From assembly GCA_965228475.1 (NCBI GenBank), contig OZ245817.1:2048001-2112000 (forward strand): a stretch of DNA of 64,000 nt, in the 5' to 3' direction. Below are positions 1 to 64,000 of this stretch, in pieces (the first letter of the stretch is position 1; each line of letters starts with the position of its first letter). The notes under the pieces were generated by a model, which made no database searches, was not told the DNA's origin, and worked only from the letters and a program-made list of their open reading frames with translations. The position numbers and the translations under genes were made by a program. Source of the stretch: Myxococcota bacterium. Its GTDB lineage: Bacteria > Myxococcota_A > UBA9160 > JAFDDA01.

Positions 1-1
1 C

Positions 2-769
2 GTGCTCGAGAGCGAGGCCGCCGCGGTCGCGACGGCGACGGCCGTGGCCGAGACCGGCCGCCGCCACGGCTACCCCGTGGTCTTCAAGGCGTCCTTCGAC
101 AAGGCGAACCGCTCGAGCCACGAGAGCTACCGCGGGCCGGGCCTCGACGAAGGCCTCGCGATCTTCGACCGCATCAAGCGCGAGACCGGGCTGCCGGTGC
201 TGACGGACGTCCACGAGCCGCACCAGGCGAAGCCCGTCGCGGAGGTGGTCGACTGCCTGCAGATCCCCGCCTTCCTGTGCCGGCAGACGGATCTCATCGC
301 GGCCTGCGCCGCGACGGACCGGCCGATCAACGTGAAGAAGGGCCAGTTCATGGCGCCGGGCGACGCGCGGCTCCCCGTCGAGAAGGCGCGGCACTTCGGT
401 GCGGCCGGCGTCTTCCTGACCGAGCGCGGCGCGAGCTTCGGCTACAACGACCAGGTCGCGGACATGCGCTCGCTGGCGATCATGCGGCGCTTCGCGCCGG
501 TCTGCTTCGACGCCACCCACGCGGCGCAGAAGCCGGTGGCGGGCGGGACCCGCTCCGGCGGCGATCACGACGACGTGGCCCCGCTGGCGCGGGCGGCGGT
601 GGCCTTCGGCATCGACGCCCTCTTCGTCGAGGTGCACCCGGACCCGGCGAACGCGCCCTGCGACGGCGCGCTCCAGCTCGCCCCGGCGGAGTTCGACGCG
701 CTCCTGCGCGAGGTCCGGGCCATCGAGACGGCGCTCGATCGCCCGGCCGGCTCCGCCGAAACCCGCTGA
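2..769 (+). CDS. kdsA: 3-deoxy-8-phosphooctulonate (KDO8P) synthase, 5'-truncated by window edge
   Basis: KASFDKANRSS, PAFLCRQTD, KKGQF, ERG and FDATH motifs; begins at (C)VLES, so the N-terminus lies outside the window. Confidence 0.95.
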   Translation: MLESEAAAVATATAVAETGRRHGYPVVFKASFDKANRSSHESYRGPGLDEGLAIFDRIKRETGLPVLTDVHEPHQAKPVAEVVDCLQIPAFLCRQTDLIAACAATDRPINVKKGQFMAPGDARLPVEKARHFGAAGVFLTERGASFGYNDQVADMRSLAIMRRFAPVCFDATHAAQKPVAGGTRSGGDHDDVAPLARAAVAFGIDALFVEVHPDPANAPCDGALQLAPAEFDALLREVRAIETALDRPAGSAETR

Positions 770-779
770 GGCGCTCGGG

Positions 780-2429
780 GTGGGTTCGGCGGACGGCGCC
801 GACGTCCGATCGGGGCGGGCGCTGAGCGCCCGGGCCCCTGCGGCCTCGGCCGCCGGGGCTTCGAGCGCGGCCCTCGATGCGCCGCCCTGGCGGCTCCCGG
901 CGATCGTCGCGGTCGCGCTGCTCGTGCGCACCGTCGCCTGGCTGCGGACCGAAGCCATGATGAACGACGGCCCGACGTTCATCCGCATCGCGCGCCTGTT
1001 CGCCGAGGGCGAGTTCTCCGCCGCCCTGGCCCACGACTTCCACCCGCTCTACCCGCTGGCCATGGTCGCCGCGAAGCCCTTCTTCACGGACTGGGCCGAC
1101 GCGGGCGCCTGCGTGGCGATCCTGTCGGGCGGGCTCGCGGTCTTCGCGCTCCACACGTTCCTGCGAAGCGCCTTCGACGCGACCGTGGCCTGGGTGGGTG
1201 CGCTGCTGCTCGCCGTGCACCCCTACGCGGCCCCGTTCTCGGGCGACGTCCAGAGCGAGGGGCTCTACCTGGCGCTCTTCCTCTCGGCCCTGGCCGCGGT
1301 CTGGCACGCGCTCGGGACCCGGCGCTTCGCGCACGCCGTGCTCGCCGGCGGCGTGGCCGGGCTCGCCTACCTGGTGCGGCCGGAGGGAATCGGGCCGGTG
1401 CTCGTCGGGGCGGGGATGCTCGGTCTCGGCGTGCTGCAACGCGAGTGGCGCCTTCCCGAAGCGCTGCGGACCGGCGCCGCGCTCCTGCTCGGTGCCGGCC
1501 TGTGCATGGTTCCGTACCTCGCCGCCGTGGCCCTCGACGAGGGGCACCTGACCCTGACGCGCAAGAAATCGGTGACGGCGATCGCGACGCTCGACACGCC
1601 GGCCACGGTCCCCGCGCCTCCTGCGCCTGCCCCCGCCCCGGCTCCAGGCGCGGCGCCGAGCCCGTCCGCCTCGACGGCCGCGCCGCCCGAAGCCCCCTCG
1701 CTCTTCCGCGAAACCGCGGCCGCCCTGGCGGATCCCGTGCGCCACGGCTTCCGCACGGATCACCTGGTCCTGCTCGCCTTCGGGCTCTTCGTCTCGCGGG
1801 GGCGCCCCGGGCCGCGCGCCTGGTTCCTCGGCGGAACCGTGCTGCTCTACACCTTCGTGCTGGCCGGGCTCCAGCTCTCCGCGGGCTACGTGAGCATGCG
1901 CCACGTCCTGCCGCCGCTCCTACCGTGCCTCGGCTACGTGGCGCTCGGCGTTCCGGTGGCCGGGCGGATCCTGCTGGCCGGGCCGGCGCGCCTGGCCGGC
2001 CGCGGCGTCTCGCCGCGCGCGGCCCTCGCGGTCGGTCTCGCGCTGCTCGTCCTGGCCTCGACGCTGATGGCGATCCGGCCGCGCCGGGAGAACCGCGTGG
2101 CGATCCGCGCCGCCGCGGAGTGGCTGGCCGCCCAGGAGGCCGACCCGGGCGTCGTCGCGGCCCTGAAGCAGCGCGACGCCTACTATGCGGGCGCCGGGTG
2201 GGTCCGCCTACCGCCGTCCGGGGAAGGGGAGGCCTTCGTCCGGAGCCTGCGCTCCCAGGGCGTAGACTACGTGGTGCTGGACGGCCGCCGGCTCGATCGC
2301 TATCCGGGGCTCGAGGCGGGCGGCCGGCTCGTGCACCGCGAGGACGCGGGGAAGCGCTGGGCCGGGGTCTGGGCGCTCGGCCACGAGGGCCCGGATGCGG
2401 CGCCCGCTCACGGCTCGGAGGTCCGCTGA
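780..2429 (+). CDS. GT-C fold (ArnT/PMT-like, GT39/GT83-like) membrane glycosyltransferase
   Basis: Many TM segments; N-terminal NDGPTF..IA and HPLYP; SEGLY and YLVRPEG motifs; Pro/Ala-rich loop. Confidence 0.65.
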   Translation: MGSADGADVRSGRALSARAPAASAAGASSAALDAPPWRLPAIVAVALLVRTVAWLRTEAMMNDGPTFIRIARLFAEGEFSAALAHDFHPLYPLAMVAAKPFFTDWADAGACVAILSGGLAVFALHTFLRSAFDATVAWVGALLLAVHPYAAPFSGDVQSEGLYLALFLSALAAVWHALGTRRFAHAVLAGGVAGLAYLVRPEGIGPVLVGAGMLGLGVLQREWRLPEALRTGAALLLGAGLCMVPYLAAVALDEGHLTLTRKKSVTAIATLDTPATVPAPPAPAPAPAPGAAPSPSASTAAPPEAPSLFRETAAALADPVRHGFRTDHLVLLAFGLFVSRGRPGPRAWFLGGTVLLYTFVLAGLQLSAGYVSMRHVLPPLLPCLGYVALGVPVAGRILLAGPARLAGRGVSPRAALAVGLALLVLASTLMAIRPRRENRVAIRAAAEWLAAQEADPGVVAALKQRDAYYAGAGWVRLPPSGEGEAFVRSLRSQGVDYVVLDGRRLDRYPGLEAGGRLVHREDAGKRWAGVWALGHEGPDAAPAHGSEVR

Positions 2430-3836
2430 ATGCTCTATCGCTACAGCGAAGTCATTCGCAGCGCCCTGTTGGTCGCCGACATGACGATCGTCGGCGTGGC
2501 CTGGGTGGCGGCCTTCTACCTGCGCTTCTACCTGCCGGGCATGCCGCCGCCGAACGGGGAGATCCCGCCCTTCGAGCAGTACGCGGTGCTCCTGCCCGGG
2601 ATCCTGCCGCTCTGGTTCTGGCTCTTCCGCGCGCGCGGTCTCTACGAGGCGCAGCGGACCCACGCCGTCGTGCGCGAGGCCGGCGCCGTCGTCGCGGCCA
2701 CGGCGGTCGGCGTGCTCCTGCTCGTCGCGGCGACCTTCTTCGCGCGCACCTACTTCTATTCGCGGCTCGTGCTGCTGATCTTCGCGGCGCTCTCGGCGAC
2801 GTCGGTGATCGCCATGCGCGCGTCGGCGCGCCTCGCCCTGAAGCAGCTCCGCCGGCGCGGCTACAACCTGCGCTACGTGCTGGTCGTCGGCGGTGGCGAG
2901 CTCGCCCAGAGCGTGATCGAGCGGCTCGAGGCGCACCCGGAGGCCGGCCTGCGCGTGGTCGGCATCGCGGCCGAGGAGGGCAGCCGCCGCGCCGTCCGCG
3001 GCGTTCCGGTCGTGGCCTCCTACGGCCAGATCAAGGACTTCCTCCAGCGCCGGCGGATCGACCAGGTGATCGTGGCGCTCCAGCGCGACGAGTCGCACCT
3101 GCTCGAGAAGGTGATGGCCGAGCTCGAAGACGAGCTTCCGAGCGTCCAGCTCGTGCCCGACCTCGGCCACCTGCTCACCCTGCGCAGCACCGTCGAGGAT
3201 CTCGAGGGTCTGCCGGTGATCGGCCTGCGCGACACGCCCTTCGTCGGAATGGCGGCGGTGTGGAAGCGGGTCTTCGACGTGGTCGTCTCGGCGGGGCTCC
3301 TGCTCGGGCTCTCCCCGCTGCTCGCGGCCCTGGCGCTGGCCGTGCGGGTGAGCTCCGGCTCGCCGGTCTTCTATCACCAGAAGCGCATGGGCCTCGACGG
3401 GCAGGTCTTCTCGATCCTGAAGTTCCGCTCCATGCCCGAGGGTTCGGAGAAGAAGACCGGGCCGGTGTGGATGCAGCAGGGGGACGACCGCCCGACGCGG
3501 CTCGGTGCGTTCCTCCGGAGCAGCAACCTCGACGAGCTGCCCCAGCTCTGGAACGTCCTCCGGGGCGAGATGAGCATCGTCGGGCCGCGGCCCGAGCGGC
3601 CGGTCTTCATCGAGCAGTTCCGCCACGAGATCCCGGGCTACATGCTGCGCCACAAGGTGAAGGCGGGGCTCACGGGCTGGGCCCAGGTGAACGGCTGGCG
3701 CGGGAACACGTCGCTGCACGAGCGCATCGAGCACGACATCTACTACATCCAGAACTGGTCCCTCGGCCTCGATGCGCGGATCGTCGTGCTGACGATCTGG
3801 CAGACGCTCTTCGGCCGCGGCGAGAACGCCTACTGA
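2430..3836 (+). CDS. wcaJ: Undecaprenyl-phosphate glucose phosphotransferase (WcaJ-type initiating transferase)
   Basis: N-terminal TMs, CoA-binding-like middle domain, C-terminal KFRSM, LDELPQLWNVLRGEMSIVGPRPER, GLTGWAQVNG. Confidence 0.88.
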   Translation: MLYRYSEVIRSALLVADMTIVGVAWVAAFYLRFYLPGMPPPNGEIPPFEQYAVLLPGILPLWFWLFRARGLYEAQRTHAVVREAGAVVAATAVGVLLLVAATFFARTYFYSRLVLLIFAALSATSVIAMRASARLALKQLRRRGYNLRYVLVVGGGELAQSVIERLEAHPEAGLRVVGIAAEEGSRRAVRGVPVVASYGQIKDFLQRRRIDQVIVALQRDESHLLEKVMAELEDELPSVQLVPDLGHLLTLRSTVEDLEGLPVIGLRDTPFVGMAAVWKRVFDVVVSAGLLLGLSPLLAALALAVRVSSGSPVFYHQKRMGLDGQVFSILKFRSMPEGSEKKTGPVWMQQGDDRPTRLGAFLRSSNLDELPQLWNVLRGEMSIVGPRPERPVFIEQFRHEIPGYMLRHKVKAGLTGWAQVNGWRGNTSLHERIEHDIYYIQNWSLGLDARIVVLTIWQTLFGRGENAY

Positions 3837-5020
3837 GCTTCGGCGGGCGCGGCCGTCTCGCGCCAGAGCTGCCGCGCGACCAGCACGTAGAGCGCCAGCG
3901 TCATGAACATGTGGAAGCCGAGCGCGCGCGCCGGGACCGAGAAGACCGCGGCCAGCGAGAGCACGCCGAGGGTGATCACCGTCCGCTTGTGGGTCTCCAC
4001 CAGGTAGACGAAGCACGGCAGGAGCCAGATGAAGTAGTGCGTCCAGACGAGGGGCGAGACGGCCAGCATCGCCGGCGTGGCCAGGGCGAACAGGCCGAGG
4101 AAATCGCGCGTCCTCGGCGCGCGGCGGGTGCGCCAGGCGAAGTAGGCCGAGGTCACCGCCAGCACCGCGACGACCGCGTAGTAGAGCCGCCAGATCCAGA
4201 CGACCGGGATGTCGAGGAGCTGGATCGAGCCCTTGGCGGCGAGGGCCGGGTCGAGGGACCAATCCGTGCTGAAGGATCGGACGAGGGTGATCGCGAGGCC
4301 CTGGTTGTTGTAGCGGAGCCCGCGCACCACCTCGACGAAGCGCTCCGCGCGCTGCTCCGTGCGGACCTCCTCGAACCAGCGCAGGAAGTCTTCGGCGCCG
4401 GCCTGGGCACCGATCGCCAGGGCGACCCAGGCGGCGATGCCGACGCCGGCGAGGGCCGCGCCGAGCAACACGCCCGGGGCCTGCCGCAGGGCGAAGGGCA
4501 CGGCGAGGAGCGCCCCCGGAAAGACCTTGTAGAAGCCGCCGAGCGCGATCAGCGCGCCGCCGCGCACGGCCTGGCCGCGGGCCGCGGCGAGGATGCCGAA
4601 GGTCGCGCCAGCGAGGAGCACCGGCCCGCTCTGGCTCAGCGTGATGTTGTTCACGATGAAGGGCGTGATCGCGAACCAGGCCCAGGCCTGCCGCGCGGGC
4701 GGGGGCCCGCCGAGCTGCCAGAAGCCGTAGGGCAGGGCGGCGAAGGCGAGGTAGGTCAGAAGCACCCAGAGCGCTGCGGCCACGGAGATCGGGAAGGCGC
4801 CGAAGGGCGACATCATGACCTGGAAGCTCGGCGGGTAGCGCAGGGTGCCCTTCTCGAGAAAGAGCTCGCCGTCCTCCCAGACCGAGACGGCGGCGAAGTG
4901 GAAGTTGTCGAAGTCGTTCGAGTGGCGTGCGGCGCGGTCGACGGCGATGGCGCCGAGCGCGATCGCCACCACCGCCAGCGCGGCGGCGGCCAGCCGGGGA
5001 CGTCCGGAGGGGATCTTCAC
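3830..5020 (-). CDS. GT87-like (DUF2029) membrane glycosyltransferase
   Basis: DFDNF..AA, YPPSF, K.FPG, NNQGL and SPLVWTHY motifs; multiple TMs. Confidence 0.75.
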   Translation of the reverse strand: MKIPSGRPRLAAAALAVVAIALGAIAVDRAARHSNDFDNFHFAAVSVWEDGELFLEKGTLRYPPSFQVMMSPFGAFPISVAAALWVLLTYLAFAALPYGFWQLGGPPPARQAWAWFAITPFIVNNITLSQSGPVLLAGATFGILAAARGQAVRGGALIALGGFYKVFPGALLAVPFALRQAPGVLLGAALAGVGIAAWVALAIGAQAGAEDFLRWFEEVRTEQRAERFVEVVRGLRYNNQGLAITLVRSFSTDWSLDPALAAKGSIQLLDIPVVWIWRLYYAVVAVLAVTSAYFAWRTRRAPRTRDFLGLFALATPAMLAVSPLVWTHYFIWLLPCFVYLVETHKRTVITLGVLSLAAVFSVPARALGFHMFMTLALYVLVARQLWRETAAPAEAQ

Positions 5021-5085
5021 GGCCCATGGGTTAGCGCAGGAGAGCAGGGGGGGCGTTACTCTTCGGCGGCCGAAGAGGGGGAGCC

Positions 5086-5889
5086 GTGACGAACCAGCGG
5101 GCCGTGGACCATGCCTGCGACGAGGCCGTGCTCGACGAGCTGGTCGCGCTCGCGCGGGAAGACGCCTCCCGCGGATTGCTCCAGTTCGGCGGGCGCGTCG
5201 GCGCCGAGCAGTACCGGCTCCTGTATCGAGCGGTCCGGCGTCACGTCCCGCCGGGCGCCGAAGTCCTCGACTGGGGCGCCGGCAACGGACACTTCACGTA
5301 CTACTTGAGCCGTGCCGGCTATCGGGCCACGGCGTTCTCGATTTCGGGCGCACCCTTCGAGAGCTGGCTGCCGCCCGCGGGCTGGCGCTCGGTCGAGGGG
5401 AAGCCCGAGGAGCCGACCCGCCTTCCCTTCGAGACGGCGAGCTTCGACGCCGTGAGCTCGGTCGGCGTGCTCGAGCACGTCCACGAGGCCGGCGGGCGGG
5501 CCGAGGACAGCCTCGCCGAGCTGACGCGCGTGCTGCGGCCGGGCGGCGTCTTCGTCTGCTGTCACCTCCCGAACCAATGGAGCTGGATCGAGCTGGTGGC
5601 GCGCCGGCGGGCGGGCGTCCACACCCATGACGTCCGCTACCGGCCGCGGGAGGTGGAGGCCCTCGTGGCGGGCGCCGGGCTCGAGTGCCTCGAACTCCGT
5701 CGGTACGCGTTCCTGCCGCGCAACCTCTGGTCGCGGGCGCCGCGCGGCGTGGCCGACGCGCGGGCGACCTCGCTCCTCTGGAACGGTGCCGACGCCGTGC
5801 TCGGGAAGCTCTTCCCGTTCCTCTGCCAGAACTACCTGCTCGTGGCCCGGAAGCCGGGCGCCGGGGCATCGGGGGCGGGCCGCGCGTGA
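5086..5889 (+). CDS. Class I SAM-dependent methyltransferase
   Basis: VLDWGAGNG, LPFETASFDAV, VLEHV, RVLRPGG. Confidence 0.9.
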   Translation: MTNQRAVDHACDEAVLDELVALAREDASRGLLQFGGRVGAEQYRLLYRAVRRHVPPGAEVLDWGAGNGHFTYYLSRAGYRATAFSISGAPFESWLPPAGWRSVEGKPEEPTRLPFETASFDAVSSVGVLEHVHEAGGRAEDSLAELTRVLRPGGVFVCCHLPNQWSWIELVARRRAGVHTHDVRYRPREVEALVAGAGLECLELRRYAFLPRNLWSRAPRGVADARATSLLWNGADAVLGKLFPFLCQNYLLVARKPGAGASGAGRA

Positions 5890-7214
5890 AGCGGCTCCTG
5901 CTCGTCAGCTACTACTTTCCGCCCATGGGCGGCGTACCCGTGCGCCGGGTGCTGCGGATGGTGCGCCACCTCCCGGAGCACGGCTGGTCGTGCACCGTGC
6001 TGACGGCCGACCGGCCCTACGACCCGTTCCATCCCGAAGATCCCGAAGGGCTCGAGAACCTGCCCCCGTGCGACGCGGTCCTGCGCGCCCCGGCGCGCTC
6101 CTTTGCCGAACGCGCGATGGCCGCCGCGTGGCGGGGAATCGGCCGGCTGCGCCCGGCGCCGGCCGCCTCTGCTGCGCCCGATTCCGGTGCGGCGGCCCCG
6201 GGCGGAGGTCTCCGCAGCCGGCTCTACGAAACGCTCCAGTTCCCGGACCCGAAGCGGGCCTGGCAAGCCGGCGCCGTCGCCCTCGGCCGCAAGGCCCTGG
6301 CGGAGGCCGACTTCGATGCCGTGCTCGCGAGCGGGTACCCCTGGACGACCTTCCTCGTCGGGGACGCCCTCGCCCGCGAGGCGGGCCTCCCGCTCGTTCT
6401 CGACTACCGCGACGCCTGGACCCTGAACCCGCGCGGTCTCTGGAGCGGCGACCGCCACCGCCGCTGCGAAGCGGAGTTGATCGCGCGGAGCGCCGCCGTC
6501 GTGGTCGCGACGGACTGGATCCGCGACCACACCCGCGAGCGCTATCCCGAACACGCGGCGCGGATCGAGACGCTCACCAACGGCTACGACGTCGATCGCC
6601 CGCCGCCGGATCCCGCACTCGAAGACCCGGAGCGTCTGGTCGCGACCTTCACCGGGAGCTTCAACGACGCGCACCCGCCCTCGGATCTAGACCAGAGCCC
6701 CTATTACCTGATCGAGGCGGCCGCGAGCCTGCCCGATCCGGTCCGCCGCCAGCTCCGCATCCGGCTCGTCGGCCGCGTCGGCGACGTGCACGCGCGCTTC
6801 GCCGAGGAGCGCGGCATCGGCGACGTGGTCGAGATCGAGGGGCCGGTCTCCCACCGCCGCGCGCTTCAGCACCAGGGCGCGGCCGACGTCCTGCTCGTCC
6901 TCGTGTGCCGAGGGCAGGGGAGGGCCGGCGTGCTCACCGGGAAGGTCCTCGAGTACGTGGGCGCGCGCCGGCCGGTGCTCGCCCTCGCGCCCGAGGGCGA
7001 ACTCGCGGGCTTCGTGCGGGCGCGCGAGCTCGGCTGGGTGGAGCCGCCCGACGACCCCGCCGCGATCGCCCGGCGCTTGACCTCGCTCGTCGAGGCGAAG
7101 CGCGCGGGGGAGCTCCCGCGCGAGACGCCGCCCCACGCGGATCTCTCGGCCTCCGGCCGCGCCGCCCGTCTCGCGGAGATCCTCGACGGGTTCTCGCTCG
7201 AAGGGGTCGTCTAG
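5886..7214 (+). CDS. Glycosyltransferase family 4
   Basis: GTG overlapping upstream TGA; LLLVSYYFPP, DYRDAW, TNGYD, GKVLEY..ARRPVLA. Confidence 0.88.
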   Translation: MKRLLLVSYYFPPMGGVPVRRVLRMVRHLPEHGWSCTVLTADRPYDPFHPEDPEGLENLPPCDAVLRAPARSFAERAMAAAWRGIGRLRPAPAASAAPDSGAAAPGGGLRSRLYETLQFPDPKRAWQAGAVALGRKALAEADFDAVLASGYPWTTFLVGDALAREAGLPLVLDYRDAWTLNPRGLWSGDRHRRCEAELIARSAAVVVATDWIRDHTRERYPEHAARIETLTNGYDVDRPPPDPALEDPERLVATFTGSFNDAHPPSDLDQSPYYLIEAAASLPDPVRRQLRIRLVGRVGDVHARFAEERGIGDVVEIEGPVSHRRALQHQGAADVLLVLVCRGQGRAGVLTGKVLEYVGARRPVLALAPEGELAGFVRARELGWVEPPDDPAAIARRLTSLVEAKRAGELPRETPPHADLSASGRAARLAEILDGFSLEGVV

Positions 7215-7216
7215 GG

Positions 7217-9145
7217 ATGTGCGGGATCGCCGGCATCCTGCGCTTCGGCGGCGCCCGGGTTGCGCCGGACCGGCTGGCGGCCATGGTCGACGGCCTTGCG
7301 CACCGGGGCCCGGACGATCGGGGCTACCTCGGGGCCGCGGGGGAGACCGTGCGGGTCGGGCGCGAACCCGACGCGGCCGAAGGGGCGACCGTCGGGCTCG
7401 GCCACACGCGGCTCTCCATCCTGGATCTCAGCGCGGCGGGTCACCAGCCCATGGGCCGCGCGGACGGCTCCTCCTTCCTCGTGTTCAACGGCGAGATCTA
7501 CAACCACGTCGAGCTGCGCGCGGCGTGCGAAGCGCGCGGGGAGCGCTTCGCCTCGCGCAGCGATACGGAGGTGCTGCTGGCGAAGCTCGCCGAGCGGGGC
7601 ACCGAGGCGCTCGGCGAGCTCGTCGGCATGTACGCCTTCGCGTGGCTCGATCGCGGGGCCGGACGGCTCGTGCTCGCGCGGGACCCGTACGGCATCAAGC
7701 CGCTCTACTGGACCCGAAGCGAGGGCCGCTTCGCCTTCGCTTCCGAGATCCCGGCACTCCTGGCCGCCGACCCCGGCGCGGCGCGCACGGTGAACCCGGC
7801 CCGCCTCTACGACTACCTCCGCTTCGGGCTCACCGACGACGGCGCCGAGACCCTGCTGGCCGACGTCGCCCAGGTGCCGCCGGGGCATTGGCTCGCGGTG
7901 GATCTCGCGAGCGGCGAACTCGAGGGGCCCGTGGCGTTCCGTCCGCCCGAGGGCCCTCGCTGGTCCGGCGAATCCTTCGCGGACGCGGCCGAGCGGACCC
8001 GGGAGCTCTTCCTCGAGAGCCTGCGCCTGCACCGCCGGAGCGACGTCCCGCTCGGCGCGGCGCTCTCCGGAGGGATCGATTCGAGTGCGATCCTCTGCGG
8101 GCTGCGCCACGTCGAAGGGCCCGGCGCGGACCTTCGCGCGTTCTCGTACGTGGCGGACGACCCGGCGCTCTCCGAGGCTCGCTACGTCGGCGTCGCCGCC
8201 GAAGCCGCCGGCGCGCGGGTCGCCACCGTCACGCCTCGCGTGGAGGAGCTGGTCACCGATCTCGACACGCTCGTCGCCCGTCAGGGCCTTCCCTTCGGGA
8301 GCACCAGCATCTACGCCCAGTACCGGGTCTTCCAGCTCGCGGCGGGGGAGGGCGTGAAGGTCCTGCTCGATGGCCAGGGCGCGGACGAGATCTTCGCCGG
8401 CTACCGCACCTACCTCGCGACGCGCTGGGCCTCCCTCGTCCGCGCACGCCGCTTCGGCGAGGCTGGCCGCTACCTCGCGCGGGTCGCGCGCCAGCTCGGG
8501 CCGGAGGCGAAGGGCTTCCTCGCCCGGGCCGGAGGGCTCGTGCTGCCGAGCGCGCTCACGCCGCTCGCGCGCCGCATGGTCGGCGAAGACCTGGCACCCG
8601 CCTGGCTCGAGCCGCGCTGGTTCGCCGAGCGGGGCGTCGAGCCGAGGCCGCTCTGGCGCTCCACCGCCCGCGACGCCCTCCGTGAGCACCTCCACGAAGC
8701 GGTGTCGCGTATCAGTCTGCCGATGCTCCTGCGCTACGAGGACCGCAACTCCATGGCCTTCTCGCTCGAGAGCCGCGTCCCGTTCCTCGACCCACGCCTC
8801 GTCGGGTATGCGCTCTCGCTGCCCGAGGAGCACTGGGTTTCCCCGCAAGGGCAGAGCAAGGCGGTCTTCCGCGCGGCCCTACGCGGGATCGTCCCGGACG
8901 AGATCCTCGACCGCCGCGACAAGATCGGCTTCGCGACGCCCGAGCGGCGCTGGCTCCGGGCCGTGGGGCCCTGGGTCGAGGAGGTGCTCGCCGGCGAGCG
9001 CGCGCGCGCCATTCCGGCCCTGCGGCCCGAGGCGATGCTCGCGAGCTGGCAGGGCGTGCGCAGCGGATCCGCAGGCTTCGATTGGCGGATCTGGCGCTGG
9101 CTCAACCTGGTGCGCTGGGCGGAGCAGCTGGACGTCGTGTTCTAG
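7217..9145 (+). CDS. asnB: Asparagine synthase (glutamine-hydrolysing) family amidotransferase, polysaccharide-associated
   Basis: MCGIAG N-terminal nucleophile Cys, HRGPD, FNGEIYN, LSGGIDSS, DGQGADE, ESRVPFLD. Confidence 0.92.
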   Translation: MCGIAGILRFGGARVAPDRLAAMVDGLAHRGPDDRGYLGAAGETVRVGREPDAAEGATVGLGHTRLSILDLSAAGHQPMGRADGSSFLVFNGEIYNHVELRAACEARGERFASRSDTEVLLAKLAERGTEALGELVGMYAFAWLDRGAGRLVLARDPYGIKPLYWTRSEGRFAFASEIPALLAADPGAARTVNPARLYDYLRFGLTDDGAETLLADVAQVPPGHWLAVDLASGELEGPVAFRPPEGPRWSGESFADAAERTRELFLESLRLHRRSDVPLGAALSGGIDSSAILCGLRHVEGPGADLRAFSYVADDPALSEARYVGVAAEAAGARVATVTPRVEELVTDLDTLVARQGLPFGSTSIYAQYRVFQLAAGEGVKVLLDGQGADEIFAGYRTYLATRWASLVRARRFGEAGRYLARVARQLGPEAKGFLARAGGLVLPSALTPLARRMVGEDLAPAWLEPRWFAERGVEPRPLWRSTARDALREHLHEAVSRISLPMLLRYEDRNSMAFSLESRVPFLDPRLVGYALSLPEEHWVSPQGQSKAVFRAALRGIVPDEILDRRDKIGFATPERRWLRAVGPWVEEVLAGERARAIPALRPEAMLASWQGVRSGSAGFDWRIWRWLNLVRWAEQLDVVF

Positions 9146-9261
9146 CGGACCCCGGGCCCCTCGGCCTGTCTGCCCGAAGCCCCTGCGGCTTCAGAGGGCG
9201 CCCTCACGCCTTCTCCGGGGAATCCGCGCCACCTGGCCGGGTCTCGCGGACACTTCGTCCT

Positions 9262-9277
9262 GGGCGGGATTCGTGCA
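9262..9277 (+). promoter_or_regulatory. Possible sigma-54 -24/-12 promoter for the PEP-CTERM gene
   Basis: GG(9263-64)-N10-GC(9275-76)A spacing about 25 nt upstream of ATG 9301 and the AAGGA RBS; partial match to TGGCAC-N5-TTGC. Confidence 0.3.
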
Positions 9278-9300
9278 TCCGGCCCCCGAAAGGACTTCCC

Positions 9301-9975
9301 ATGTTGCTTCGCTCCCTGCGCTCCGTCTCGATCTTCGCCCTGGCCCTCGCCGTGGCCGCCCCCGCCTCGGCCATGCTGATCCTCGATACGGGAACCCCCG
9401 ACGAGAGCGGCGCCCAGGGCGTGTACTACGACCCGACCTTCGGGTCCGCCACCTTCGTGGCGCAGGAATTCACGCTGAACGAGAACACGACCCTCTCCGG
9501 GATCGAGGTCTACGCCGGCGGTCTCGCGAACAACGGCTTCCGCCTCCAGGTGGCGACCCAGATCGGCCCGGCGGCGGACCCCTCGGACGTGCTCGGTGGC
9601 ACCGAGATCATGCTCCCCGGGACCCCGTCCTTCAGCACGGATGGCGAGTGGGTGCTCGGCAACATCGACCTCGCGCTCAACGCCGGAACCTACTTCCTGG
9701 TGATCAGCCCCCTCGGCATGAGCGGGAACCCGTTCCTCGGCTCCTCGTTCCTGCCGACGGACGCGCCGAACGTGCTCGGGGACCGCTACACCGCGAGCGA
9801 CGGGATGAACCCGCTCGACAACGTCGATCTCACGGATCCGCTGCTTTCGGGCTTCGTCCTCAACAACTCGTTCCAGCCGGGGATCCGCTTCTACTCGGTG
9901 CCGGAGCCGGCGGCGCTGGCGCTGTTCGCCTCGGTGGGGTGGGCCCTCTTCGGCCGCCGCTCCCGGAAGGGCTAG
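9301..9975 (+). CDS. PEP-CTERM sorting domain secreted protein
   Basis: Signal peptide ending APASA; C-terminal VPEP + hydrophobic TM + RRSRK; RBS AAGGA. Confidence 0.9.
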   Translation: MLLRSLRSVSIFALALAVAAPASAMLILDTGTPDESGAQGVYYDPTFGSATFVAQEFTLNENTTLSGIEVYAGGLANNGFRLQVATQIGPAADPSDVLGGTEIMLPGTPSFSTDGEWVLGNIDLALNAGTYFLVISPLGMSGNPFLGSSFLPTDAPNVLGDRYTASDGMNPLDNVDLTDPLLSGFVLNNSFQPGIRFYSVPEPAALALFASVGWALFGRRSRKG

Positions 9976-11168
9976 GCCGCGGCCGAGCCGGGCTCGATCC
10001 CGAGCTCGGCCAGGATCGCAGCGGTCTCCACACCCACGGCATCGACGGAGTGCCGGCGTAGCGCGAACTCCCGCGAGCGCTTGCCCGCCTCCGCGAGCCG
10101 CTGCGGATCCTTCGCGAGCTGCCGGAGCGTCTCCTCGATCGACTCACCGTCGGCGTGGATCAGCGGTAGCTCGCCCGCCTCGAGCAGGCCCTGGCTCCGG
10201 TAGAGCGCCTCGAGATCCTCACGCACCCGGCAGACGACCGGTTTCCCCATCGCCATGGCCTCGAGCGCGAACATCGCGTACCAGCCGATCACCAGCTGAT
10301 CGACGACCACGTCGGCCTTCGCCATGGCGGTGCGGACCTCGTGATTGGGCACGCCCTGCAGGACCTGGAGCTCGATGGCCAGCCCTTCGGCTCGAAGGCG
10401 CTCGACGGCCCGCTCGAGGAAGGCCGTGCCTTTCAGGTTGCGGTGGTTGGGCGCATGAAGGACGCGCAAGGCCTCGTCCCCGGGCGGCGCCGGAGCGGGC
10501 GCGAAGCGGTCCGTGTCGACCGGGAAGTGGAGCAGCATCAGGCGATCCCAATGGTACAGGTAGTCGACCCAGTCGCAGCCGCCGACGATCACGTCGGACC
10601 AGCGCGTCCAGAGGTCGACCCGGGCGGCGATGCCGCGGCGCAGGAGCCGACGCCCGGGGTAGTCCTGGCCCATCGCGTGCTTGAAGGCGAGGTTCGGGCA
10701 GCGGGTCATGTCCTGGACGTCGCCGCCGTAGGGCAGCATGACCGTGCGAACGCCGGCGAGGCGGTAGAACACGGGTTCGGCTCGCCAGAGCAGCCGCGTG
10801 TTCCCGAGGGCGCCGCCCGAGAAGGCGAGGAACAGGCACCGGCAGCGGAAGATCGCCCAGACGAACAGCGCGTGGTTCGCCAGGTAGCGGAGCGGCCCCG
10901 GCCAGGCGAGAACCACGTCGAATTCGGACGTGACGTAGTAGAGGTGGTGGACGTAGGTGCAGGCGCGGTAGCCGCGGCGCCGGAGTGCCTCGCGATGGGT
11001 CGGCAGGCTGTTGATGGGCTCCGGGCCGAGGCCCACGTCGTAGGCCTTGGGAGCGAAGCGCGCGGCCAGGGCGGCGAGCACCAGGACGGGCAGCAACGCC
11101 AGATCGATCGCCAGCCCCACGGCGTCCCGGGGCCAGTCCTGGGCGGGCGTGCGGCGGGTCGCGTTCAT
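9972..11168 (-). CDS. Glycosyltransferase (GT-B, family 4-like)
   Basis: LHAPNHRNLKGT, ADVVVDQLVIGWY..FALEAMAMGKPVV; start at MNATRR after a GGGAG RBS. Confidence 0.85.
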   Translation of the reverse strand: MNATRRTPAQDWPRDAVGLAIDLALLPVLVLAALAARFAPKAYDVGLGPEPINSLPTHREALRRRGYRACTYVHHLYYVTSEFDVVLAWPGPLRYLANHALFVWAIFRCRCLFLAFSGGALGNTRLLWRAEPVFYRLAGVRTVMLPYGGDVQDMTRCPNLAFKHAMGQDYPGRRLLRRGIAARVDLWTRWSDVIVGGCDWVDYLYHWDRLMLLHFPVDTDRFAPAPAPPGDEALRVLHAPNHRNLKGTAFLERAVERLRAEGLAIELQVLQGVPNHEVRTAMAKADVVVDQLVIGWYAMFALEAMAMGKPVVCRVREDLEALYRSQGLLEAGELPLIHADGESIEETLRQLAKDPQRLAEAGKRSREFALRRHSVDAVGVETAAILAELGIEPGSAAA

Positions 11169-11317
11169 CGGCTCCCTCTCGAAAAGGGCCGCCGCGAGCG
11201 CGTGCTGGCGTCCCGTGACCTCGCTAAAACTATGGCTGCCCCCGGCAGGAGCGCGCGCCAGTTTCGCATGACTCAATCATTACCTCTTTCGAGGGGCTCG
11301 CGCCTCGGAGGCTCACC

Positions 11318-12943
11318 ATGAGCGCCTCTCGTCCCCTGCGCGTCCTGCACCTCGGCAACATCGCGAACAACGCGTACAACAACGCGAAGCTCCTGCGGGA
11401 GGCCGGGGTCGACTGCGACGTCCTGTGCCCGCTCTACTACCACACCATGGCCTGCCCGGAGTGGGAGGACGCGGACTTCGAGGAGCCCGTCGACGACTAC
11501 CGCCCGGCCTGGCACCGAGTCGGGCTCGGGGGTTTCGAACGCCAGGACTGGTTCGCCCAGGGCCCGATGTTGCTCTCGATCCGCTACCTGCTGGCGCGCC
11601 GGCGCGGCCACCGCGGCCGGCTCGCGGTCTACGGCTGGCTCATGAAGATGAACCTCCGGCTGCGCGCGGGCTGGTTGGGCCGGCTCGACGATCGGCTTCG
11701 GGAGATCGTCGTCGAGAACGGCGGGCCGGTCCGGGTCCGGCACCTGAGTCAGGCCGACCGGGCCCAGCTCGTGAAGGTGGCCATGGCCTCGTTCGTTCGG
11801 GCTTCCGTCATCCTCGCGAGCGGACTCGCGGCGCTGGCGCTCGCGGGAGTCCAGGTGCTCCGCGGGCAGCGGCCGGTTCGGGAACTCGCGGGCAAGCCGA
11901 GCAAGGACACGGAGGACTCGCTCGAGGCCCTCGTTCGCGAGTTCGGGCGCCGCTTCCCCGATCGCCCGGACCCGCTCACCGTGGAGGATCTGACGTTCCA
12001 CCTTCGCGACAGCCGCCTGCTCGGTGAACTGTTCGCGGAGTACGACGTCGTCCAGGCCTACTCGACCGATCCGATCTTCCCCGTGCTGGCCGGCTACCGC
12101 CCGATCGTGGCCTTCGAGCACGGGACGCTGCGCGAGATCCCCTTCGAAGAGAACCGCCGCGGGCGCTGTACGAGCCTTGCCTACGCCCTGGCCGATCACG
12201 TGCTCGTGACCAACCCCGACTGTCAGGGGCCCGCCGAGAGCCTGAATCCGGGCCGCGTCACCATGATCAATCACCCCTGGGACGAGGACCACGCCCTCGG
12301 CGTGAAGGGGGCCGAGGCGCTGCGCGAAGAGCTTCTCGGGGCCCTCGACGCGGACCATCTGATCTTCTTCCCGACCCGGCACGACTGGGTTCCCGGAACC
12401 GGTTACGCGGACAAGGCGAACGACCGTTTCTTCCGCGCGCTCTCGCGATGGACGCAGAAGACCGGGGCGCGCGTCGGTGTCGTGTGCTGCGAGTGGGGCA
12501 AGAACGTCGCCCAGAGCCGGGCGCTCATCGAGGAGCTCGGCATGACGCGTCACGTCCGCTGGTCGGCGGCGATGGGGACCGTCCGCTTCGAGCGATTCGT
12601 CCTGGCGAGCGACCTGGTCGCCGATCAGTTCGACATCGCGGGCATGGGGGGCGTCGCCTTCAAGTCGCTCTCGGCGGGACGTCCGGTCCTGATGCGCATC
12701 GACGAGGACGTCATGCGGGAGAAGTACGGTGAGGTCCCGCCGGCCCTGAACTGCCATACCGAGGAGGAAATCGTGCGGGTTCTCGATACACTGCTCGAGC
12801 CCCGCGAAGTCTGGCAGCGTCGCTGCGACGACGCGCGCAACTGGATCAAGAAACATCACGCCGGTGCGGACGTGGTCGGGAAGCAGCTCGCGATCTATTC
12901 CGAGCTGACCGACGCGCGCCCGGCGTCCGGAGCCCTCTCGTGA
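11318..12943 (+). CDS. Glycosyltransferase (GT-B, family 4-like)
   Basis: LRVLHLGNIANNAY, FEHGTLR, SDLVADQF..GGV...SLSAGRPV; GGAGG RBS. Confidence 0.82.
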   Translation: MSASRPLRVLHLGNIANNAYNNAKLLREAGVDCDVLCPLYYHTMACPEWEDADFEEPVDDYRPAWHRVGLGGFERQDWFAQGPMLLSIRYLLARRRGHRGRLAVYGWLMKMNLRLRAGWLGRLDDRLREIVVENGGPVRVRHLSQADRAQLVKVAMASFVRASVILASGLAALALAGVQVLRGQRPVRELAGKPSKDTEDSLEALVREFGRRFPDRPDPLTVEDLTFHLRDSRLLGELFAEYDVVQAYSTDPIFPVLAGYRPIVAFEHGTLREIPFEENRRGRCTSLAYALADHVLVTNPDCQGPAESLNPGRVTMINHPWDEDHALGVKGAEALREELLGALDADHLIFFPTRHDWVPGTGYADKANDRFFRALSRWTQKTGARVGVVCCEWGKNVAQSRALIEELGMTRHVRWSAAMGTVRFERFVLASDLVADQFDIAGMGGVAFKSLSAGRPVLMRIDEDVMREKYGEVPPALNCHTEEEIVRVLDTLLEPREVWQRRCDDARNWIKKHHAGADVVGKQLAIYSELTDARPASGALS

Positions 12944-14064
12944 AGATTCAACTCGTCGAACGTCTGAAGGATCCCGTGACCCGAGAACCGCTCGCCCTCG
13001 AGGTGTACGAGCGGGAGGGGGACGAGATTCTCGAGGGCCGCCTCGACGAACCGGGCGGGTACTGGTACCCGATCACGGGCGGCGTCCCGTGCGTGATCCG
13101 CGGCGGGCTGCGCCCTCGCTTCACCGAGTTCGAGGCGCGTCACGGGCTCGATCCGGTTCCCGACGCCGATGCCTCGGAGGCCGAGGAAGAGCAGGCGGAC
13201 ACGACCTCCTCGTTCTCGGACAAGTGGCGGCGCCTGCGGAACTGGGGTCTCGACCCCGCCCAGAACGAGTTCCTGAAGGACTGGTACCGGAAGAAGTTCG
13301 GCCTGGCCGATCAGGCGGAGCTGACGTCCTTCTATGCCGGGAAGCGCCGGGTTCTCGAGTGCGGCACCGGTTCGGGGTTCCACGCGCGGAACATGTCGGA
13401 GGCGGGAGCGGGGGAGATCGTGGGTGCGGACATCAGCGCGGCCGCCCAGACGACCTACGCCAACGTGGGCTCCCTCGCGAACGTCCACATCGTGCAGGCC
13501 GACCTGATGTCGCTCCCCTTCGAGGACGAGAGCTTCGATTTCGTGGTCGCCGACGGTGTGCTCCACCACACGCCGGACACGCGCAAGGCCGTCGAGGCGC
13601 TCTATCGGAAGGTCGAGCCCGGCGGGACGTTCTTCTTCTACGTCTACAAGCGCATGGGCGCCCTGCGCGAGTTCGCCGACGACCACGTGCGCTCGGTCTT
13701 CTCGCAGCTCTCGAGCGAGGACTGCTACGAAGCCTGCGAAGCCATCACCGAGCTCGGCCGGGAGCTCTCGCGCCTCGATGCCAAGGTCACGCTCGACAAG
13801 CCGATCGACGTGCTCGGCATTCCCGCGGGTACGCACGACGTCCAGCGGCTCTTCTACTACAACGTGCTCAAGTGCTTCTGGAACGAGGAGTTCGACTTCG
13901 AGTCGAACAACATGGTGAACTTCGACTGGTACCACCCGCGCTCGGCCTGGCGGCACCACGAGGAAGAGGTGGAAGGCTGGCTGCGGGATCTCGGCGTCAC
14001 CGAGTACGCCTTCCACCCGGCGAACCCGAACGGCCACTCGGTCCTGCTGCGCAAGCCCGCCTGA
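12940..14064 (+). CDS. SAM-dependent methyltransferase with N-terminal Trm112-like domain
   Basis: LKDPVTREPL...YPITGGVP, then VLECGTGSG, LPFEDESFD, GVLHHTPD. Confidence 0.85.
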   Translation: MKIQLVERLKDPVTREPLALEVYEREGDEILEGRLDEPGGYWYPITGGVPCVIRGGLRPRFTEFEARHGLDPVPDADASEAEEEQADTTSSFSDKWRRLRNWGLDPAQNEFLKDWYRKKFGLADQAELTSFYAGKRRVLECGTGSGFHARNMSEAGAGEIVGADISAAAQTTYANVGSLANVHIVQADLMSLPFEDESFDFVVADGVLHHTPDTRKAVEALYRKVEPGGTFFFYVYKRMGALREFADDHVRSVFSQLSSEDCYEACEAITELGRELSRLDAKVTLDKPIDVLGIPAGTHDVQRLFYYNVLKCFWNEEFDFESNNMVNFDWYHPRSAWRHHEEEVEGWLRDLGVTEYAFHPANPNGHSVLLRKPA

Positions 14065-14084
14065 GGCGCGCCGAGCGTGCGGCT

Positions 14085-15227
14085 CTAGGCGCCGAGCCCT
14101 TCGCGCAGGGCGGCCAGGACGCGTTCCTGGTCCGAGGGCTTCATCTCCGGGAAGAGCGGAAGCGTGATCGTGGCATCCTCCCCGAGGACCGCGTTGGGGA
14201 AGTCTTCGGCCCGGAGCCCGTACTTGTCGCGGTAGTAGCCGAGCCGGTGGACGGCGTGGGTTCCCGGGCGCGTCTGGATGCCCTGTCCGGCCATCCAATC
14301 CATGGCCCGGTTGCGGCGCTCGCGGTCGCCGTCGCGGACGCGGATCACGTAGGACTGGTAGTTGTGCAGGCAGTGCGGGTCCACCTCGGGGGCAGCCACC
14401 TCCTCGACGTCCGCGAGCATCTCGTCGTAGCGGGCGGCGGAGACGCGACGATCCTCGAGGAGCTCGTCGAGCTTCGCCATCTGCGCAACGCCGACGGCAG
14501 AGAGGATGTCGCTCAGCCGGTAGTTGAACCCCAGGGTCTCGAAGGCGGCCATGGCGAAGGGTTGGGCGACCGCCTGTCCGTCGGGTAGCCCCGAGCCGCC
14601 GTGGCTGCGCAGACAGGAGATCTCGCGGCCCAGGGCCTCGTCGCAGGTCGTGACCATGCCGCCTTCGCCCGTGGTGATGACCTTGCGCGGGTGGAAGGAG
14701 AAACAGCCGAGGTCGCCGAAGCCTCCGACAGGGCGCCCCCGGTACTCCGACCCGACGGCGCAGGCGGCGTCTTCGATGACCCGAAGGTCGTGGCGCCGCG
14801 CGATGGCCATGATCTCGTCCATCTTGGCCGGGAGGCCGAACAGATGGACGACGATGATCGCCCGCGTCCGGGGCGTGATCGCCGCCTCGAGCGCCTCGGG
14901 CGAGAGGTTCCAGGTCTCGGTCTCCACGTCGGCGAAGACCGCCTTCGCCCCCGTGTACTCGGCCGCGTTGGCCGAGGTGATCCACGTGAGCGCCGGGACG
15001 ATCACCTCGTCCTCGGGCCCGAGGCCCGCGGCGATCGCGGACAGGTGCAGGCCGGCGGTGGCCGAGGTCACGGCGTAGGCGTGCGGCACCCGGTGACGCT
15101 CGGCGAACTGCTCCTCGAAGCGCTCGGTCATGGGCCCCTGGGTGACCCAGCCGGAGTCCAGGACCTGGCGGACGAGGTCGATCTCCGTGTCGTCGAAGCG
15201 GGGAAACGTGAGTCGGATGCGTTCCAT
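14085..15227 (-). CDS. DegT/DnrJ/EryC1/StrS sugar aminotransferase
   Basis: SGWVTQGP, VHLFG, IEDAAC, FSFHPRKVITTGEGG (PLP Lys), GFNYRL; AGGAAGAGGA RBS. Confidence 0.93.
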   Translation of the reverse strand: MERIRLTFPRFDDTEIDLVRQVLDSGWVTQGPMTERFEEQFAERHRVPHAYAVTSATAGLHLSAIAAGLGPEDEVIVPALTWITSANAAEYTGAKAVFADVETETWNLSPEALEAAITPRTRAIIVVHLFGLPAKMDEIMAIARRHDLRVIEDAACAVGSEYRGRPVGGFGDLGCFSFHPRKVITTGEGGMVTTCDEALGREISCLRSHGGSGLPDGQAVAQPFAMAAFETLGFNYRLSDILSAVGVAQMAKLDELLEDRRVSAARYDEMLADVEEVAAPEVDPHCLHNYQSYVIRVRDGDRERRNRAMDWMAGQGIQTRPGTHAVHRLGYYRDKYGLRAEDFPNAVLGEDATITLPLFPEMKPSDQERVLAALREGLGA

Positions 15228-15241
15228 GCGTTTTCCTCTTC

Positions 15242-16390
15242 CTAGCGGCCGACGTATTCCGGGTGGATGATGAGCGAAGATCGCGAGTTCGCGGGGAGCT
15301 CCGCGGCGACCGAGACCATCCGGACGGCATCCACCTCCCACTCGAAGATCTCGCCCGCCTCCGTCCGGCCGCCGATCACCCAGCAATCCGTACCGGTCAG
15401 CCAGAACTGGACGTCGACGTCCCAATCGCAGAGGGGGTTCGCGAGAAGGTAGCGCCGCATCCACGGTTCCGAGCGGATGTCCGCCCCCTCCGCGTCCTCG
15501 AGGTAGGCGCGGGCGGCGGCGGCGTCCGGGCTCGCCTTGGGCCGGGCGAAGGTCCCTTCGTAGGCGAGGCCGAGGTCCTTCTCGGAGAGCGCGCCGAGGG
15601 GCAGGGCGCCTCCGTGCCCGTTCTCCACGTGACGGCGCTCGAGCAGGCGTTCTTCGAAGACCTCGTAGTTCTCGGCGCCGTGGACCGGCGCGGAGTTGTG
15701 GGCCACGGTCCCGCGGATCTGCGCACCCTGCTCGCGAAGCCACTCGATCTCGGAGCGCAGCGCGTCGGCCCCGTCGATCCCGTGCTGGAGCTCGACGCCC
15801 AGGGCATCGTTGTGCATGCCGATCTCGCAGCCGGCCACGATCATCCCGTGCACCCAATCCCGCAGCTGCGGGTTCCGCAAAAAGAGCCCATCGATGAAGG
15901 TCCCGTAGTAGGGGGCGGTGTGGAGCAGGAAGAAGCTACCGCAGATCCCCCGCTGGGCGAGGAAGCGGGCGCAGCGCAGCGCGGCGACCGGATCCGCGTC
16001 GACGTCGTGGCGGAGGCCCATGCGGGCGCGCTCGCCTTCGGCCGGTGCGAACAGATCGGCCAGCGGCACGAGGTCGATCGAGGGGAGCGCCGAGAGTTCG
16101 TCGATGACGAACCGGTAGTACTGGAACGGGTTGGCGAAGGGGTCGTAGTTGCGCTGGACCTGGGAGAGATAGTCGCGAAGGTCGGGAGCGTCGGTGCTGC
16201 TGTATCCGCGGGGCCGTCCGCCGGCGCTGCGGATCTCGGCGAGGAGGCGGCGTCTTTCGAGGTGCAGCTCCTGGAGCCCGATCGCGAATTCGACGTCGCG
16301 GTTGGCGACGGCGCGCACGGCCGCGCGGGCCGGGGAGAGGGCGCCCGAGTACCAGAGCCGCTTGACCAGCGCGCGCACCCGGTCCTTCAC
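15242..16390 (-). CDS. Polysaccharide deacetylase-like (CE4-fold) protein
   Basis: LRHDVD, GSFFLL, EIGMHND, GTVAHN, LIIHP motifs; GTG overlaps upstream TGA. Confidence 0.6.
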   Translation of the reverse strand: MKDRVRALVKRLWYSGALSPARAAVRAVANRDVEFAIGLQELHLERRRLLAEIRSAGGRPRGYSSTDAPDLRDYLSQVQRNYDPFANPFQYYRFVIDELSALPSIDLVPLADLFAPAEGERARMGLRHDVDADPVAALRCARFLAQRGICGSFFLLHTAPYYGTFIDGLFLRNPQLRDWVHGMIVAGCEIGMHNDALGVELQHGIDGADALRSEIEWLREQGAQIRGTVAHNSAPVHGAENYEVFEERLLERRHVENGHGGALPLGALSEKDLGLAYEGTFARPKASPDAAAARAYLEDAEGADIRSEPWMRRYLLANPLCDWDVDVQFWLTGTDCWVIGGRTEAGEIFEWEVDAVRMVSVAAELPANSRSSLIIHPEYVGR

Positions 16391-17808
16391 GAAGCGGCTC
16401 CGCGCGGACTCCGTGCCCGCACCATCGTGGCGACGAAGCGCCCGGAGCCCGGCTCCCGCAGGGCTTCGGTTTCGATCTCGCGGCACCCGAGCGCCGCGAG
16501 CCGCTCGCGCAGCCGGCGTGGGGAGACGCGGTTGCGGAACGTCCCGGCCTCGGGCTCCCAGCGGTAGGTGTGCTCGGCGGCGTCCTCGTCCCAGCCGCTG
16601 CAGCCGAGGGCGACCCAGCCGTTCGAGGCGTCGACCGCCCGCTCGAGGAAGAGCTCGACGTCGAAGGTCTGCTCGAGACCCGTCGGCGATACGACGAGCT
16701 CGGCCCGGACGTCCGGGGCCGAATCCGCGCCGAGGGCGAGTTCGTGGAGCGTCGTGTCCGATTGGAAGAAGCCCGGCGGGGCCGGCGCCACGGGGATCTC
16801 GGCGTCGGCCCATGCGCGCGCCGCGGAACCGACTCGGCCGTCGGCCCTCTCGCGGGCCTCGATCCATCGCGCGAGGGACGCATCGAGCGCTTCGGCGGAG
16901 CGCTTCTCCGTCGTGCGGGGGGCGTCCGAGCGGCCGAAACCGTCGGGGCGCCAGCGTGGCCGCGTCGTGGAGAAGTAGCCGAGCCGTTCCATGCACGGAG
17001 CCGCGAACCGCTCGAACCGCCGCCGCGCGCCGCCGTCCCAGTCCGGCCAGCGCGGCGTGACGCCGGCTTCCCCGGTGCGGTCCGCCAGGGAGTTGATCCG
17101 TCGCTCGCGCTGCTGGGCCACCTGGGTGGCATCGAGGCCGCGGAGCCCGAGGAAGCGCGCGACCTCGACGATGCCTTCGGCGTCGCAGTGCGAGTAGTCG
17201 AGGGGCATCCACGCTTCGGGCGGGATCTGTCCGAGGCGCTCGCGATAGAGATCGTTGGCCGTCGCCCAGTACCAGGCGCACATCTCGTCGCGCCCGAGGG
17301 TCGGCCATTCGGCCTCGAGGGAGCTTCCGCGCAGGGGCCGGGGGCGCGAGTAGTCCGAGGTGTCGTGGGTGAGGAGGAGATTCGCCGCCGCCTCGCGGGC
17401 GCGCCGAGAGAGGCGCCCCGGATCCGGTGCTTCGCGGTAGACGCTGCCGAACATGCGGTCGTGCCAGTCGATCAGGGAGCGGACGACGTCCCGTCCATCG
17501 CGGTGCAGGAAGACGAAGCGGCAGCCGAGCCGCTCGTGCAGCGCCGGGATGAAGGGGCCGTAGGTGAGGTTCTTCTCGCCGTAGACCTCGTGCTTCTCGA
17601 GGCCGGCCGTCACACGCGGCACGATCGTGCGCTCGAGCACCGGCTTCGGGTCCCCGAGGCGCCCCTCCCAGGCGAGGCGGGATTCGACGTTGAGGTTCGG
17701 CGCGGGTTCGACGGCGCAGCAGCCGTTGCTCGCGCCGTCGAGGATGCGGGCAAGGGACGTCGAGCCGGAGCGCGCGACGGTCAACACGAAGAAGGGCTGC
17801 GGACTCAT
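16387..17808 (-). CDS. Sulfotransferase with additional C-terminal domain
   Basis: 5'-PSB ARSGSTSL, GEKN, 3'-PB FLHRDGRDVVRS. Confidence 0.8.
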   Translation of the reverse strand: MSPQPFFVLTVARSGSTSLARILDGASNGCCAVEPAPNLNVESRLAWEGRLGDPKPVLERTIVPRVTAGLEKHEVYGEKNLTYGPFIPALHERLGCRFVFLHRDGRDVVRSLIDWHDRMFGSVYREAPDPGRLSRRAREAAANLLLTHDTSDYSRPRPLRGSSLEAEWPTLGRDEMCAWYWATANDLYRERLGQIPPEAWMPLDYSHCDAEGIVEVARFLGLRGLDATQVAQQRERRINSLADRTGEAGVTPRWPDWDGGARRRFERFAAPCMERLGYFSTTRPRWRPDGFGRSDAPRTTEKRSAEALDASLARWIEARERADGRVGSAARAWADAEIPVAPAPPGFFQSDTTLHELALGADSAPDVRAELVVSPTGLEQTFDVELFLERAVDASNGWVALGCSGWDEDAAEHTYRWEPEAGTFRNRVSPRRLRERLAALGCREIETEALREPGSGRFVATMVRARSPRGAAS

Positions 17809-17827
17809 GCGCTGCGCGGCGACGCGG

Positions 17828-18622
17828 TCACGGCTTGCGGACCACGATCTCGTAGGAGTTGCGGAGGCCCTGGTACTCGGTGCGGAAGAACGGCGTGTCC
17901 TCCTCGGGCGTCCGGCCGCCCGCATGGACGCTGGCTTCCTCTCCGGCGCCCTCCACGACCAGGCCGACTTCCCGGGCGGCTTTCTCGGCATCCTCGAGCG
18001 AGACGATCCGATCGCCCCAGCGCGTCCCGTCGGCCGGAACGCCGCGTGTTTCGAGGGAGAGGGTGTTCGCGAAGGCATCGACGGCGCAGCGCCGCGGGTC
18101 GAAGTCCTCGGTCACGTTCTTGCGCTCGAGCCAATCGTGGAGGTAGCCGCCGATGTCCTTGCCGAGGACGTACGCGATCCCTCCCGGGCGAAGGGTTCGT
18201 GCGATCTCCCCCAGCAGCCGTTTCGGGTCGGAGTACTGGAGAACGCCGAAGCAGAAGGCGCCGTCGGCCGACGCGTCCTCGACGGGCAGTTCCTCGGCAC
18301 GGCCGGCCCGGAGGTCGAGGCCGGGGCGCTCGAGCAGGCCGACGATCTGTTCCAGGACGGCGAGCCGGATGGGCTCCGGTTCGATCGCCACGGTCGCCCG
18401 GTTGGTCGAGGCCAGGCACAGGCTCCACTGGCCGAAGCCACAGCCGACGTCGAGCACGCGGTCGAGGCCGGTGAGGCCGACGTTGGCGAGCCGCGCGAGG
18501 TAGCGCTCCGGAGGTGCGGAGAAGATGCGCTGGAGGAACGCGCGGTCGTTGGCGCCGAGGAACTCGTGGAGCGAGAGGCTTCGGAGCTCGTCCGGGGTCG
18601 GGAAACGAAGGGCGGAGCTCAA
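17828..18622 (-). CDS. Class I SAM-dependent methyltransferase
   Basis: VLDVGCGFGQW, AEELPVEDASADG, RTLRPGG; TTG start overlaps upstream stop (start uncertain). Confidence 0.85.
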   Translation of the reverse strand: MSSALRFPTPDELRSLSLHEFLGANDRAFLQRIFSAPPERYLARLANVGLTGLDRVLDVGCGFGQWSLCLASTNRATVAIEPEPIRLAVLEQIVGLLERPGLDLRAGRAEELPVEDASADGAFCFGVLQYSDPKRLLGEIARTLRPGGIAYVLGKDIGGYLHDWLERKNVTEDFDPRRCAVDAFANTLSLETRGVPADGTRWGDRIVSLEDAEKAAREVGLVVEGAGEEASVHAGGRTPEEDTPFFRTEYQGLRNSYEIVVRKP

Positions 18623-19389
18623 TGCGCGGCCTCCAGCGGCGCCGCCGGCGAGGCCGCTTTGGTGGGTTCGATCTCGGACAGCTTCGCAAAACGGCCTCCG
18701 GCCGCACGGTGCCTCGTCACCACCTCCCGCAGGAAGTGGAGCGAGCCGATCTCGGTCTCCGGGCACCGAAGAGGATCGAGCACCTCCGGTGCGAGCGGGC
18801 GGACGCTCGCCTCGCGCGGCAGCTCGACGGACCGCGCGTTCAGGTAGAGGCGAATCGGGTGGAAGTTCAGGACCCGCAGCCCCGGGTGCCCGAGCACGTC
18901 GTCGGCGGACCAGCCTCGGGGCAGGAGATCCGCCACCGAGTCTTCGAACAGGCACGGAATCCGGACGAGCCGCCCATCCCAGTGCCGCCAGGCCGCGAGG
19001 CGCATGCCCGAGGATCCCGGGATCAGCGTGTTCGCCTCGTGGGTGAAGCCGAACTCTCCAAAGAGGTCCAGCATCCGGCTGTTCTGGGTGAGCGAGTGGC
19101 TGCGCACGGCGCGAGCCTCGGGAAGCAGGGCTCGGAGCGCTTCGATCCGGGCGCGCATGTCGTCGCCGTCCGGGGCGGTTCCGAGGAGAAGGTCGTTGAA
19201 GTTCGGATGGGCGCCGATCTCGATCCGGGGTGCGGCGCGAAGCCGGTCGAGCGCCGGGCTCTCGTGGGTGACGAAGACCGTGGCCTCGATCCCGAGGGCC
19301 TCGATCTGGTCGACCGCGAAGTCGACGACGAAGTCCGGAGCCCAGTCGACGTCGAAGATGACGTGGCAAGTGCCAGGCGCTCCCATCAC
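18619..19389 (-). CDS. Polysaccharide deacetylase, WbmS-like
   Basis: FDVDWAPD, ATVFVTH, EIGAHPNF, VRSHSL, FEDS, NFHPI. Confidence 0.75.
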   Translation of the reverse strand: MMGAPGTCHVIFDVDWAPDFVVDFAVDQIEALGIEATVFVTHESPALDRLRAAPRIEIGAHPNFNDLLLGTAPDGDDMRARIEALRALLPEARAVRSHSLTQNSRMLDLFGEFGFTHEANTLIPGSSGMRLAAWRHWDGRLVRIPCLFEDSVADLLPRGWSADDVLGHPGLRVLNFHPIRLYLNARSVELPREASVRPLAPEVLDPLRCPETEIGSLHFLREVVTRHRAAGGRFAKLSEIEPTKAASPAAPLEAAH

Positions 19390-21047
19390 GCAGTCGGGGT
19401 GCCCGTGGCCTGGGCGGGAGCGAATTCACGGCGGACCCAGAGGGCGTGCTCCTCGTCCTCGTGGACGCAGACGAGGGTGTCCCGGAGCCCGTCGAACAGC
19501 AGGGTCGTGCCCGACTGGATCCGCTCTTCGTGCCAGGCCCAGGCCTCCTTCTTGAACACCACGACTCCATCACAGGCGAATTCTCGGAACGCCGACGCCA
19601 GGGTTTCCGGGGTCCAGTGGAGGCCCACCAGAAAGCGCTCCATGTAGAGCAGGGGCGCTTCGCCGTCGAGTGAGAGCCAATCGTAGAGAACCCGAATCGG
19701 GGTGTCAGGGCCCAGGGAGGCGGCCAGCGTCTGGCCGCGGCTCATCGGAACCGTGAGCAGCCGCTGCGCGTGCGGGACGGCTTCGAGCCACTCCGTGAGC
19801 GTCGTTTCACTCGTGCTCTCGAGGCCGTCTCCACCGCGCAGCCAGGCTCCGTTCAGGGCTGCGACGGTGGCGGCGTTGACGAGGCAGACCGTGAGGCTGG
19901 CGAGGCCCACGAGCGTACACGCGGCCAGGGCGTCGCCGGAGGTCGGGCCGCGTTCGAACGCGAGGGCGGCGAAGAGAGCGGCCGTGAAGGGCGCGGCGTT
20001 CTCGAGGTAGCGCTCGGCCTGTCCGAAGATCGAGAACGGCTGGAATCCCGTCAGGACGGCCGCGGCGACCAGGGAGACCGCGACCGAGAGCGAGAAGTCG
20101 GCCCAGGGTTCGCCGAACACGCGGGCGGCCGCTTCGCGATCGTCGAAGAAGAGGACCAGCCCGGCGACGACCGTGGGCGCGTAGATCACGCAGATGAACT
20201 GCGGTGCGGAGAGCAGCAGGTGCCGCCACAGGTACCGAACGCGCCTCGCCTGGAAGATCTCGATGGCGACGTCCCGCCACCAGCGTGCCCGAGCCGTCGG
20301 CATCGTTCCCGAGTGGCGGTTCCGGTACTGCCAGCGGTAGAGCCCCGCGAAGTAGCGCAGGGGTTCGCGCGCGCCGAGCGCGGGAACGGCCCACGCCAGA
20401 GCGAGAGACACGATCGGAAGCAGAAGGACCGCGACGGATCGGCTCCAGAGCCCGACCCCGAGGAACGTGGCGACGGCGGCCTGGAAACCGAACTGGGAAG
20501 ACAGGACCAGCCCGATGAAGCAGGCGCCCGAGAGCACGAGGCCCAGTGCGTGGCCTTCCACCAGGTAGGCCCCGAGGCCGAGCGTCGAGACGAACTGGAG
20601 GACGAGACCGAAGGCGCGCCCGTTGAAGGCCATGAGCCGGGCCGTGGGCGGGAAGAGGCAGGGTGCGAAGAGGAAGAGCGCGGTCGCGGCCAGGGCTCGC
20701 GCGTTCGCATCCGTGCCGGCCGATCCGGGCCAGACGTGCAGCAGTCCCAGGAAGACCGCGACGCCGATGGCGAGGTCGAAGCCCGCGTTCGAGAGGTACC
20801 CGAAGCGAACCCAGAAGCGTTCGGGCAGGCGCGAGAGGAGCCAGTGGTAGAGCACCGGGTAGCCGAGGGTCGCCGGGACGAGGTTCGTCTCCACGCGGTA
20901 GTCGAGCCAGCGCTGCTCGCGCAGGCGTCCCAGCAGCCAGAGGATCCAGCGCGCGTCGTTCGCTTCGAAGACCGAGAACAGCAGGCGGAGCAGGTAGGCA
21001 GGAACGAGAAGGAGCGCGAGAACGAGGATTCCGTCGCCCGCGGTCAC
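19386..21047 (-). CDS. Multi-pass membrane protein, possible GT-C glycosyltransferase
   Basis: More than 10 hydrophobic segments; ANDA and GYP.LYHWLLS N-terminal loop, GQAERYLE motif, soluble C-terminal domain. Confidence 0.5.
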   Translation of the reverse strand: MTAGDGILVLALLLVPAYLLRLLFSVFEANDARWILWLLGRLREQRWLDYRVETNLVPATLGYPVLYHWLLSRLPERFWVRFGYLSNAGFDLAIGVAVFLGLLHVWPGSAGTDANARALAATALFLFAPCLFPPTARLMAFNGRAFGLVLQFVSTLGLGAYLVEGHALGLVLSGACFIGLVLSSQFGFQAAVATFLGVGLWSRSVAVLLLPIVSLALAWAVPALGAREPLRYFAGLYRWQYRNRHSGTMPTARARWWRDVAIEIFQARRVRYLWRHLLLSAPQFICVIYAPTVVAGLVLFFDDREAAARVFGEPWADFSLSVAVSLVAAAVLTGFQPFSIFGQAERYLENAAPFTAALFAALAFERGPTSGDALAACTLVGLASLTVCLVNAATVAALNGAWLRGGDGLESTSETTLTEWLEAVPHAQRLLTVPMSRGQTLAASLGPDTPIRVLYDWLSLDGEAPLLYMERFLVGLHWTPETLASAFREFACDGVVVFKKEAWAWHEERIQSGTTLLFDGLRDTLVCVHEDEEHALWVRREFAPAQATGTPTA

Positions 21048-21060
21048 GGAGCGCCTCGGC

Positions 21061-21708
21061 TCAGGGAAAGAAGAGGACGCTGCACGATTGGCCGGGGTGG
21101 GGGATGGCGTCGAAGGGCTCGAGGCGCGCGCCCGTCCGCTCGGCGAAGCGCTCGAAGATCTCGAGGCCGCCCAGGTGGACGCTGACGAGGGGGAGCTCTT
21201 CCCCGTAGAGCCGGCCGCGGTGGACCTGCTTCTCGGTGCCGCTCAGATTGTAGGTGAAGACGAAGGGCGCCCCGGGCTTCATGACCTTCGCGAGCCGGTC
21301 GAGGCAGGCCTCGATCTGCTCCGACGAGAGATGCGTGAAGACGGCATGGCACATGGCGAAGTCGACGGAGAGGTCGAGCGGGAAGCCGAAGTCCTTCGAC
21401 TGGATGATCTCGACGCGCCCCTCGTCCCCGAGCCGCTTCGCGAGAGTCCTCGCGATCTTGACGTACTTGCCGAAGGGCTCGACGCCGACGAAGCGTCCTT
21501 CGCCGAGTTCGGACAGGATGAAGGCGCCGAATCGGAGCGGCCCGCAGCCGATGTCGAGCAGCGTTCGGTCCCGGGCCCCGCCGAAGTGGTCGAGGACCCG
21601 CTTCTGCCACGTCCCGTACGTGTCCCACGCGGTGAACATGCCGTCGGGAACGAGGTTCTCGTCCACGGAGAGGTCCCACAGCTCGGTGGGCGAAACGGTC
21701 TGCGTCAT
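21061..21708 (-). CDS. Class I SAM-dependent methyltransferase
   Basis: LLDIGCGPLRFG, HAVFTHL, KVMKPG. Confidence 0.85.
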   Translation of the reverse strand: MTQTVSPTELWDLSVDENLVPDGMFTAWDTYGTWQKRVLDHFGGARDRTLLDIGCGPLRFGAFILSELGEGRFVGVEPFGKYVKIARTLAKRLGDEGRVEIIQSKDFGFPLDLSVDFAMCHAVFTHLSSEQIEACLDRLAKVMKPGAPFVFTYNLSGTEKQVHRGRLYGEELPLVSVHLGGLEIFERFAERTGARLEPFDAIPHPGQSCSVLFFP

Positions 21709-22601
21709 CGTCCGAGAATCCTGCGAACGCGCCGAGCCACCGGCCCGAGCCCCGCGGCTCGCGCGGCGCGGCGAAGGAGACCGGCCGAGGGGGCCGGCTC
21801 GGCGGCCGCCGCGGCTTCGGGCTCCGGGATGCGAGGAACGAACACGCCCTGGGGCGGAAAGAGGATCCGGCCGAAGCCGATGCCGCCGGGGAGGCGCTTC
21901 ACGCTGCCGACGCTGTGCCGGAGGAGATACCGCCAGACCAGCAGGTCGCCCGGCTTCGGCGCGAGCTCCCGGCCGACGTGGATCGCTTCTCCGTTCTCCT
22001 GTTCGAAGAGCAGGCCGTCCCCCTCGTAGTCCTTGCCCCATTCGGAGAGGAACAGCGTGGCCTGCAGGCGAGTCTGGGCCTCGGGGCGGCTCTCGCTCGA
22101 CGGGAACTCGTCCCGGTGCCACTTCACGTCGGTGTCTTCGCTCTCGGTCGAGACCACGATCATCGTCTGGGTCATCCGGTCGCTGCAGGGCAGGAGGTCG
22201 CGGAAGATCGGCTGCTGCTCGAGCTGGTTGCGCAGCTGCGTGACGGCGACCGTGGCCGCGAGCGTGACGTCGTCGAGGGGCGCGTCCCAGGGGTTCAGGA
22301 ACCAGCAGGACTTCCCGGGGAAGCGCGAGGCGTAGGGGCCCTGGCCGATCTGGTAGCGGTCGCGCTGGGCGAAGGTCGCGAACTCGCCGAACATCTCGGG
22401 CTCGCGCTCCCCCCAGAAACTGCGGACGTGCTCCGCCATTTCGGGCGGCAGGAACCCCCGGAAGAGCACGAAACCGGGGCCATCCGAGCGGTAGAGTGCG
22501 CGCCGGCTTTCGAGCAGATCGTCCTCTTCGAAGGTGAACGAGCGCAGGGTGGGGCGGATCCCCGGGTCGACGAGTTTCGGGCGAGCCCAGGCCTCGATCA
22601 T
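21705..22601 (-). CDS. 2OG-Fe(II) oxygenase family protein
   Basis: WHRD (HxD), YEGDGL.F, PKPGDLLVW...RHSV (distal His), downstream Arg. Confidence 0.7.
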   Translation of the reverse strand: MIEAWARPKLVDPGIRPTLRSFTFEEDDLLESRRALYRSDGPGFVLFRGFLPPEMAEHVRSFWGEREPEMFGEFATFAQRDRYQIGQGPYASRFPGKSCWFLNPWDAPLDDVTLAATVAVTQLRNQLEQQPIFRDLLPCSDRMTQTMIVVSTESEDTDVKWHRDEFPSSESRPEAQTRLQATLFLSEWGKDYEGDGLLFEQENGEAIHVGRELAPKPGDLLVWRYLLRHSVGSVKRLPGGIGFGRILFPPQGVFVPRIPEPEAAAAAEPAPSAGLLRRAARAAGLGPVARRVRRILGR

Positions 22602-23974
22602 CGCAGCGTCTCCTCCAGCGCCGCTTCGGCGGGCTGGTCGTCCTCGTGGGCCTCGGTTTCGGGGAGGGCCCGGAGGAGGAACTCGGTGGAGGGTTCGGCG
22701 AGAGCGACCCGCCATTGGGCCCACTCCACGCCGGGGAACGAGGTCGAGCGGAAGGGGCAGACCCGCCGCTCGTAGAAGTGATAGAAGAGCTCGGACTCGA
22801 CCTTGACCTCTTCCGCGGGCCGCGCGAAGAGGATGTTCCAGTAGTAGGTCCCACTCCCGAGCGGATTCTTCGGGAAGCGCAGGGTGAGCTCGGTTTCGCC
22901 CTCGGGGACCTCCGGGTAGTACTCCGCGAAGGCCTCCGTCTTGGCGCTCTGATAGTTCGAGCCGATCTCCGTGAGCTTCACGCCGAGGTCGTCCGAGTAG
23001 AGCTCGAAGTAGAAACGGACCTTGGGGAAGGTGCGCCGGGCCCGAACGCGCACGCGTACCTCGAGGGGTTCGCCGTGGTCGAACACCTGGCGCGGGGCTC
23101 CGTCCGCGCCGTACATGGTGGCTCCGAGGAACTCGATGTCGTCCCGGTCGGGCTGTTCGTATTCGGGAACGGCCGGGTCCGGGGGCTGGGCGGCTTTCGA
23201 GAGTTCCTCGAGCCGCTGCGTCTGCTGGGCCACGAGGACCTTGCGGTATTCCCCGGCGACCTCGCTCGGACCGCCGTCGGCGAGCAGCTCGCCGGTGTCG
23301 AGCAGGATCGCGCGGGTGCACAGCCGCTCCACCAGGGCGATGGTGTGGGAGACGAAGAGGACGGTGCTGCCGCTCGAGCAGATCTCTTCGATCCGCTGGG
23401 TGCACTTGGTCGTGAAGTTGGCGTCGCCGGCGGCCAGGGCCTCGTCGATCACGAGGATCTCCGCGGCCTCTTGGAAGGCGACCGACGCGGCGAGCCGCGC
23501 CGTCATGCCGCTCGAGTAGAACTGGATCGGCTTGTCGATGTGGTCGCCGAGCTCCGAGAACTCGATGATCGAGTCGAGCCGTTCGAGGGCGACGGGCCGC
23601 GGGATGCCCATGGCCATCGAGCCGAACAGGATGTTCTCGCGGCCCGTGAAGCGGGGATGGAAACCGACGCCCAGGGAGAGCAGCGAGCGGACCCGGCCAT
23701 GGACGCGCACGTTCCCCCGGGTCGGCAGGGAGAGGCCCGAGACGATCCGCAGCAGGGTCGACTTGCCGCTGCCGTTGCGGCCGAAGATGCCGAGGACCTC
23801 GCCTCGGTTCACGCGCAGGTCGATGTTCCGGAGGGCCGTGTTGTCGTTGTAGAAGCGCTCCTTGGGCAGGAACGGCATGAGCCAGGAGAGGATCCAGCCG
23901 CGGCCCTGCTGGTGGTAGACGCGATAGGTCTTCTCGACGTCCTCGAGTTCGATGACGGTGTCGGGGGCCTTCAT
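22598..23974 (-). CDS. wzt: Polysaccharide ABC exporter ATP-binding subunit with C-terminal carbohydrate-binding-type domain
   Basis: GRNGSGKST Walker A, YSSGM..RLA signature, ILVIDEALAAGD, FVSH; extra C-terminal beta-rich domain. Confidence 0.92.
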   Translation of the reverse strand: MKAPDTVIELEDVEKTYRVYHQQGRGWILSWLMPFLPKERFYNDNTALRNIDLRVNRGEVLGIFGRNGSGKSTLLRIVSGLSLPTRGNVRVHGRVRSLLSLGVGFHPRFTGRENILFGSMAMGIPRPVALERLDSIIEFSELGDHIDKPIQFYSSGMTARLAASVAFQEAAEILVIDEALAAGDANFTTKCTQRIEEICSSGSTVLFVSHTIALVERLCTRAILLDTGELLADGGPSEVAGEYRKVLVAQQTQRLEELSKAAQPPDPAVPEYEQPDRDDIEFLGATMYGADGAPRQVFDHGEPLEVRVRVRARRTFPKVRFYFELYSDDLGVKLTEIGSNYQSAKTEAFAEYYPEVPEGETELTLRFPKNPLGSGTYYWNILFARPAEEVKVESELFYHFYERRVCPFRSTSFPGVEWAQWRVALAEPSTEFLLRALPETEAHEDDQPAEAALEETLR

Positions 23975-24828
23975 AGGTAGTCCACGACCGTCTTCCGCAC
24001 GTAGCCGCGGTGGCCGAGTGCGAGGGCGAGGACGGCGCCGCTCACGAGGAAGGAGATGAAGAGATCCACCATGGGGGTGAGGATGGCCGAGTCCGGGTTG
24101 CCGAACATCGCATAGCGGAACGGCGTGATGACGTAGGCGAGCGGGTTCGCGATGGCGACGAAGCGGACGTGCGCCGGAATCATGGTGGGTTCGTAGAGCA
24201 CCGGCGTGACGAAGAAGACGACGCGCAGGAAGGTCGGGAGGAGCTTCTGCAGGTCGGGGAACATCACGGCGTAGCAGGAGAGGATGGAGGTCGCGCCGAC
24301 GAGCAGCACCGCGAGGGAGATCGCGGCCGGCAGCAGGATCAGGGTATGCGTGCCGAGCGAGCCCACGATCAACCCGAGCACGAGCAGCAGGACCAGGCTC
24401 GAAAGGAACTCCACGGTGCCCTGCGCTACGGTGATCAGCGGCAACAGGTGGATGGGGAAGTTGATCTGCTTCACCAGCGCGGCGTGGGTGTTCAGCGACC
24501 CGAGGCCGATTCCGATCGAGCCGTTCAGGTACAGCCATGGGACCAGTCCGGCGAACATCGACAGGAGATGTCCCATCACGCCGCCCGGCCCGTTGTACTC
24601 GACCTGGAGGATCACCACGAACAGGAAGAAGTACGTGCCGAGCAGGAGCACGGGCTCGACCGCGGACCACGCGAGGCCGAGCGCGGTGCCGGCGTTCGAC
24701 TTGCGGACCTCGTACGCGACGAGGTGCATCGTCAGCGAGAGGTCCTCGATCCACGCGGGTCGACGCCCGGGCCCGCTCTCCAGACCCGGAGAGGCCTGGC
24801 GGGGTTCCCCCATCCCTGATGTCGCCAC
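23971..24828 (-). CDS. wzm: Polysaccharide ABC exporter permease
   Basis: GTALGLAWS..EP, LVKQINFP, FFVTPVLY, NPL motifs; start uncertain (24828, 24813 or 24730). Confidence 0.9.
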   Translation of the reverse strand: MATSGMGEPRQASPGLESGPGRRPAWIEDLSLTMHLVAYEVRKSNAGTALGLAWSAVEPVLLLGTYFFLFVVILQVEYNGPGGVMGHLLSMFAGLVPWLYLNGSIGIGLGSLNTHAALVKQINFPIHLLPLITVAQGTVEFLSSLVLLLVLGLIVGSLGTHTLILLPAAISLAVLLVGATSILSCYAVMFPDLQKLLPTFLRVVFFVTPVLYEPTMIPAHVRFVAIANPLAYVITPFRYAMFGNPDSAILTPMVDLFISFLVSGAVLALALGHRGYVRKTVVDYL

Positions 24829-25035
24829 GTTCTTCCGACCCCTTCAGGGATGGCTCGCGGGCCACCCCGGTTTGGCAGGCGGTCCAGGACTCGCCGGGGC
24901 AAAATCATACACTTGCCGGTCGGTTGCGTCACCGGCGCGCCCGCGCGCGGGCCGTCTGCCGCGGCTTCTCGGTGCTGCCGGGCAGGGTGACACGATGTCT
25001 CGGACGCGCCCGGGCGTCGGGAAAGGGAGCGAAGC

Positions 25036-25665
25036 ATGAGTTCCGGCTCGAAGGGCGGCGGGCCCGTCTGGCACGACGCCTGGAAGCGCACCCATCCGGG
25101 CCACGACGACCTGCGCGAACTCCACGAAGGCTTGCGGCGCGAGCTCCATGAGCGGCATCAACGGGTGTTGTCGCTGGCCGACACCGTGACGGACCGCTGG
25201 GAGAAGGCCGCCTTCCTCGGGTTCGGGGAGGGGGCGAGCGTCTACGACTCGTGCATGGTGATCGGCGACGTGAGCGTCGGCGCGAACACCTGGGTCGGGC
25301 CCCAGACCGTGCTCGATGGAAGCGGCGGCCTCGAGATCGGCGCGTGGTGCAGCATCGCGACCGGCGTCCAGATCTACAGCCACGACACCGTGCGGTGGGC
25401 GCTGTCCGGCGGCCGCATCCCGGCGGACCGTCAGCCGACGCGCATCGGCGACTGCTGCTACCTCGGGCCGCAATCGGTGATCGGGCGCGGGACGACGATC
25501 GGTTCGCACTGCGTCGTGGGCGCCCTGAGCCTGGTGACGAGCGACGTCCCGGACTACTCCGTCGTGGCGGGAACTCCGGCGCGCGTGATCGGCCGCGTCG
25601 AGATCGACGACGCCGGAGAGATCCGGATGATCTACGACGACCCCCGGCCGGGAAGCGCCGAGTAG
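25036..25665 (+). CDS. Hexapeptide-repeat (left-handed beta-helix) acyltransferase
   Basis: [IV]G hexapeptide repeats, IYSHD, DVPDYSVVAGTPARVI. Confidence 0.88.
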   Translation: MSSGSKGGGPVWHDAWKRTHPGHDDLRELHEGLRRELHERHQRVLSLADTVTDRWEKAAFLGFGEGASVYDSCMVIGDVSVGANTWVGPQTVLDGSGGLEIGAWCSIATGVQIYSHDTVRWALSGGRIPADRQPTRIGDCCYLGPQSVIGRGTTIGSHCVVGALSLVTSDVPDYSVVAGTPARVIGRVEIDDAGEIRMIYDDPRPGSAE

Positions 25666-26798
25666 GCCTCCTCGTAGCGGGCGCCGAGCTCCCGGGCGAT
25701 CCGCGCGGGGTCGTGCCACTGCTCGGCGAACGCCCGGGAGGCGCGTCCCCGTTCGGCGCGACGCTCCGCCGGAGCCGTCAGCCACTCGCGCAGGACCTCG
25801 ACGAGGGAACTCGGGTCGGCCCGGATGATCGGCATCTGCCGGGCCATCTCCGGGGGGATCCCCGCGAGGTCGTCCTCCCGGAGTCGGCACACGACCGGCT
25901 TGCCGAGGGCCATCAGCTCGAGCGCCACACCGCCGTACCAGCCGAGCAGCAGCTGATCGACGAAGAGGTCGGCGCGCCGGTAGATGGCCTCCGCTTCGTC
26001 CCGCTTCATGCCTTCGACGCATTGGAACTCGAAGGCCACGCCTTCGCTCCGCAGACGGGCCACCGCCTCTTCGACGAAGCGCGTGCCTTTGAACCGCCGG
26101 TGGGTCGGCGCGTGGACGAGGAGGGGGAGGCGCGAGGCTTCGGTCTGCACAGGTTCGACCTTCCAGGCCTCGAGGTCGACGCTGGCGTAGGGGAGGAACC
26201 GGGCTCGCGCCGGCAGGGCATGCAGCAGGTCCGGGTTGAGCGCCCACAGGAGGTCGGCGTGTTCCGCGAAGGCGTCCGCGGTCCGTCTCCGTTCGGCGTC
26301 GATGGCGGTGTCGTAGTAGCCGGGTTCGAGTTCGCGGAGGAGGTCCTCTCGGCCAAGGTCGCCCAGGAGGTCGCCGCGCCGGATGTCGTCCCCCTGGAAG
26401 GTCACGCAGACGACCTTACCCTGGCGCCGAAGCCAGGCCAGATCCCGGCGCTCGAAGGCGAGGGCCCAGAGCCGGTAGGCCGCCGTGAAGGCTCGCGGGG
26501 CGCCCTCGCGCTCGAGGGTCCGGAGCGAGGTCCGGTCGGGCAGGAGGGTCCGGCCGAAGTTGAAGTGGACGACGTCGAAGTCCCGTGCGGCCCGGCGCAC
26601 GGCAGCCAGCCGGCGCAGCTCGAAGCGGACTGCCGAAGTTCCGGGCGGCCCGAGGACCTCGTCGGCGGGGTAGCCGTAGGGGCTCTCGCGGAATGCGAGA
26701 CAGTGGCTGTCGAGTCCCGCGGCCCGTTCGTGGCGCGCGAGGTTCGGAGGGTGCCCCCCGACGACGCCGGGGCAGTGCAGGATGCGTAGGCGCTGCAA
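25632..26798 (-). CDS. Glycosyltransferase (GT-B, family 4-like)
   Basis: VHAPTHRRFKGT, ADLFVDQLLLGWYGGVALELMALGKPVV. Confidence 0.85.
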   Translation of the reverse strand: MQRLRILHCPGVVGGHPPNLARHERAAGLDSHCLAFRESPYGYPADEVLGPPGTSAVRFELRRLAAVRRAARDFDVVHFNFGRTLLPDRTSLRTLEREGAPRAFTAAYRLWALAFERRDLAWLRRQGKVVCVTFQGDDIRRGDLLGDLGREDLLRELEPGYYDTAIDAERRRTADAFAEHADLLWALNPDLLHALPARARFLPYASVDLEAWKVEPVQTEASRLPLLVHAPTHRRFKGTRFVEEAVARLRSEGVAFEFQCVEGMKRDEAEAIYRRADLFVDQLLLGWYGGVALELMALGKPVVCRLREDDLAGIPPEMARQMPIIRADPSSLVEVLREWLTAPAERRAERGRASRAFAEQWHDPARIARELGARYEEAYSALPGRGSS

Positions 26799-26899
26799 AC
26801 GACCCCCCGGCCCTTGCTCCAGGGCGCGGCCACGTTACCGAATGGGCGGGTCCCGAGCGAGCCGGTGACCGCGTCCGCGGGTCGGAAAAACGCTCGCCG

Positions 26900-26928
26900 T
26901 TGACAGAGTTAGGGCGCCTCGGCACAGT
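26900..26928 (+). promoter_or_regulatory. Candidate sigma-70 promoter for epimerase-asnB-epimerase operon
   Basis: Perfect TTGACA, 17-nt spacer, CACAGT (-10-like), 21 nt before ATG 26950. Confidence 0.55.
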
Positions 26929-26949
26929 CGGGCCGCAAGGGGGGCACCC

Positions 26950-27918
26950 ATGGATCTGCGAGATCGGAAAGTCCTGGTGATCGGGGGAGCGGGGTTGATC
27001 GGCTCCCACGTCGTCGAGGAGCTGCTGCACGAGCCCGTCGCCGAGGTGGTGATCTTCGACAACTTCAGCCGCGGCGTGCCCGGCAACGTCGAGGAAGCGC
27101 TGAAGGACGAGCGCTGCCGCGTGTTCGACCTCGGGGGCGACATCCTCTCGCGCGACCTGCTCGAAGAAGCGGTCAAGGGCTGCGACGCCGTCGTCCACCT
27201 GGCGGCACTCTGGCTCCTCCACTGCCACGAGTTCCCCGAGAGCGCGTTCGAGGTGAACATCCGCGGCACGTTCAACGTGCTGCAGGCCTGTGTCCGCCAC
27301 GACGTGAAGCGGCTCGTCTACTCGAGCTCCGCCAGCGTGTACGGGGATGCCGTCGCCGAACCGATGGTCGAGGATCACCCCTACAACAACTGGACGTTCT
27401 ACGGCGCGACGAAGATCGCCGGCGAGCACATGCTCAAGTCCTTCCACAAGCGCTACGGCCTGAACGGCGTCGGCCTCCGCTACATGAACGTCTACGGCCC
27501 CCGTCAGGACTACAAGGGCACCTACGTCGCGGTGATGATGAAGATCCTGGACGCGTTGGATCGCGGCGAACCGCCCGTCGTCTACGGTGACGGCTCCCAG
27601 GCCTACGACTTCGTCCACGTGCGGGACGTCGCCCGCGCGAACGTCTGCGCGCTGAAGGCCGAGGTCCCCTTCGGCCTCTACAACGTCGGCCGCGGCATCA
27701 AGACCTCGATCAAGGAGCTGGCCGAGCTCCTGGTCGAGCTCTCGGGCTCGAAGGCGGAGCTCCACTACGAGCCGGCGGGGCCGACCTTCGTGACCAACCG
27801 CGTCGGTTGCCCGAAGGCGGCCGAGCAGGATCTCGGCTTCCGCTGGTCGATCGACCTTCGCGAAGGGATGCAGAGCCTGATCGACTGGCGGCGCGAAGAC
27901 CAGCGTCGGCGCGGCTAG
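26950..27918 (+). CDS. NAD-dependent nucleotide-sugar epimerase/dehydratase (extended SDR)
   Basis: GGAGLIG, SSSASVYG, YGATK, RYMNVYGP. Confidence 0.92.
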   Translation: MDLRDRKVLVIGGAGLIGSHVVEELLHEPVAEVVIFDNFSRGVPGNVEEALKDERCRVFDLGGDILSRDLLEEAVKGCDAVVHLAALWLLHCHEFPESAFEVNIRGTFNVLQACVRHDVKRLVYSSSASVYGDAVAEPMVEDHPYNNWTFYGATKIAGEHMLKSFHKRYGLNGVGLRYMNVYGPRQDYKGTYVAVMMKILDALDRGEPPVVYGDGSQAYDFVHVRDVARANVCALKAEVPFGLYNVGRGIKTSIKELAELLVELSGSKAELHYEPAGPTFVTNRVGCPKAAEQDLGFRWSIDLREGMQSLIDWRREDQRRRG

Positions 27919-27933
27919 CGCGGAGCACACGAC

Positions 27934-29943
27934 GTGTGTGGCATCACGGGCATTCTGAGGATTGGCGATCGTCCGGTCGAGCCGGAGCGCCTTCGACCGA
28001 TGTGCGATGCCATCGCCCACCGCGGCCCGGACGACGCGGGCTACGCCTTCTTCCGGCAGGGGGGAAGCAAGACCCACGAGGGCGGCTACTGGGTCCAGTT
28101 CGCCGACGAGGCGTTCCGGCACGTCAACGAGCACCTGCCGGCACTTCAGGGCGAGTACGCGCGGCGGGAGTTCTCCCAGCAGTCCTTCGACCTGGCCCTC
28201 GGCCACCGTCGCCTCTCGATCCTCGACCTCTCTCCGCTCGGCCATCAGCCCATGTCGACGTCGGACCGGACGGACTGGGTCGTGTTCAACGGCGAGATCT
28301 ACAACTTCCGGGAACTTCGGGAGGAGCTCGAGGGGAAGGGTCACGTCTTCCGCACGCGGACGGACACCGAGGTGCTCTTGGCGCTCTGGCGGGAGCACGG
28401 CCCGGAGGCCCTCGAGCGCCTCGACGGCATGTTCGCCCTCGCGCTCTACGACCGCATGGCCGGCAAGCTCGTCCTGGCGCGCGACCGTTTCGGCGTGAAG
28501 CCGCTCTACTGGTCGGCGGCGGGTGACTTCCTCGTCTTCGCGAGCGAGCCGAAGGCGATCCTGGCGAGCGGTCTCGTAGAAGCGCGCCTCGACCCGGCCT
28601 CGGTCGCCGAGTACATGACCTTCCAGAACATGTACGGAGATCGGGTGATCTTCGAGAACATGAACCTGCTCCAGCCGGGCGAGAGCCTGACCTTCCGCGT
28701 CGGTGGCGGCCGGCCGGAGCGGCGCCGCTTCGCCGACGGGACCGCACCCGATGCGGAGGCGCTCGAGGCTGCGAACCTCGGCTTCGAGCCGGCGGCCGAG
28801 CGCGTGGGCGAGGTCTTCGGCGAGGCGGTCCGGCGCCAGCTCGTCAGCGACGTCCCCGTCGGGGCGTACCTCTCGGGTGGGATGGATTCCGGGTCGCTCG
28901 TCGCCGTGGCCGCCCGGTCGATCGGCCGGCTGACCACGTTCACCGGAGGGTTCGACCTCACGAACGTGAGCGGCATCGAGCAGGGCTTCGACGAGCGCGA
29001 GCTCGCCGAGCAGCTCTCCTACCTGATGCAGACCGAGCACTACGCGGTGGTGCTGCACGCCGGCGACATGCCGGCGGCCATGGAAGAGATCGCCTGGCAC
29101 GTGGACGACCCGCGTCTCGGGATGTGTCATCAGAACTGGTACGTGGCCAAGCTCGCCAGCCGCTTCGTGAAGGTCTGCCTCGCGGGGGCCGGCGGCGACG
29201 AGCTCTTCGGCGGCTACCCCTGGCGCTATCGCTCGGCGCTCGCGGCCGCCAATGCCGGGGACTTCGACGAGCGCTACTTCCACAGCTGGCATCGCCTGCT
29301 GCCGCCCGACCAGCTCCCACATCTCTTCCAGGATTGGATGCGGCCGCACCTCGACGGCTGCTTCGGCGCCTTCCGCGGCATGCTCGACGACGAACTCGTG
29401 GAGAGCGGCGCGGACCCCACCGCATCGCTGATCGACCGGGCCCTGCGCTTCGAGTTCCGGACCTTCATGCACGGCTTCCTCATGATCGAGGACCGCATGG
29501 CCATGGCTCACGGCCTCGAGTCGCGCGTACCGTTCCTCGACAACGCGCTCGCTGCCCTGGCCTGGGCACTCCCGGCGAAGCACAAGGTCGACCTCGCTTC
29601 GTTCGCGGACGATGCGGCGTTCGTCGAGACCGCCGACGGCAAGCTCGTGCTGCGCCGGGCGATGGAGGAGTACCTCCCGAAGAGCTTCACCCAGCAGCGC
29701 AAGCAGGGTTTCTCGCCGCCCGACGAGAACTGGTATCGGGGCCCCTCGATGAACTACGTGAAGGAGATCCTGCTCGATCCGAAGACCGCGGACCGGCCGT
29801 GGTTCGACGCGAAGTTCGCCGGGAACCTCCTCGACCAGCACTTCCGCGGAGAACGCAACCACCGCCTGCTGATCTGGTCGCTGCTTTCCCTGGAGTGGTT
29901 GCAGCGGCACTTCACCGACTCGCCGCCCCGGCGTCTGGACTGA
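27934..29943 (+). CDS. asnB: Asparagine synthase family amidotransferase (second paralog)
   Basis: (M)CGITG, HRGPD, LGHRRLSI, FNGEIYN, LSGGMDS, GAGGDELFGGY, ESRVPFLD. Confidence 0.92.
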   Translation: MCGITGILRIGDRPVEPERLRPMCDAIAHRGPDDAGYAFFRQGGSKTHEGGYWVQFADEAFRHVNEHLPALQGEYARREFSQQSFDLALGHRRLSILDLSPLGHQPMSTSDRTDWVVFNGEIYNFRELREELEGKGHVFRTRTDTEVLLALWREHGPEALERLDGMFALALYDRMAGKLVLARDRFGVKPLYWSAAGDFLVFASEPKAILASGLVEARLDPASVAEYMTFQNMYGDRVIFENMNLLQPGESLTFRVGGGRPERRRFADGTAPDAEALEAANLGFEPAAERVGEVFGEAVRRQLVSDVPVGAYLSGGMDSGSLVAVAARSIGRLTTFTGGFDLTNVSGIEQGFDERELAEQLSYLMQTEHYAVVLHAGDMPAAMEEIAWHVDDPRLGMCHQNWYVAKLASRFVKVCLAGAGGDELFGGYPWRYRSALAAANAGDFDERYFHSWHRLLPPDQLPHLFQDWMRPHLDGCFGAFRGMLDDELVESGADPTASLIDRALRFEFRTFMHGFLMIEDRMAMAHGLESRVPFLDNALAALAWALPAKHKVDLASFADDAAFVETADGKLVLRRAMEEYLPKSFTQQRKQGFSPPDENWYRGPSMNYVKEILLDPKTADRPWFDAKFAGNLLDQHFRGERNHRLLIWSLLSLEWLQRHFTDSPPRRLD

Positions 29944-29947
29944 GCCG

Positions 29948-30850
29948 GTGCGCGTCCTGGTGACCGGCGCGAACGGCTTCCTGGGTCGTCGCCTCGTGGG
30001 CGAGCTCGTCCGGGCGGGTTGCGACGTCACGGCCCTGGTCCGGCCGGGTTCGACCGCCGGCCTCGAGGGGATCACCTGCCGTCGCGTCGAGGCGGACCTG
30101 GGCTCGCGCGCGCCCGTCGCCGACCCTGGCCCGCACGACGCGGCCTATCTGCTCGCACAGTCCGCCGCGTACCGGAGTGGCCTGGCCGGCGCGACCGACG
30201 TGATGGCGGTGAACCTCATGGGGCTGGCGCGTTCCCTCGAGATCGCACGTGCGGCGGGGGTACGGCGCGTCTTCTCCTACTCGAGCGGCAGCGTCTACGC
30301 CCCGAGTTTCGATCCGCTGCCCGAGGAGAGCCCGGCTGCAGGCGAGAGCCTCTACCCGATGAGCAAGCGCATGGGGGAAGAGCTCGTCGCGAGGTTCGAA
30401 GGCGAGTTCGAGCTGTGCATCGTCCGGCCGTTCATCGTCTACGGCCCTGGCCAGGAGGACCGGATGATCCCGGACCTGGTCAGCCGGGTGGCCGAGGGGC
30501 GGGCCGTGACGCTGGCCCCGCGGGTCCGGGGTGAAGCGCGCCCCTCGGGACTGGTGACGACGCCGTGCCACGTCGACGACGCGGCGCGCATCAGTGCGGG
30601 GCTTCTCGGGAGCGATGCGCCGGGCGTCCTGAACCTCGCCGGCCGGGAACGGATCTCGGTGCGCGACGTCGCCGAGCTCGCCGGGGAACGTCTCGGCCGG
30701 GAACCGGTGCTCGAAGCGCTCGACGAGCCGCGCGCCGGGGACTTCATCGCGGACACGACGCGGCTCGAGAAGCTGCTGGCCCCCCAGTTCCTGCCTTTCT
30801 CCGAGGGCCTGGGGGAGGTCATCGCCGACGCCGGGCTCGCTCCGGCCTAG
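29948..30850 (+). CDS. NAD-dependent epimerase/dehydratase (SDR)
   Basis: TGANGFLG, SSGSVY, YPMSK, RPFIVYGP. Confidence 0.88.
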   Translation: MRVLVTGANGFLGRRLVGELVRAGCDVTALVRPGSTAGLEGITCRRVEADLGSRAPVADPGPHDAAYLLAQSAAYRSGLAGATDVMAVNLMGLARSLEIARAAGVRRVFSYSSGSVYAPSFDPLPEESPAAGESLYPMSKRMGEELVARFEGEFELCIVRPFIVYGPGQEDRMIPDLVSRVAEGRAVTLAPRVRGEARPSGLVTTPCHVDDAARISAGLLGSDAPGVLNLAGRERISVRDVAELAGERLGREPVLEALDEPRAGDFIADTTRLEKLLAPQFLPFSEGLGEVIADAGLAPA

Positions 30851-30863
30851 GCGACGAGGCCCC

Positions 30864-32036
30864 TCAGCCGCGGCGCAGGAAATCGACCACCGTCTCCGCG
30901 ACGTGCTCGAGCTGGGCCTTCTCGAGTTCGGGGTACACGGGGATCGCGAGTGTCTCCGCCGCGGCGGCCTCGGTCACGGGAAGGTCGCCTTCGCCGTAGC
31001 CGAGCTCGGCAAAACACGCCTGCTGATGGAGCCCGAGCGGGTAGTAGATCTCGCTTCCGATCTGACGCTCGCGCAGGGCCTCGCGAAGCGGATCGCGAAG
31101 CTCGGCCGGCACGCGCAGCACGTACTGGTTGTAGATGTGGGATGCCGCCGCGGGTGCGGGCTGCGGCGTCCGCAAGGGGAGGGTGCCGTCGTTCTCGGCG
31201 CCCGTGGGCGCGGCGCCGGCCCGCGCGAACGCGTCGTCGTACCAGGCGGCGTTCTCCTGGCGGCGCTTCGTCCAGTCGTCGAGATGCCGGAGCTTGACCC
31301 GTACGACCGCGGCCTGGATGGCGTCGAGGCGGGAGTTCACACCCACGAGGCTGTGATAGTACTTCGGCTTCGAACCGTGCAGGCGGAGCTTGGCCATGCG
31401 TTCGGCCAGATCGGGGTCTCCCGTGGTGACGATCCCGCCGTCCCCGAAAGCACCGAGGTTCTTCGAAGGGAAGAAGCTGAAACACCCGACCGTCGCCCGC
31501 GAGCCGGCCCGGGCGCCGGACCCATCGCGGGCGCCGATCGCCTGGGCGGCATCTTCGACGACGGGGACGCCGAACTCCTGCCCGAGGGCCAGGAGGCCGT
31601 CCAGGTCGGCGACCTGCCCGAAGAGGTCGACCGGGAGCAACGCCTTCAGCTGTGTGCAGCGGCTCGCGGCTTCGCGGACCTTCGCGAGGTCCACGTTGTA
31701 CGTGACCGGCTCGATGTCGCAGAACACGGGGCGAGCGCCCAGTCGCCAGACGGCTCCGGCGGTGGCGAAGAACGTATAGGAAGGGCAGACGACCTCGTCG
31801 CCCGGGCCGACGCCAAGGGCCATCAGGGCCAGCAGCAGCGCATCGGAACCCGAGGCGCAGCCGACGGCGTGCGGCGCATCGGAATAGGCGGCGATCTCCT
31901 TCTCGAGGGCCTGGACCTCGGGGCCCATGATGAAGTGCTGGCTCTCGAGGACGCCGGCGATGGCCGCGCCGATCTCGTCGCGCAGGGTCGCGTACTGGGC
32001 CTTGAGATCGAGGAGCGGGACCTCGGGGTGGCTCAC
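30864..32036 (-). CDS. DegT/DnrJ aminotransferase, WbpE/WlbC-like
   Basis: [47 protein letters not shown]; third gene of a wlbABC-like triad. Confidence 0.88.
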
Positions 32037-32647
32037 GTCTGGCTCTCCTTGAGGGGCAGGAGGGCCTCGCCCTCCTGGCGGTACTGGTTTCCACAGGCGT
32101 CGCAGGCGGTGTCCCCGGTCGAGTTCGTCGCCGGGAGGGTGACGCCGCAGCGGCAGACCCATGCGCGGCGCCGCGCGGGCACGCCCATCATCAGCGCATA
32201 GGCGGGGACGTCGTCGGTCACGACGGCGCCCGCGGCGATCAGCGCGAAGGCGCCGATCTCGGAACCGCAGACCACGGTCGAGTTGGCGCCGAGGGTGGCG
32301 CCTCGCCGGACGGGGGTGGAGCGGTACTCGTCCTTGCGGGAGATCTCGCTGCGCGGATTCGTGACGTTGGTGAAGACCATCGAAGGCCCGCAGAAGACGT
32401 CGTCCTCGAGAACGACGCCCGTATAGACGGACACGTTGTTCTGGATCTTGACGTTGTTCCCGATCGTCACGCCCGGAGAGACGACGACGTTCTGTCCGAG
32501 GTTGCAGCCGCGGCCGATGCGGGAGTCCGACATGACGTGACAGAAGTGCCAGATCCGCGTGTCCTCGCCGATCTCGCAAGGCTCGTCGACCCAGGCGGAC
32601 TCGTGGATCTGGACGCCGGGGAAACTAGAGGGATTGAACCCGGGCAT
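32033..32647 (-). CDS. N-acetyltransferase, WbpD/WlbB-like, with C-terminal Cys-rich zinc-ribbon-like tail
   Basis: [41 protein letters not shown]...CDAC tail. Confidence 0.9.
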
Positions 32648-33674
32648 GGGCCGTGCTCCCCGCTGCTTCGCTGCGCCGCCGCTCCGGAGTGCGGAGCGAG
32701 ACCGGAGCTCCGTTGGTCGCCATCGAGCGCTGGGAGGCGTGGAGGATCTGGAGCACCCGCAAGCCGTTCCACCCGTCGGTGCGGGGGGTCTTGCGGCTTT
32801 CGATGCACTCGAGGAAGTGGATGCATTCCTCGGCGAGGGGCTCCTTGTCCGGGAACTCGACCGGGACGCCCGGGGACTTCGTCGGGACGGGCTCGCCTTC
32901 CTTCCATTCGAACTGGAGGTCGTAGAGCAGGAGCTCCTTGGTCACGTCGTCGTAGGTCGCCATGCTCTTCGAGCCGATCACGACGAGCTTCTGCTCCTTG
33001 AACGGGTGAAGCCACGACACGAAGATGTGAGAGCGGACGCCGTTGTCGAACAAGAGCTGACTCACCGTGACGTCGGCGACGTTGGGCGTGATGTAGGCGC
33101 CTCCGGTCGCGACGACCTCGAAGGGCAGGTCGCCGACGAGGCGCAGGATCACCGAGACGTCGTGCGGCGCGAAGGACCAGAGCGCGTTTTCTTCCGTGCG
33201 GATCTTGCCCAGGTTCAGGCGGTTCGAGATCACGTAGCGGAGCTTGCCGAGGGCGCCCTCCTCGATGAGCTGATGGAGCTTCAGGATCGCGGGGTGGTAC
33301 TCGAGGACGTGCCCCACCATCAGCAGGCGTCCCGCGCGCTCGGCGCGATCGATCAGGTCCGCCGCCTGGTCGACGTCGATGGTCAGCGGCTTCTCCACGT
33401 AGGTGTCGCGACCGGCCGCGATCGCCTCGCAGGCGACCTCGTAGTGGGTCTCGGCCGGCGTCGCGACCATCACGCCCTTGATGGCGTCGTCGCTGAGGGC
33501 GTCCGCGAGCCGTTCATGGACGGGCACGCCGGGCGCGAGCTTCTCGGCCTTCCGGCGGCCGGCCTCGCTCGGGTCCACGACGGCACCCAGTGCTCCGAGC
33601 CGCGCGACGTTGCGCACGATGTTCGAGCCCCAATGGCCGCAGCCGACGACGGCGACCTTCGCTTCGGCCGACAT
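32625..33674 (-). CDS. Gfo/Idh/MocA oxidoreductase, WbpB/WlbA-like sugar 3-dehydrogenase
   Basis: [43 protein letters not shown]. Confidence 0.85.
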
Positions 33675-33854
33675 AACCCTCCCCCCGGGATTCGGTGGCC
33701 CCGCCGCGCAGGGCCTCGCATGGCCGGCAGACTGCGCGCCACGCGAAAACGCTACGACGGTATCCCTTGGGGTCGGGGAACGCAATCGGGACGGGGCCTT
33801 GCGGCACTCACGAGCCTCCGGGCGAGCTCCCCCGCACCGCCTGCGGCGCAGACG

Positions 33855-36293
33855 CTAGGGGGCCACGCTCGGCCGGATCGGACCCTGCAGGTTCTGCGGG
33901 AGGTCGAGCCACCCGTCGCTGCTCGCCGTGCCCTCGTGGGCCGACCCGTCGTCGTCGACGACGTAGAGGGCCGAGGGGTCTTCGGAGCCCACGACGATCT
34001 CGAGTCGGCCGTCGCCGTCCACGTCACCGACGGACGGGTAGGTCGTCTCGACGTTGCCCGGAACCTGGATCCAGTCCTCGCCGGCGGAGTAGGGCGCGAA
34101 CCCAGCGACGCCATCGTCGAGGATCGCGAGCCAGCCCTCGCCACCCAGACCGAGACCGAGGACGATCTCGTCGCGACCGTCGCCATCGAGGTCGCCGAGG
34201 GATGGGGTCGAGCTGCCCGAAGCCGCGTTGAAGGCGCTCCAGGTCGACCACTGATACCAGCCCGCGCCGTACTCGGGGAACCCGGCCACCGCGTCGTCCA
34301 GCACGTACATCCAGCCTTCGCCCCCGTCGCCGAGGCCGACGACGATCTCGTCGCGTCCGTCGCCGTCGATGTCGCCGACGGCGGGGTGGGACACGCCGCC
34401 CGCAGCGAGGAAGGGGGCCCACTCGGTCCACTGGAACACGGCGTTGCCGCCGGCCGGCCCGTTGCTCGGCGAGAAGTCGAACATCTGGATCCAGCCCTGC
34501 TCGAGGCCGACGACGATCTCGTCGCGTCCGTCGCCGTCGATGTCGCCGCAGGCCGGGTAGGTCGCGCCGCCGCCGCCCACGTTTCGGGTCGGGGCCGGCA
34601 GGGACCAGGTCACGTTCGAGCCGGAGAGGCCGAGCACGCGGACCTCGTTCCCTTCGTCGAAGCCCACGGCGAGGCCAGGATTGCCGTCGCCGGCGAAGTC
34701 GCACCAGACCGTGCGCGTCCCACGCGACGCATCGATCCCGGCCGCAGCGATGGCGGCGGCCGTTCCGTCGAATTCGAGTCCGGGCAGCGTGTCGTCGTCG
34801 TGGTCGCTCGCGCCGAGCAGGATGCGCGCGGGGTCCATCGGCGTGACGGGCGTGCTCGAGCCCGAGCGGCGAACCGCCGGCTGGAAGCGCCCGGAGGCGC
34901 CGAGCAGCGTGAGGTCGACTCGGCCGTCGCCCTGGGGCGTCCCCGCATGCGGGGTGAGGTCATCGTCCAGGACACGGGCGATGGCGCCGTCGGAGCCAAC
35001 GATGATCTCCTGCCGTCCGTCGCCGTCGATGTCTCCCACCGCCGGCAGGGTCGCGCCGCTCCCGTGCACCGGGAGCCAGCCCGAGGGGGTGCCGAAGGGC
35101 GAGAAGCTGCTCACGGCGTCGTCGGCCATCATGATCCAGCCCTCGCCGCCGTTGCCGGTCCCGATCACGATCTCGTCCCGTCCATCGCGGTCGAGGTCGC
35201 CGAGCGCGACGTACGAGGCGCCGCCTGCGTTCACGAACGAAGGCCAGGAGGTCCACTGGACCCAGCCCGAGCCGGCCCAGTCGGCAAACGACGTGCCGGC
35301 ATCGTCCATCACGAAGATCCAGCCTTCGCCGCCGTTCCCGAGGCCGATCACGACTTCACCGCGGCCGTCGCCGTCGATGTCGCCGACCGCAGGCCGGCCG
35401 GTGCCGCCGCGGGCCAGGAACGAAGGCCACGTCGCCCACTGTCGAGCGCCGCGCTCGAGGCCGGAGCCGCCCATGAAGCCGTAGGAGGCGTCGGCGTCCT
35501 CGTAGAACTGGATCCAACCGCCGGTGAGACCGACGACGATCTCGTCGCGTCCGTCGCCGTCGAGGTCGCCGCAGGCGGGCCAGGTCGCGCCCGAGCCGGG
35601 GACGTCTCGCGACCAGAGCGTCGCGCGCAGGGAAGTCGTTCCGTTGGACACGCGGTGGACGGTGGTGAGGTCGCCCGAGCCGTATCCGACCACGAGCTCC
35701 GGCTCACCGTCTCCCTCGGTATCGCACCAGGCGACCCGCGGGTTCGAGTTCGCGCTGATTCCGGCCATGGGAAGACCCGAAAGCGTCCCGTCGAGGTCGA
35801 AGCCGCCGATGGCGCCGGCAAGGCCCGATCCCACACCCAGCTGCACGGAGGCCAGGGGCCCCGGCCCGGGGCCCGGTCCCGGCTCTGGCTCCGGCTCGGG
35901 TTCCGGTTCAGGCTCCGGTTCCGGCTCGGGCTCCGGCTCCGGTTCGGGCTCCGGCGCCGCGACGACGATCTCGTTCGACGGCACCGAGTAGAGCTGCGAG
36001 GTGTTGTACGCGCGCAGCGAGAGATAGACGTCGTGATCCGCGGAGATGGTCACGACGGTGGAGATCACGCCCTGCGAATCCGGGCCGTGCAGACCGAGCT
36101 CGAGGACCTGCTGGTAGCTACCGGGAGCGTTCCCGACCGACAGCGAGTAGCCGGCGATGTCCGGGCTCGCCGGCTGCAGCCAGCGCACGGTGTAGTTGCG
36201 GGTCGCTGCTTCGACGGTTCCCGCCAGGAGCACGGAAGCGAGCAGCACAGCCAGGCTCGCGCAGCGCGAGCGAGTCCGAGTGGGGTGACTCAT
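33855..36293 (-). CDS. Secreted FG-GAP (integrin-like) repeat protein with N-terminal FN3-like domain and Pro-Glu linker
   Basis: Signal peptide (..VEA), W...DIAGY...AYN....S..SNE FN3-like pattern, about 10 GD[LIV]DGDGRDEIVVG-type repeats. Confidence 0.85.
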   Translation of the reverse strand: MSHPTRTRSRCASLAVLLASVLLAGTVEAATRNYTVRWLQPASPDIAGYSLSVGNAPGSYQQVLELGLHGPDSQGVISTVVTISADHDVYLSLRAYNTSQLYSVPSNEIVVAAPEPEPEPEPEPEPEPEPEPEPEPEPGPGPGPGPLASVQLGVGSGLAGAIGGFDLDGTLSGLPMAGISANSNPRVAWCDTEGDGEPELVVGYGSGDLTTVHRVSNGTTSLRATLWSRDVPGSGATWPACGDLDGDGRDEIVVGLTGGWIQFYEDADASYGFMGGSGLERGARQWATWPSFLARGGTGRPAVGDIDGDGRGEVVIGLGNGGEGWIFVMDDAGTSFADWAGSGWVQWTSWPSFVNAGGASYVALGDLDRDGRDEIVIGTGNGGEGWIMMADDAVSSFSPFGTPSGWLPVHGSGATLPAVGDIDGDGRQEIIVGSDGAIARVLDDDLTPHAGTPQGDGRVDLTLLGASGRFQPAVRRSGSSTPVTPMDPARILLGASDHDDDTLPGLEFDGTAAAIAAAGIDASRGTRTVWCDFAGDGNPGLAVGFDEGNEVRVLGLSGSNVTWSLPAPTRNVGGGGATYPACGDIDGDGRDEIVVGLEQGWIQMFDFSPSNGPAGGNAVFQWTEWAPFLAAGGVSHPAVGDIDGDGRDEIVVGLGDGGEGWMYVLDDAVAGFPEYGAGWYQWSTWSAFNAASGSSTPSLGDLDGDGRDEIVLGLGLGGEGWLAILDDGVAGFAPYSAGEDWIQVPGNVETTYPSVGDVDGDGRLEIVVGSEDPSALYVVDDDGSAHEGTASSDGWLDLPQNLQGPIRPSVAP
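35881..35952 (-). repeat. (Pro-Glu)x12 coding hexamer repeat followed by (Gly-Pro) repeats
   Basis: 12 tandem GG(C/T)TCN hexamers on the + strand with synonymous variation. Confidence 0.9.
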
Positions 36294-36326
36294 GAGAGCA
36301 CAGTTCGACCAACGACACACGACGGG

Positions 36327-36342
36327 TGTGATTCGGCTCACC
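36327..36342. promoter_or_regulatory. CRP-type binding site candidate
   Basis: TGTGA-TTCGGC-TCACC, 9/10 match to TGTGA-N6-TCACA, 34-49 nt upstream of the FG-GAP gene start. Confidence 0.55.
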
Positions 36343-36574
36343 GGGGGTTCGGTGGATTGCCCGGACTCGTCTCCAGTTCAGCCGGAGGAGGCGCGTCCGT
36401 GAAAACGTCGACGTGCATGATTCCCTTCATGCGGGCCCGACGTTCCGCGGGAATATGCCGGTTCATCGGGCGTCTGGCGACGCTTCATCAGCCCTTTCAG
36501 AAAACTCTTCCGTGTGAAGGATTCTGGATCGGGCGGCTTTCGGTCTTTGGACGCGCGAGCGGGCCGGTTCGTTC

Positions 36575-37681
36575 TCAGATTCCCAGAGCGGTGCGCATTT
36601 CGCGGCGGAAGCGCTCGTTCGAGAAGCCCTCGGCGTGGCGCCGGATGGCCTCCGGGGAGAACGAGCTCTCGAGTTCGGTAAAACGCCGTATCGCCGCCCG
36701 GGCGGACTCCGGGTTCGGCTCCGGGAAGTGGATTCCCGTGGGGGATGCGTCGTCTGACGTCGCATCGTCCTGCGGAATCACCGTTTCGGCCGCGCCGCCC
36801 CGGCCGAAGGCGACGACCGGCCGCCCCGCGGCCTGGGCCTCCACCGCGATGATCCCGAAGTCCTCTTCCTGGGGGTACACGAGCGCCCGGCAGCGGGCGT
36901 AGAGCTCCGCGAGCTCTTCGTCGCTGACCCGCCCGCGGAACTCGACGTTCGGCGGCGCATGGGCGGCGATGCGCTCGCGCAGGGGCCCGTCGCCGGCAAC
37001 GACGAGCCGCTCGCCGAGGCCGCGGAAGGCCTCGATGGCCAGGGCCTCCCGTTTGTAGGGGACGAAGGCGCCCACCATGAGGAAGAAGTCGTCCGGGGGG
37101 CGGCCGTCGGGCTGGATGCGATTCGTGTCGACCGGCGGGAAGATCATGCCGGCCTCGCGGCCCCAGCGGCGCCTCACGCGGTCCCGCACGGTCTCCGAGA
37201 TGGCGATGACCTCGTGGATCCGTTCGGGCGTGCTCGTGCGCTGGTCCCAGCGGCGGAGCGCCGCGACCAGGGGCGCGGCGACGACGCGCTTCGCGCCGCG
37301 GCCGACGTAGGCGTCGATCTGATCCCAGACGTAGCGGATGGGCGTGAAGCAGTAACAGACGTGGCGGCCGGGCGGCGGGACGCGCACGCCCTTGGCGAAG
37401 GCGTGGCTCGTGGAGACGACGAGATCGTAGCCCGAGAGGTCGAGCTGGCCGGCGGCCCACGGGAAGAAGGGCAGGAACTTGCGGTAGTGGCGCGCCGCGC
37501 CGGGAAGGCGCGAGAGCGGGCTCGCGAAGATGCGCCGGTCCTCGATCCGCTTCGACGTGCTGCCCGGAACGTGGATCAGCGTGTGGAGGTCGGCTTCCGG
37601 GAAGATCTTGCACAGCTCTTCGAGGACGCGCTCGCCCCCGCGCATGCCGGTCAGCCAATCGTGGACGAGGGCCGTTCGCAC
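36575..37681 (-). CDS. Glycosyltransferase family 4
   Basis: [56 protein letters not shown]. Confidence 0.93.
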
Positions 37682-37699
37682 GGCGCCGAGCTTAGCCTG

Positions 37700-40078
<2,379 letters not shown>

Positions 40079-40105
40079 GCGGATCTCCGTAAAGGGGAAG
40101 GGGCC

Positions 40106-40133
40106 AAGCTAGGCACGGGGAGGGGCCCGTCAA
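40106..40133 (-). promoter_or_regulatory. Candidate sigma-70 promoter of lon
   Basis: TTGACG-16 nt-TAGCTT on the minus strand, upstream of a GGAG RBS and TTG start. Confidence 0.5.
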
Positions 40134-40166
40134 GCCGAGGCGGCCAGAAAGGCCGCCTTCGGGGCG

Positions 40167-40628
40167 TCAGGCGCCCTGGCCGAAGGTGCCCGGGTGCAAA
40201 GGGGAAATCCAGCGGCGGGGGGGCAGGAGGGCGGCCAGCGTCCCGGCGACGGCCCAGGCCAGGGTCCCCAGGTAGTTCCCGGCGCTTCCGGGCTCCCAGG
40301 AGGTGAAGGCCAGGGCGCCAACGGGCGGGAAGGCGAGGGCGGCGATCGCGGCGAGGCCGAGCGCGATGCGAGGCAGGCTCGCATCGAGCCCCGGCCGGAG
40401 CCGGGCCGCGAGCACGAACGCCGCGACGGTGAGGCCGGAGAGGGGAAGGGCGAGCTGGAGCCCGATGGCCTTCGCGAGGCCGAGCCAGACTTCGCGCTGG
40501 ACCTCGCCGAGTTCGAGGACCCCGGCGGAGACGGCGAGCCCCGCCGCGCCGAACGCGGCGGCGAGGAGTCCCGCTGCCAGGGATGCGGAGACCGCCCACC
40601 AGAGAAGCCCGAGGCCCGCGCGTCGCAT
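40167..40628 (-). CDS. Small 4-TM membrane protein of unknown function
   Basis: Four hydrophobic segments; fills the gap between lon and the tRNA. Confidence 0.6.
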   Translation of the reverse strand: MRRAGLGLLWWAVSASLAAGLLAAAFGAAGLAVSAGVLELGEVQREVWLGLAKAIGLQLALPLSGLTVAAFVLAARLRPGLDASLPRIALGLAAIAALAFPPVGALAFTSWEPGSAGNYLGTLAWAVAGTLAALLPPRRWISPLHPGTFGQGA

Positions 40629-40732
40629 CGCCAGGGTGTAGCGCGCTCGGGGGCTCCTTTCGGGGCGCGGCGGGAGTTCTCGAAACCCGGTGGCCCGCTC
40701 CCGCGACGACGCTACTCTCGGCCCGCCCGAGT

Positions 40733-40819
40733 GCTCGGGTGGCGGAATTGGTAGACGCGCTAGACTCAGAATCTAGTGGGCGCAAGCCCGTGCTGGTTCG
40801 ACTCCAGTCCCGAGCACCA
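40733..40819 (+). tRNA. tRNA-Leu(CAG)
   Basis: Acceptor stem GCTCGGG/CCCGAGC, D-loop GGAATTGGTAGAC, anticodon arm CTAGA-CTCAGAA-TCTAG, long variable arm, GGTTCGACTCC T-arm, encoded CCA. Confidence 0.97.
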
Positions 40820-40905
40820 CTTTTCTTACTTTCTCTCCCTCCGGTCTCGTTCTTGCCTCGGCATCTCAGCCGAGCGCCACGTTTCCCTTTCCGAAAAGAA
40901 GACCC

Positions 40906-43035
40906 ATGAAGATCGATCGCGAACGCGTCCTGTCCGAGGTCCGCGTGCGACCGCGGAGCGCCCAGGAGCTGCTCGACCGCCTCGGCGGCGGGCGGCACCA
41001 GAAGCGCACGCTCACCCAACTCCTGCGCGCCATGGTGCGCTCCGGCGAGCTCGAGAAGCGCGCCCGGCGCTACCGGCTCCCGCGCGCCGACGGCCTCGTC
41101 GAGGGAACCTTCGAGGCGGACGCCCCCGAAGGCGGAACCGTCCGCACCGGAAGCGGGCGACGCTTCCGCGTGCGCTCCGACGGCGGCGCCGAGCCCGGCG
41201 ACCGCGTCCTCCTGCTTCCCCTCGGCGAGCCCGACGGCCGCCGCGCCGAGCGCGGCGAGATCCTCGACGTGCTCGACGGCCGGCGCAAAGAGTGGATCGG
41301 CATCGTCCATCTCGAACCCGCCGGCGCCATCATCACGCCCTATCGGGACGACGAAGAGTGGGGCCTCCCCGTCTCGCGCAAGAATCTCGGCCGCGCGCGG
41401 GACGGCGACGTGGTCGTGTGTCGCCCGGCGCGTCGCGGCGGCGGCCGCGGGCGTCTCGCCGGTCGGGTCGTCGAGGTGCTCGGCCGCCCCGGCGAACCGG
41501 AGGCGGACTTCCGCGCGGTGGTGTGGCATCGCCGGCTTCCGGTCGAGTTCCCGCCGGACGTCCTCGCCGAATCCGAGGCCTGCTCCCTGCCCGAGGGCGC
41601 CGACGCCGGCGACGATTCCGGCGTTCCGTACGAAGACCTGCGCGAGCTGCCCTTCGTCACGATCGACCCGGCCAGCGCCCGGGACCACGACGACGCGGTC
41701 CACGTCGAAGCGCGGGGCGATGCCTTCCGCCTCTGGGTCGCGATCGCGGACGTCGCGCGCTTCGTCCCGCCGGGCGGCGCCCTCGACCGCGAGGCGCTCC
41801 GCCGCGGCAACAGCGTCTACTTCCCGGACCGCGCCATCCCGATGCTCCCGGACCGGCTCTCCGGAGACCTCTGTTCGCTCCGCGCGGGGGAGGACCGCCT
41901 GGCCCTCGGCGTGCGCATGGACGTCGCGGCGGATGGCCGGATCGGCAGGAAGAAGGTCTTCCGCGCGCGCATCCGAAGCCACGCCGGGCTGCACTACGGC
42001 CAGGCCGCGGCCGCCATGGGCGGCGACGCTTCCGTGCTCCCGGACGCGAGCCTCGCGGAACCCCTCGAACGCCTCGCCGCCTGCGCCGCGGCCCTGCGCC
42101 GCCGGCGCGAGTCCGCGGGGGCACTCGACTTCGACCTCCCGTCGGCGCAGATCGAGCTCGACGCCGAGGGCCAGCCCGTCGCCGTCGGCCTGGCCGAGCG
42201 CAACGATGCGCACCGCGCGATCGAGGAGGCCATGCTGGCGGCGAACCGCAGCGTGGCCGAGTGGCTGCTCGCCGAGGACGTCCCTGCCATCTTCCGGAAT
42301 CACGAGCCGCCGCCCGACGAGGACGCCGGGGACCTGCGCCGCATGCTCGCGAACTTCGGGTTGCTCGAGACCCGCGGCCAGGCATCGCTCACGCCGAAGG
42401 AACTCGCCAGCGCCCTGCGTGCCGTCGCCGGCCGGCCCGAAGAGCTGCTCGTGAACCGGGCGGCCCTGCGCGCGATGCAGCAGGCCCGCTACGCCGCCGA
42501 GAACCGCGGCCACTTCGCCCTGGCCTTCGAGGCCTACCTCCACTTCACCTCGCCGATCCGCCGCTATGCGGACCTCGAAGTCCACCGCGCCGTGCTGGCC
42601 CGGCTCGCGGGCGGCAAGGCGCTCGATCGCACGCGGGGCCGCGCCAATCGCCTGCCCGCCATCGCCACGCGCATCTCCTGGCGCGAACGCGTGGCCATGG
42701 ATGCCGAGCGCGACATGGACGCGATCAAGAAGTGCGTCTTCATGGCGAAGCACCTCGGGGAGAGCGTCGCCGGCCGCGTCACCGGTGTGGCCCAGCACGG
42801 GCTCTACGTGACCCTCGAGCCCTGGTTCGTCGAGGGGCTGGTCCACGTCTCGACCCTCGACGACTGGGTCGAGTACGACGAGGCCCAGCACGCCCTCGTC
42901 GGCCGGGACAGCGGCCGGCGCTATGCCCTGGGCGACCGCTACCAGGTCCTCGTCGAGCAGGCCGACCCGATCAAGGGCTGGATCAACTTCAGCATCGAGG
43001 AAACCCTGGAGGAGGGCCCTCGGGTGAACCCCTGA
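40906..43035 (+). CDS. rnr: Ribonuclease R (RNB family)
   Basis: N-terminal wHTH/CSD region, TIDP..ARDHDDA catalytic motif, RGNSVYFP, HFTSPIRRYAD, C-terminal S1 domain. Confidence 0.92.
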   Translation: MKIDRERVLSEVRVRPRSAQELLDRLGGGRHQKRTLTQLLRAMVRSGELEKRARRYRLPRADGLVEGTFEADAPEGGTVRTGSGRRFRVRSDGGAEPGDRVLLLPLGEPDGRRAERGEILDVLDGRRKEWIGIVHLEPAGAIITPYRDDEEWGLPVSRKNLGRARDGDVVVCRPARRGGGRGRLAGRVVEVLGRPGEPEADFRAVVWHRRLPVEFPPDVLAESEACSLPEGADAGDDSGVPYEDLRELPFVTIDPASARDHDDAVHVEARGDAFRLWVAIADVARFVPPGGALDREALRRGNSVYFPDRAIPMLPDRLSGDLCSLRAGEDRLALGVRMDVAADGRIGRKKVFRARIRSHAGLHYGQAAAAMGGDASVLPDASLAEPLERLAACAAALRRRRESAGALDFDLPSAQIELDAEGQPVAVGLAERNDAHRAIEEAMLAANRSVAEWLLAEDVPAIFRNHEPPPDEDAGDLRRMLANFGLLETRGQASLTPKELASALRAVAGRPEELLVNRAALRAMQQARYAAENRGHFALAFEAYLHFTSPIRRYADLEVHRAVLARLAGGKALDRTRGRANRLPAIATRISWRERVAMDAERDMDAIKKCVFMAKHLGESVAGRVTGVAQHGLYVTLEPWFVEGLVHVSTLDDWVEYDEAQHALVGRDSGRRYALGDRYQVLVEQADPIKGWINFSIEETLEEGPRVNP

Positions 43036-43046
43036 GGCCGCCCCCG

Positions 43047-43068
43047 TTTCCAGGCGGATGCCTGGAAA
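43047..43068. terminator. Stem-loop downstream of rnr (possible terminator or stability hairpin)
   Basis: TTTCCAGGC-GGAT-GCCTGGAAA, perfect 9-bp stem, no U-tract. Confidence 0.4.
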
Positions 43069-43078
43069 TCCCCCCGTT

Positions 43079-43094
43079 CGTGATCAACTTCACT
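43079..43094. promoter_or_regulatory. CRP-type binding site candidate upstream of the Crp-family gene
   Basis: CGTGA-TCAACT-TCACT, perfect GTGA-N6-TCAC core. Confidence 0.55.
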
Positions 43095-43203
43095 GGGCGT
43101 CTTCCGATACGAGGTGAAGTCACCCCGGTCCGGGCGATCCCGGACCGCATGGGTCCGTGCCACGACCGCACGGCTCCGCGGGGTGGCCGAACGGGAGGCC
43201 CCG

Positions 43204-43890
43204 ATGGCCGTTGAACTCGCATTCCTTCGGAAGGTGCCGCTCTTCTCCGAGCTCGAGGATTCGGAGCTCGCCGAGATCGCGGCGGCGTTCCGTGAGCGCT
43301 CCTACCCCAAGAACTCCGTGATCTTCCTCGAGGACGAGACGGGCGACTACATGTACGTCGTGCGCGACGGGCGCGTGAAGGTCGTCCGCCAGCTCCCGAG
43401 CGGGAAGGAGACGATCCTCGCCTTCCACGATGCCGGCGAGTTCTTCGGGGAGATGTCGCTCCTTGACGGGGGAACGACCCCGGCGAGCGTGATCGCCGTC
43501 GCGCCTACGACGATCCTGTCGCTCTCGCGGCGCGACTTCCAGAACCTCCTCTCGAACCCCATCGTGAACCAGGCCCTCCTGCGCATGCTCTGCCAGCGCT
43601 GCCGGGAAGCCTGGTCCCAGGTCGAGCTCCTGACCCTGAACCACGCCGAGGCCCGCATCCGGGCCCTCCTCCAGCGCCTGTGCACGAGCAAGGGGCGCGA
43701 GGAGGGGGATGGCGTCCACCTCGAGCAGCGATTGACCCACCGGGAGCTCGCGGACATGGCGGGGATCACCCGGGAGTCGGCCTCCCGGGCGGTCAGCCGC
43801 CTCCAGAAGCTCGGCCTGCTGCGCGTGGAAGAGGGGCTCCTGCACGTTCCCGAGCCCGAGGCGCTGCTCGACTTCGACCTCGACGGCTAG
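43204..43890 (+). CDS. Crp/Fnr family transcriptional regulator
   Basis: LRKVPLFSEL, cNMP-type beta-roll with FFGEMSL, C-terminal HTH LTHRELADMAGITRESASR; GGGAGG RBS. Confidence 0.93.
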   Translation: MAVELAFLRKVPLFSELEDSELAEIAAAFRERSYPKNSVIFLEDETGDYMYVVRDGRVKVVRQLPSGKETILAFHDAGEFFGEMSLLDGGTTPASVIAVAPTTILSLSRRDFQNLLSNPIVNQALLRMLCQRCREAWSQVELLTLNHAEARIRALLQRLCTSKGREEGDGVHLEQRLTHRELADMAGITRESASRAVSRLQKLGLLRVEEGLLHVPEPEALLDFDLDG

Positions 43891-44051
43891 CGGGGAGCCT
43901 GGAATCCGTGCACTCCGGGTTTTCCACCAGAAATCGCACGATTCCCCGGTCGAATTGCGATGGGAGCGTCACCGGGCGGTGTTTTCCGGCGACTCACTTC
44001 CACGCCATACTCCTGCCTTCCCACGAGGCCACCCCGGAGTAGCACGAGCTG

Positions 44052-47000
44052 ATGCCCGCGATCGAAGCCTCCCATGCCCTGTCGCCCATGCAGCAGGGCT
44101 TCTTGTTCCATCGCCTCTCGGGTCTCCCCGCCGGGGTCGACCTCGAGCAGATCCTCGTCCGCTGCGAGGAGCGCCTGGACCGGGCGGCCTTCGCCGAGGC
44201 CTTCGCCGCCGTGGTGGCGAGCCATCCGGTCCTGCGCACCCGCTTCCGCTGGGAGGACGTCGAGGATCCGGTCCAGGAGATCCTGGAGGAGGCCACGCTC
44301 GCGATCGACTGGCGCGACCTGGGCGCCGCCGCCGACGCGGATTCCGCGGTCGAGGCCTTCGTCGCCGAGGATCGCGCGCGCGGCTTCGACCTCGGCGAGG
44401 CGCCGCTCTCCCGGGTGACGGTGCTCGAACTCGCCGGCGATGCCTGCGTGGTCGTCTGGTCGTTCCCGCACATCGTGATGGACGGGCGCTCCTTCCCGCT
44501 CGTGCTCCGGGAGCTCTTCGCCCGCTACGACGCCGCGCGCGAAGGTGACGCCGCGCGCGAAGGCCGCACGGCCGAGATCGCCTTGCGCCCGCCCTACGCG
44601 GAATGGGTCGCCTGGGTGCTCGGCCGGGACAGCGCGGCCTCGGAACCCTTCTGGCGCGAACGCATGGGGGGCTTCCGCGAGCCGACGCCGCTGCCGGGCA
44701 AGCCCGCCGAGGCGGAAGCGCGCGGCGAGCGGGAAGTCCGGCTCTCGCGTGAAGACACGGACGCCCTGCGCCGCCACGCCGAGGCCCACGGCCTCTCGCT
44801 GAACAACTTCGTCCAGGGTGCCTGGGCGATCCTTCTCTCGCGCTACTCCGGCGAGGAGGACGTCGTGTTCGGCGCGACGCGTGCCGGCCGCGCCGGGACG
44901 CTTCCGGACGCGGACGAGCGCGTCGGTCTTTTCATCAACACGCTGCCCGTGCGCGTCGGTGTGGACGCCGGGCGCGAGGTGCTGCCCTGGCTGGCCGAGC
45001 TGCGCGAGCGCGAGCGCGCCGTCCGCCCCCACGAGCACACGCCGCTGGTCTCGCTCCAGGGCTGGTGCGACGTGCCGGCCGGGACGCCGCTGTTCGAGAG
45101 CCTGATCGTCTTCGACCACGCGCTGCTCGACAGCCAGGTTCGCGAGGGGACGGACGGTTTCGAGAAGCGCCGCTTCGAGCTGCGCGAGTGCACGAACTTC
45201 CCGCTCACGCTCTACGGCTACGCCGAGCGCGAGCTGCTCTTGAAGCTCGCCTACGACGAGCCGCGCTTCGACGCCGAGCGCGCCGATCGCATCCTCGGCC
45301 ACCTGGCGACCGTGCTCGAGGCGCTGGCCGCGGACCCGGAGCGTCGCGTCGGCGAGCTCTCCATGCTGACCGCGGCGGAGCGAACGCAGATCCTCGAGGG
45401 CTGGAACGCCACCGCGCGCGACTACCCGGGCGACCGCTGCCTGCACGAGCTGATCGAGGCCCAGGTGGACCGGACGCCCGACGCGCCGGCCGTGAGCTTC
45501 GAACACGAGACGCTTTCGTATGCGGAGCTCGATGCCCGGGCCAACCGGCTCGCCCATCGCCTGCGGGAGCTCGGCGCCGGGCCGGACGACCTCGTCGGAC
45601 TCTTCCTCGAGCGCTCCGTGGATCTGGTCGTCGGCGTGCTGGCGGTGCACAAGGCCGGCGCGGCCTACGTGCCCCTCGATCCGGAATATCCCCGCGACCG
45701 CGTCGCCTACATGGTCGAGGACGCGAGCGTCCGGATCGTCGTGACCCAGGCCGCGCTTTCCGGGGACGTCCCGGCGCGCGACGTCGAGATCGTCGCGATC
45801 GATGCCGAGGAGGCCGGTGCCCCCGCCGAGCGGCTCGAGAACCGCGCCACCTCCGCGAACCTCGCCTACGTGATCTACACCTCGGGCTCGACCGGGCTCC
45901 CGAAGGGCGTGATGGTCGAGCACCGGAACGTTGCGAACTTCTTCGCGGGGATGGACGAGCGCATCCCGCACGGCCAGGGGGAGGGCGACGTCTGGCTCTC
46001 GGTGACGAGCCTCTCCTTCGACATCTCGGTGCTCGAGCTGCTCTGGACCCTCGCGCGCGGCTTCCACGTCGTCGTGCAGGCGGACGAGGCGCGTGCCGCC
46101 CGTCGCGGCCCGGCGCCGGCCGCTGCCGCCACGGGGACGGGGCGTCCGCTCTCCTTCGGCCTGTTCTACTTCGCGGCGGACGAGGCCGAGCGCGCCGGCA
46201 ACAAGTACGAGCTCCTGCTCGAGGGTGCGAAGTACGCCGACGCCCACGGCTACTCGGCCGTCTGGACGCCCGAGCGCCACTTCCACGCCTTCGGCGGGCT
46301 CTACCCGAACCCCGCGGTGACCGGCGCCGCCGTGGCCGCGGCCACCGAGAACGTGCAGATCCGCGCGGGCTCGGTCGTGCTGCCGCTGCACCACCCGGCG
46401 CGCATTGCCGAGGAGTGGTCGATCGTCGACAACCTCTCGAACGGCCGGGTCGGCGTCTCCGTGGCGTCGGGCTGGCAGCCGAACGACTTCGTGCTCGCGC
46501 CGGAGAACTTCGCCACGGCGAAGACGGGCCTGTTCGACGGCATCGAGACCGTGAAGAAGCTCTGGCGAGGGGAGGGCGTGGTCTTCCCGGGCCCGAAGGG
46601 CGACGTCGAGACGAAGACCCTGCCGCGCCCGGTCCAGCCCGAGCTGCCCGTCTGGGTGACGAGCGCCGGCAGCCCCGAGACCTTCCGCGAGGCGGGCCGC
46701 ATCGGCGCGAACATCCTGACCCACCTGCTCGGGCAGACGCTCGAAGAGGTCGGCGAGCGCATCGCGATCTACCGCGAGGCGTGGAAGGAAGCGGGCCACC
46801 CGGGGCAGGGCGAGGTCAGCATGATGCTGCACACCTTCGTCGGCGACGACCTCGAGGCGGTGCGGGAGACCGTCCGCCGCCCGATGATGAACTACCTCGC
46901 GAGTTCGGTCGGGCTGATCAAGGGCTTCGCCCAGGCCTGGACGGCCTACAAGAAGAAGTCCGACGGCAGCACCGACGCCGACGTCGACCTGAACACCCTG

Positions 47001-48488
47001 TCCGAAGAGGACATGGAGGACCTCGTCGCCTACTCCTTCGAGCGCTACTTCGAGACCAGCGCGCTGTTCGGGCCGCCCGAGCACTGCCTCGCGCTCGTGC
47101 GCCAGCTCCAGGACATCGGCGTCGACGACATCGCGTGCCTGATCGACTTCGGCGTCGAGACCGAGACGGTGCTCGCGCATCTGCCCCGCCTGACCGAGCT
47201 CAAGGCGATGGCGACGGCGGCCCCGGCCGTGGCCGCCGAGGGCGGGGCTTCCGCCGCCGAGGACTACCGGTTGCCGCAGCAGATCGCGCGCCACGGCGTG
47301 ACGCACCTGCAGTGCACCCCGAGCATGGCGCGGATGATCACGCTCGACCCCGAGGCCCGCGAAGCCGTCGGCAAGCTCTCGGTCTTCATGGTCGGGGGCG
47401 AGGCCCTTCCCGCGAGCCTGGCGCGCGAGCTGTGCGAGATCAGCCCCGCGAAGATCCTGAACATGTACGGCCCGACCGAGACGACGATCTGGTCTTCGAC
47501 GGAGCACGTCACCGCGGATGCCGAGACGGTGACGATCGGGACGCCCATCGCGAACAACCAGCTCTACGTGCTCGACGCCGAGCGTCAGCCCGTGCCCGCG
47601 GGCGTGGCCGGCGAGCTCTACATCGGGGGCGACGGCGTCGTGCGCGGCTACCTCGACCGCCCGGATCTCACGGCCGAGCGCTTCGTCCCGGATCCGTTCC
47701 GCAGCGCCCTCCACGCGAGCGACGCGCCGGCGCGGCTCTACCGCACCGGGGACCTCGCACGCTGGCGGGAAGACGGGCGGATGGAGTTCATCGGGCGCGC
47801 CGATCACCAGGTGAAGGTGCGCGGCTACCGCGTCGAACTCGGCGAGATCGAGGCGCTCCTGAACCTGCACCCGGCGGTCCGCGAGGCGGTCGTCATCCCG
47901 CGCGAGGACGAGGAAGGCGACCAGCGGCTCGTGGCCTACCTGATCCCGCACGCGGGCGAGGCGCCGGCCAGCCAGGCCCTGCGCGAATCCCTGCGCGAGA
48001 AGCTGCCGGACTTCATGGTGCCCTCGCACTTCGTCTGCATGGAGGCGTTCCCGCAGACGCCGAACCGCAAGGTCGACCGCAAGGCGCTGCCGGACCCGGC
48101 GGAGCTCGCCGGCCACAGCCCGGCCGTCCACCGCAAGCCCGAGAACGAGATCGAGGAGGGCATTGCGCGGATCTGGCAGGAGGTGCTGCGCATCCCCCAG
48201 GTCGGGCGCGAGGACAACTTCTTCGATCTCGGCGGCCACTCGCTGCTGGCCTTGAAGACCCACCGCCGGATCGTGGCGGAGCTCGACGCCAGCGCGCTCA
48301 AGATCACGGACCTCTTCCGCTTCCCCACGGTCCGGGCGCTGGCCGAGCACCTCTCGGACGAGGGCGAAGGGCCCTCGCTGCAGCGCAGCCGTGACCGCGC
48401 CGGGGCCCGGCGCGAAGCCATGGCGGCCCGGCGCGGCCGCCCGCGCGCGCGCCGCAAGCCGCGCGGCTCGAGCGAGCCGAGCGAGTGA
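44052..48488 (+). CDS. Single-module NRPS: C - A (interrupted by luciferase-like monooxygenase) - T
   Basis: C: LSPMQQG, PHIVMDG, GLFINTLP. A: YTSGSTGLPKG, FDIS, NMYGPTE, LYRTGD, QVKVRGYRVELGEIE. LLM insert about 46150-47210: FGLFYF, WTPERHFH.FGG.YPNP. T: FFDLGGHSL. Confidence 0.95.
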   Translation: MPAIEASHALSPMQQGFLFHRLSGLPAGVDLEQILVRCEERLDRAAFAEAFAAVVASHPVLRTRFRWEDVEDPVQEILEEATLAIDWRDLGAAADADSAVEAFVAEDRARGFDLGEAPLSRVTVLELAGDACVVVWSFPHIVMDGRSFPLVLRELFARYDAAREGDAAREGRTAEIALRPPYAEWVAWVLGRDSAASEPFWRERMGGFREPTPLPGKPAEAEARGEREVRLSREDTDALRRHAEAHGLSLNNFVQGAWAILLSRYSGEEDVVFGATRAGRAGTLPDADERVGLFINTLPVRVGVDAGREVLPWLAELRERERAVRPHEHTPLVSLQGWCDVPAGTPLFESLIVFDHALLDSQVREGTDGFEKRRFELRECTNFPLTLYGYAERELLLKLAYDEPRFDAERADRILGHLATVLEALAADPERRVGELSMLTAAERTQILEGWNATARDYPGDRCLHELIEAQVDRTPDAPAVSFEHETLSYAELDARANRLAHRLRELGAGPDDLVGLFLERSVDLVVGVLAVHKAGAAYVPLDPEYPRDRVAYMVEDASVRIVVTQAALSGDVPARDVEIVAIDAEEAGAPAERLENRATSANLAYVIYTSGSTGLPKGVMVEHRNVANFFAGMDERIPHGQGEGDVWLSVTSLSFDISVLELLWTLARGFHVVVQADEARAARRGPAPAAAATGTGRPLSFGLFYFAADEAERAGNKYELLLEGAKYADAHGYSAVWTPERHFHAFGGLYPNPAVTGAAVAAATENVQIRAGSVVLPLHHPARIAEEWSIVDNLSNGRVGVSVASGWQPNDFVLAPENFATAKTGLFDGIETVKKLWRGEGVVFPGPKGDVETKTLPRPVQPELPVWVTSAGSPETFREAGRIGANILTHLLGQTLEEVGERIAIYREAWKEAGHPGQGEVSMMLHTFVGDDLEAVRETVRRPMMNYLASSVGLIKGFAQAWTAYKKKSDGSTDADVDLNTLSEEDMEDLVAYSFERYFETSALFGPPEHCLALVRQLQDIGVDDIACLIDFGVETETVLAHLPRLTELKAMATAAPAVAAEGGASAAEDYRLPQQIARHGVTHLQCTPSMARMITLDPEAREAVGKLSVFMVGGEALPASLARELCEISPAKILNMYGPTETTIWSSTEHVTADAETVTIGTPIANNQLYVLDAERQPVPAGVAGELYIGGDGVVRGYLDRPDLTAERFVPDPFRSALHASDAPARLYRTGDLARWREDGRMEFIGRADHQVKVRGYRVELGEIEALLNLHPAVREAVVIPREDEEGDQRLVAYLIPHAGEAPASQALRESLREKLPDFMVPSHFVCMEAFPQTPNRKVDRKALPDPAELAGHSPAVHRKPENEIEEGIARIWQEVLRIPQVGREDNFFDLGGHSLLALKTHRRIVAELDASALKITDLFRFPTVRALAEHLSDEGEGPSLQRSRDRAGARREAMAARRGRPRARRKPRGSSEPSE

Positions 48489-51400
48489 GCGACGAGAAGA
48501 AGCGAGAGCAGGAGGAGGCGGGTCTCGAGGAAGGCGCGGGCAACGAGATCGCCGTCGTCGGCATGGCGCTGCGCGTGCCCGGGGCGGACACGCCCGAGGC
48601 CTACTGGGAGAACCTGCGCTCGGGCACCGAGTCGATCCGTCACTGGACCGTCGAGGAGCTCGAGGAGGCGGGCGTCGCCCCGGAGCTCCTGCGCGACCCG
48701 CGCTACGTGCGCGCCTCGGGCGTGCTCGACGACATCAGCGGCTTCGATGCGGGCTTCTTCGGCGTCAGCGCGAAGGACGCGGGCATCATGGACCCGCAGC
48801 ACCGGCTCTTCCTCGAGTGCGCCTGGGAGGCGCTCGAGCGGACCGGGCACACCGCCACCGGCTTCCCGGGCGCCGTCGGCGTCTTCGGCGGCTGCGGGAT
48901 GGGCACGTACTTCATCCACAACATCCTGAGCAATCCGGACCTCGTGAACTCGGTCGGCTGGTTCCTCCTCCGCCACACGAACAACGACAAGGACTTCCTC
49001 TCGACCTTCGTATCGTACAAGATGAACCTGACCGGGCCGAGCGTGAACGTGCAGACGGCGTGCTCGACCTCGCTCGTCGCCATCCACGCGGCCTGCCAGA
49101 GCCTGCTCTCGCGCGAGTGCGACATGGCGCTCGCGGGCGGCAGCACGCTCAACGTTCCCCACGAGGTCGGGTACCTCTACCAGGAGGGCGAGATCCTCTC
49201 GCCGGACGGTCACTGTCGCGCCTTCGACGCGCAGTCGGCCGGGACGGTCTTCGGCAACGGCTCGGGCGTGGTGGCGCTTCGCCGGCTCGAGGACGCCATC
49301 GAGGACGGCGACCCGATCCGCGCGATCATCCGCGGCTCCGCGATCAACAACGACGGCTCGCAGAAGGCGGGCTACCTCGCGCCGAGCGTGGAGGGCCAGG
49401 CCGCGGCCATCGCCGAGGCCATCTCCGTGGCAGGCGTCTCGGCCGAGGAGATCGGCTACGTCGAGGCCCACGGCACCGGGACGTCCGTGGGGGATCCGAT
49501 CGAGGTCGCCGCGCTGACTCAGGCCTTCCGCGAGACGAGCGAAGGCAAGGGCTACTGCGGACTCGGCTCGGTGAAGCCGAACATCGGGCACCTCGATACC
49601 GCCGCCGGCGTGGCGAGCTTCATCAAGGTCGTGCTGGCACTCGAACACGGGGAGATCCCGCCCTCGCCCCACTACGAGCGGCCGAACCCGGCGATCGACT
49701 TCGATACGAGCCCGTTCTACGTCAACGCCGAGCATCGCGTCTGGGAGAGCGAGGCGCCGCGGATCGCCGGGGTGAGCTCCCTCGGCGTCGGCGGCACGAA
49801 CGCCCACGTGATCCTCGAGGAGCCTCCGCCGCCGGAGCCGAGCGGCGCGGGCCGCGCGGTCCAGCTGCTTCCCCTCTCGGCGCGCACGCCGGCCGCGCTC
49901 GCGGAGGCGAGCCAGCGGCTCGCCGAGCATCTGCGCGCGAACCCGGACGTGCCGCTCGCGGACGCCGCCTGGACGCTCCAGGTCGGCCGGAAGCCCCTCG
50001 ACCATCGCAAGGGCGTCGTGTGCCGCACGGTCGAGGAGGCCATCGCGCGCCTCGAGACGCCGGACAAGCGCACCGTGGCGAGCGGGCAGGTCGCCGGCCC
50101 GAGCCCCTCGACGGCGTTCCTCCTGCCGGGAGGCGGCGCCCAGTACCCGCGCATGGGACTCGGGCTCTACGAGGATGAGCCGATCGTGCGCGAGCACGTC
50201 GACCGCGGCCTCGAGATCCTCCGCACGCGGTTCGATCTCGACCTGCGCGACGTCTGGTTCCCGGAGGACGCCGGCCTCGAAGCCGCGGCCGAGACCTTCC
50301 AGCGCCCGGCGCTGCAGCTCCCGGCGATCTTCATCCTCGAGTACGCGCTGGCGAAGCTCTGGATGTCCTTCGGCGTGAAGCCCCAGGCCCTGATCGGGCA
50401 CAGCATGGGGGAGAACACGGCGGCCTGCCTCGCCGGCGTCATGTCCTTCGAAGACGCCCTCGGCCTGGTGACCCTGCGCGGCCGGCTCTTCGAGACCACC
50501 GAGCCGGGCGGCATGATGAGCCTCTCGCTCCCGGCGGACCGGGCGGCCGAGTACGTCGCCGAGGACACGGTGTTGGCCTCGGTGAACGGGCCGAGCCTGT
50601 GCGTGATCTCGGGTTCGGACGCGGCGATCGATCGGCTCGAGAAGCGGCTCGCGGAAGACGAAGTCGACCATCAGCGCGTGCGGATCTCCGTCGCGGCGCA
50701 CTCGCCCCTGCTCGATCCGATCCTGGAAGAGTTCGGCGCGTACCTGCGGAGCATCGAGCTCCACCCGCCGGAGATCCCGATCGTCTCGAACCGCACGGGG
50801 ACGTGGCTCTCGGACGACCAGGCGACGAACCCGGACTACTGGGTCCAGCACCTGCGCCACACCGTGCACTTCGCCGACGGCGTCGGCACGCTGCTCGAGA
50901 CGCCCGGCCGGGTCCTGCTCGAAGTCGGGCCCGGCAAGACCCTCGGCTCGCTCGCGCGCCAGCACGCATCGGCCAGCCCCGGGCAACCCGTCGTGTCCTC
51001 CCTGCGACATCCCGAGGAAGCCATCGCCGACGCGGACTTCTTCCACCTGGCGCTCGGCCGGGTCTGGATCGGCGGGGCTTCGGTCGACTGGGAGCAGTAC
51101 CACCGCGGCGAAGATCGGCAGCGTCTGACGCTCCCGACCTATCCCTTCGAGCGGCAGCGCTACTGGATCGAACCCGGCACGGCGCGCTACGAAGCGCCGG
51201 CGCCCGTCCTCCCGATCGAGAAGCTCACGGACCCGGACGACTGGTTTCGCCGGCCTGCCTGGCACACGGCGCCGCCGCCCGGGAAGTCCGCCGCCGAAGA
51301 AGAGCCGCGCACGTGGCTGTTCTTCCTCGACGCCGCCGGGATCGGGAGCGAGCTCGTCGCGCGCCTGCGCGGGGCGGGGCACCGGGTCGTCACGGTGAAG

Positions 51401-54400
51401 GAAGGCGACGCCTTCTACCGCTTCGGCGACGACGACTTCGCCCTGGCTCCGGAAGCCGGCCGCGACGGCTACGACCAGCTGGTGCAGGCGCTGAACGAAA
51501 GCGAAGCGCTGCCCGACCGCATCGTCCACCTCTGGCTCGTCACCGCGGACGAGAGCGCGCGTGCGGGATCGAGCTTCTTCCACCGCAACCAGGAGCGCGG
51601 CTTCTACAGCCTGCTCTTCCTGATGCAGGCCCTCGCCGGCGAAGACTCGTCCGGCGCCCGCCGCATCGATCTGCTCTCGACGGGGCTGCACTCCGTCTCC
51701 GGGGAGGCTCTGCCGCACCCCGACAAAGCCACCGTTTTCGGGCCTTTGCGCGTGATCCCTCACGAGTTCCCCGAGGTCCGCTGCCGGAACGTCGACGTCG
51801 AGGTCCCCGGCGCGGAGCGCGCGTCCGGCGAGGGCTCGCCGATGGCGGCGCTGCTCGATCGGCTGCTCGGCGAACTGGGCGAAGGCGCGACCGCGGACGT
51901 CGTGGCCTACCGCGGCGACGTGCGCTTCGAGCAGACCCTCGAGAAGCTCGCGCCCGAGACGCTCGAAGCGGGCGGGACGCCGCTGCGGGACGGCGGGGCG
52001 TACCTCGTGACCGGCGGCCTCGGCGGCATCGGCTTCGCGGTGGCCGAGCAGCTCGCCGAGCGCGCGAAGGCACGGCTGGTGCTGCTCTCGCGCCGCGGCT
52101 TCCCGGAGCGAGAGGCCTGGGACGCCTGGCTCGAGCGCCACGGCGAACGCGACGGCACGAGCGAACGCATCCGCCGCATCCGGCGGCTCGAGGCGGCGGG
52201 CGCCGAGGTCTGGGTCGCCACGGGCGACGTCGCGAACATCGAACGCATGCGCGAAGTCGTGCGGGAGGCCGAGGCGCGCTTCGGGCCGCTTCATGGTGTC
52301 TTCCACGCGGCCGGCACGATCGAGGACGGCGTCATCCCGATGAAGAGCCCGGAGGCGGCCGAGCGCGTCTTCACGCCGAAGGTTCACGGCACCCTCGTGT
52401 TCGCCGAGCTCTTCGCGGACAGCGCGCTCGACTTCCTCGTGCTCTTCTCGTCGACGAGCACGGTCCTCGGCCCGCCCGGCCAGGTCGACTACACCGGCGC
52501 GAACGCCTTCCTCGACGCCTTCGCGGCCAGCCGCCGCGGGGCGCCCGGCCCGCGCACGGTGACCGTCGGCTGGGGCGTCTGGAACGAGGTCGGCATGGCC
52601 CGTCAGATCCAGCGCGGCCTGCGCGGAGATGACGTCGACGCCGGCGCCGAACACCTGCGCGTGGCGCATCCGCTGCTCGACGAGCGCATCGATCTCGGCG
52701 GCGGCCGGACGCTCTACGCGAGCGAGCTCTCGCCCCAGGACCGCTGGGTGCTGGACGAGCACCGCCTGAAGGATGGCCGCGCCGTCTGGCCGGGCACGGG
52801 CTACCTCGAACTCGCCCGGGCCGCCGCGTCCGACCTGCTCGAGGGCGCCGCCTTCGGCCTCGAGGGCGTGCAGTTCCTGGCACCGCTCGAGGTTCCGGAC
52901 GACGGCGAGCGCCGCATCGAGCTCGAACTCGAACGGGACGGCGACGTGCTGCGCTTCGAGATCCGCAGCCGCGACCTCGACGCCGAGGAGGGCGCTTCCG
53001 CGGAGCCCGTCCTCCACGCCCAGGGCCGTGTCCGTCCGGGAGCCCCGGAGCCCGCGGCGTCGCTCGACGTGCCGACGCTGGCGGCGGCCTGCACGGGAGA
53101 TCTCCGCGAGGGGACGGACCTCGCCAGCGACCAGGACGTGCTGCTGGCCTTCGGGCCCCGCTGGCGCTGCCTCGAGCGCACGGGCTTCGGCGAGGGCAGG
53201 GCGCTCGCCCGGCTCGCCCTCTCGAGCGAGTTCAGCCGCGACCTCGACGACCACCATCTCCACCCGGCGCTGCTCGACCTCGCCACCGGCTTCGCCCTGC
53301 GGCTCGTCCCCGGCTACGAGCCCGGCGAGCAGCTCTACGTGCCGCTCTCCTACGACCGCGTCGCGATCCACGCCCCGCTCGAGCGGGAGCTGGTGAGCCA
53401 CGTGCGGGCGCGCCGGAGCAACCAGGCCGGCGGCGAGACCGCGGCCTTCGACGTGACCCTGGCGGATCTCGGCGGGCGGGTGCTCGTCGAGGTCACCGGG
53501 TTCACGATGCGGCGCATCGCCGGGCCGCGTGCCCTCGAGGCGGCGCCGCCGAGCGCCGGGCCGAGCGGGACCTCCGCCGCCGAGCGCGTCTTCCTCGAGT
53601 CCTTCGAGGCCGGCATCCGCGTCGACGAAGGCATGGCCGCGCTCGAGCGCATCCTCGGCCACGAGACCCCGGCCCAGGTGCTCGTGAGCTCGATCGATCT
53701 CGACCTCCTGCGCAAGCGCCACGCCGAGGTCGGCGCCGAGGAGCAGGCCGGCGCGGGCGTGAAGTTCGCGCGGCCCTCCCTCGCGAGCGAGTACGTCGAG
53801 CCGCGCGACGAGATCGAAGAGGCCCTGGTCGCGCTCTGGGAGGAACTCCTCGGGGTCGATCCGATCGGCGTGGAGGACGACTTCTTCGAGCTCGGCGGCC
53901 ACTCGCTCATCGCCGTGCGCCTGTTCGCCGCGATCAAGAAGAAGTACGGCGTCGAGTTCCCGCTCTCGGTGCTCTTCGACGCGCCGACCGTCGCCGCCTG
54001 TGCAGAGCTCCTCCGCGAGGAGGTCGGCGAGGCATCCGAGGGCGAGGCGCCGAAGCGCCGGCGCCGGGCCTACGACTTCCTGGTGCCGATGAACGACGTC
54101 AAGGAGGCGACGAAGGCGCCGTTCTTCCTGGTCTCCGGGATGTTCGGGAACGTGCTGAACCTGCGGCACCTGGCGGCGCACCTCGGCGAGGACCAGCCGG
54201 TCTTCGCGATCCAGGCGCGCGGCCTCTACGGCGACGAAGAGCCCCACACCCGCTTCGAGGACATGGCGCGCGACTACCTGCGCGAGATCCGCACCGTGCA
54301 GCCCGAGGGGCCGTACTTCCTCGGCGGCTTCTCCGGCGGCGGACTGACGGCCTTCGAGATGGCCCACCAGCTCCGCGCCGAGGGCGAGGAGGTCGCGACG

Positions 54401-54916
54401 GTGATCCTGCTCGACACGCCGGCCGGTCCGATCCGCCGGCCGAACGGCCTCGAACGCGCACGCATCCAGCTCCAGCGCCTGCGCCGCCTCGGCCCGGGCT
54501 ATCTCGTGACCTGGGCGCGCAACCGCGTGCGCTGGGAGCTCGAGCGCCTGACGCGGCGGGCGCCCGTGCCGGAGATCCAGGAGGTCACGCCGGCCGAGTT
54601 CCGCTCGGGGCAGATCGAGGGCGCCTTCCGCGAAGCGCTCGACCATTACACCCTCCGCCGGTACGAGGGCGGTGTGGCGCTCTTCCGGCCGGCGCTCGAC
54701 ACGTCCCACCCGCTCGGGCGCGGCCGGGTCGCGAACGAGCGGCGCGAGCTCGTCGACCCCCTGAACTTCTGGGGCCCCTACGCCGAATCGGTGCACCTCG
54801 AGGAGGTGCCGGGCGATCACGACGGCATGGTGCTCGAGCCCTACGTGCGGGTGCTCGGCGCGAAGATGCGCGCCGTGATCGAAGCGGCCCAGGCTGCCGC
54901 CGGGAATGTCCGCTAA
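48485..54916 (+). CDS. Type I polyketide synthase: KS-AT-KR-DH-carrier-TE
   Basis: KS: DPQHR, QTACSTS, HGTGT, NIGH. AT: GHSMG. KR: GGLGGIG, HAAGTIEDG, DYTGAN. DH: HRLKDGRAVWP, HPALLD. Carrier: GGHSL. TE: GFSGG, GDH. Confidence 0.95.
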   Translation: MSDEKKREQEEAGLEEGAGNEIAVVGMALRVPGADTPEAYWENLRSGTESIRHWTVEELEEAGVAPELLRDPRYVRASGVLDDISGFDAGFFGVSAKDAGIMDPQHRLFLECAWEALERTGHTATGFPGAVGVFGGCGMGTYFIHNILSNPDLVNSVGWFLLRHTNNDKDFLSTFVSYKMNLTGPSVNVQTACSTSLVAIHAACQSLLSRECDMALAGGSTLNVPHEVGYLYQEGEILSPDGHCRAFDAQSAGTVFGNGSGVVALRRLEDAIEDGDPIRAIIRGSAINNDGSQKAGYLAPSVEGQAAAIAEAISVAGVSAEEIGYVEAHGTGTSVGDPIEVAALTQAFRETSEGKGYCGLGSVKPNIGHLDTAAGVASFIKVVLALEHGEIPPSPHYERPNPAIDFDTSPFYVNAEHRVWESEAPRIAGVSSLGVGGTNAHVILEEPPPPEPSGAGRAVQLLPLSARTPAALAEASQRLAEHLRANPDVPLADAAWTLQVGRKPLDHRKGVVCRTVEEAIARLETPDKRTVASGQVAGPSPSTAFLLPGGGAQYPRMGLGLYEDEPIVREHVDRGLEILRTRFDLDLRDVWFPEDAGLEAAAETFQRPALQLPAIFILEYALAKLWMSFGVKPQALIGHSMGENTAACLAGVMSFEDALGLVTLRGRLFETTEPGGMMSLSLPADRAAEYVAEDTVLASVNGPSLCVISGSDAAIDRLEKRLAEDEVDHQRVRISVAAHSPLLDPILEEFGAYLRSIELHPPEIPIVSNRTGTWLSDDQATNPDYWVQHLRHTVHFADGVGTLLETPGRVLLEVGPGKTLGSLARQHASASPGQPVVSSLRHPEEAIADADFFHLALGRVWIGGASVDWEQYHRGEDRQRLTLPTYPFERQRYWIEPGTARYEAPAPVLPIEKLTDPDDWFRRPAWHTAPPPGKSAAEEEPRTWLFFLDAAGIGSELVARLRGAGHRVVTVKEGDAFYRFGDDDFALAPEAGRDGYDQLVQALNESEALPDRIVHLWLVTADESARAGSSFFHRNQERGFYSLLFLMQALAGEDSSGARRIDLLSTGLHSVSGEALPHPDKATVFGPLRVIPHEFPEVRCRNVDVEVPGAERASGEGSPMAALLDRLLGELGEGATADVVAYRGDVRFEQTLEKLAPETLEAGGTPLRDGGAYLVTGGLGGIGFAVAEQLAERAKARLVLLSRRGFPEREAWDAWLERHGERDGTSERIRRIRRLEAAGAEVWVATGDVANIERMREVVREAEARFGPLHGVFHAAGTIEDGVIPMKSPEAAERVFTPKVHGTLVFAELFADSALDFLVLFSSTSTVLGPPGQVDYTGANAFLDAFAASRRGAPGPRTVTVGWGVWNEVGMARQIQRGLRGDDVDAGAEHLRVAHPLLDERIDLGGGRTLYASELSPQDRWVLDEHRLKDGRAVWPGTGYLELARAAASDLLEGAAFGLEGVQFLAPLEVPDDGERRIELELERDGDVLRFEIRSRDLDAEEGASAEPVLHAQGRVRPGAPEPAASLDVPTLAAACTGDLREGTDLASDQDVLLAFGPRWRCLERTGFGEGRALARLALSSEFSRDLDDHHLHPALLDLATGFALRLVPGYEPGEQLYVPLSYDRVAIHAPLERELVSHVRARRSNQAGGETAAFDVTLADLGGRVLVEVTGFTMRRIAGPRALEAAPPSAGPSGTSAAERVFLESFEAGIRVDEGMAALERILGHETPAQVLVSSIDLDLLRKRHAEVGAEEQAGAGVKFARPSLASEYVEPRDEIEEALVALWEELLGVDPIGVEDDFFELGGHSLIAVRLFAAIKKKYGVEFPLSVLFDAPTVAACAELLREEVGEASEGEAPKRRRRAYDFLVPMNDVKEATKAPFFLVSGMFGNVLNLRHLAAHLGEDQPVFAIQARGLYGDEEPHTRFEDMARDYLREIRTVQPEGPYFLGGFSGGGLTAFEMAHQLRAEGEEVATVILLDTPAGPIRRPNGLERARIQLQRLRRLGPGYLVTWARNRVRWELERLTRRAPVPEIQEVTPAEFRSGQIEGAFREALDHYTLRRYEGGVALFRPALDTSHPLGRGRVANERRELVDPLNFWGPYAESVHLEEVPGDHDGMVLEPYVRVLGAKMRAVIEAAQAAAGNVR

Positions 54917-55616
54917 CCCTCCGGTTCGCATGCCGGACCTCGTCCATACCCCTTCGATGCCGGGCCTCGACGTCTCCGGGCTCTTCGACGGAGCGCCCGG
55001 CGTCCGCGTCGCGGCGGCGCCGACGTCGACCCCGGTCGAGACGCTCCTGGCCGAGGAGCAGGCGCTCGTCGCGCGGGCCGTCGAGGTGCGGCGCCGGGAG
55101 TTCGCGACCGGACGCCGCCTCGCCCGGACCCTGCTCGCGGAGGCCGGCTGGCCCGAGGCTCCGCTCCTGCGCGATGCGGACCGCGTGCCGCTCTGGCCCG
55201 AGGGCGCGCTCGGCTGCATCTCCCACACGCGCGAATGGTGTGTCGTCGCGGTCGCTTCGTGCGACGACGTCACGGCCCTCGGCGTCGACGTCGAGCCGGA
55301 CACGCCGCTCGAGCCGGCGCTCTGGCCGCGCATCGCGACGCACGCCGAGCGCGAATGGCTGTCGCGTCAGCCCGAGGCCGAGCGCGGCCGTCTCGCCCAC
55401 GGGATCTTCGTCGTGAAGGAGTGCGTGTACAAGGCGGCGTTCCCGTCGCGGCGGGAGCGCTGGGGGTTCCAGGACGTCGAGACCGCGCTCGAGCCCATCG
55501 CGGGCCGCTTCAGGGCCGAGACCCCGGGCTTCGGTGCGGGCGAACGCCGCGTCGTCGAGGGCCGTCTGCTCCGCCGGGACGGGCAGTGGCTCGCGGGCCT
55601 GGCCGAGGCGCGCTGA
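54906..55616 (+). CDS. 4'-phosphopantetheinyl transferase (EntD/Sfp-type)
   Basis: RRREFATGR, P.WP.G..GCISH, LGVDVE, FVVKECVYKA; overlaps PKS stop. Confidence 0.93.
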   Translation: MSANPPVRMPDLVHTPSMPGLDVSGLFDGAPGVRVAAAPTSTPVETLLAEEQALVARAVEVRRREFATGRRLARTLLAEAGWPEAPLLRDADRVPLWPEGALGCISHTREWCVVAVASCDDVTALGVDVEPDTPLEPALWPRIATHAEREWLSRQPEAERGRLAHGIFVVKECVYKAAFPSRRERWGFQDVETALEPIAGRFRAETPGFGAGERRVVEGRLLRRDGQWLAGLAEAR

Positions 55617-56735
55617 GTGGGACGCACCGCCGCGAAGTTCGGACTGCTCGCGCTGCTGATGCTCCTGCCCCTCGAGCTCACCTCCTGCGTTGGCGGCAAC
55701 CTGCTGGCCGCGCGCGGGGTCGTCTATCGCGCGCCGGGGAGCGAGGGCTACGCCCGCTACCTCGAGCGGCGGGATCCGCTGCTCGGCTGGCCGAGCCCGG
55801 CCTCGCTCGGCGGCGAACAGTACGACTCGCGCGGTGCGCGCCGCGTGGGCCCGGGCGCGGCGGACCCGGCCGAGCCGCCCTGCATGGCCGTCTTCGGGGA
55901 CTCCTTCACCTTCGGCGACGAGGTCGAGGCCGAGGAGGCCTACGCCGAAGTGCTCGGGGCGGCGCTCGGCTGCCGCGTCGCGAACTACGGCGTCGGCGGG
56001 TACGGCAGCGACCAGGCGTTGCTCCGCCATCGCCACCGCTTCGAGGAGCCGGCGCAGGTCGTGCTGCTCGCCCACTACACCGAGAACGTGATCCGCAACG
56101 TGAACCGCTACCGGGGCTTCCTGACCGGGGGCGGCTTCGGCTGGAAGCCGCGCTTCGTCTCCGCCGGAGACGGCCCGCTCACCCCGCTCGATCTGCCGAC
56201 CCCGGCGGAAGAGGAGCTCCCGCGCTTCGGCTACGGGGACCCGCTCGAGCACGAGTACTTCACGCCGGGCGGGCCCGCGGGAATCGTCGCGCTGCGTTTC
56301 CCGTACACGCTCTCGATGCTGCGGGTGATCGGGCAGTACCGCGTCCGCGCGGCCCTTCGCGGCGAGCTCAGCTACGCGCCGTTCTACCGGCCCGAGCATC
56401 CTTCCGGCGCCATGACCCTGACGGCGGACATCCTCGAGACCTTCGTGCGCGACGCCCGCGCCCGGGGACAGCGGCCCCTCGTGATGGTGATCCCCGACGA
56501 GCGGGACCTCGTCGCGGTGCGCGGCGGCGAGCCGCTGCCCTACGAGCCCCTGCTCGAGGAGCTCGCGCGGCGCGGGATCGAGACGCCGCGCCTGGCCGAC
56601 GCGCTCCTCGCGGGTCTCGGCGAGGAAACACCCTGCGCGCTCTACCTGAGTTGCGGCGGCGCCCACATGAACCCCCGCGGCCACCGCGCGATCGCGGACG
56701 CGCTCGAGAGCATCGTCCGGCCTCTCCTTCGCTAA
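55617..56735 (+). CDS. Membrane-anchored SGNH/GDSL-family protein
   Basis: N-terminal hydrophobic anchor (LTSC lipobox-like), FGDSFTFG block I, NYGVGGYG block II, C-terminal HMNPRGH block V. Confidence 0.8.
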   Translation: MGRTAAKFGLLALLMLLPLELTSCVGGNLLAARGVVYRAPGSEGYARYLERRDPLLGWPSPASLGGEQYDSRGARRVGPGAADPAEPPCMAVFGDSFTFGDEVEAEEAYAEVLGAALGCRVANYGVGGYGSDQALLRHRHRFEEPAQVVLLAHYTENVIRNVNRYRGFLTGGGFGWKPRFVSAGDGPLTPLDLPTPAEEELPRFGYGDPLEHEYFTPGGPAGIVALRFPYTLSMLRVIGQYRVRAALRGELSYAPFYRPEHPSGAMTLTADILETFVRDARARGQRPLVMVIPDERDLVAVRGGEPLPYEPLLEELARRGIETPRLADALLAGLGEETPCALYLSCGGAHMNPRGHRAIADALESIVRPLLR

Positions 56736-57811
56736 ACGCGGGGCGGCGCGATGCGTTCGTCGTAGTGGGAGACGATCGTCTGCCAGAGGCGCACGACCTC
56801 GCGGGCGGCGTGGGGCGTCACGGCGGCCTCCCGTCCGGCGCGGGCGGCCGCGAAGAAGTCGGCGAGTTCGCGGTAGTGCGACGTCGCCTCGACGGGCTCC
56901 GGTCCGGGCCGGGAGAGACGGAGCCTGTGCAGGGCGCGCCGCCCGGCGTGGGCGAGCAGCCCGGGCATCTCCTGGCGCACCTGGGTGGGCGTGGCGGTCA
57001 GTTCCGTGATCCGACCGAAGGGATACACGATGCGGTGGCCCTGGGTCCCGGCCAGCACGAGGCTCGTCGGGATCTCGGTGTTGAAGCTGTACCAGACGTG
57101 GGCCGTCTGCTGACCGTCGCGGCTCGCGAAGTCGACGCGCAGTTCGTCGATGCCGAAGTCGACGTCCTCGAAGCCGGCCGGTCCGATCTGGTGGCCGAGC
57201 TTGCGGGCGTCGACGTGGAGAACCTCGAGGTCCGGGATCACCTCGACGAGCAGGCAGAGCGCGTGGGGCAGCGTCTCGCCCATGCGTCCGCCGGCGGTCC
57301 GGTAGTACCACGGGTCGGGGACGAAGAGCTGGTGCCGCAGGGCCGCCGTGTACTGCACGGAGCACAGCGAGCCGATCTCACCCCGGGCGAGCAGGCCGCG
57401 CAGCGCGTCGATGCTCGGGTTGAAGAGCTCGTTGTGGATGACCGAGAGCGTGCGGCCGGTTTCGCGGGCGCGCTCGACCACGCGATCGGCCTCGGCGAGG
57501 TCGTAGCTGAAGGGCTTTTCGACGAGGACGTGCAGGCCGGCGTCGAGGGCCGCGAGGGCGAGGGCCGCGTGGGATTCGGGCGGCGTCAGGACGAGGACGG
57601 CGTCGAGGCCCGCCTCGGCGAAGAGGGCCTTGGCGTCCCGGTAGCGCGAGGCGATGCCGAAGGCGTCGCCGACCTCGGCCATGCGCGCTTCGTCCGTGTC
57701 GCAGAGCGCGACGGCTTCGACGCCGGGCAGCGCGCGGAGGCACGGCAGGTGGAGTTCGCGGGCGGCCAGCCCGCAGCCCACGAGGCCGACACGAAGCGCG
57801 TCGCTAGCCAC
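56732..57811 (-). CDS. Gfo/Idh/MocA family oxidoreductase
   Basis: VGLVGCG, TPPESH, HVLVEKP. Confidence 0.88.
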   Translation of the reverse strand: MASDALRVGLVGCGLAARELHLPCLRALPGVEAVALCDTDEARMAEVGDAFGIASRYRDAKALFAEAGLDAVLVLTPPESHAALALAALDAGLHVLVEKPFSYDLAEADRVVERARETGRTLSVIHNELFNPSIDALRGLLARGEIGSLCSVQYTAALRHQLFVPDPWYYRTAGGRMGETLPHALCLLVEVIPDLEVLHVDARKLGHQIGPAGFEDVDFGIDELRVDFASRDGQQTAHVWYSFNTEIPTSLVLAGTQGHRIVYPFGRITELTATPTQVRQEMPGLLAHAGRRALHRLRLSRPGPEPVEATSHYRELADFFAAARAGREAAVTPHAAREVVRLWQTIVSHYDERIAPPRV

Positions 57812-58727
57812 GGCCCGGGTCCTCGGGCTTGCGGGCGACGAAGGTGATCGACCCCGCCATCTCGGTCTCGCGTGTGTGCCGGTCGGGGCCCGGCTTGCGC
57901 GCGACCCGCCGGGCCACGCCCGAGGCGGCGCGGAAGGCGGCGTCGAGCGTCTTCAGCCCGAGCCGCGCGGCCCAGGCGAAGGGCTTGCCCTCCGGTCCCG
58001 GCGGAAACGCCATCTCCGGAATCGCATCCGTCCAGCGCCAGTCCGGCCACAGGCGCTCGACTTCGAAACCGGCCATGCGCAGGGTCCAGAGCAGTCCGGC
58101 GTGGCTCATGTGATGGAAACTCGCGCGGTCGTGGAACTTGTAGACGAAGGCGGCGGTGCCGAGGAAGAGCCCGCCGGGCCGGAGCACGCGGAAGCCTTCG
58201 CGCGCAGCGAGCAGCGGCGAGGCCAGGTGCTCGTAGACGGCGAGCGAGAGGTAGAGGTCGAAGGAGCCGTCGGTGATCGGGAGGTTGTGCGCGTCCACCT
58301 GGACGTGGGGCCCGATGCCGCGGTGGTCGACGTCGGCTCCGACGTAGTGGAAGCCGCGCGGTGCGAACCAGCTCTCGCACTGACGCTCGCCGCAGCCGAC
58401 CTCGAGCACCCAGCGGCCGTTGCCCTCCTCGCCGGGAATCGTCGCGAGGTGCCGGTCGAGGTGATAGGGGAGGTCGCGAGCCCGGTCGGCCGGAAGCGGC
58501 TCCGGGGGGTCGAAGCGCAGGCCGTCGAGCTCCTCCCAGGGTTCCCACCAGGGCAGGTCGAGGGAGAGCCGCTCGGGCGCGACGCGCAGGTCCGGGACGT
58601 CGCCGGTCACCGGGTAGATCTGCGAGCCGCTGGCGGTCCGCACCGAGTTCCCCGCCCGCTCGAGCGGCTGCCCGGTCCGCGGGCAGCGGAGGCGCGGCAG
58701 GATCTCTTCCAGGGTCAGTCCGGGCAT
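57804..58727 (-). CDS. SAM-dependent methyltransferase with N-terminal Trm112-like domain
   Basis: LRCPRTGQPL...YPVTGDVPDL, then VLEVGCG, DAHNLP..DGSFD, AVYEH, RVLRPGG. Confidence 0.85.
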   Translation of the reverse strand: MPGLTLEEILPRLRCPRTGQPLERAGNSVRTASGSQIYPVTGDVPDLRVAPERLSLDLPWWEPWEELDGLRFDPPEPLPADRARDLPYHLDRHLATIPGEEGNGRWVLEVGCGERQCESWFAPRGFHYVGADVDHRGIGPHVQVDAHNLPITDGSFDLYLSLAVYEHLASPLLAAREGFRVLRPGGLFLGTAAFVYKFHDRASFHHMSHAGLLWTLRMAGFEVERLWPDWRWTDAIPEMAFPPGPEGKPFAWAARLGLKTLDAAFRAASGVARRVARKPGPDRHTRETEMAGSITFVARKPEDPGRG

Positions 58728-58927
58728 GCTCGCTGGGCGGTCTCCTGGGTTCCGGCGCCGGGCGTGCACGCCCGGGGGCCGCGATGGTGCCCGAAGCTCC
58801 AGCAGGGCGCATCGGTGGATGGGGCTCGCAGGCTGAGGTTTCGCGAGCCGGGCCGCTTCCGGCCGGTGATTTCCTCAGGGTTTCTCCGATTCGAGCCGAC
58901 CCGGAAGGCTAGGATTCGAACGCCGCG

Positions 58928-59773
58928 ATGAACGAAACTCACGCCAGGCCCAAGCCGTCCTCCACCCCTGAATCGGGCACCGGCGGTCCCCTCGAGGCCG
59001 CGGGCCGCGCGCCCGCGTTCCCCGGGAGCGAGCGGGACGTCCCGATTCTCGGCGTCCCGATCTCGGACTGGACGATGGAAGAGGCGCTCGCCTGGGTCGA
59101 GAGCCTGCTCGTCGCCGGCGGCGGGCCGACCCACCCGGTCTTCTTCGCGAACGCCCACACCCTGAACCTGGCCTGCGAAGACCCGGGCTACCGGGAGGTG
59201 CTCTGCTCGGCGGAGCGGGTCTTCGGCGACGGGACGGGCGTGCGCTGGGCCGCGCGCATCCTGCACGGCCACCGCCTGCGGGACAACGTCAACGGAACCG
59301 ATCTGGTTCCGGAGCTCTTCCGCCGCTTCGCGGGCCGGGGCTTCCGCTACTACCTGCTCGGCGCGAGCGAGGCCGCGAACGCGCGCGCGGCGGCCCATGC
59401 CCGGGAGGCCTTCCCGGGCTGGGAGCTCGCCGGCCACCACCACGGCTACCTCGACGACGCCGGCTCGCAGGCCGCGATCGAACGCATCAACGCGGTGAAG
59501 CCGCACCTCCTGATGGTCGGCATGGGCAACCCGCTCCAGGAGCGCTGGCTCGCCCGCCATCGCGAGCAGCTCGACGTTCGCGTCTGCATGGGCACGGGGG
59601 GGCTGTTCGACTATTGGGCCGGCGACCTCGACCGGGCACCCGCCTGGGTGCGGCGCCTCGGCTTCGAGTGGCTCCACCTGCTGCGACGCCAGCCGGCCAA
59701 AGCCCGGCGGTACGTGCTCGGGAATCCGGTGTTCCTGGCTCGGCTGATCCGCGCCCGCTGGTTCTCGCGGTGA
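58928..59773 (+). CDS. WecB/TagA/CpsF (GT26) glycosyltransferase
   Basis: FANAH, DGTGV, NGTDL, HHGY, VGMGNPLQE.W, RAPAW.RRLGFEWL. Confidence 0.94.
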   Translation: MNETHARPKPSSTPESGTGGPLEAAGRAPAFPGSERDVPILGVPISDWTMEEALAWVESLLVAGGGPTHPVFFANAHTLNLACEDPGYREVLCSAERVFGDGTGVRWAARILHGHRLRDNVNGTDLVPELFRRFAGRGFRYYLLGASEAANARAAAHAREAFPGWELAGHHHGYLDDAGSQAAIERINAVKPHLLMVGMGNPLQERWLARHREQLDVRVCMGTGGLFDYWAGDLDRAPAWVRRLGFEWLHLLRRQPAKARRYVLGNPVFLARLIRARWFSR

Positions 59774-60654
59774 AGGGCAAGCCCGTTCGCTCGACCCGCT
59801 GGGTCGTCAAGAAGGCCGCGCGGCGTGCCTGCATGTGGGGCTCCTTCGCGACCGGGAGCCTCGCCGCGCGCGAGCGCTTCGCGGCCGCCCACGTCCGCGT
59901 CCTGACCTACCACCGCTTCGGCAACGAGCGCCACGACCCCTTCGCCGTCACCCCGGAGGCCTTCGACCGACAGATGGCCTGGCTGGCGAGCGAGGGCCGT
60001 GCGATCTCGCTCGCGGACCTCGGTGCCTTCCTCGGCGGGCAGGGGACGATCCGCTCCGGCTCGGTGCTCGTGACGATCGACGATGGCTTCGAGAGCGCGC
60101 TCACGGTCGCCGCACCCACCCTGGCCCGGCACGCCGTCCCGGCGGTGGCCTTCGTGACGACGAGCCTGGTCGGAAACGCCGAGGCCGGAGCGCGGCAGCC
60201 CGAGCGCTACCTCGACTGGCCGGAACTCCCCGAGCTCGAGCAGGCCGGGCTCGTGGTCGGCTCCCACAACCACACCCACCGCTCGCTGGCGAAGCTCCCG
60301 GCCGCGGAGATCCTCGACGAGGCCCGGCGCTCGCGCGGACTCCTGGGCGACTGTCTCGGCCGGCCGATCGAGTCCTTCGCCTACCCGTTCGGGACCCGGG
60401 CCGACTTCAACGAGGCCACCGCGCGGGCACTTCTCGAGAGCGGCTACGACTTCGGCTTCACCTCACGCCACGGGGTCGTCGCCGCCGATTCGCGTGCGAT
60501 CGAACTCCCGCGCGTGAAGGTCGAGGGCGGCGAGGATCTGGATCTCTTCCGGCTGCTCTGCCGCGGCGGCATGGACGCCTGGCAGGTCGTGGACGACGTC
60601 CTCTTCCGACTCCAGCAGAGCCGGAACGAGCAGGAGGTGGCGGCGGGCCCCTGA
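59770..60654 (+). CDS. Polysaccharide deacetylase (CE4)
   Basis: VLTYH, VTIDDG, GSHNHTH, FAYPFG, LPRV. Confidence 0.9.
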   Translation: MKGKPVRSTRWVVKKAARRACMWGSFATGSLAARERFAAAHVRVLTYHRFGNERHDPFAVTPEAFDRQMAWLASEGRAISLADLGAFLGGQGTIRSGSVLVTIDDGFESALTVAAPTLARHAVPAVAFVTTSLVGNAEAGARQPERYLDWPELPELEQAGLVVGSHNHTHRSLAKLPAAEILDEARRSRGLLGDCLGRPIESFAYPFGTRADFNEATARALLESGYDFGFTSRHGVVAADSRAIELPRVKVEGGEDLDLFRLLCRGGMDAWQVVDDVLFRLQQSRNEQEVAAGP

Positions 60655-60675
60655 ACGGCGCCCGCTCGGCGGCGC

Positions 60676-61578
60676 TCAGTGCGCGGCGCCGGGCCGGAGG
60701 CTGCGCAGGTAGTCGAAGAGCTGCCCGAAGCGCATGCGCGCGCGCTGCTTCTCCTGCACGAACTCGATGAAGGCCTCGTCGCGGCGTTCGTCCCGCCGGA
60801 GCCAGGCCCAGTGCCAGCCGAGGAAGAGCAGGATGCCGCCGATCACGCGCGGGTAGTCCTGGAGCGTGCTGCGCGTGCTTCGCACGAGGTTGTAGAGCCA
60901 GAGGTATCCGAAGCGGTAGTGGAGCCGGCCCATGTCGAAGCGGCTGCGGTAGACGTTGCTCTGGCGGCCGTCGATCGGGCGGTGGTGCAGGATTTCCTCT
61001 TCGATGAAGCTGCGCGTCTCGAAGCCCCGCATCTGGGCGTGGGTCTCGTCGATCATGTCCCAGCCCCGCACCGCCTCGAGCCCGCCGATGGCCTCCCAGC
61101 AGTGGCGGGCGTACATCTTCGCCGGGCCGCGCACGTGCTCGTCGTGGCACCACTCGATCTTCAAGCTGCCGTCGGGCTGCGGGAGGAAGGTCTTGCCGCT
61201 CGCGATGCCGAGCTTCGGATCGGCGTCGAAGCGGCGCAGCAGGTTCTCGAAGTAGTCGGGTTGAAAGGAGAGGTCGGCGTCGAGCTTCACGACGAAGTCC
61301 CAATCCGCGACGGTGCTCTCGGCGAGGCCCTCGTCGAAGGCGTGGACGACGCCTGCGCCGAGCTGGCGGAAGCCGCGGTCGCGGCGGTCGAAGAGCACGA
61401 TCCAATCGTGCTTGCGCGTGTACGCCTCGACGATTTCGCGCGTCCGGTCCGTCGAGCCGTCGTTCACGATGATCCACTGCATCGGACGGATCGTCTGGGC
61501 GACCATCGACGCGAGGGTCTTCCCGATCGTGTCCTCTTCGTTGCGCGCCGGCGTGACGACGACGTAGCGGTCCTTCAC
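60676..61578 (-). CDS. Glycosyltransferase family 2
   Basis: VTPARNE, VNDGSTD, KLDAD (DxD), IGGL....GWD. Confidence 0.92.
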   Translation of the reverse strand: MKDRYVVVTPARNEEDTIGKTLASMVAQTIRPMQWIIVNDGSTDRTREIVEAYTRKHDWIVLFDRRDRGFRQLGAGVVHAFDEGLAESTVADWDFVVKLDADLSFQPDYFENLLRRFDADPKLGIASGKTFLPQPDGSLKIEWCHDEHVRGPAKMYARHCWEAIGGLEAVRGWDMIDETHAQMRGFETRSFIEEEILHHRPIDGRQSNVYRSRFDMGRLHYRFGYLWLYNLVRSTRSTLQDYPRVIGGILLFLGWHWAWLRRDERRDEAFIEFVQEKQRARMRFGQLFDYLRSLRPGAAH

Positions 61579-61579
61579 G

Positions 61580-62488
61580 CTAGCGCTCCCCCAGGACGCG
61601 GTGCTTCATGCGCCGCAGCCAGGGCAGGGCATTGCGCTGCACGTGCTCGACGGGCATCTGGACCCGCTTCAGCCATTCGCCGGGCCGGGGCTTGTAGATC
61701 GTGTCGTGGAACTCGCCATCCCAGTCGGCCGGGGCCTCCTCGGTGTAGTAGAAGCCGGCGAAGGAGTTCCGGGTGAAGCCGCTCGGGGCCTTCACGGCGC
61801 GGACGCCATGGAAGCTCTCGGTGGTCGTGTTGAACATCACCGCGCGGTTGAACGCGGGGGTCCAGGTGCCGAGGCACTCCTTCACGCGCGGATCCCACAG
61901 CTCGAACTCGCCTCCCCAGCTCTCCTGCCAGGCATCGGAGAGATAGACGATGATGTTGAGCCGGCGGTGCATCGTGCGCGCGGGGTTCATGTTGAAGTCG
62001 ACGTGGACGCCGAGATGCCCCTGCTTCCCCATGACCTGGATGCCGCCGCCGGCCAGCTCCGGGTCGGCGAGCAGGCGCGGGATGCCGGTGATCTGCGAGA
62101 GCGTGTCCAGAAAAACCGGGCTTGCGAGGAGCGCGTTCAGCCGCTTCACGGGCTCGGGGAAGATCTCGGAATCGGTGACCTGGACCTTCACGTCCTCGTT
62201 GACCCAGGTGAACTGGCGGCCGACCTCGCGCGCCTGGTCGAAGGTGGGGTAGGCGGCCGCGACCTGCCGGGCGAAGTCGGGCTTCAGGAGACCGTCGATG
62301 CAGACGTAATGGGTGGGACGATGGCTCGACCACTGCTCGGAGAGCGCGCGGACGTCCAGGGGGTTCAGGAGCTCCTGGAGCGTGGGGTCCTCGGGCGAGA
62401 CGTCGAGGGACGGGGCGTCGGGGCGAGGGGCCTCACCGTGCGCGGCGCTGGTGGGCGTCGACGGGTCGCTCCCGGGCTGGATGGACAT
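61580..62488 (-). CDS. 2OG-Fe(II) oxygenase
   Basis: HVDFN (HxD), RRLNIIVYL, GGEFELW, FNRAVMF...SFHG, R.S. Confidence 0.9.
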   Translation of the reverse strand: MSIQPGSDPSTPTSAAHGEAPRPDAPSLDVSPEDPTLQELLNPLDVRALSEQWSSHRPTHYVCIDGLLKPDFARQVAAAYPTFDQAREVGRQFTWVNEDVKVQVTDSEIFPEPVKRLNALLASPVFLDTLSQITGIPRLLADPELAGGGIQVMGKQGHLGVHVDFNMNPARTMHRRLNIIVYLSDAWQESWGGEFELWDPRVKECLGTWTPAFNRAVMFNTTTESFHGVRAVKAPSGFTRNSFAGFYYTEEAPADWDGEFHDTIYKPRPGEWLKRVQMPVEHVQRNALPWLRRMKHRVLGER

Positions 62489-62674
62489 GGCGGCAAACTC
62501 CTGCGACGAGTGTCCTGCGTCTTGCGACGAAGGGTGTCCTGCGGGGGGCGGCCACCGGGTGAGTGCCCGTCCGGGCCCCGAAGGGGTCACGAAATCGAGC
62601 CGCCTCGCGTCGAGGGCGCGGAAGGGCGGCTAAGACGCTAATTTTGCTACCGAAATTATCATCGAGGCGCGAGG

Positions 62675-63988
62675 ATGCAAGCGGCTCCCGAAAGCCCTGA
62701 GCGAGGCCCCGCGGCGGCCACGCAGCCGCCCATCGCGGTCCTGGCGCCGATCTACCCGGCGCTGACCGAGACCTTCGTGTACCGCGAGGTCGAGGGCCTG
62801 CGCGCGCTCGGCTGGCCGATCCACGTGGTCCGGCTGAACCCGCTCGGGGACCGCCCGCGCGCCCACGCCGAGGTGCGCAGCGCGGATCTCACCGTCCAGG
62901 GGCCGGGGCTTCCGGGCTCGCTGGTCCGGGCGCTGCTCGAGGTGCTGCGTCACCCACTGCGCAGCCTGCGCACGTTCGGCACGGCCGTTGCCGATGCCTT
63001 GCACCCGGGAGAACCCCTCTCGCCGGGGCGCCGATTCGCCGTGCTGCCCCAGGCACTGCTCGGGCTGGGCGTCGCACGCTGGCTGCGCGAACGGGGCGTG
63101 GCCCTGGTCCACTGCCAGTTCGCGAACGCCGTCTGCGGGGTCGCGATGTACGCCTCGCTGCAGCTCGGCCGGCCCTTCGGTTTCGTCGGCCACGCGAACG
63201 ACCTCTTCGACCGGCGCAGCCTGCTCGCCAGGAAGCTCGAGCGGGCCCGCTACGTCTCGTGCATCAGCGAGTGGCATCGCGATTGGTACCGCGAGCTCTA
63301 CGCGGCCGACGGCGGCCGCTATCGCGTGGTGCGCTGCGGGGTCGACGTCGAATCCTTCCAGCCGACGGGCAAGGGGCGCGAGCCGGGCGCACCCCTGCGG
63401 GTCGCCGCCGTGGCGCGCCTGATCCCGAAGAAAGGCATCGACGTCCTCCTTCGTGCGCTGGCGGAGCTCGAAGCCACCGAGGGTGCGGCCTGGACGCTTC
63501 GTCTGGCGGGGGACGGGCCCGAGCGGCCCGCGCTCGAGGCCCTGGCGCGGGAACTCGGCTGTGCGGACCGCGTGCGCTTCGAAGGGGCCATCGCGAACGA
63601 AGCCGTCCGGGCGCTCCTCGCCGAGTCCGACGTGCTGTGTCTGCCGAGCCGCCCGTGCGAGACCACGGGCGACCGCGACGGGATCCCGGTGGTGCTGATG
63701 GAGGCGATGGCCATGGGCGTCCCGGTCGTGGCCGGGGACCTGCCCGCGATTCGGGAACTGGTCGAGGACGGGCGCTCGGGGCGCATGGTGCCGAGCGGCG
63801 ACGCCGCCGCCACGGCGGCGTGTCTCGCCGAGATCGCTCGGGACGAGAGCCTGCGGCGCGCACTCGGCCGCGGAGGCCGCGAGCGGGTCGAGCAGGAGTT
63901 CTCCCTGGCCGAGAACCTGGCGCGGCTCGACGCGACGCTCCGTCAGGTTCTCGAGGAGGAGGCGCCGCCCGTGGCGGCCAGGGACTGA
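62675..63988 (+). CDS. Glycosyltransferase family 4 (WcaL-like)
   Basis: YP.LTETFVYREV, HANDLF, ARLIPKKG, DGIPVVLMEAMAMGVPVV. Confidence 0.92.
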   Translation: MQAAPESPERGPAAATQPPIAVLAPIYPALTETFVYREVEGLRALGWPIHVVRLNPLGDRPRAHAEVRSADLTVQGPGLPGSLVRALLEVLRHPLRSLRTFGTAVADALHPGEPLSPGRRFAVLPQALLGLGVARWLRERGVALVHCQFANAVCGVAMYASLQLGRPFGFVGHANDLFDRRSLLARKLERARYVSCISEWHRDWYRELYAADGGRYRVVRCGVDVESFQPTGKGREPGAPLRVAAVARLIPKKGIDVLLRALAELEATEGAAWTLRLAGDGPERPALEALARELGCADRVRFEGAIANEAVRALLAESDVLCLPSRPCETTGDRDGIPVVLMEAMAMGVPVVAGDLPAIRELVEDGRSGRMVPSGDAAATAACLAEIARDESLRRALGRGGRERVEQEFSLAENLARLDATLRQVLEEEAPPVAARD

Positions 63989-64000
63989 ATCGCCGGGGGG

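Follow-up and report, generated by a model that had tools for sequence, protein, structure and literature searches.

The four-gene run and the EPS locus that it heads

The window, namely the whole stretch of 64,000 nucleotides that was analysed, contains four consecutive genes for an NRPS, a PKS, a phosphopantetheinyl transferase (PPTase) and an SGNH-fold protein. They are given below with their neighbours, where percentages are identities and G and L numbers are our handles for compared genomes and loci.

43204..43890, plus strand: CRP/FNR-family regulator, probably part of the EPS locus (Pfam cNMP_binding and HTH_Crp_2)
44052..48488, plus strand: one-module NRPS with starter C domain, predicted glycine-type A domain split by a luciferase-like monooxygenase, and PCP
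48485..54916, plus strand: one-module type I PKS, KS-AT-KR-DH-ACP-TE
54906..55616, plus strand: EntD/Npt-type 4'-phosphopantetheinyl transferase (profile matches)
55617..56735, plus strand: membrane-anchored SGNH-fold protein (predicted structure, fold matches, GDSL_2)
56732..57811, minus strand: Gfo/Idh/MocA oxidoreductase (profile match; homologue in the Shinella locus)
57804..58727, minus strand: SAM methyltransferase (profile match; 58-59% homologues in the G036 and G038 loci)
58928..59773, plus strand: GT26 (WecB/TagA/CpsF) glycosyltransferase (profile matches; 62-67% homologues in G036, G048 and L039)
59833..60654, plus strand: polysaccharide deacetylase (profile match; 49-53% homologues in G048 and L039)
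60676..61578, minus strand: GT2 glycosyltransferase of a subfamily other than the PKS-linked GT2 (profile match)
61580..62488, minus strand: 2OG-Fe(II) oxygenase (profile match; homologues in the Ruegeria conchae, L017 and G051 loci)
62675..63988, plus strand: EpsE-like GT4 glycosyltransferase (profile matches)
63943..64000, minus strand: 3' end of the PKS-linked GT2 (349 aa, running on to window-equivalent 64,992; GT-A fold, PKS co-occurrence)

The run is real and intact, with reading frames and junctions just as the initial annotation had them: NRPS and PKS share the overlap GTGA, the PPTase ATG at 54906 gives an 11-nt overlap with the PKS stop, and the SGNH GTG (55617) stands directly 3' of the PPTase TGA (55614-55616). 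Moreover, positions 43000-62900 are spanned without a single difference by contigs of two public DNA runs, which may be the source of the present DNA. Pfam and NCBIfam profile searches returned the same domains for the four proteins as had been assigned before, and the downstream genes, from the Gfo/Idh/MocA oxidoreductase to the GT4, were likewise recovered. Since the two genes 3' of the SGNH gene lie on the minus strand and converge on it, the operon ends with SGNH. A sigma-70 promoter scan of 43000-60000 returned no promoter, and a terminator scan of the same interval gave four terminators against 4.3 by chance.

The link of this operon to glycan synthesis, as first proposed, holds, but the glycan locus and the conserved partner turn out to be different ones. 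The 37 kb of glycan genes upstream, initially taken as the relevant context, resemble the EPS loci of relatives only through generic families at 31-40% identity, and form a separate locus with a Wzm/Wzt ABC pair, a DAHP_synth_1-family (KdsA-like) gene, DegT and AsnB genes. To judge from gene content, the cognate locus would instead be a Wzx/Wzy, exosortase-linked EPS locus of about 45 kb, headed by the NRPS and reaching some 26 kb past the end of the window. There lie a Wzx flippase-like gene, a stand-alone A domain with a carrier and an AurF-like oxygenase, two AsnB-like genes, Wzy-like, chain-length and kinase genes, a priming GT, EpsI and an exosortase. The priming GT (TIGR03025, 382.6 bits, cut-off 295.6), the exosortase (TIGR02602, 166.9 and 105.6) and EpsI (TIGR02914, 97 and 42.8) score above their cut-offs; the matches for flippase, polymerase, co-polymerase and kinase all stay below theirs, and EPS-locus genes are homologous to genes annotated as flippase in plasmid records. 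The crp gene before the NRPS is probably not a spacer but a part of this locus, because its homologues (49-54%) are found inside the EPS loci of G036, G048 and G008; another, at 84%, precedes the NRPS in L110. As had been noted, we recognised no gene for small-molecule export, resistance or a receptor between window position 40,167 and the end of the EPS locus.

The assembly-line enzymes and the SGNH protein

All catalytic motifs of the NRPS/PKS line are present in the sequence, with one amino-acid module and one ketide module, so the very small product of glycine plus ketide that was foreseen still stands. In the NRPS, profile searches place a Condensation domain at residues 8-448 and a PCP at 1371-1434, and the AMP-binding domain is split between motifs A4 and A5 by a TIGR04020 monooxygenase (702-1051; 515.8 bits, cut-off 244) whose closest solved structure is PuwE (6KET, E 4e-116). 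The NRPS has no TE, and the PKS comes next. At the PDB level the C-terminal half of the A domain is closest to LgrA module 2, and the domain is predicted to be glycine-type by its likeness to LgrA module 2 and DhbF together with the specificity code, where this code and the specificities of both references are as we presume them to be. The closest NRPS relative, in L110 (73% identity), has no PKS between NRPS and PPTase. PPTase homologues adjoin the NRPS or the PKS in many homologous loci, and a whole-genome search gave four PP-binding matches and one weak carrier.

The C domain keeps His140, Asp144, Gly145 and Arg146, invariant in 13 aligned rows, and is nearest to those of McyB, PvdL, TycB and SrfA-C, which we take to be DCL-type. 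However, 66 of the 89 classified NRPSs start with a formyltransferase, and the two kinds of start have switched at least five times on the A-domain tree (all trees are FastTree), which suggests that the N-acyl group is small or expendable.

In the PKS, the AT motif is VAAH, the KR is B-type-like, the His and Asp of the DH are present, and the Ser thioesterase belongs to a subtype that we call TE-A. In the PDB comparison the likeness of this TE to ordinary hydrolytic or cyclising thioesterases is weak, and it bears no signature of sugar transfer; its longest-range match is the Pks13 thioesterase (residues 58-277, E 5e-9), which other TEs outscore over shorter stretches. A 416-aa neighbour in relatives, at one point considered an alcohol dehydrogenase that would reduce an aldehyde, is a crotonyl-CoA carboxylase/reductase (CCR; TIGR01751, 578 bits), and an xAGH motif is found in the AT of 7 of the 9 CCR-linked loci. 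As a strict rule the coupling of the AGH motif with CCR fails, since a CCR also accompanies VAAH in L053 and AASH in L074, and RAGH in L016 goes without one above the cut-off.

It could be supposed that a fatty or aminoacyl group is attached by the starter C domain and that the product is a lipid-like or linker unit. Rather than decorating every repeat, this unit would serve as a membrane anchor of the EPS or as its link to exosortase-processed (PEP-CTERM-type) proteins. The intact C domain and its DCL-type neighbours would suit such a unit, as would the exosortase, EpsI, the two AsnB-like amide ligases and the A/carrier/AurF cassette of the locus, and TE-less relatives use proteins like exosortase-associated hydrolases 1 and 2 (both matches below the curated cut-off). 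Nevertheless we hold it to be distinctly unlikely, for the prevailing formyltransferase is incapable of supplying a lipid tail, the start has been exchanged repeatedly, and the cassette also occurs with the formyltransferase-type L039 and G038 and has no close match in the C-type G036. Because of the same occurrence in L039 and G038, the cassette as a donor for the C domain finds no support.

The SGNH protein was initially thought to transfer the acyl unit, and several of its features are in keeping with this. It abuts the PPTase in one operon; its structure model (pLDDT 94.9) finds SGNH/GDSL folds in a fold search, in addition to a GDSL_2 match of 38 bits over residues 92-149 only; and Ser96, Gly125 and His350 are invariant in its family. 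Polysaccharide O-acyltransferases of the AlgJ/AlgX/PatB type combine an SGNH fold, with Ser and His, with an Asp-x-x-His motif and an adjacent MBOAT/AT3 partner. The present protein has the fold, the Ser and the His; the family consensus lacks the Asp, a Gly preceding the His, and the locus holds no MBOAT/AT3 partner, the only MBOAT-like gene of the genome lying about 360 kb away at 2,469 kb. Moreover, the hydrophobic N-terminal helix (residues 2-32) implies a periplasmic domain, beyond the reach of the cytoplasmic ACP. A close homologue is found in just 2 of 61 genomes of the order and in none of the 7 other NRPS-bearing ones; the one relative that the protein has in the order is in the PKS-free G041. 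A conserved role of SGNH as the transferase is thus not borne out, and that it carries the acyl unit over from the line to the sugar seems to us very improbable; from its sequence and predicted fold it is a candidate accessory EPS esterase or acyltransferase, and no conserved partner of the line. A further SGNH-like protein, not related to this one (motif seen by eye, neither a Pfam nor an NCBIfam match), which could be adduced for an SGNH transferase, lies 3' of the PPTase in Ruegeria conchae and, by eye, near the NRPS in 5 other loci. An MBOAT-like gene was seen, also by eye, inside the G048 locus.

Conservation of the glycan link and the proposed acyl tag

The multidomain NRPS-PKS family is spread over at least four phyla or classes. 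We took the best 80 of at least 563 homologous loci, with a home-made gene caller and labels, and searched their flanks for glycan markers (249 singletons of at least 150 aa at E 1e-9, leaving out shorter ones, and 53 cluster representatives at 1e-7). A strict marker within 10 kb is found in 33 of these 80, as against 6-11% of same-sized tiles of the genome to which the window belongs, a figure from GT2/GT4 only and one genome; a Wzy-like cluster recognised later was left out of the count and would add L053. The initial annotation would have been contradicted by homologous pairs usually lacking glycan neighbours: at the family level 47 of these best 80 of at least 563 indeed have no strict marker in their flanks, mostly with other PKS/TE subtypes, while the link is kept in the clade of the window. 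The Chloroflexota and Ramlibacter versions show no GT2 or glycan link, and 36 of the 47 genomes behind the marker-less loci, among the same best 80 of at least 563, lack the linked GT2 altogether. In annotated plasmid loci of Shinella, Ruegeria, Paracoccus and Aminobacter, the pair lies inside flippase/GT/Wzy-type loci in all four examined.

By the comparisons below, the conserved partner of the PKS would be the GT2 at the edge of the window and not SGNH. In the alphaproteobacterial family of G109, with 81 genomes, the PKS is present in 21, and the linked GT2 in 22 together with a Wzy homologue in the same 22; all 21 PKS genomes carry both, and 59 have none of the three. In each of these 21, no more than 93 bp separate the PKS match from the GT2 match, and in 16 of the 21 the distance from the PKS match to Wzy is at most 30 kb. 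Co-inheritance of a single cassette would yield the same pattern, kin being not independent. In a comparison across phyla, 19 of 20 tested TE-A PKSs and 12 of 12 TE-B PKSs come from genomes with the GT2, against 1 of 27 of other subtypes. The PKS of the window belongs to a starred KS-AT clade whose 20 rows, drawn from Planctomycetota, Myxococcota, Alpha- and Betaproteobacteria, are without exception GT2-positive; on the PKS tree, as few as 4 changes suffice to account for the GT2 label. Where NRPS and PKS stand apart, the PKS is elsewhere in the genome in 10 of 10 cases and adjoins the linked GT2 in 4. The proposed conserved linkage to polysaccharide genes thus finds support, for the PKS clade of the window and one polysaccharide type, in the plasmid loci and these counts.

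The linked GT2 also occurs in EPS loci of genomes without such a PKS (PKS in 0 of 5), which marks it as an enzyme of the repeat unit rather than one that tailors a small molecule. In the window it lies 9 kb from the PKS, and its closest match (55%) is the GT2 of the PKS-free G041. A PDB sequence search with it gave no match, a fold search nothing beyond generic GT-A folds of 12-21% identity, and its match to a rhamnosyltransferase model (E 6e-9) is far below the cut-off.

As a whole, relatives point to a small polymer tag rather than a free antibiotic. We consider it fairly probable that a single small acyl unit, the product of NRPS and PKS, becomes attached to the repeat unit of the Wzx/Wzy EPS, a sugar transfer that we infer from genomic context; with similar assurance, we suppose that this unit consists of hydroxyglycine plus a branched ketide and is moved to the repeat unit, probably by the TE. 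The PPTase would prime both carriers and the A domain would load glycine, which the starter C domain would N-acylate, most relatives using a formyltransferase, and whose alpha-carbon the embedded flavin monooxygenase would hydroxylate, as proposed for MtaG. The PKS would then add one extender, probably branched (methylmalonyl here, ethylmalonyl where CCR is encoded), and reduce and dehydrate it to a 4-acylamino-4-hydroxy-2-alkylbut-2-enoyl group or, after loss of the amide, a 4-oxo-2-alkylbut-2-enoyl group. Still in the cytoplasm, the TE would pass this unit on to the sugar handled by the linked GT2, either as a nucleotide sugar or within the lipid-linked repeat unit; Wzx would then export the decorated unit and Wzy polymerise it. 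It counts against a tag that the same EPS is also found where the PKS is absent; no EPS structure with such a group was found in the literature searched.

On the other hand, the pair might release a free small molecule (an acid, a lactone or butenolide-like compound, or a simple glycoside), which would act as a signal or toxin and share no more than location and regulation with the EPS genes of a surface-attached lifestyle. The TE as a conventional release domain, the roughly half of the best 80 of at least 563 loci that lack glycan neighbours, and the exporter genes adjacent in a few loci (an FtsX-type permease after the PKS in L025 and L028, TolC in Aminobacter, AcrB in L020) speak for this, and the portions of two papers that bear on the Roseobacter cluster treat it as a secondary-metabolite cluster (PMC5014874, PMC4337385). 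We nevertheless find a free product rather unlikely, considering that every PKS genome of the sampled alphaproteobacterial family (21 of 21) also has the specific GT2 and Wzy, that the link is kept across four phyla or classes and through rearrangements of gene order, that the GT2 of PKS-free EPS loci is not there to glycosylate a metabolite, and that no exporter was recognised in the present locus.

A more speculative extension of the EPS tag, to which we give little credence, is that the line builds a masked electrophile for a biofilm polysaccharide: the interchangeable formyl or acyl group would protect the alpha-hydroxyglycine, and its breakdown would unmask the 4-oxo-2-alkylbut-2-enoyl group on the EPS, which would cross-link the polymer to free amino sugars from the deacetylase of the locus or to exosortase-processed surface proteins, as a self-curing glue.

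If the product is a covalent EPS tag, solvent-extract searches would miss it and EPS chemistry would be the fitting approach; multidomain NRPS-PKS enzymes would be extended from diffusible natural products to the tailoring of cell-surface polymers, and their starter (formyl or acyl) and extender (methyl or ethyl) would vary in a predictable way. What the present locus adds is the C-starter form of the Roseobacter-type cluster, and it shows which neighbour, the GT2, matters.

Comparison with known systems

A conserved Roseobacter NRPS/PKS/glycosyltransferase/PPTase cluster was reportedly described by Martens et al. in 2007, and is said to have been listed since then as a cryptic secondary-metabolite cluster. 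According to the parts of the two papers that deal with it, it is present in 28 of 57 genomes of the lineage (PMC4337385), is described as a secondary-metabolite cluster with its product unidentified, and is given no link to the surrounding EPS locus (PMC5014874, PMC4337385). The literature searched yielded no product, mutant phenotype or EPS role for it, a locus-tag search leading only to PMC4062626. The suspected kinship of the present genes with this cluster of unknown product is supported by homology: the four gene types are the same, NRPS and PKS are 46-53% and 45-49% identical to the Ruegeria conchae and Paracoccus copies, and the TE subtype, the starred KS-AT clade and the GT2 subfamily (about 40% to Ruegeria and Paracoccus) are shared. 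However, the NRPS of the window has a starter C domain where the Roseobacter copies examined have an N-terminal formyltransferase; its order is NRPS-PKS-PPTase with the GT2 9 kb downstream, in place of a contiguous PKS-GT2-NRPS-PPTase; and it has an extra SGNH gene and a host that its gene affinities place outside Alphaproteobacteria. The C start and the distant GT2 make it a variant rather than a plain member of the four-gene cluster. In P. inhibens, the published PKS/NRPS tags, as far as given in the relevant parts of PMC4062626 and PMC10984933, flank the GT2 and Wzy of a chromosomal EPS module; the connection of these PKS/NRPS genes with the family we draw from locus-tag order and the Ruegeria conchae homologue.

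The NRPS is also similar to MtaG and MelG of myxothiazol and melithiazol, terminal-amide modules of C-A-MOX-A-T-TE type in the pertinent section of PMC11411415, in its C domain, its glycine A domain split by a monooxygenase, its PCP and the proposed alpha-hydroxylation of glycine. According to the same section, MtaG stands at the end of a long assembly line and uses its own TE to discard the glycine carbons, whereas the NRPS of the window starts a line, has no TE and feeds a PKS.

The EPS locus itself shares priming GT, GT26, GT2, GT4, serine-acetyltransferase-like, chain-length, kinase, ATPase, EpsI and exosortase genes with exosortase/PEP-CTERM EPS loci and the Myxococcus EpsA/EpsC/EpsD/EpsE/EpsZ set. 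The Eps equivalog models were matched below their cut-offs, the Eps and exosortase models include no NRPS or PKS, and no Wza-type export gene was recognised in the locus.

As for the transfer step, the Pks13 thioesterase transfers mycolate precursors to trehalose; its likeness to the present TE being weak and exceeded by others, it is a precedent for a PKS thioesterase as sugar acyltransferase and not evidence. In DltABCD, which D-alanylates teichoic acid, and AlmEFG, which glycylates lipid A, an A domain and a carrier prepare an amino-acid-derived group for a surface polymer, as we propose here. Unlike these systems, the locus of the window holds no membrane acyltransferase (MBOAT or similar) that we could find; and while Dlt and Alm use a stand-alone A domain and carrier, a membrane acyltransferase and an unmodified amino acid, the multidomain NRPS-PKS would oxidise and extend the amino acid before it reaches the polymer.

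Four-gene run and surrounding glycan genes

The NRPS, PKS, PPTase and SGNH genes (44052..56735) and their junctions proved to be as the initial annotation had described them, and 43000-62900 is spanned with zero differences by contigs of two DNA runs that are possibly the source of this DNA. Since the next two genes converge on SGNH, the operon end is placed there. The PKS has the order KS-AT-KR-DH-ACP-TE with its catalytic residues present (KS Cys, AT Ser, KR Tyr, DH His and Asp, TE Ser), and the other features are as follows.

Features of the NRPS and of the glycan loci ("beyond" is past the window's right end)
NRPS residues 8-448: condensation (C) domain
NRPS residues 702-1051: MupA/Atu3671-type luciferase-like monooxygenase, inserted in the A domain, which is split between motifs A4 and A5
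NRPS C-terminal end: PCP
Window 2-37681: separate surface-glycan locus with Wzm/Wzt (Wzt_C domain), two AsnB, two DegT
63943-64992: second GT2, straddling the window's right edge (the linked GT2)
Beyond: 376-aa protein, no family match, GNAT-like by eye
Beyond: flippase-like gene
Beyond: stand-alone A domain, small carrier and AurF-like oxygenase
Beyond: two AsnB-like genes
Beyond: additional GT2
Beyond: PKD protein
Beyond: second SGNH
Beyond: Wzy-like, chain-length, kinase and ATPase genes
Beyond: priming glycosyltransferase
Beyond: EpsC-like acetyltransferase
Beyond: EpsI and exosortase

The monooxygenase insert scores 515.8 bits against the family profile (cut-off 244). The four-gene cluster is genuine and intact, and represents a C-starter form of an orphan cluster already known. 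In genome coordinates the window is G000:C1:2,048,001-2,112,000. The glycan genes extend about 26 kb beyond the window's right end, and in this exopolysaccharide (EPS) locus the priming glycosyltransferase, exosortase and EpsI pass curated cut-offs, with Wzx, Wzy and co-polymerase below them. Homologues of crp (49-54%) lie within EPS loci in three genomes from the window's order, and crp probably regulates the EPS locus. Besides the NRPS-PKS, the same locus holds a second carrier-based cassette, comprising an AurF-like diiron oxygenase, an 80-aa carrier and a stand-alone DltA-like A domain, then the flippase and the 376-aa no-family protein (G000:C1:2,113,001-2,118,476 = L082:1104-6576, minus strand). 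It is kept at 47-70% in G038, G048 and L039, accompanies NRPSs starting with either a formyltransferase (F-type) or a C domain (C-type), and is probably an independent oxidised-aminoacyl decoration.

The 37 kb upstream had been taken as the cognate glycan locus, a view we abandon: because it carries a Wzm/Wzt exporter of its own, and its matches to relatives' EPS loci come from generic families only, it is treated as separate. It additionally carries several methyltransferases, a WbmS-like deacetylase, a 2OG oxygenase, an FG-GAP repeat protein and a weak sulfotransferase match. The genome has two Lon-like protease genes separated by about 55 kb, at window 37700-40078 and at G000:C1:2,028,802-2,031,243, the second identified by eye only.

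As for the SGNH protein, the predicted structure combines an SGNH hydrolase fold with an N-terminal hydrophobic helix; Ser96 and His350 are retained and the usual Asp is absent. Close homologues occur in 2 of the 61 genomes of the window's order, namely its own and the PKS-free G041, and none appears in the gene orders of the closest C-type relatives. The proposal that SGNH hands the acyl unit to a sugar or glycolipid therefore fares badly, and SGNH-mediated transfer is very improbable; the protein is best interpreted as an accessory EPS enzyme of the periplasm.

The NRPS family and the PKS release domain

A one-genome-per-species scan found at least 563 relatives, and the best 80 of those come from Pseudomonadota, Myxococcota, Planctomycetota, Chloroflexota, Gemmatimonadota, Acidobacteriota and other groups. 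Among 89 classified NRPS starts, 66 are formyltransferases, 13 are window-like C domains, and the remaining 10 are truncated or of other kinds. On the A-monooxygenase tree (FastTree) the start switches type 6 times, and starred branches force no fewer than 5 of these switches. The A-domain pocket D-I-L-Q-M-G-M-I-W-K, which we take to resemble a glycine specificity code, is nearly fixed across the family, and the C-terminal A half has as its top PDB match LgrA module 2, presumably glycine-specific. In the closest C-type relatives, G036 and G048, the order is NRPS-PKS-PPTase-CCR-GT26, each pieced together across two contigs. The closest NRPS among the relatives compared (L110:736-13065, C-type, 73% over the core) retains rnr-crp-NRPS-PPTase, followed directly by glycosyltransferases and EPS genes; PKS and SGNH are absent there.

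Shorter NRPSs with the same C-domain subfamily and without the monooxygenase were seen on metagenome contigs (L121, L122, L126, L128, L129, L132, L137, L140, L141, L144, L146, L153), amid glycosyltransferase, epimerase, deacetylase or priming-glycosyltransferase genes (labels being BLAST transfers only) and often straight after an Sfp-type PPTase, which suggests a wider class of mini assembly lines in glycan loci. In Ignavibacteria, the NRPS of L080:2-7982 is duplicated in tandem, and there and in L075:14489-16511 a radical SAM gene and a hexapeptide-repeat/carrier fusion lie between NRPS and PKS.

Strict glycan markers (GT2, GT4, GT26, flippase, priming GT, Wzy or Wza) occur in 33 of the best 80 loci and in 32 of the 68 with flanks of at least 3 kb; in a one-genome control, GT2/GT4 fall in 6.3-10.8% of 10.5-20 kb tiles of the own genome. 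The expected co-occurrence with polysaccharide genes holds for the window's PKS clade but is not general across the family. The split among loci tracks the PKS release domain: the linked GT2 subfamily is present in the genome for 19 of 20 tested PKSs with the window's thioesterase subtype (TE-A), for 12/12 with TE-B (Cys nucleophile) and for 1/27 with other types. On the KS-AT tree the window belongs to a starred clade whose 20 rows are all GT2-positive; overall the GT2 label requires only 4 changes, so the independent events are few.

The sister clade with Cys replacing the nucleophile Ser comprises L017, L030-L032, L034, L035, L044, L045, L049, L050, L068 and L079. In 6 of the 12, the linked GT2 is directly followed by a DegT aminotransferase, an arrangement that would suit N-acylation of a nucleotide amino sugar. 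Downstream of PKSs without a TE come two hydrolases that resemble, below cut-off, exosortase-associated hydrolases 1 and 2; some such versions likewise lie within glycan loci. That the unit serves as an anchor or protein linker we consider improbable. Nested in the TE-B clade, the PKS of L036:11253-18837 lacks a TE, precedes hydrolase 1/2-like genes and belongs to a genome without the linked GT2; in this one case release route and partner apparently switched together.

Apparent dependence of the PKS on the polysaccharide

The window's ACP-TE region, linked GT2 and Wzy-like protein were searched in 81 genomes from the family of G109 (Amylibacter record L012). The ACP-TE region (E below 1e-100) was found in 21 and GT2 in 22, and Wzy-like matched in exactly those 22. 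Every one of the 21 PKS genomes carries GT2 and Wzy; a single genome has this pair but no PKS, and all three are absent from 59. Two additional weak PKS matches were rejected as other synthetases. The PKS match lies at most 93 bp from the GT2 match in 21/21, and Wzy is within 30 kb of the PKS in 16, on other contigs in 4 and 421 kb away in one. In the window's order, the NRPS was found in at least 8 of 61 genomes, from a stricter first look, and GT2 in 16, including 6 of those 8; none of the five GT2-bearing genomes examined without NRPS has the PKS, and most have Wzy, chain-length or priming genes beside GT2. One EPS locus (L199-L200, G008:C30) has linked GT2, PPTase and crp with no NRPS or PKS found there, the assembly line having possibly been lost.

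From these counts, the PKS needs the EPS but not vice versa, as optional decoration predicts. This asymmetry counts against GT2 as a small-molecule glycosyltransferase; it could also be explained by a co-inherited cassette, and a free metabolite as product, though unlikely, is the strongest competitor. Altogether, comparative evidence connects the PKS clade of the window with a single Wzx/Wzy polysaccharide and with the GT2 of that polysaccharide. The NRPS-PKS unit would decorate this EPS, with transfer through the TE, which is the best explanation and in our judgment a fairly probable one.

Predicted chemistry and comparison with known systems

The nearest solved structure to the monooxygenase is PuwE (E 4e-116), and the C domain is nearest to those of McyB, PvdL, TycB and SrfA-C. 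The AT motif is VAAH, differing from HAFH and YASH; in PMC7327777, HAFH denotes malonyl and TAGH ethylmalonyl. Relatives with adjacent CCR (background on CCR in PMC6164871) have xAGH in 7/9, with exceptions, and in three planctomycete loci the PKS precedes methylmalonyl-CoA mutase or epimerase-like genes; mutase genes occur in the own genome, and a search of it for CCR found none. On these grounds we guess, with moderate confidence, that the extender gives a methyl branch. The Asp of the KR LDD motif is present (53/64 rows) and, with an intact DH, points to an E-enoyl product.

MtaG/MelG, for which PMC11411415 gives a proposed glycine alpha-carbon hydroxylation, share the C-A-MOX-A-T layout of the window NRPS; here the PCP passes its unit to a KS rather than to a TE, and the glycine carbons would therefore stay in the product. 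The Roseobacter-group relatives mentioned in the initial annotation are borne out: PMC4337385 and PMC5014874 describe a four-gene NRPS/PKS/glycosyltransferase/PPTase cluster, for which no product is known, in 28/57 Roseobacter genomes. In the literature open to searching, which excluded Martens et al. 2007 and the majority of subscription journals, no paper gave a product or an EPS role. The Ruegeria conchae and Paracoccus copies have the published gene order, with 45-53% identity to the window's proteins. In P. inhibens, we read the PKS and NRPS tags as c05350 and c05370, two prefixes in PMC4062626 looking swapped. By locus-tag order these flank c05360, which PMC10984933, reporting that it detected no sugar-modification genes around the module, assigns as a GT of the chromosomal Wzx/Wzy module, beside Wzy c05380.
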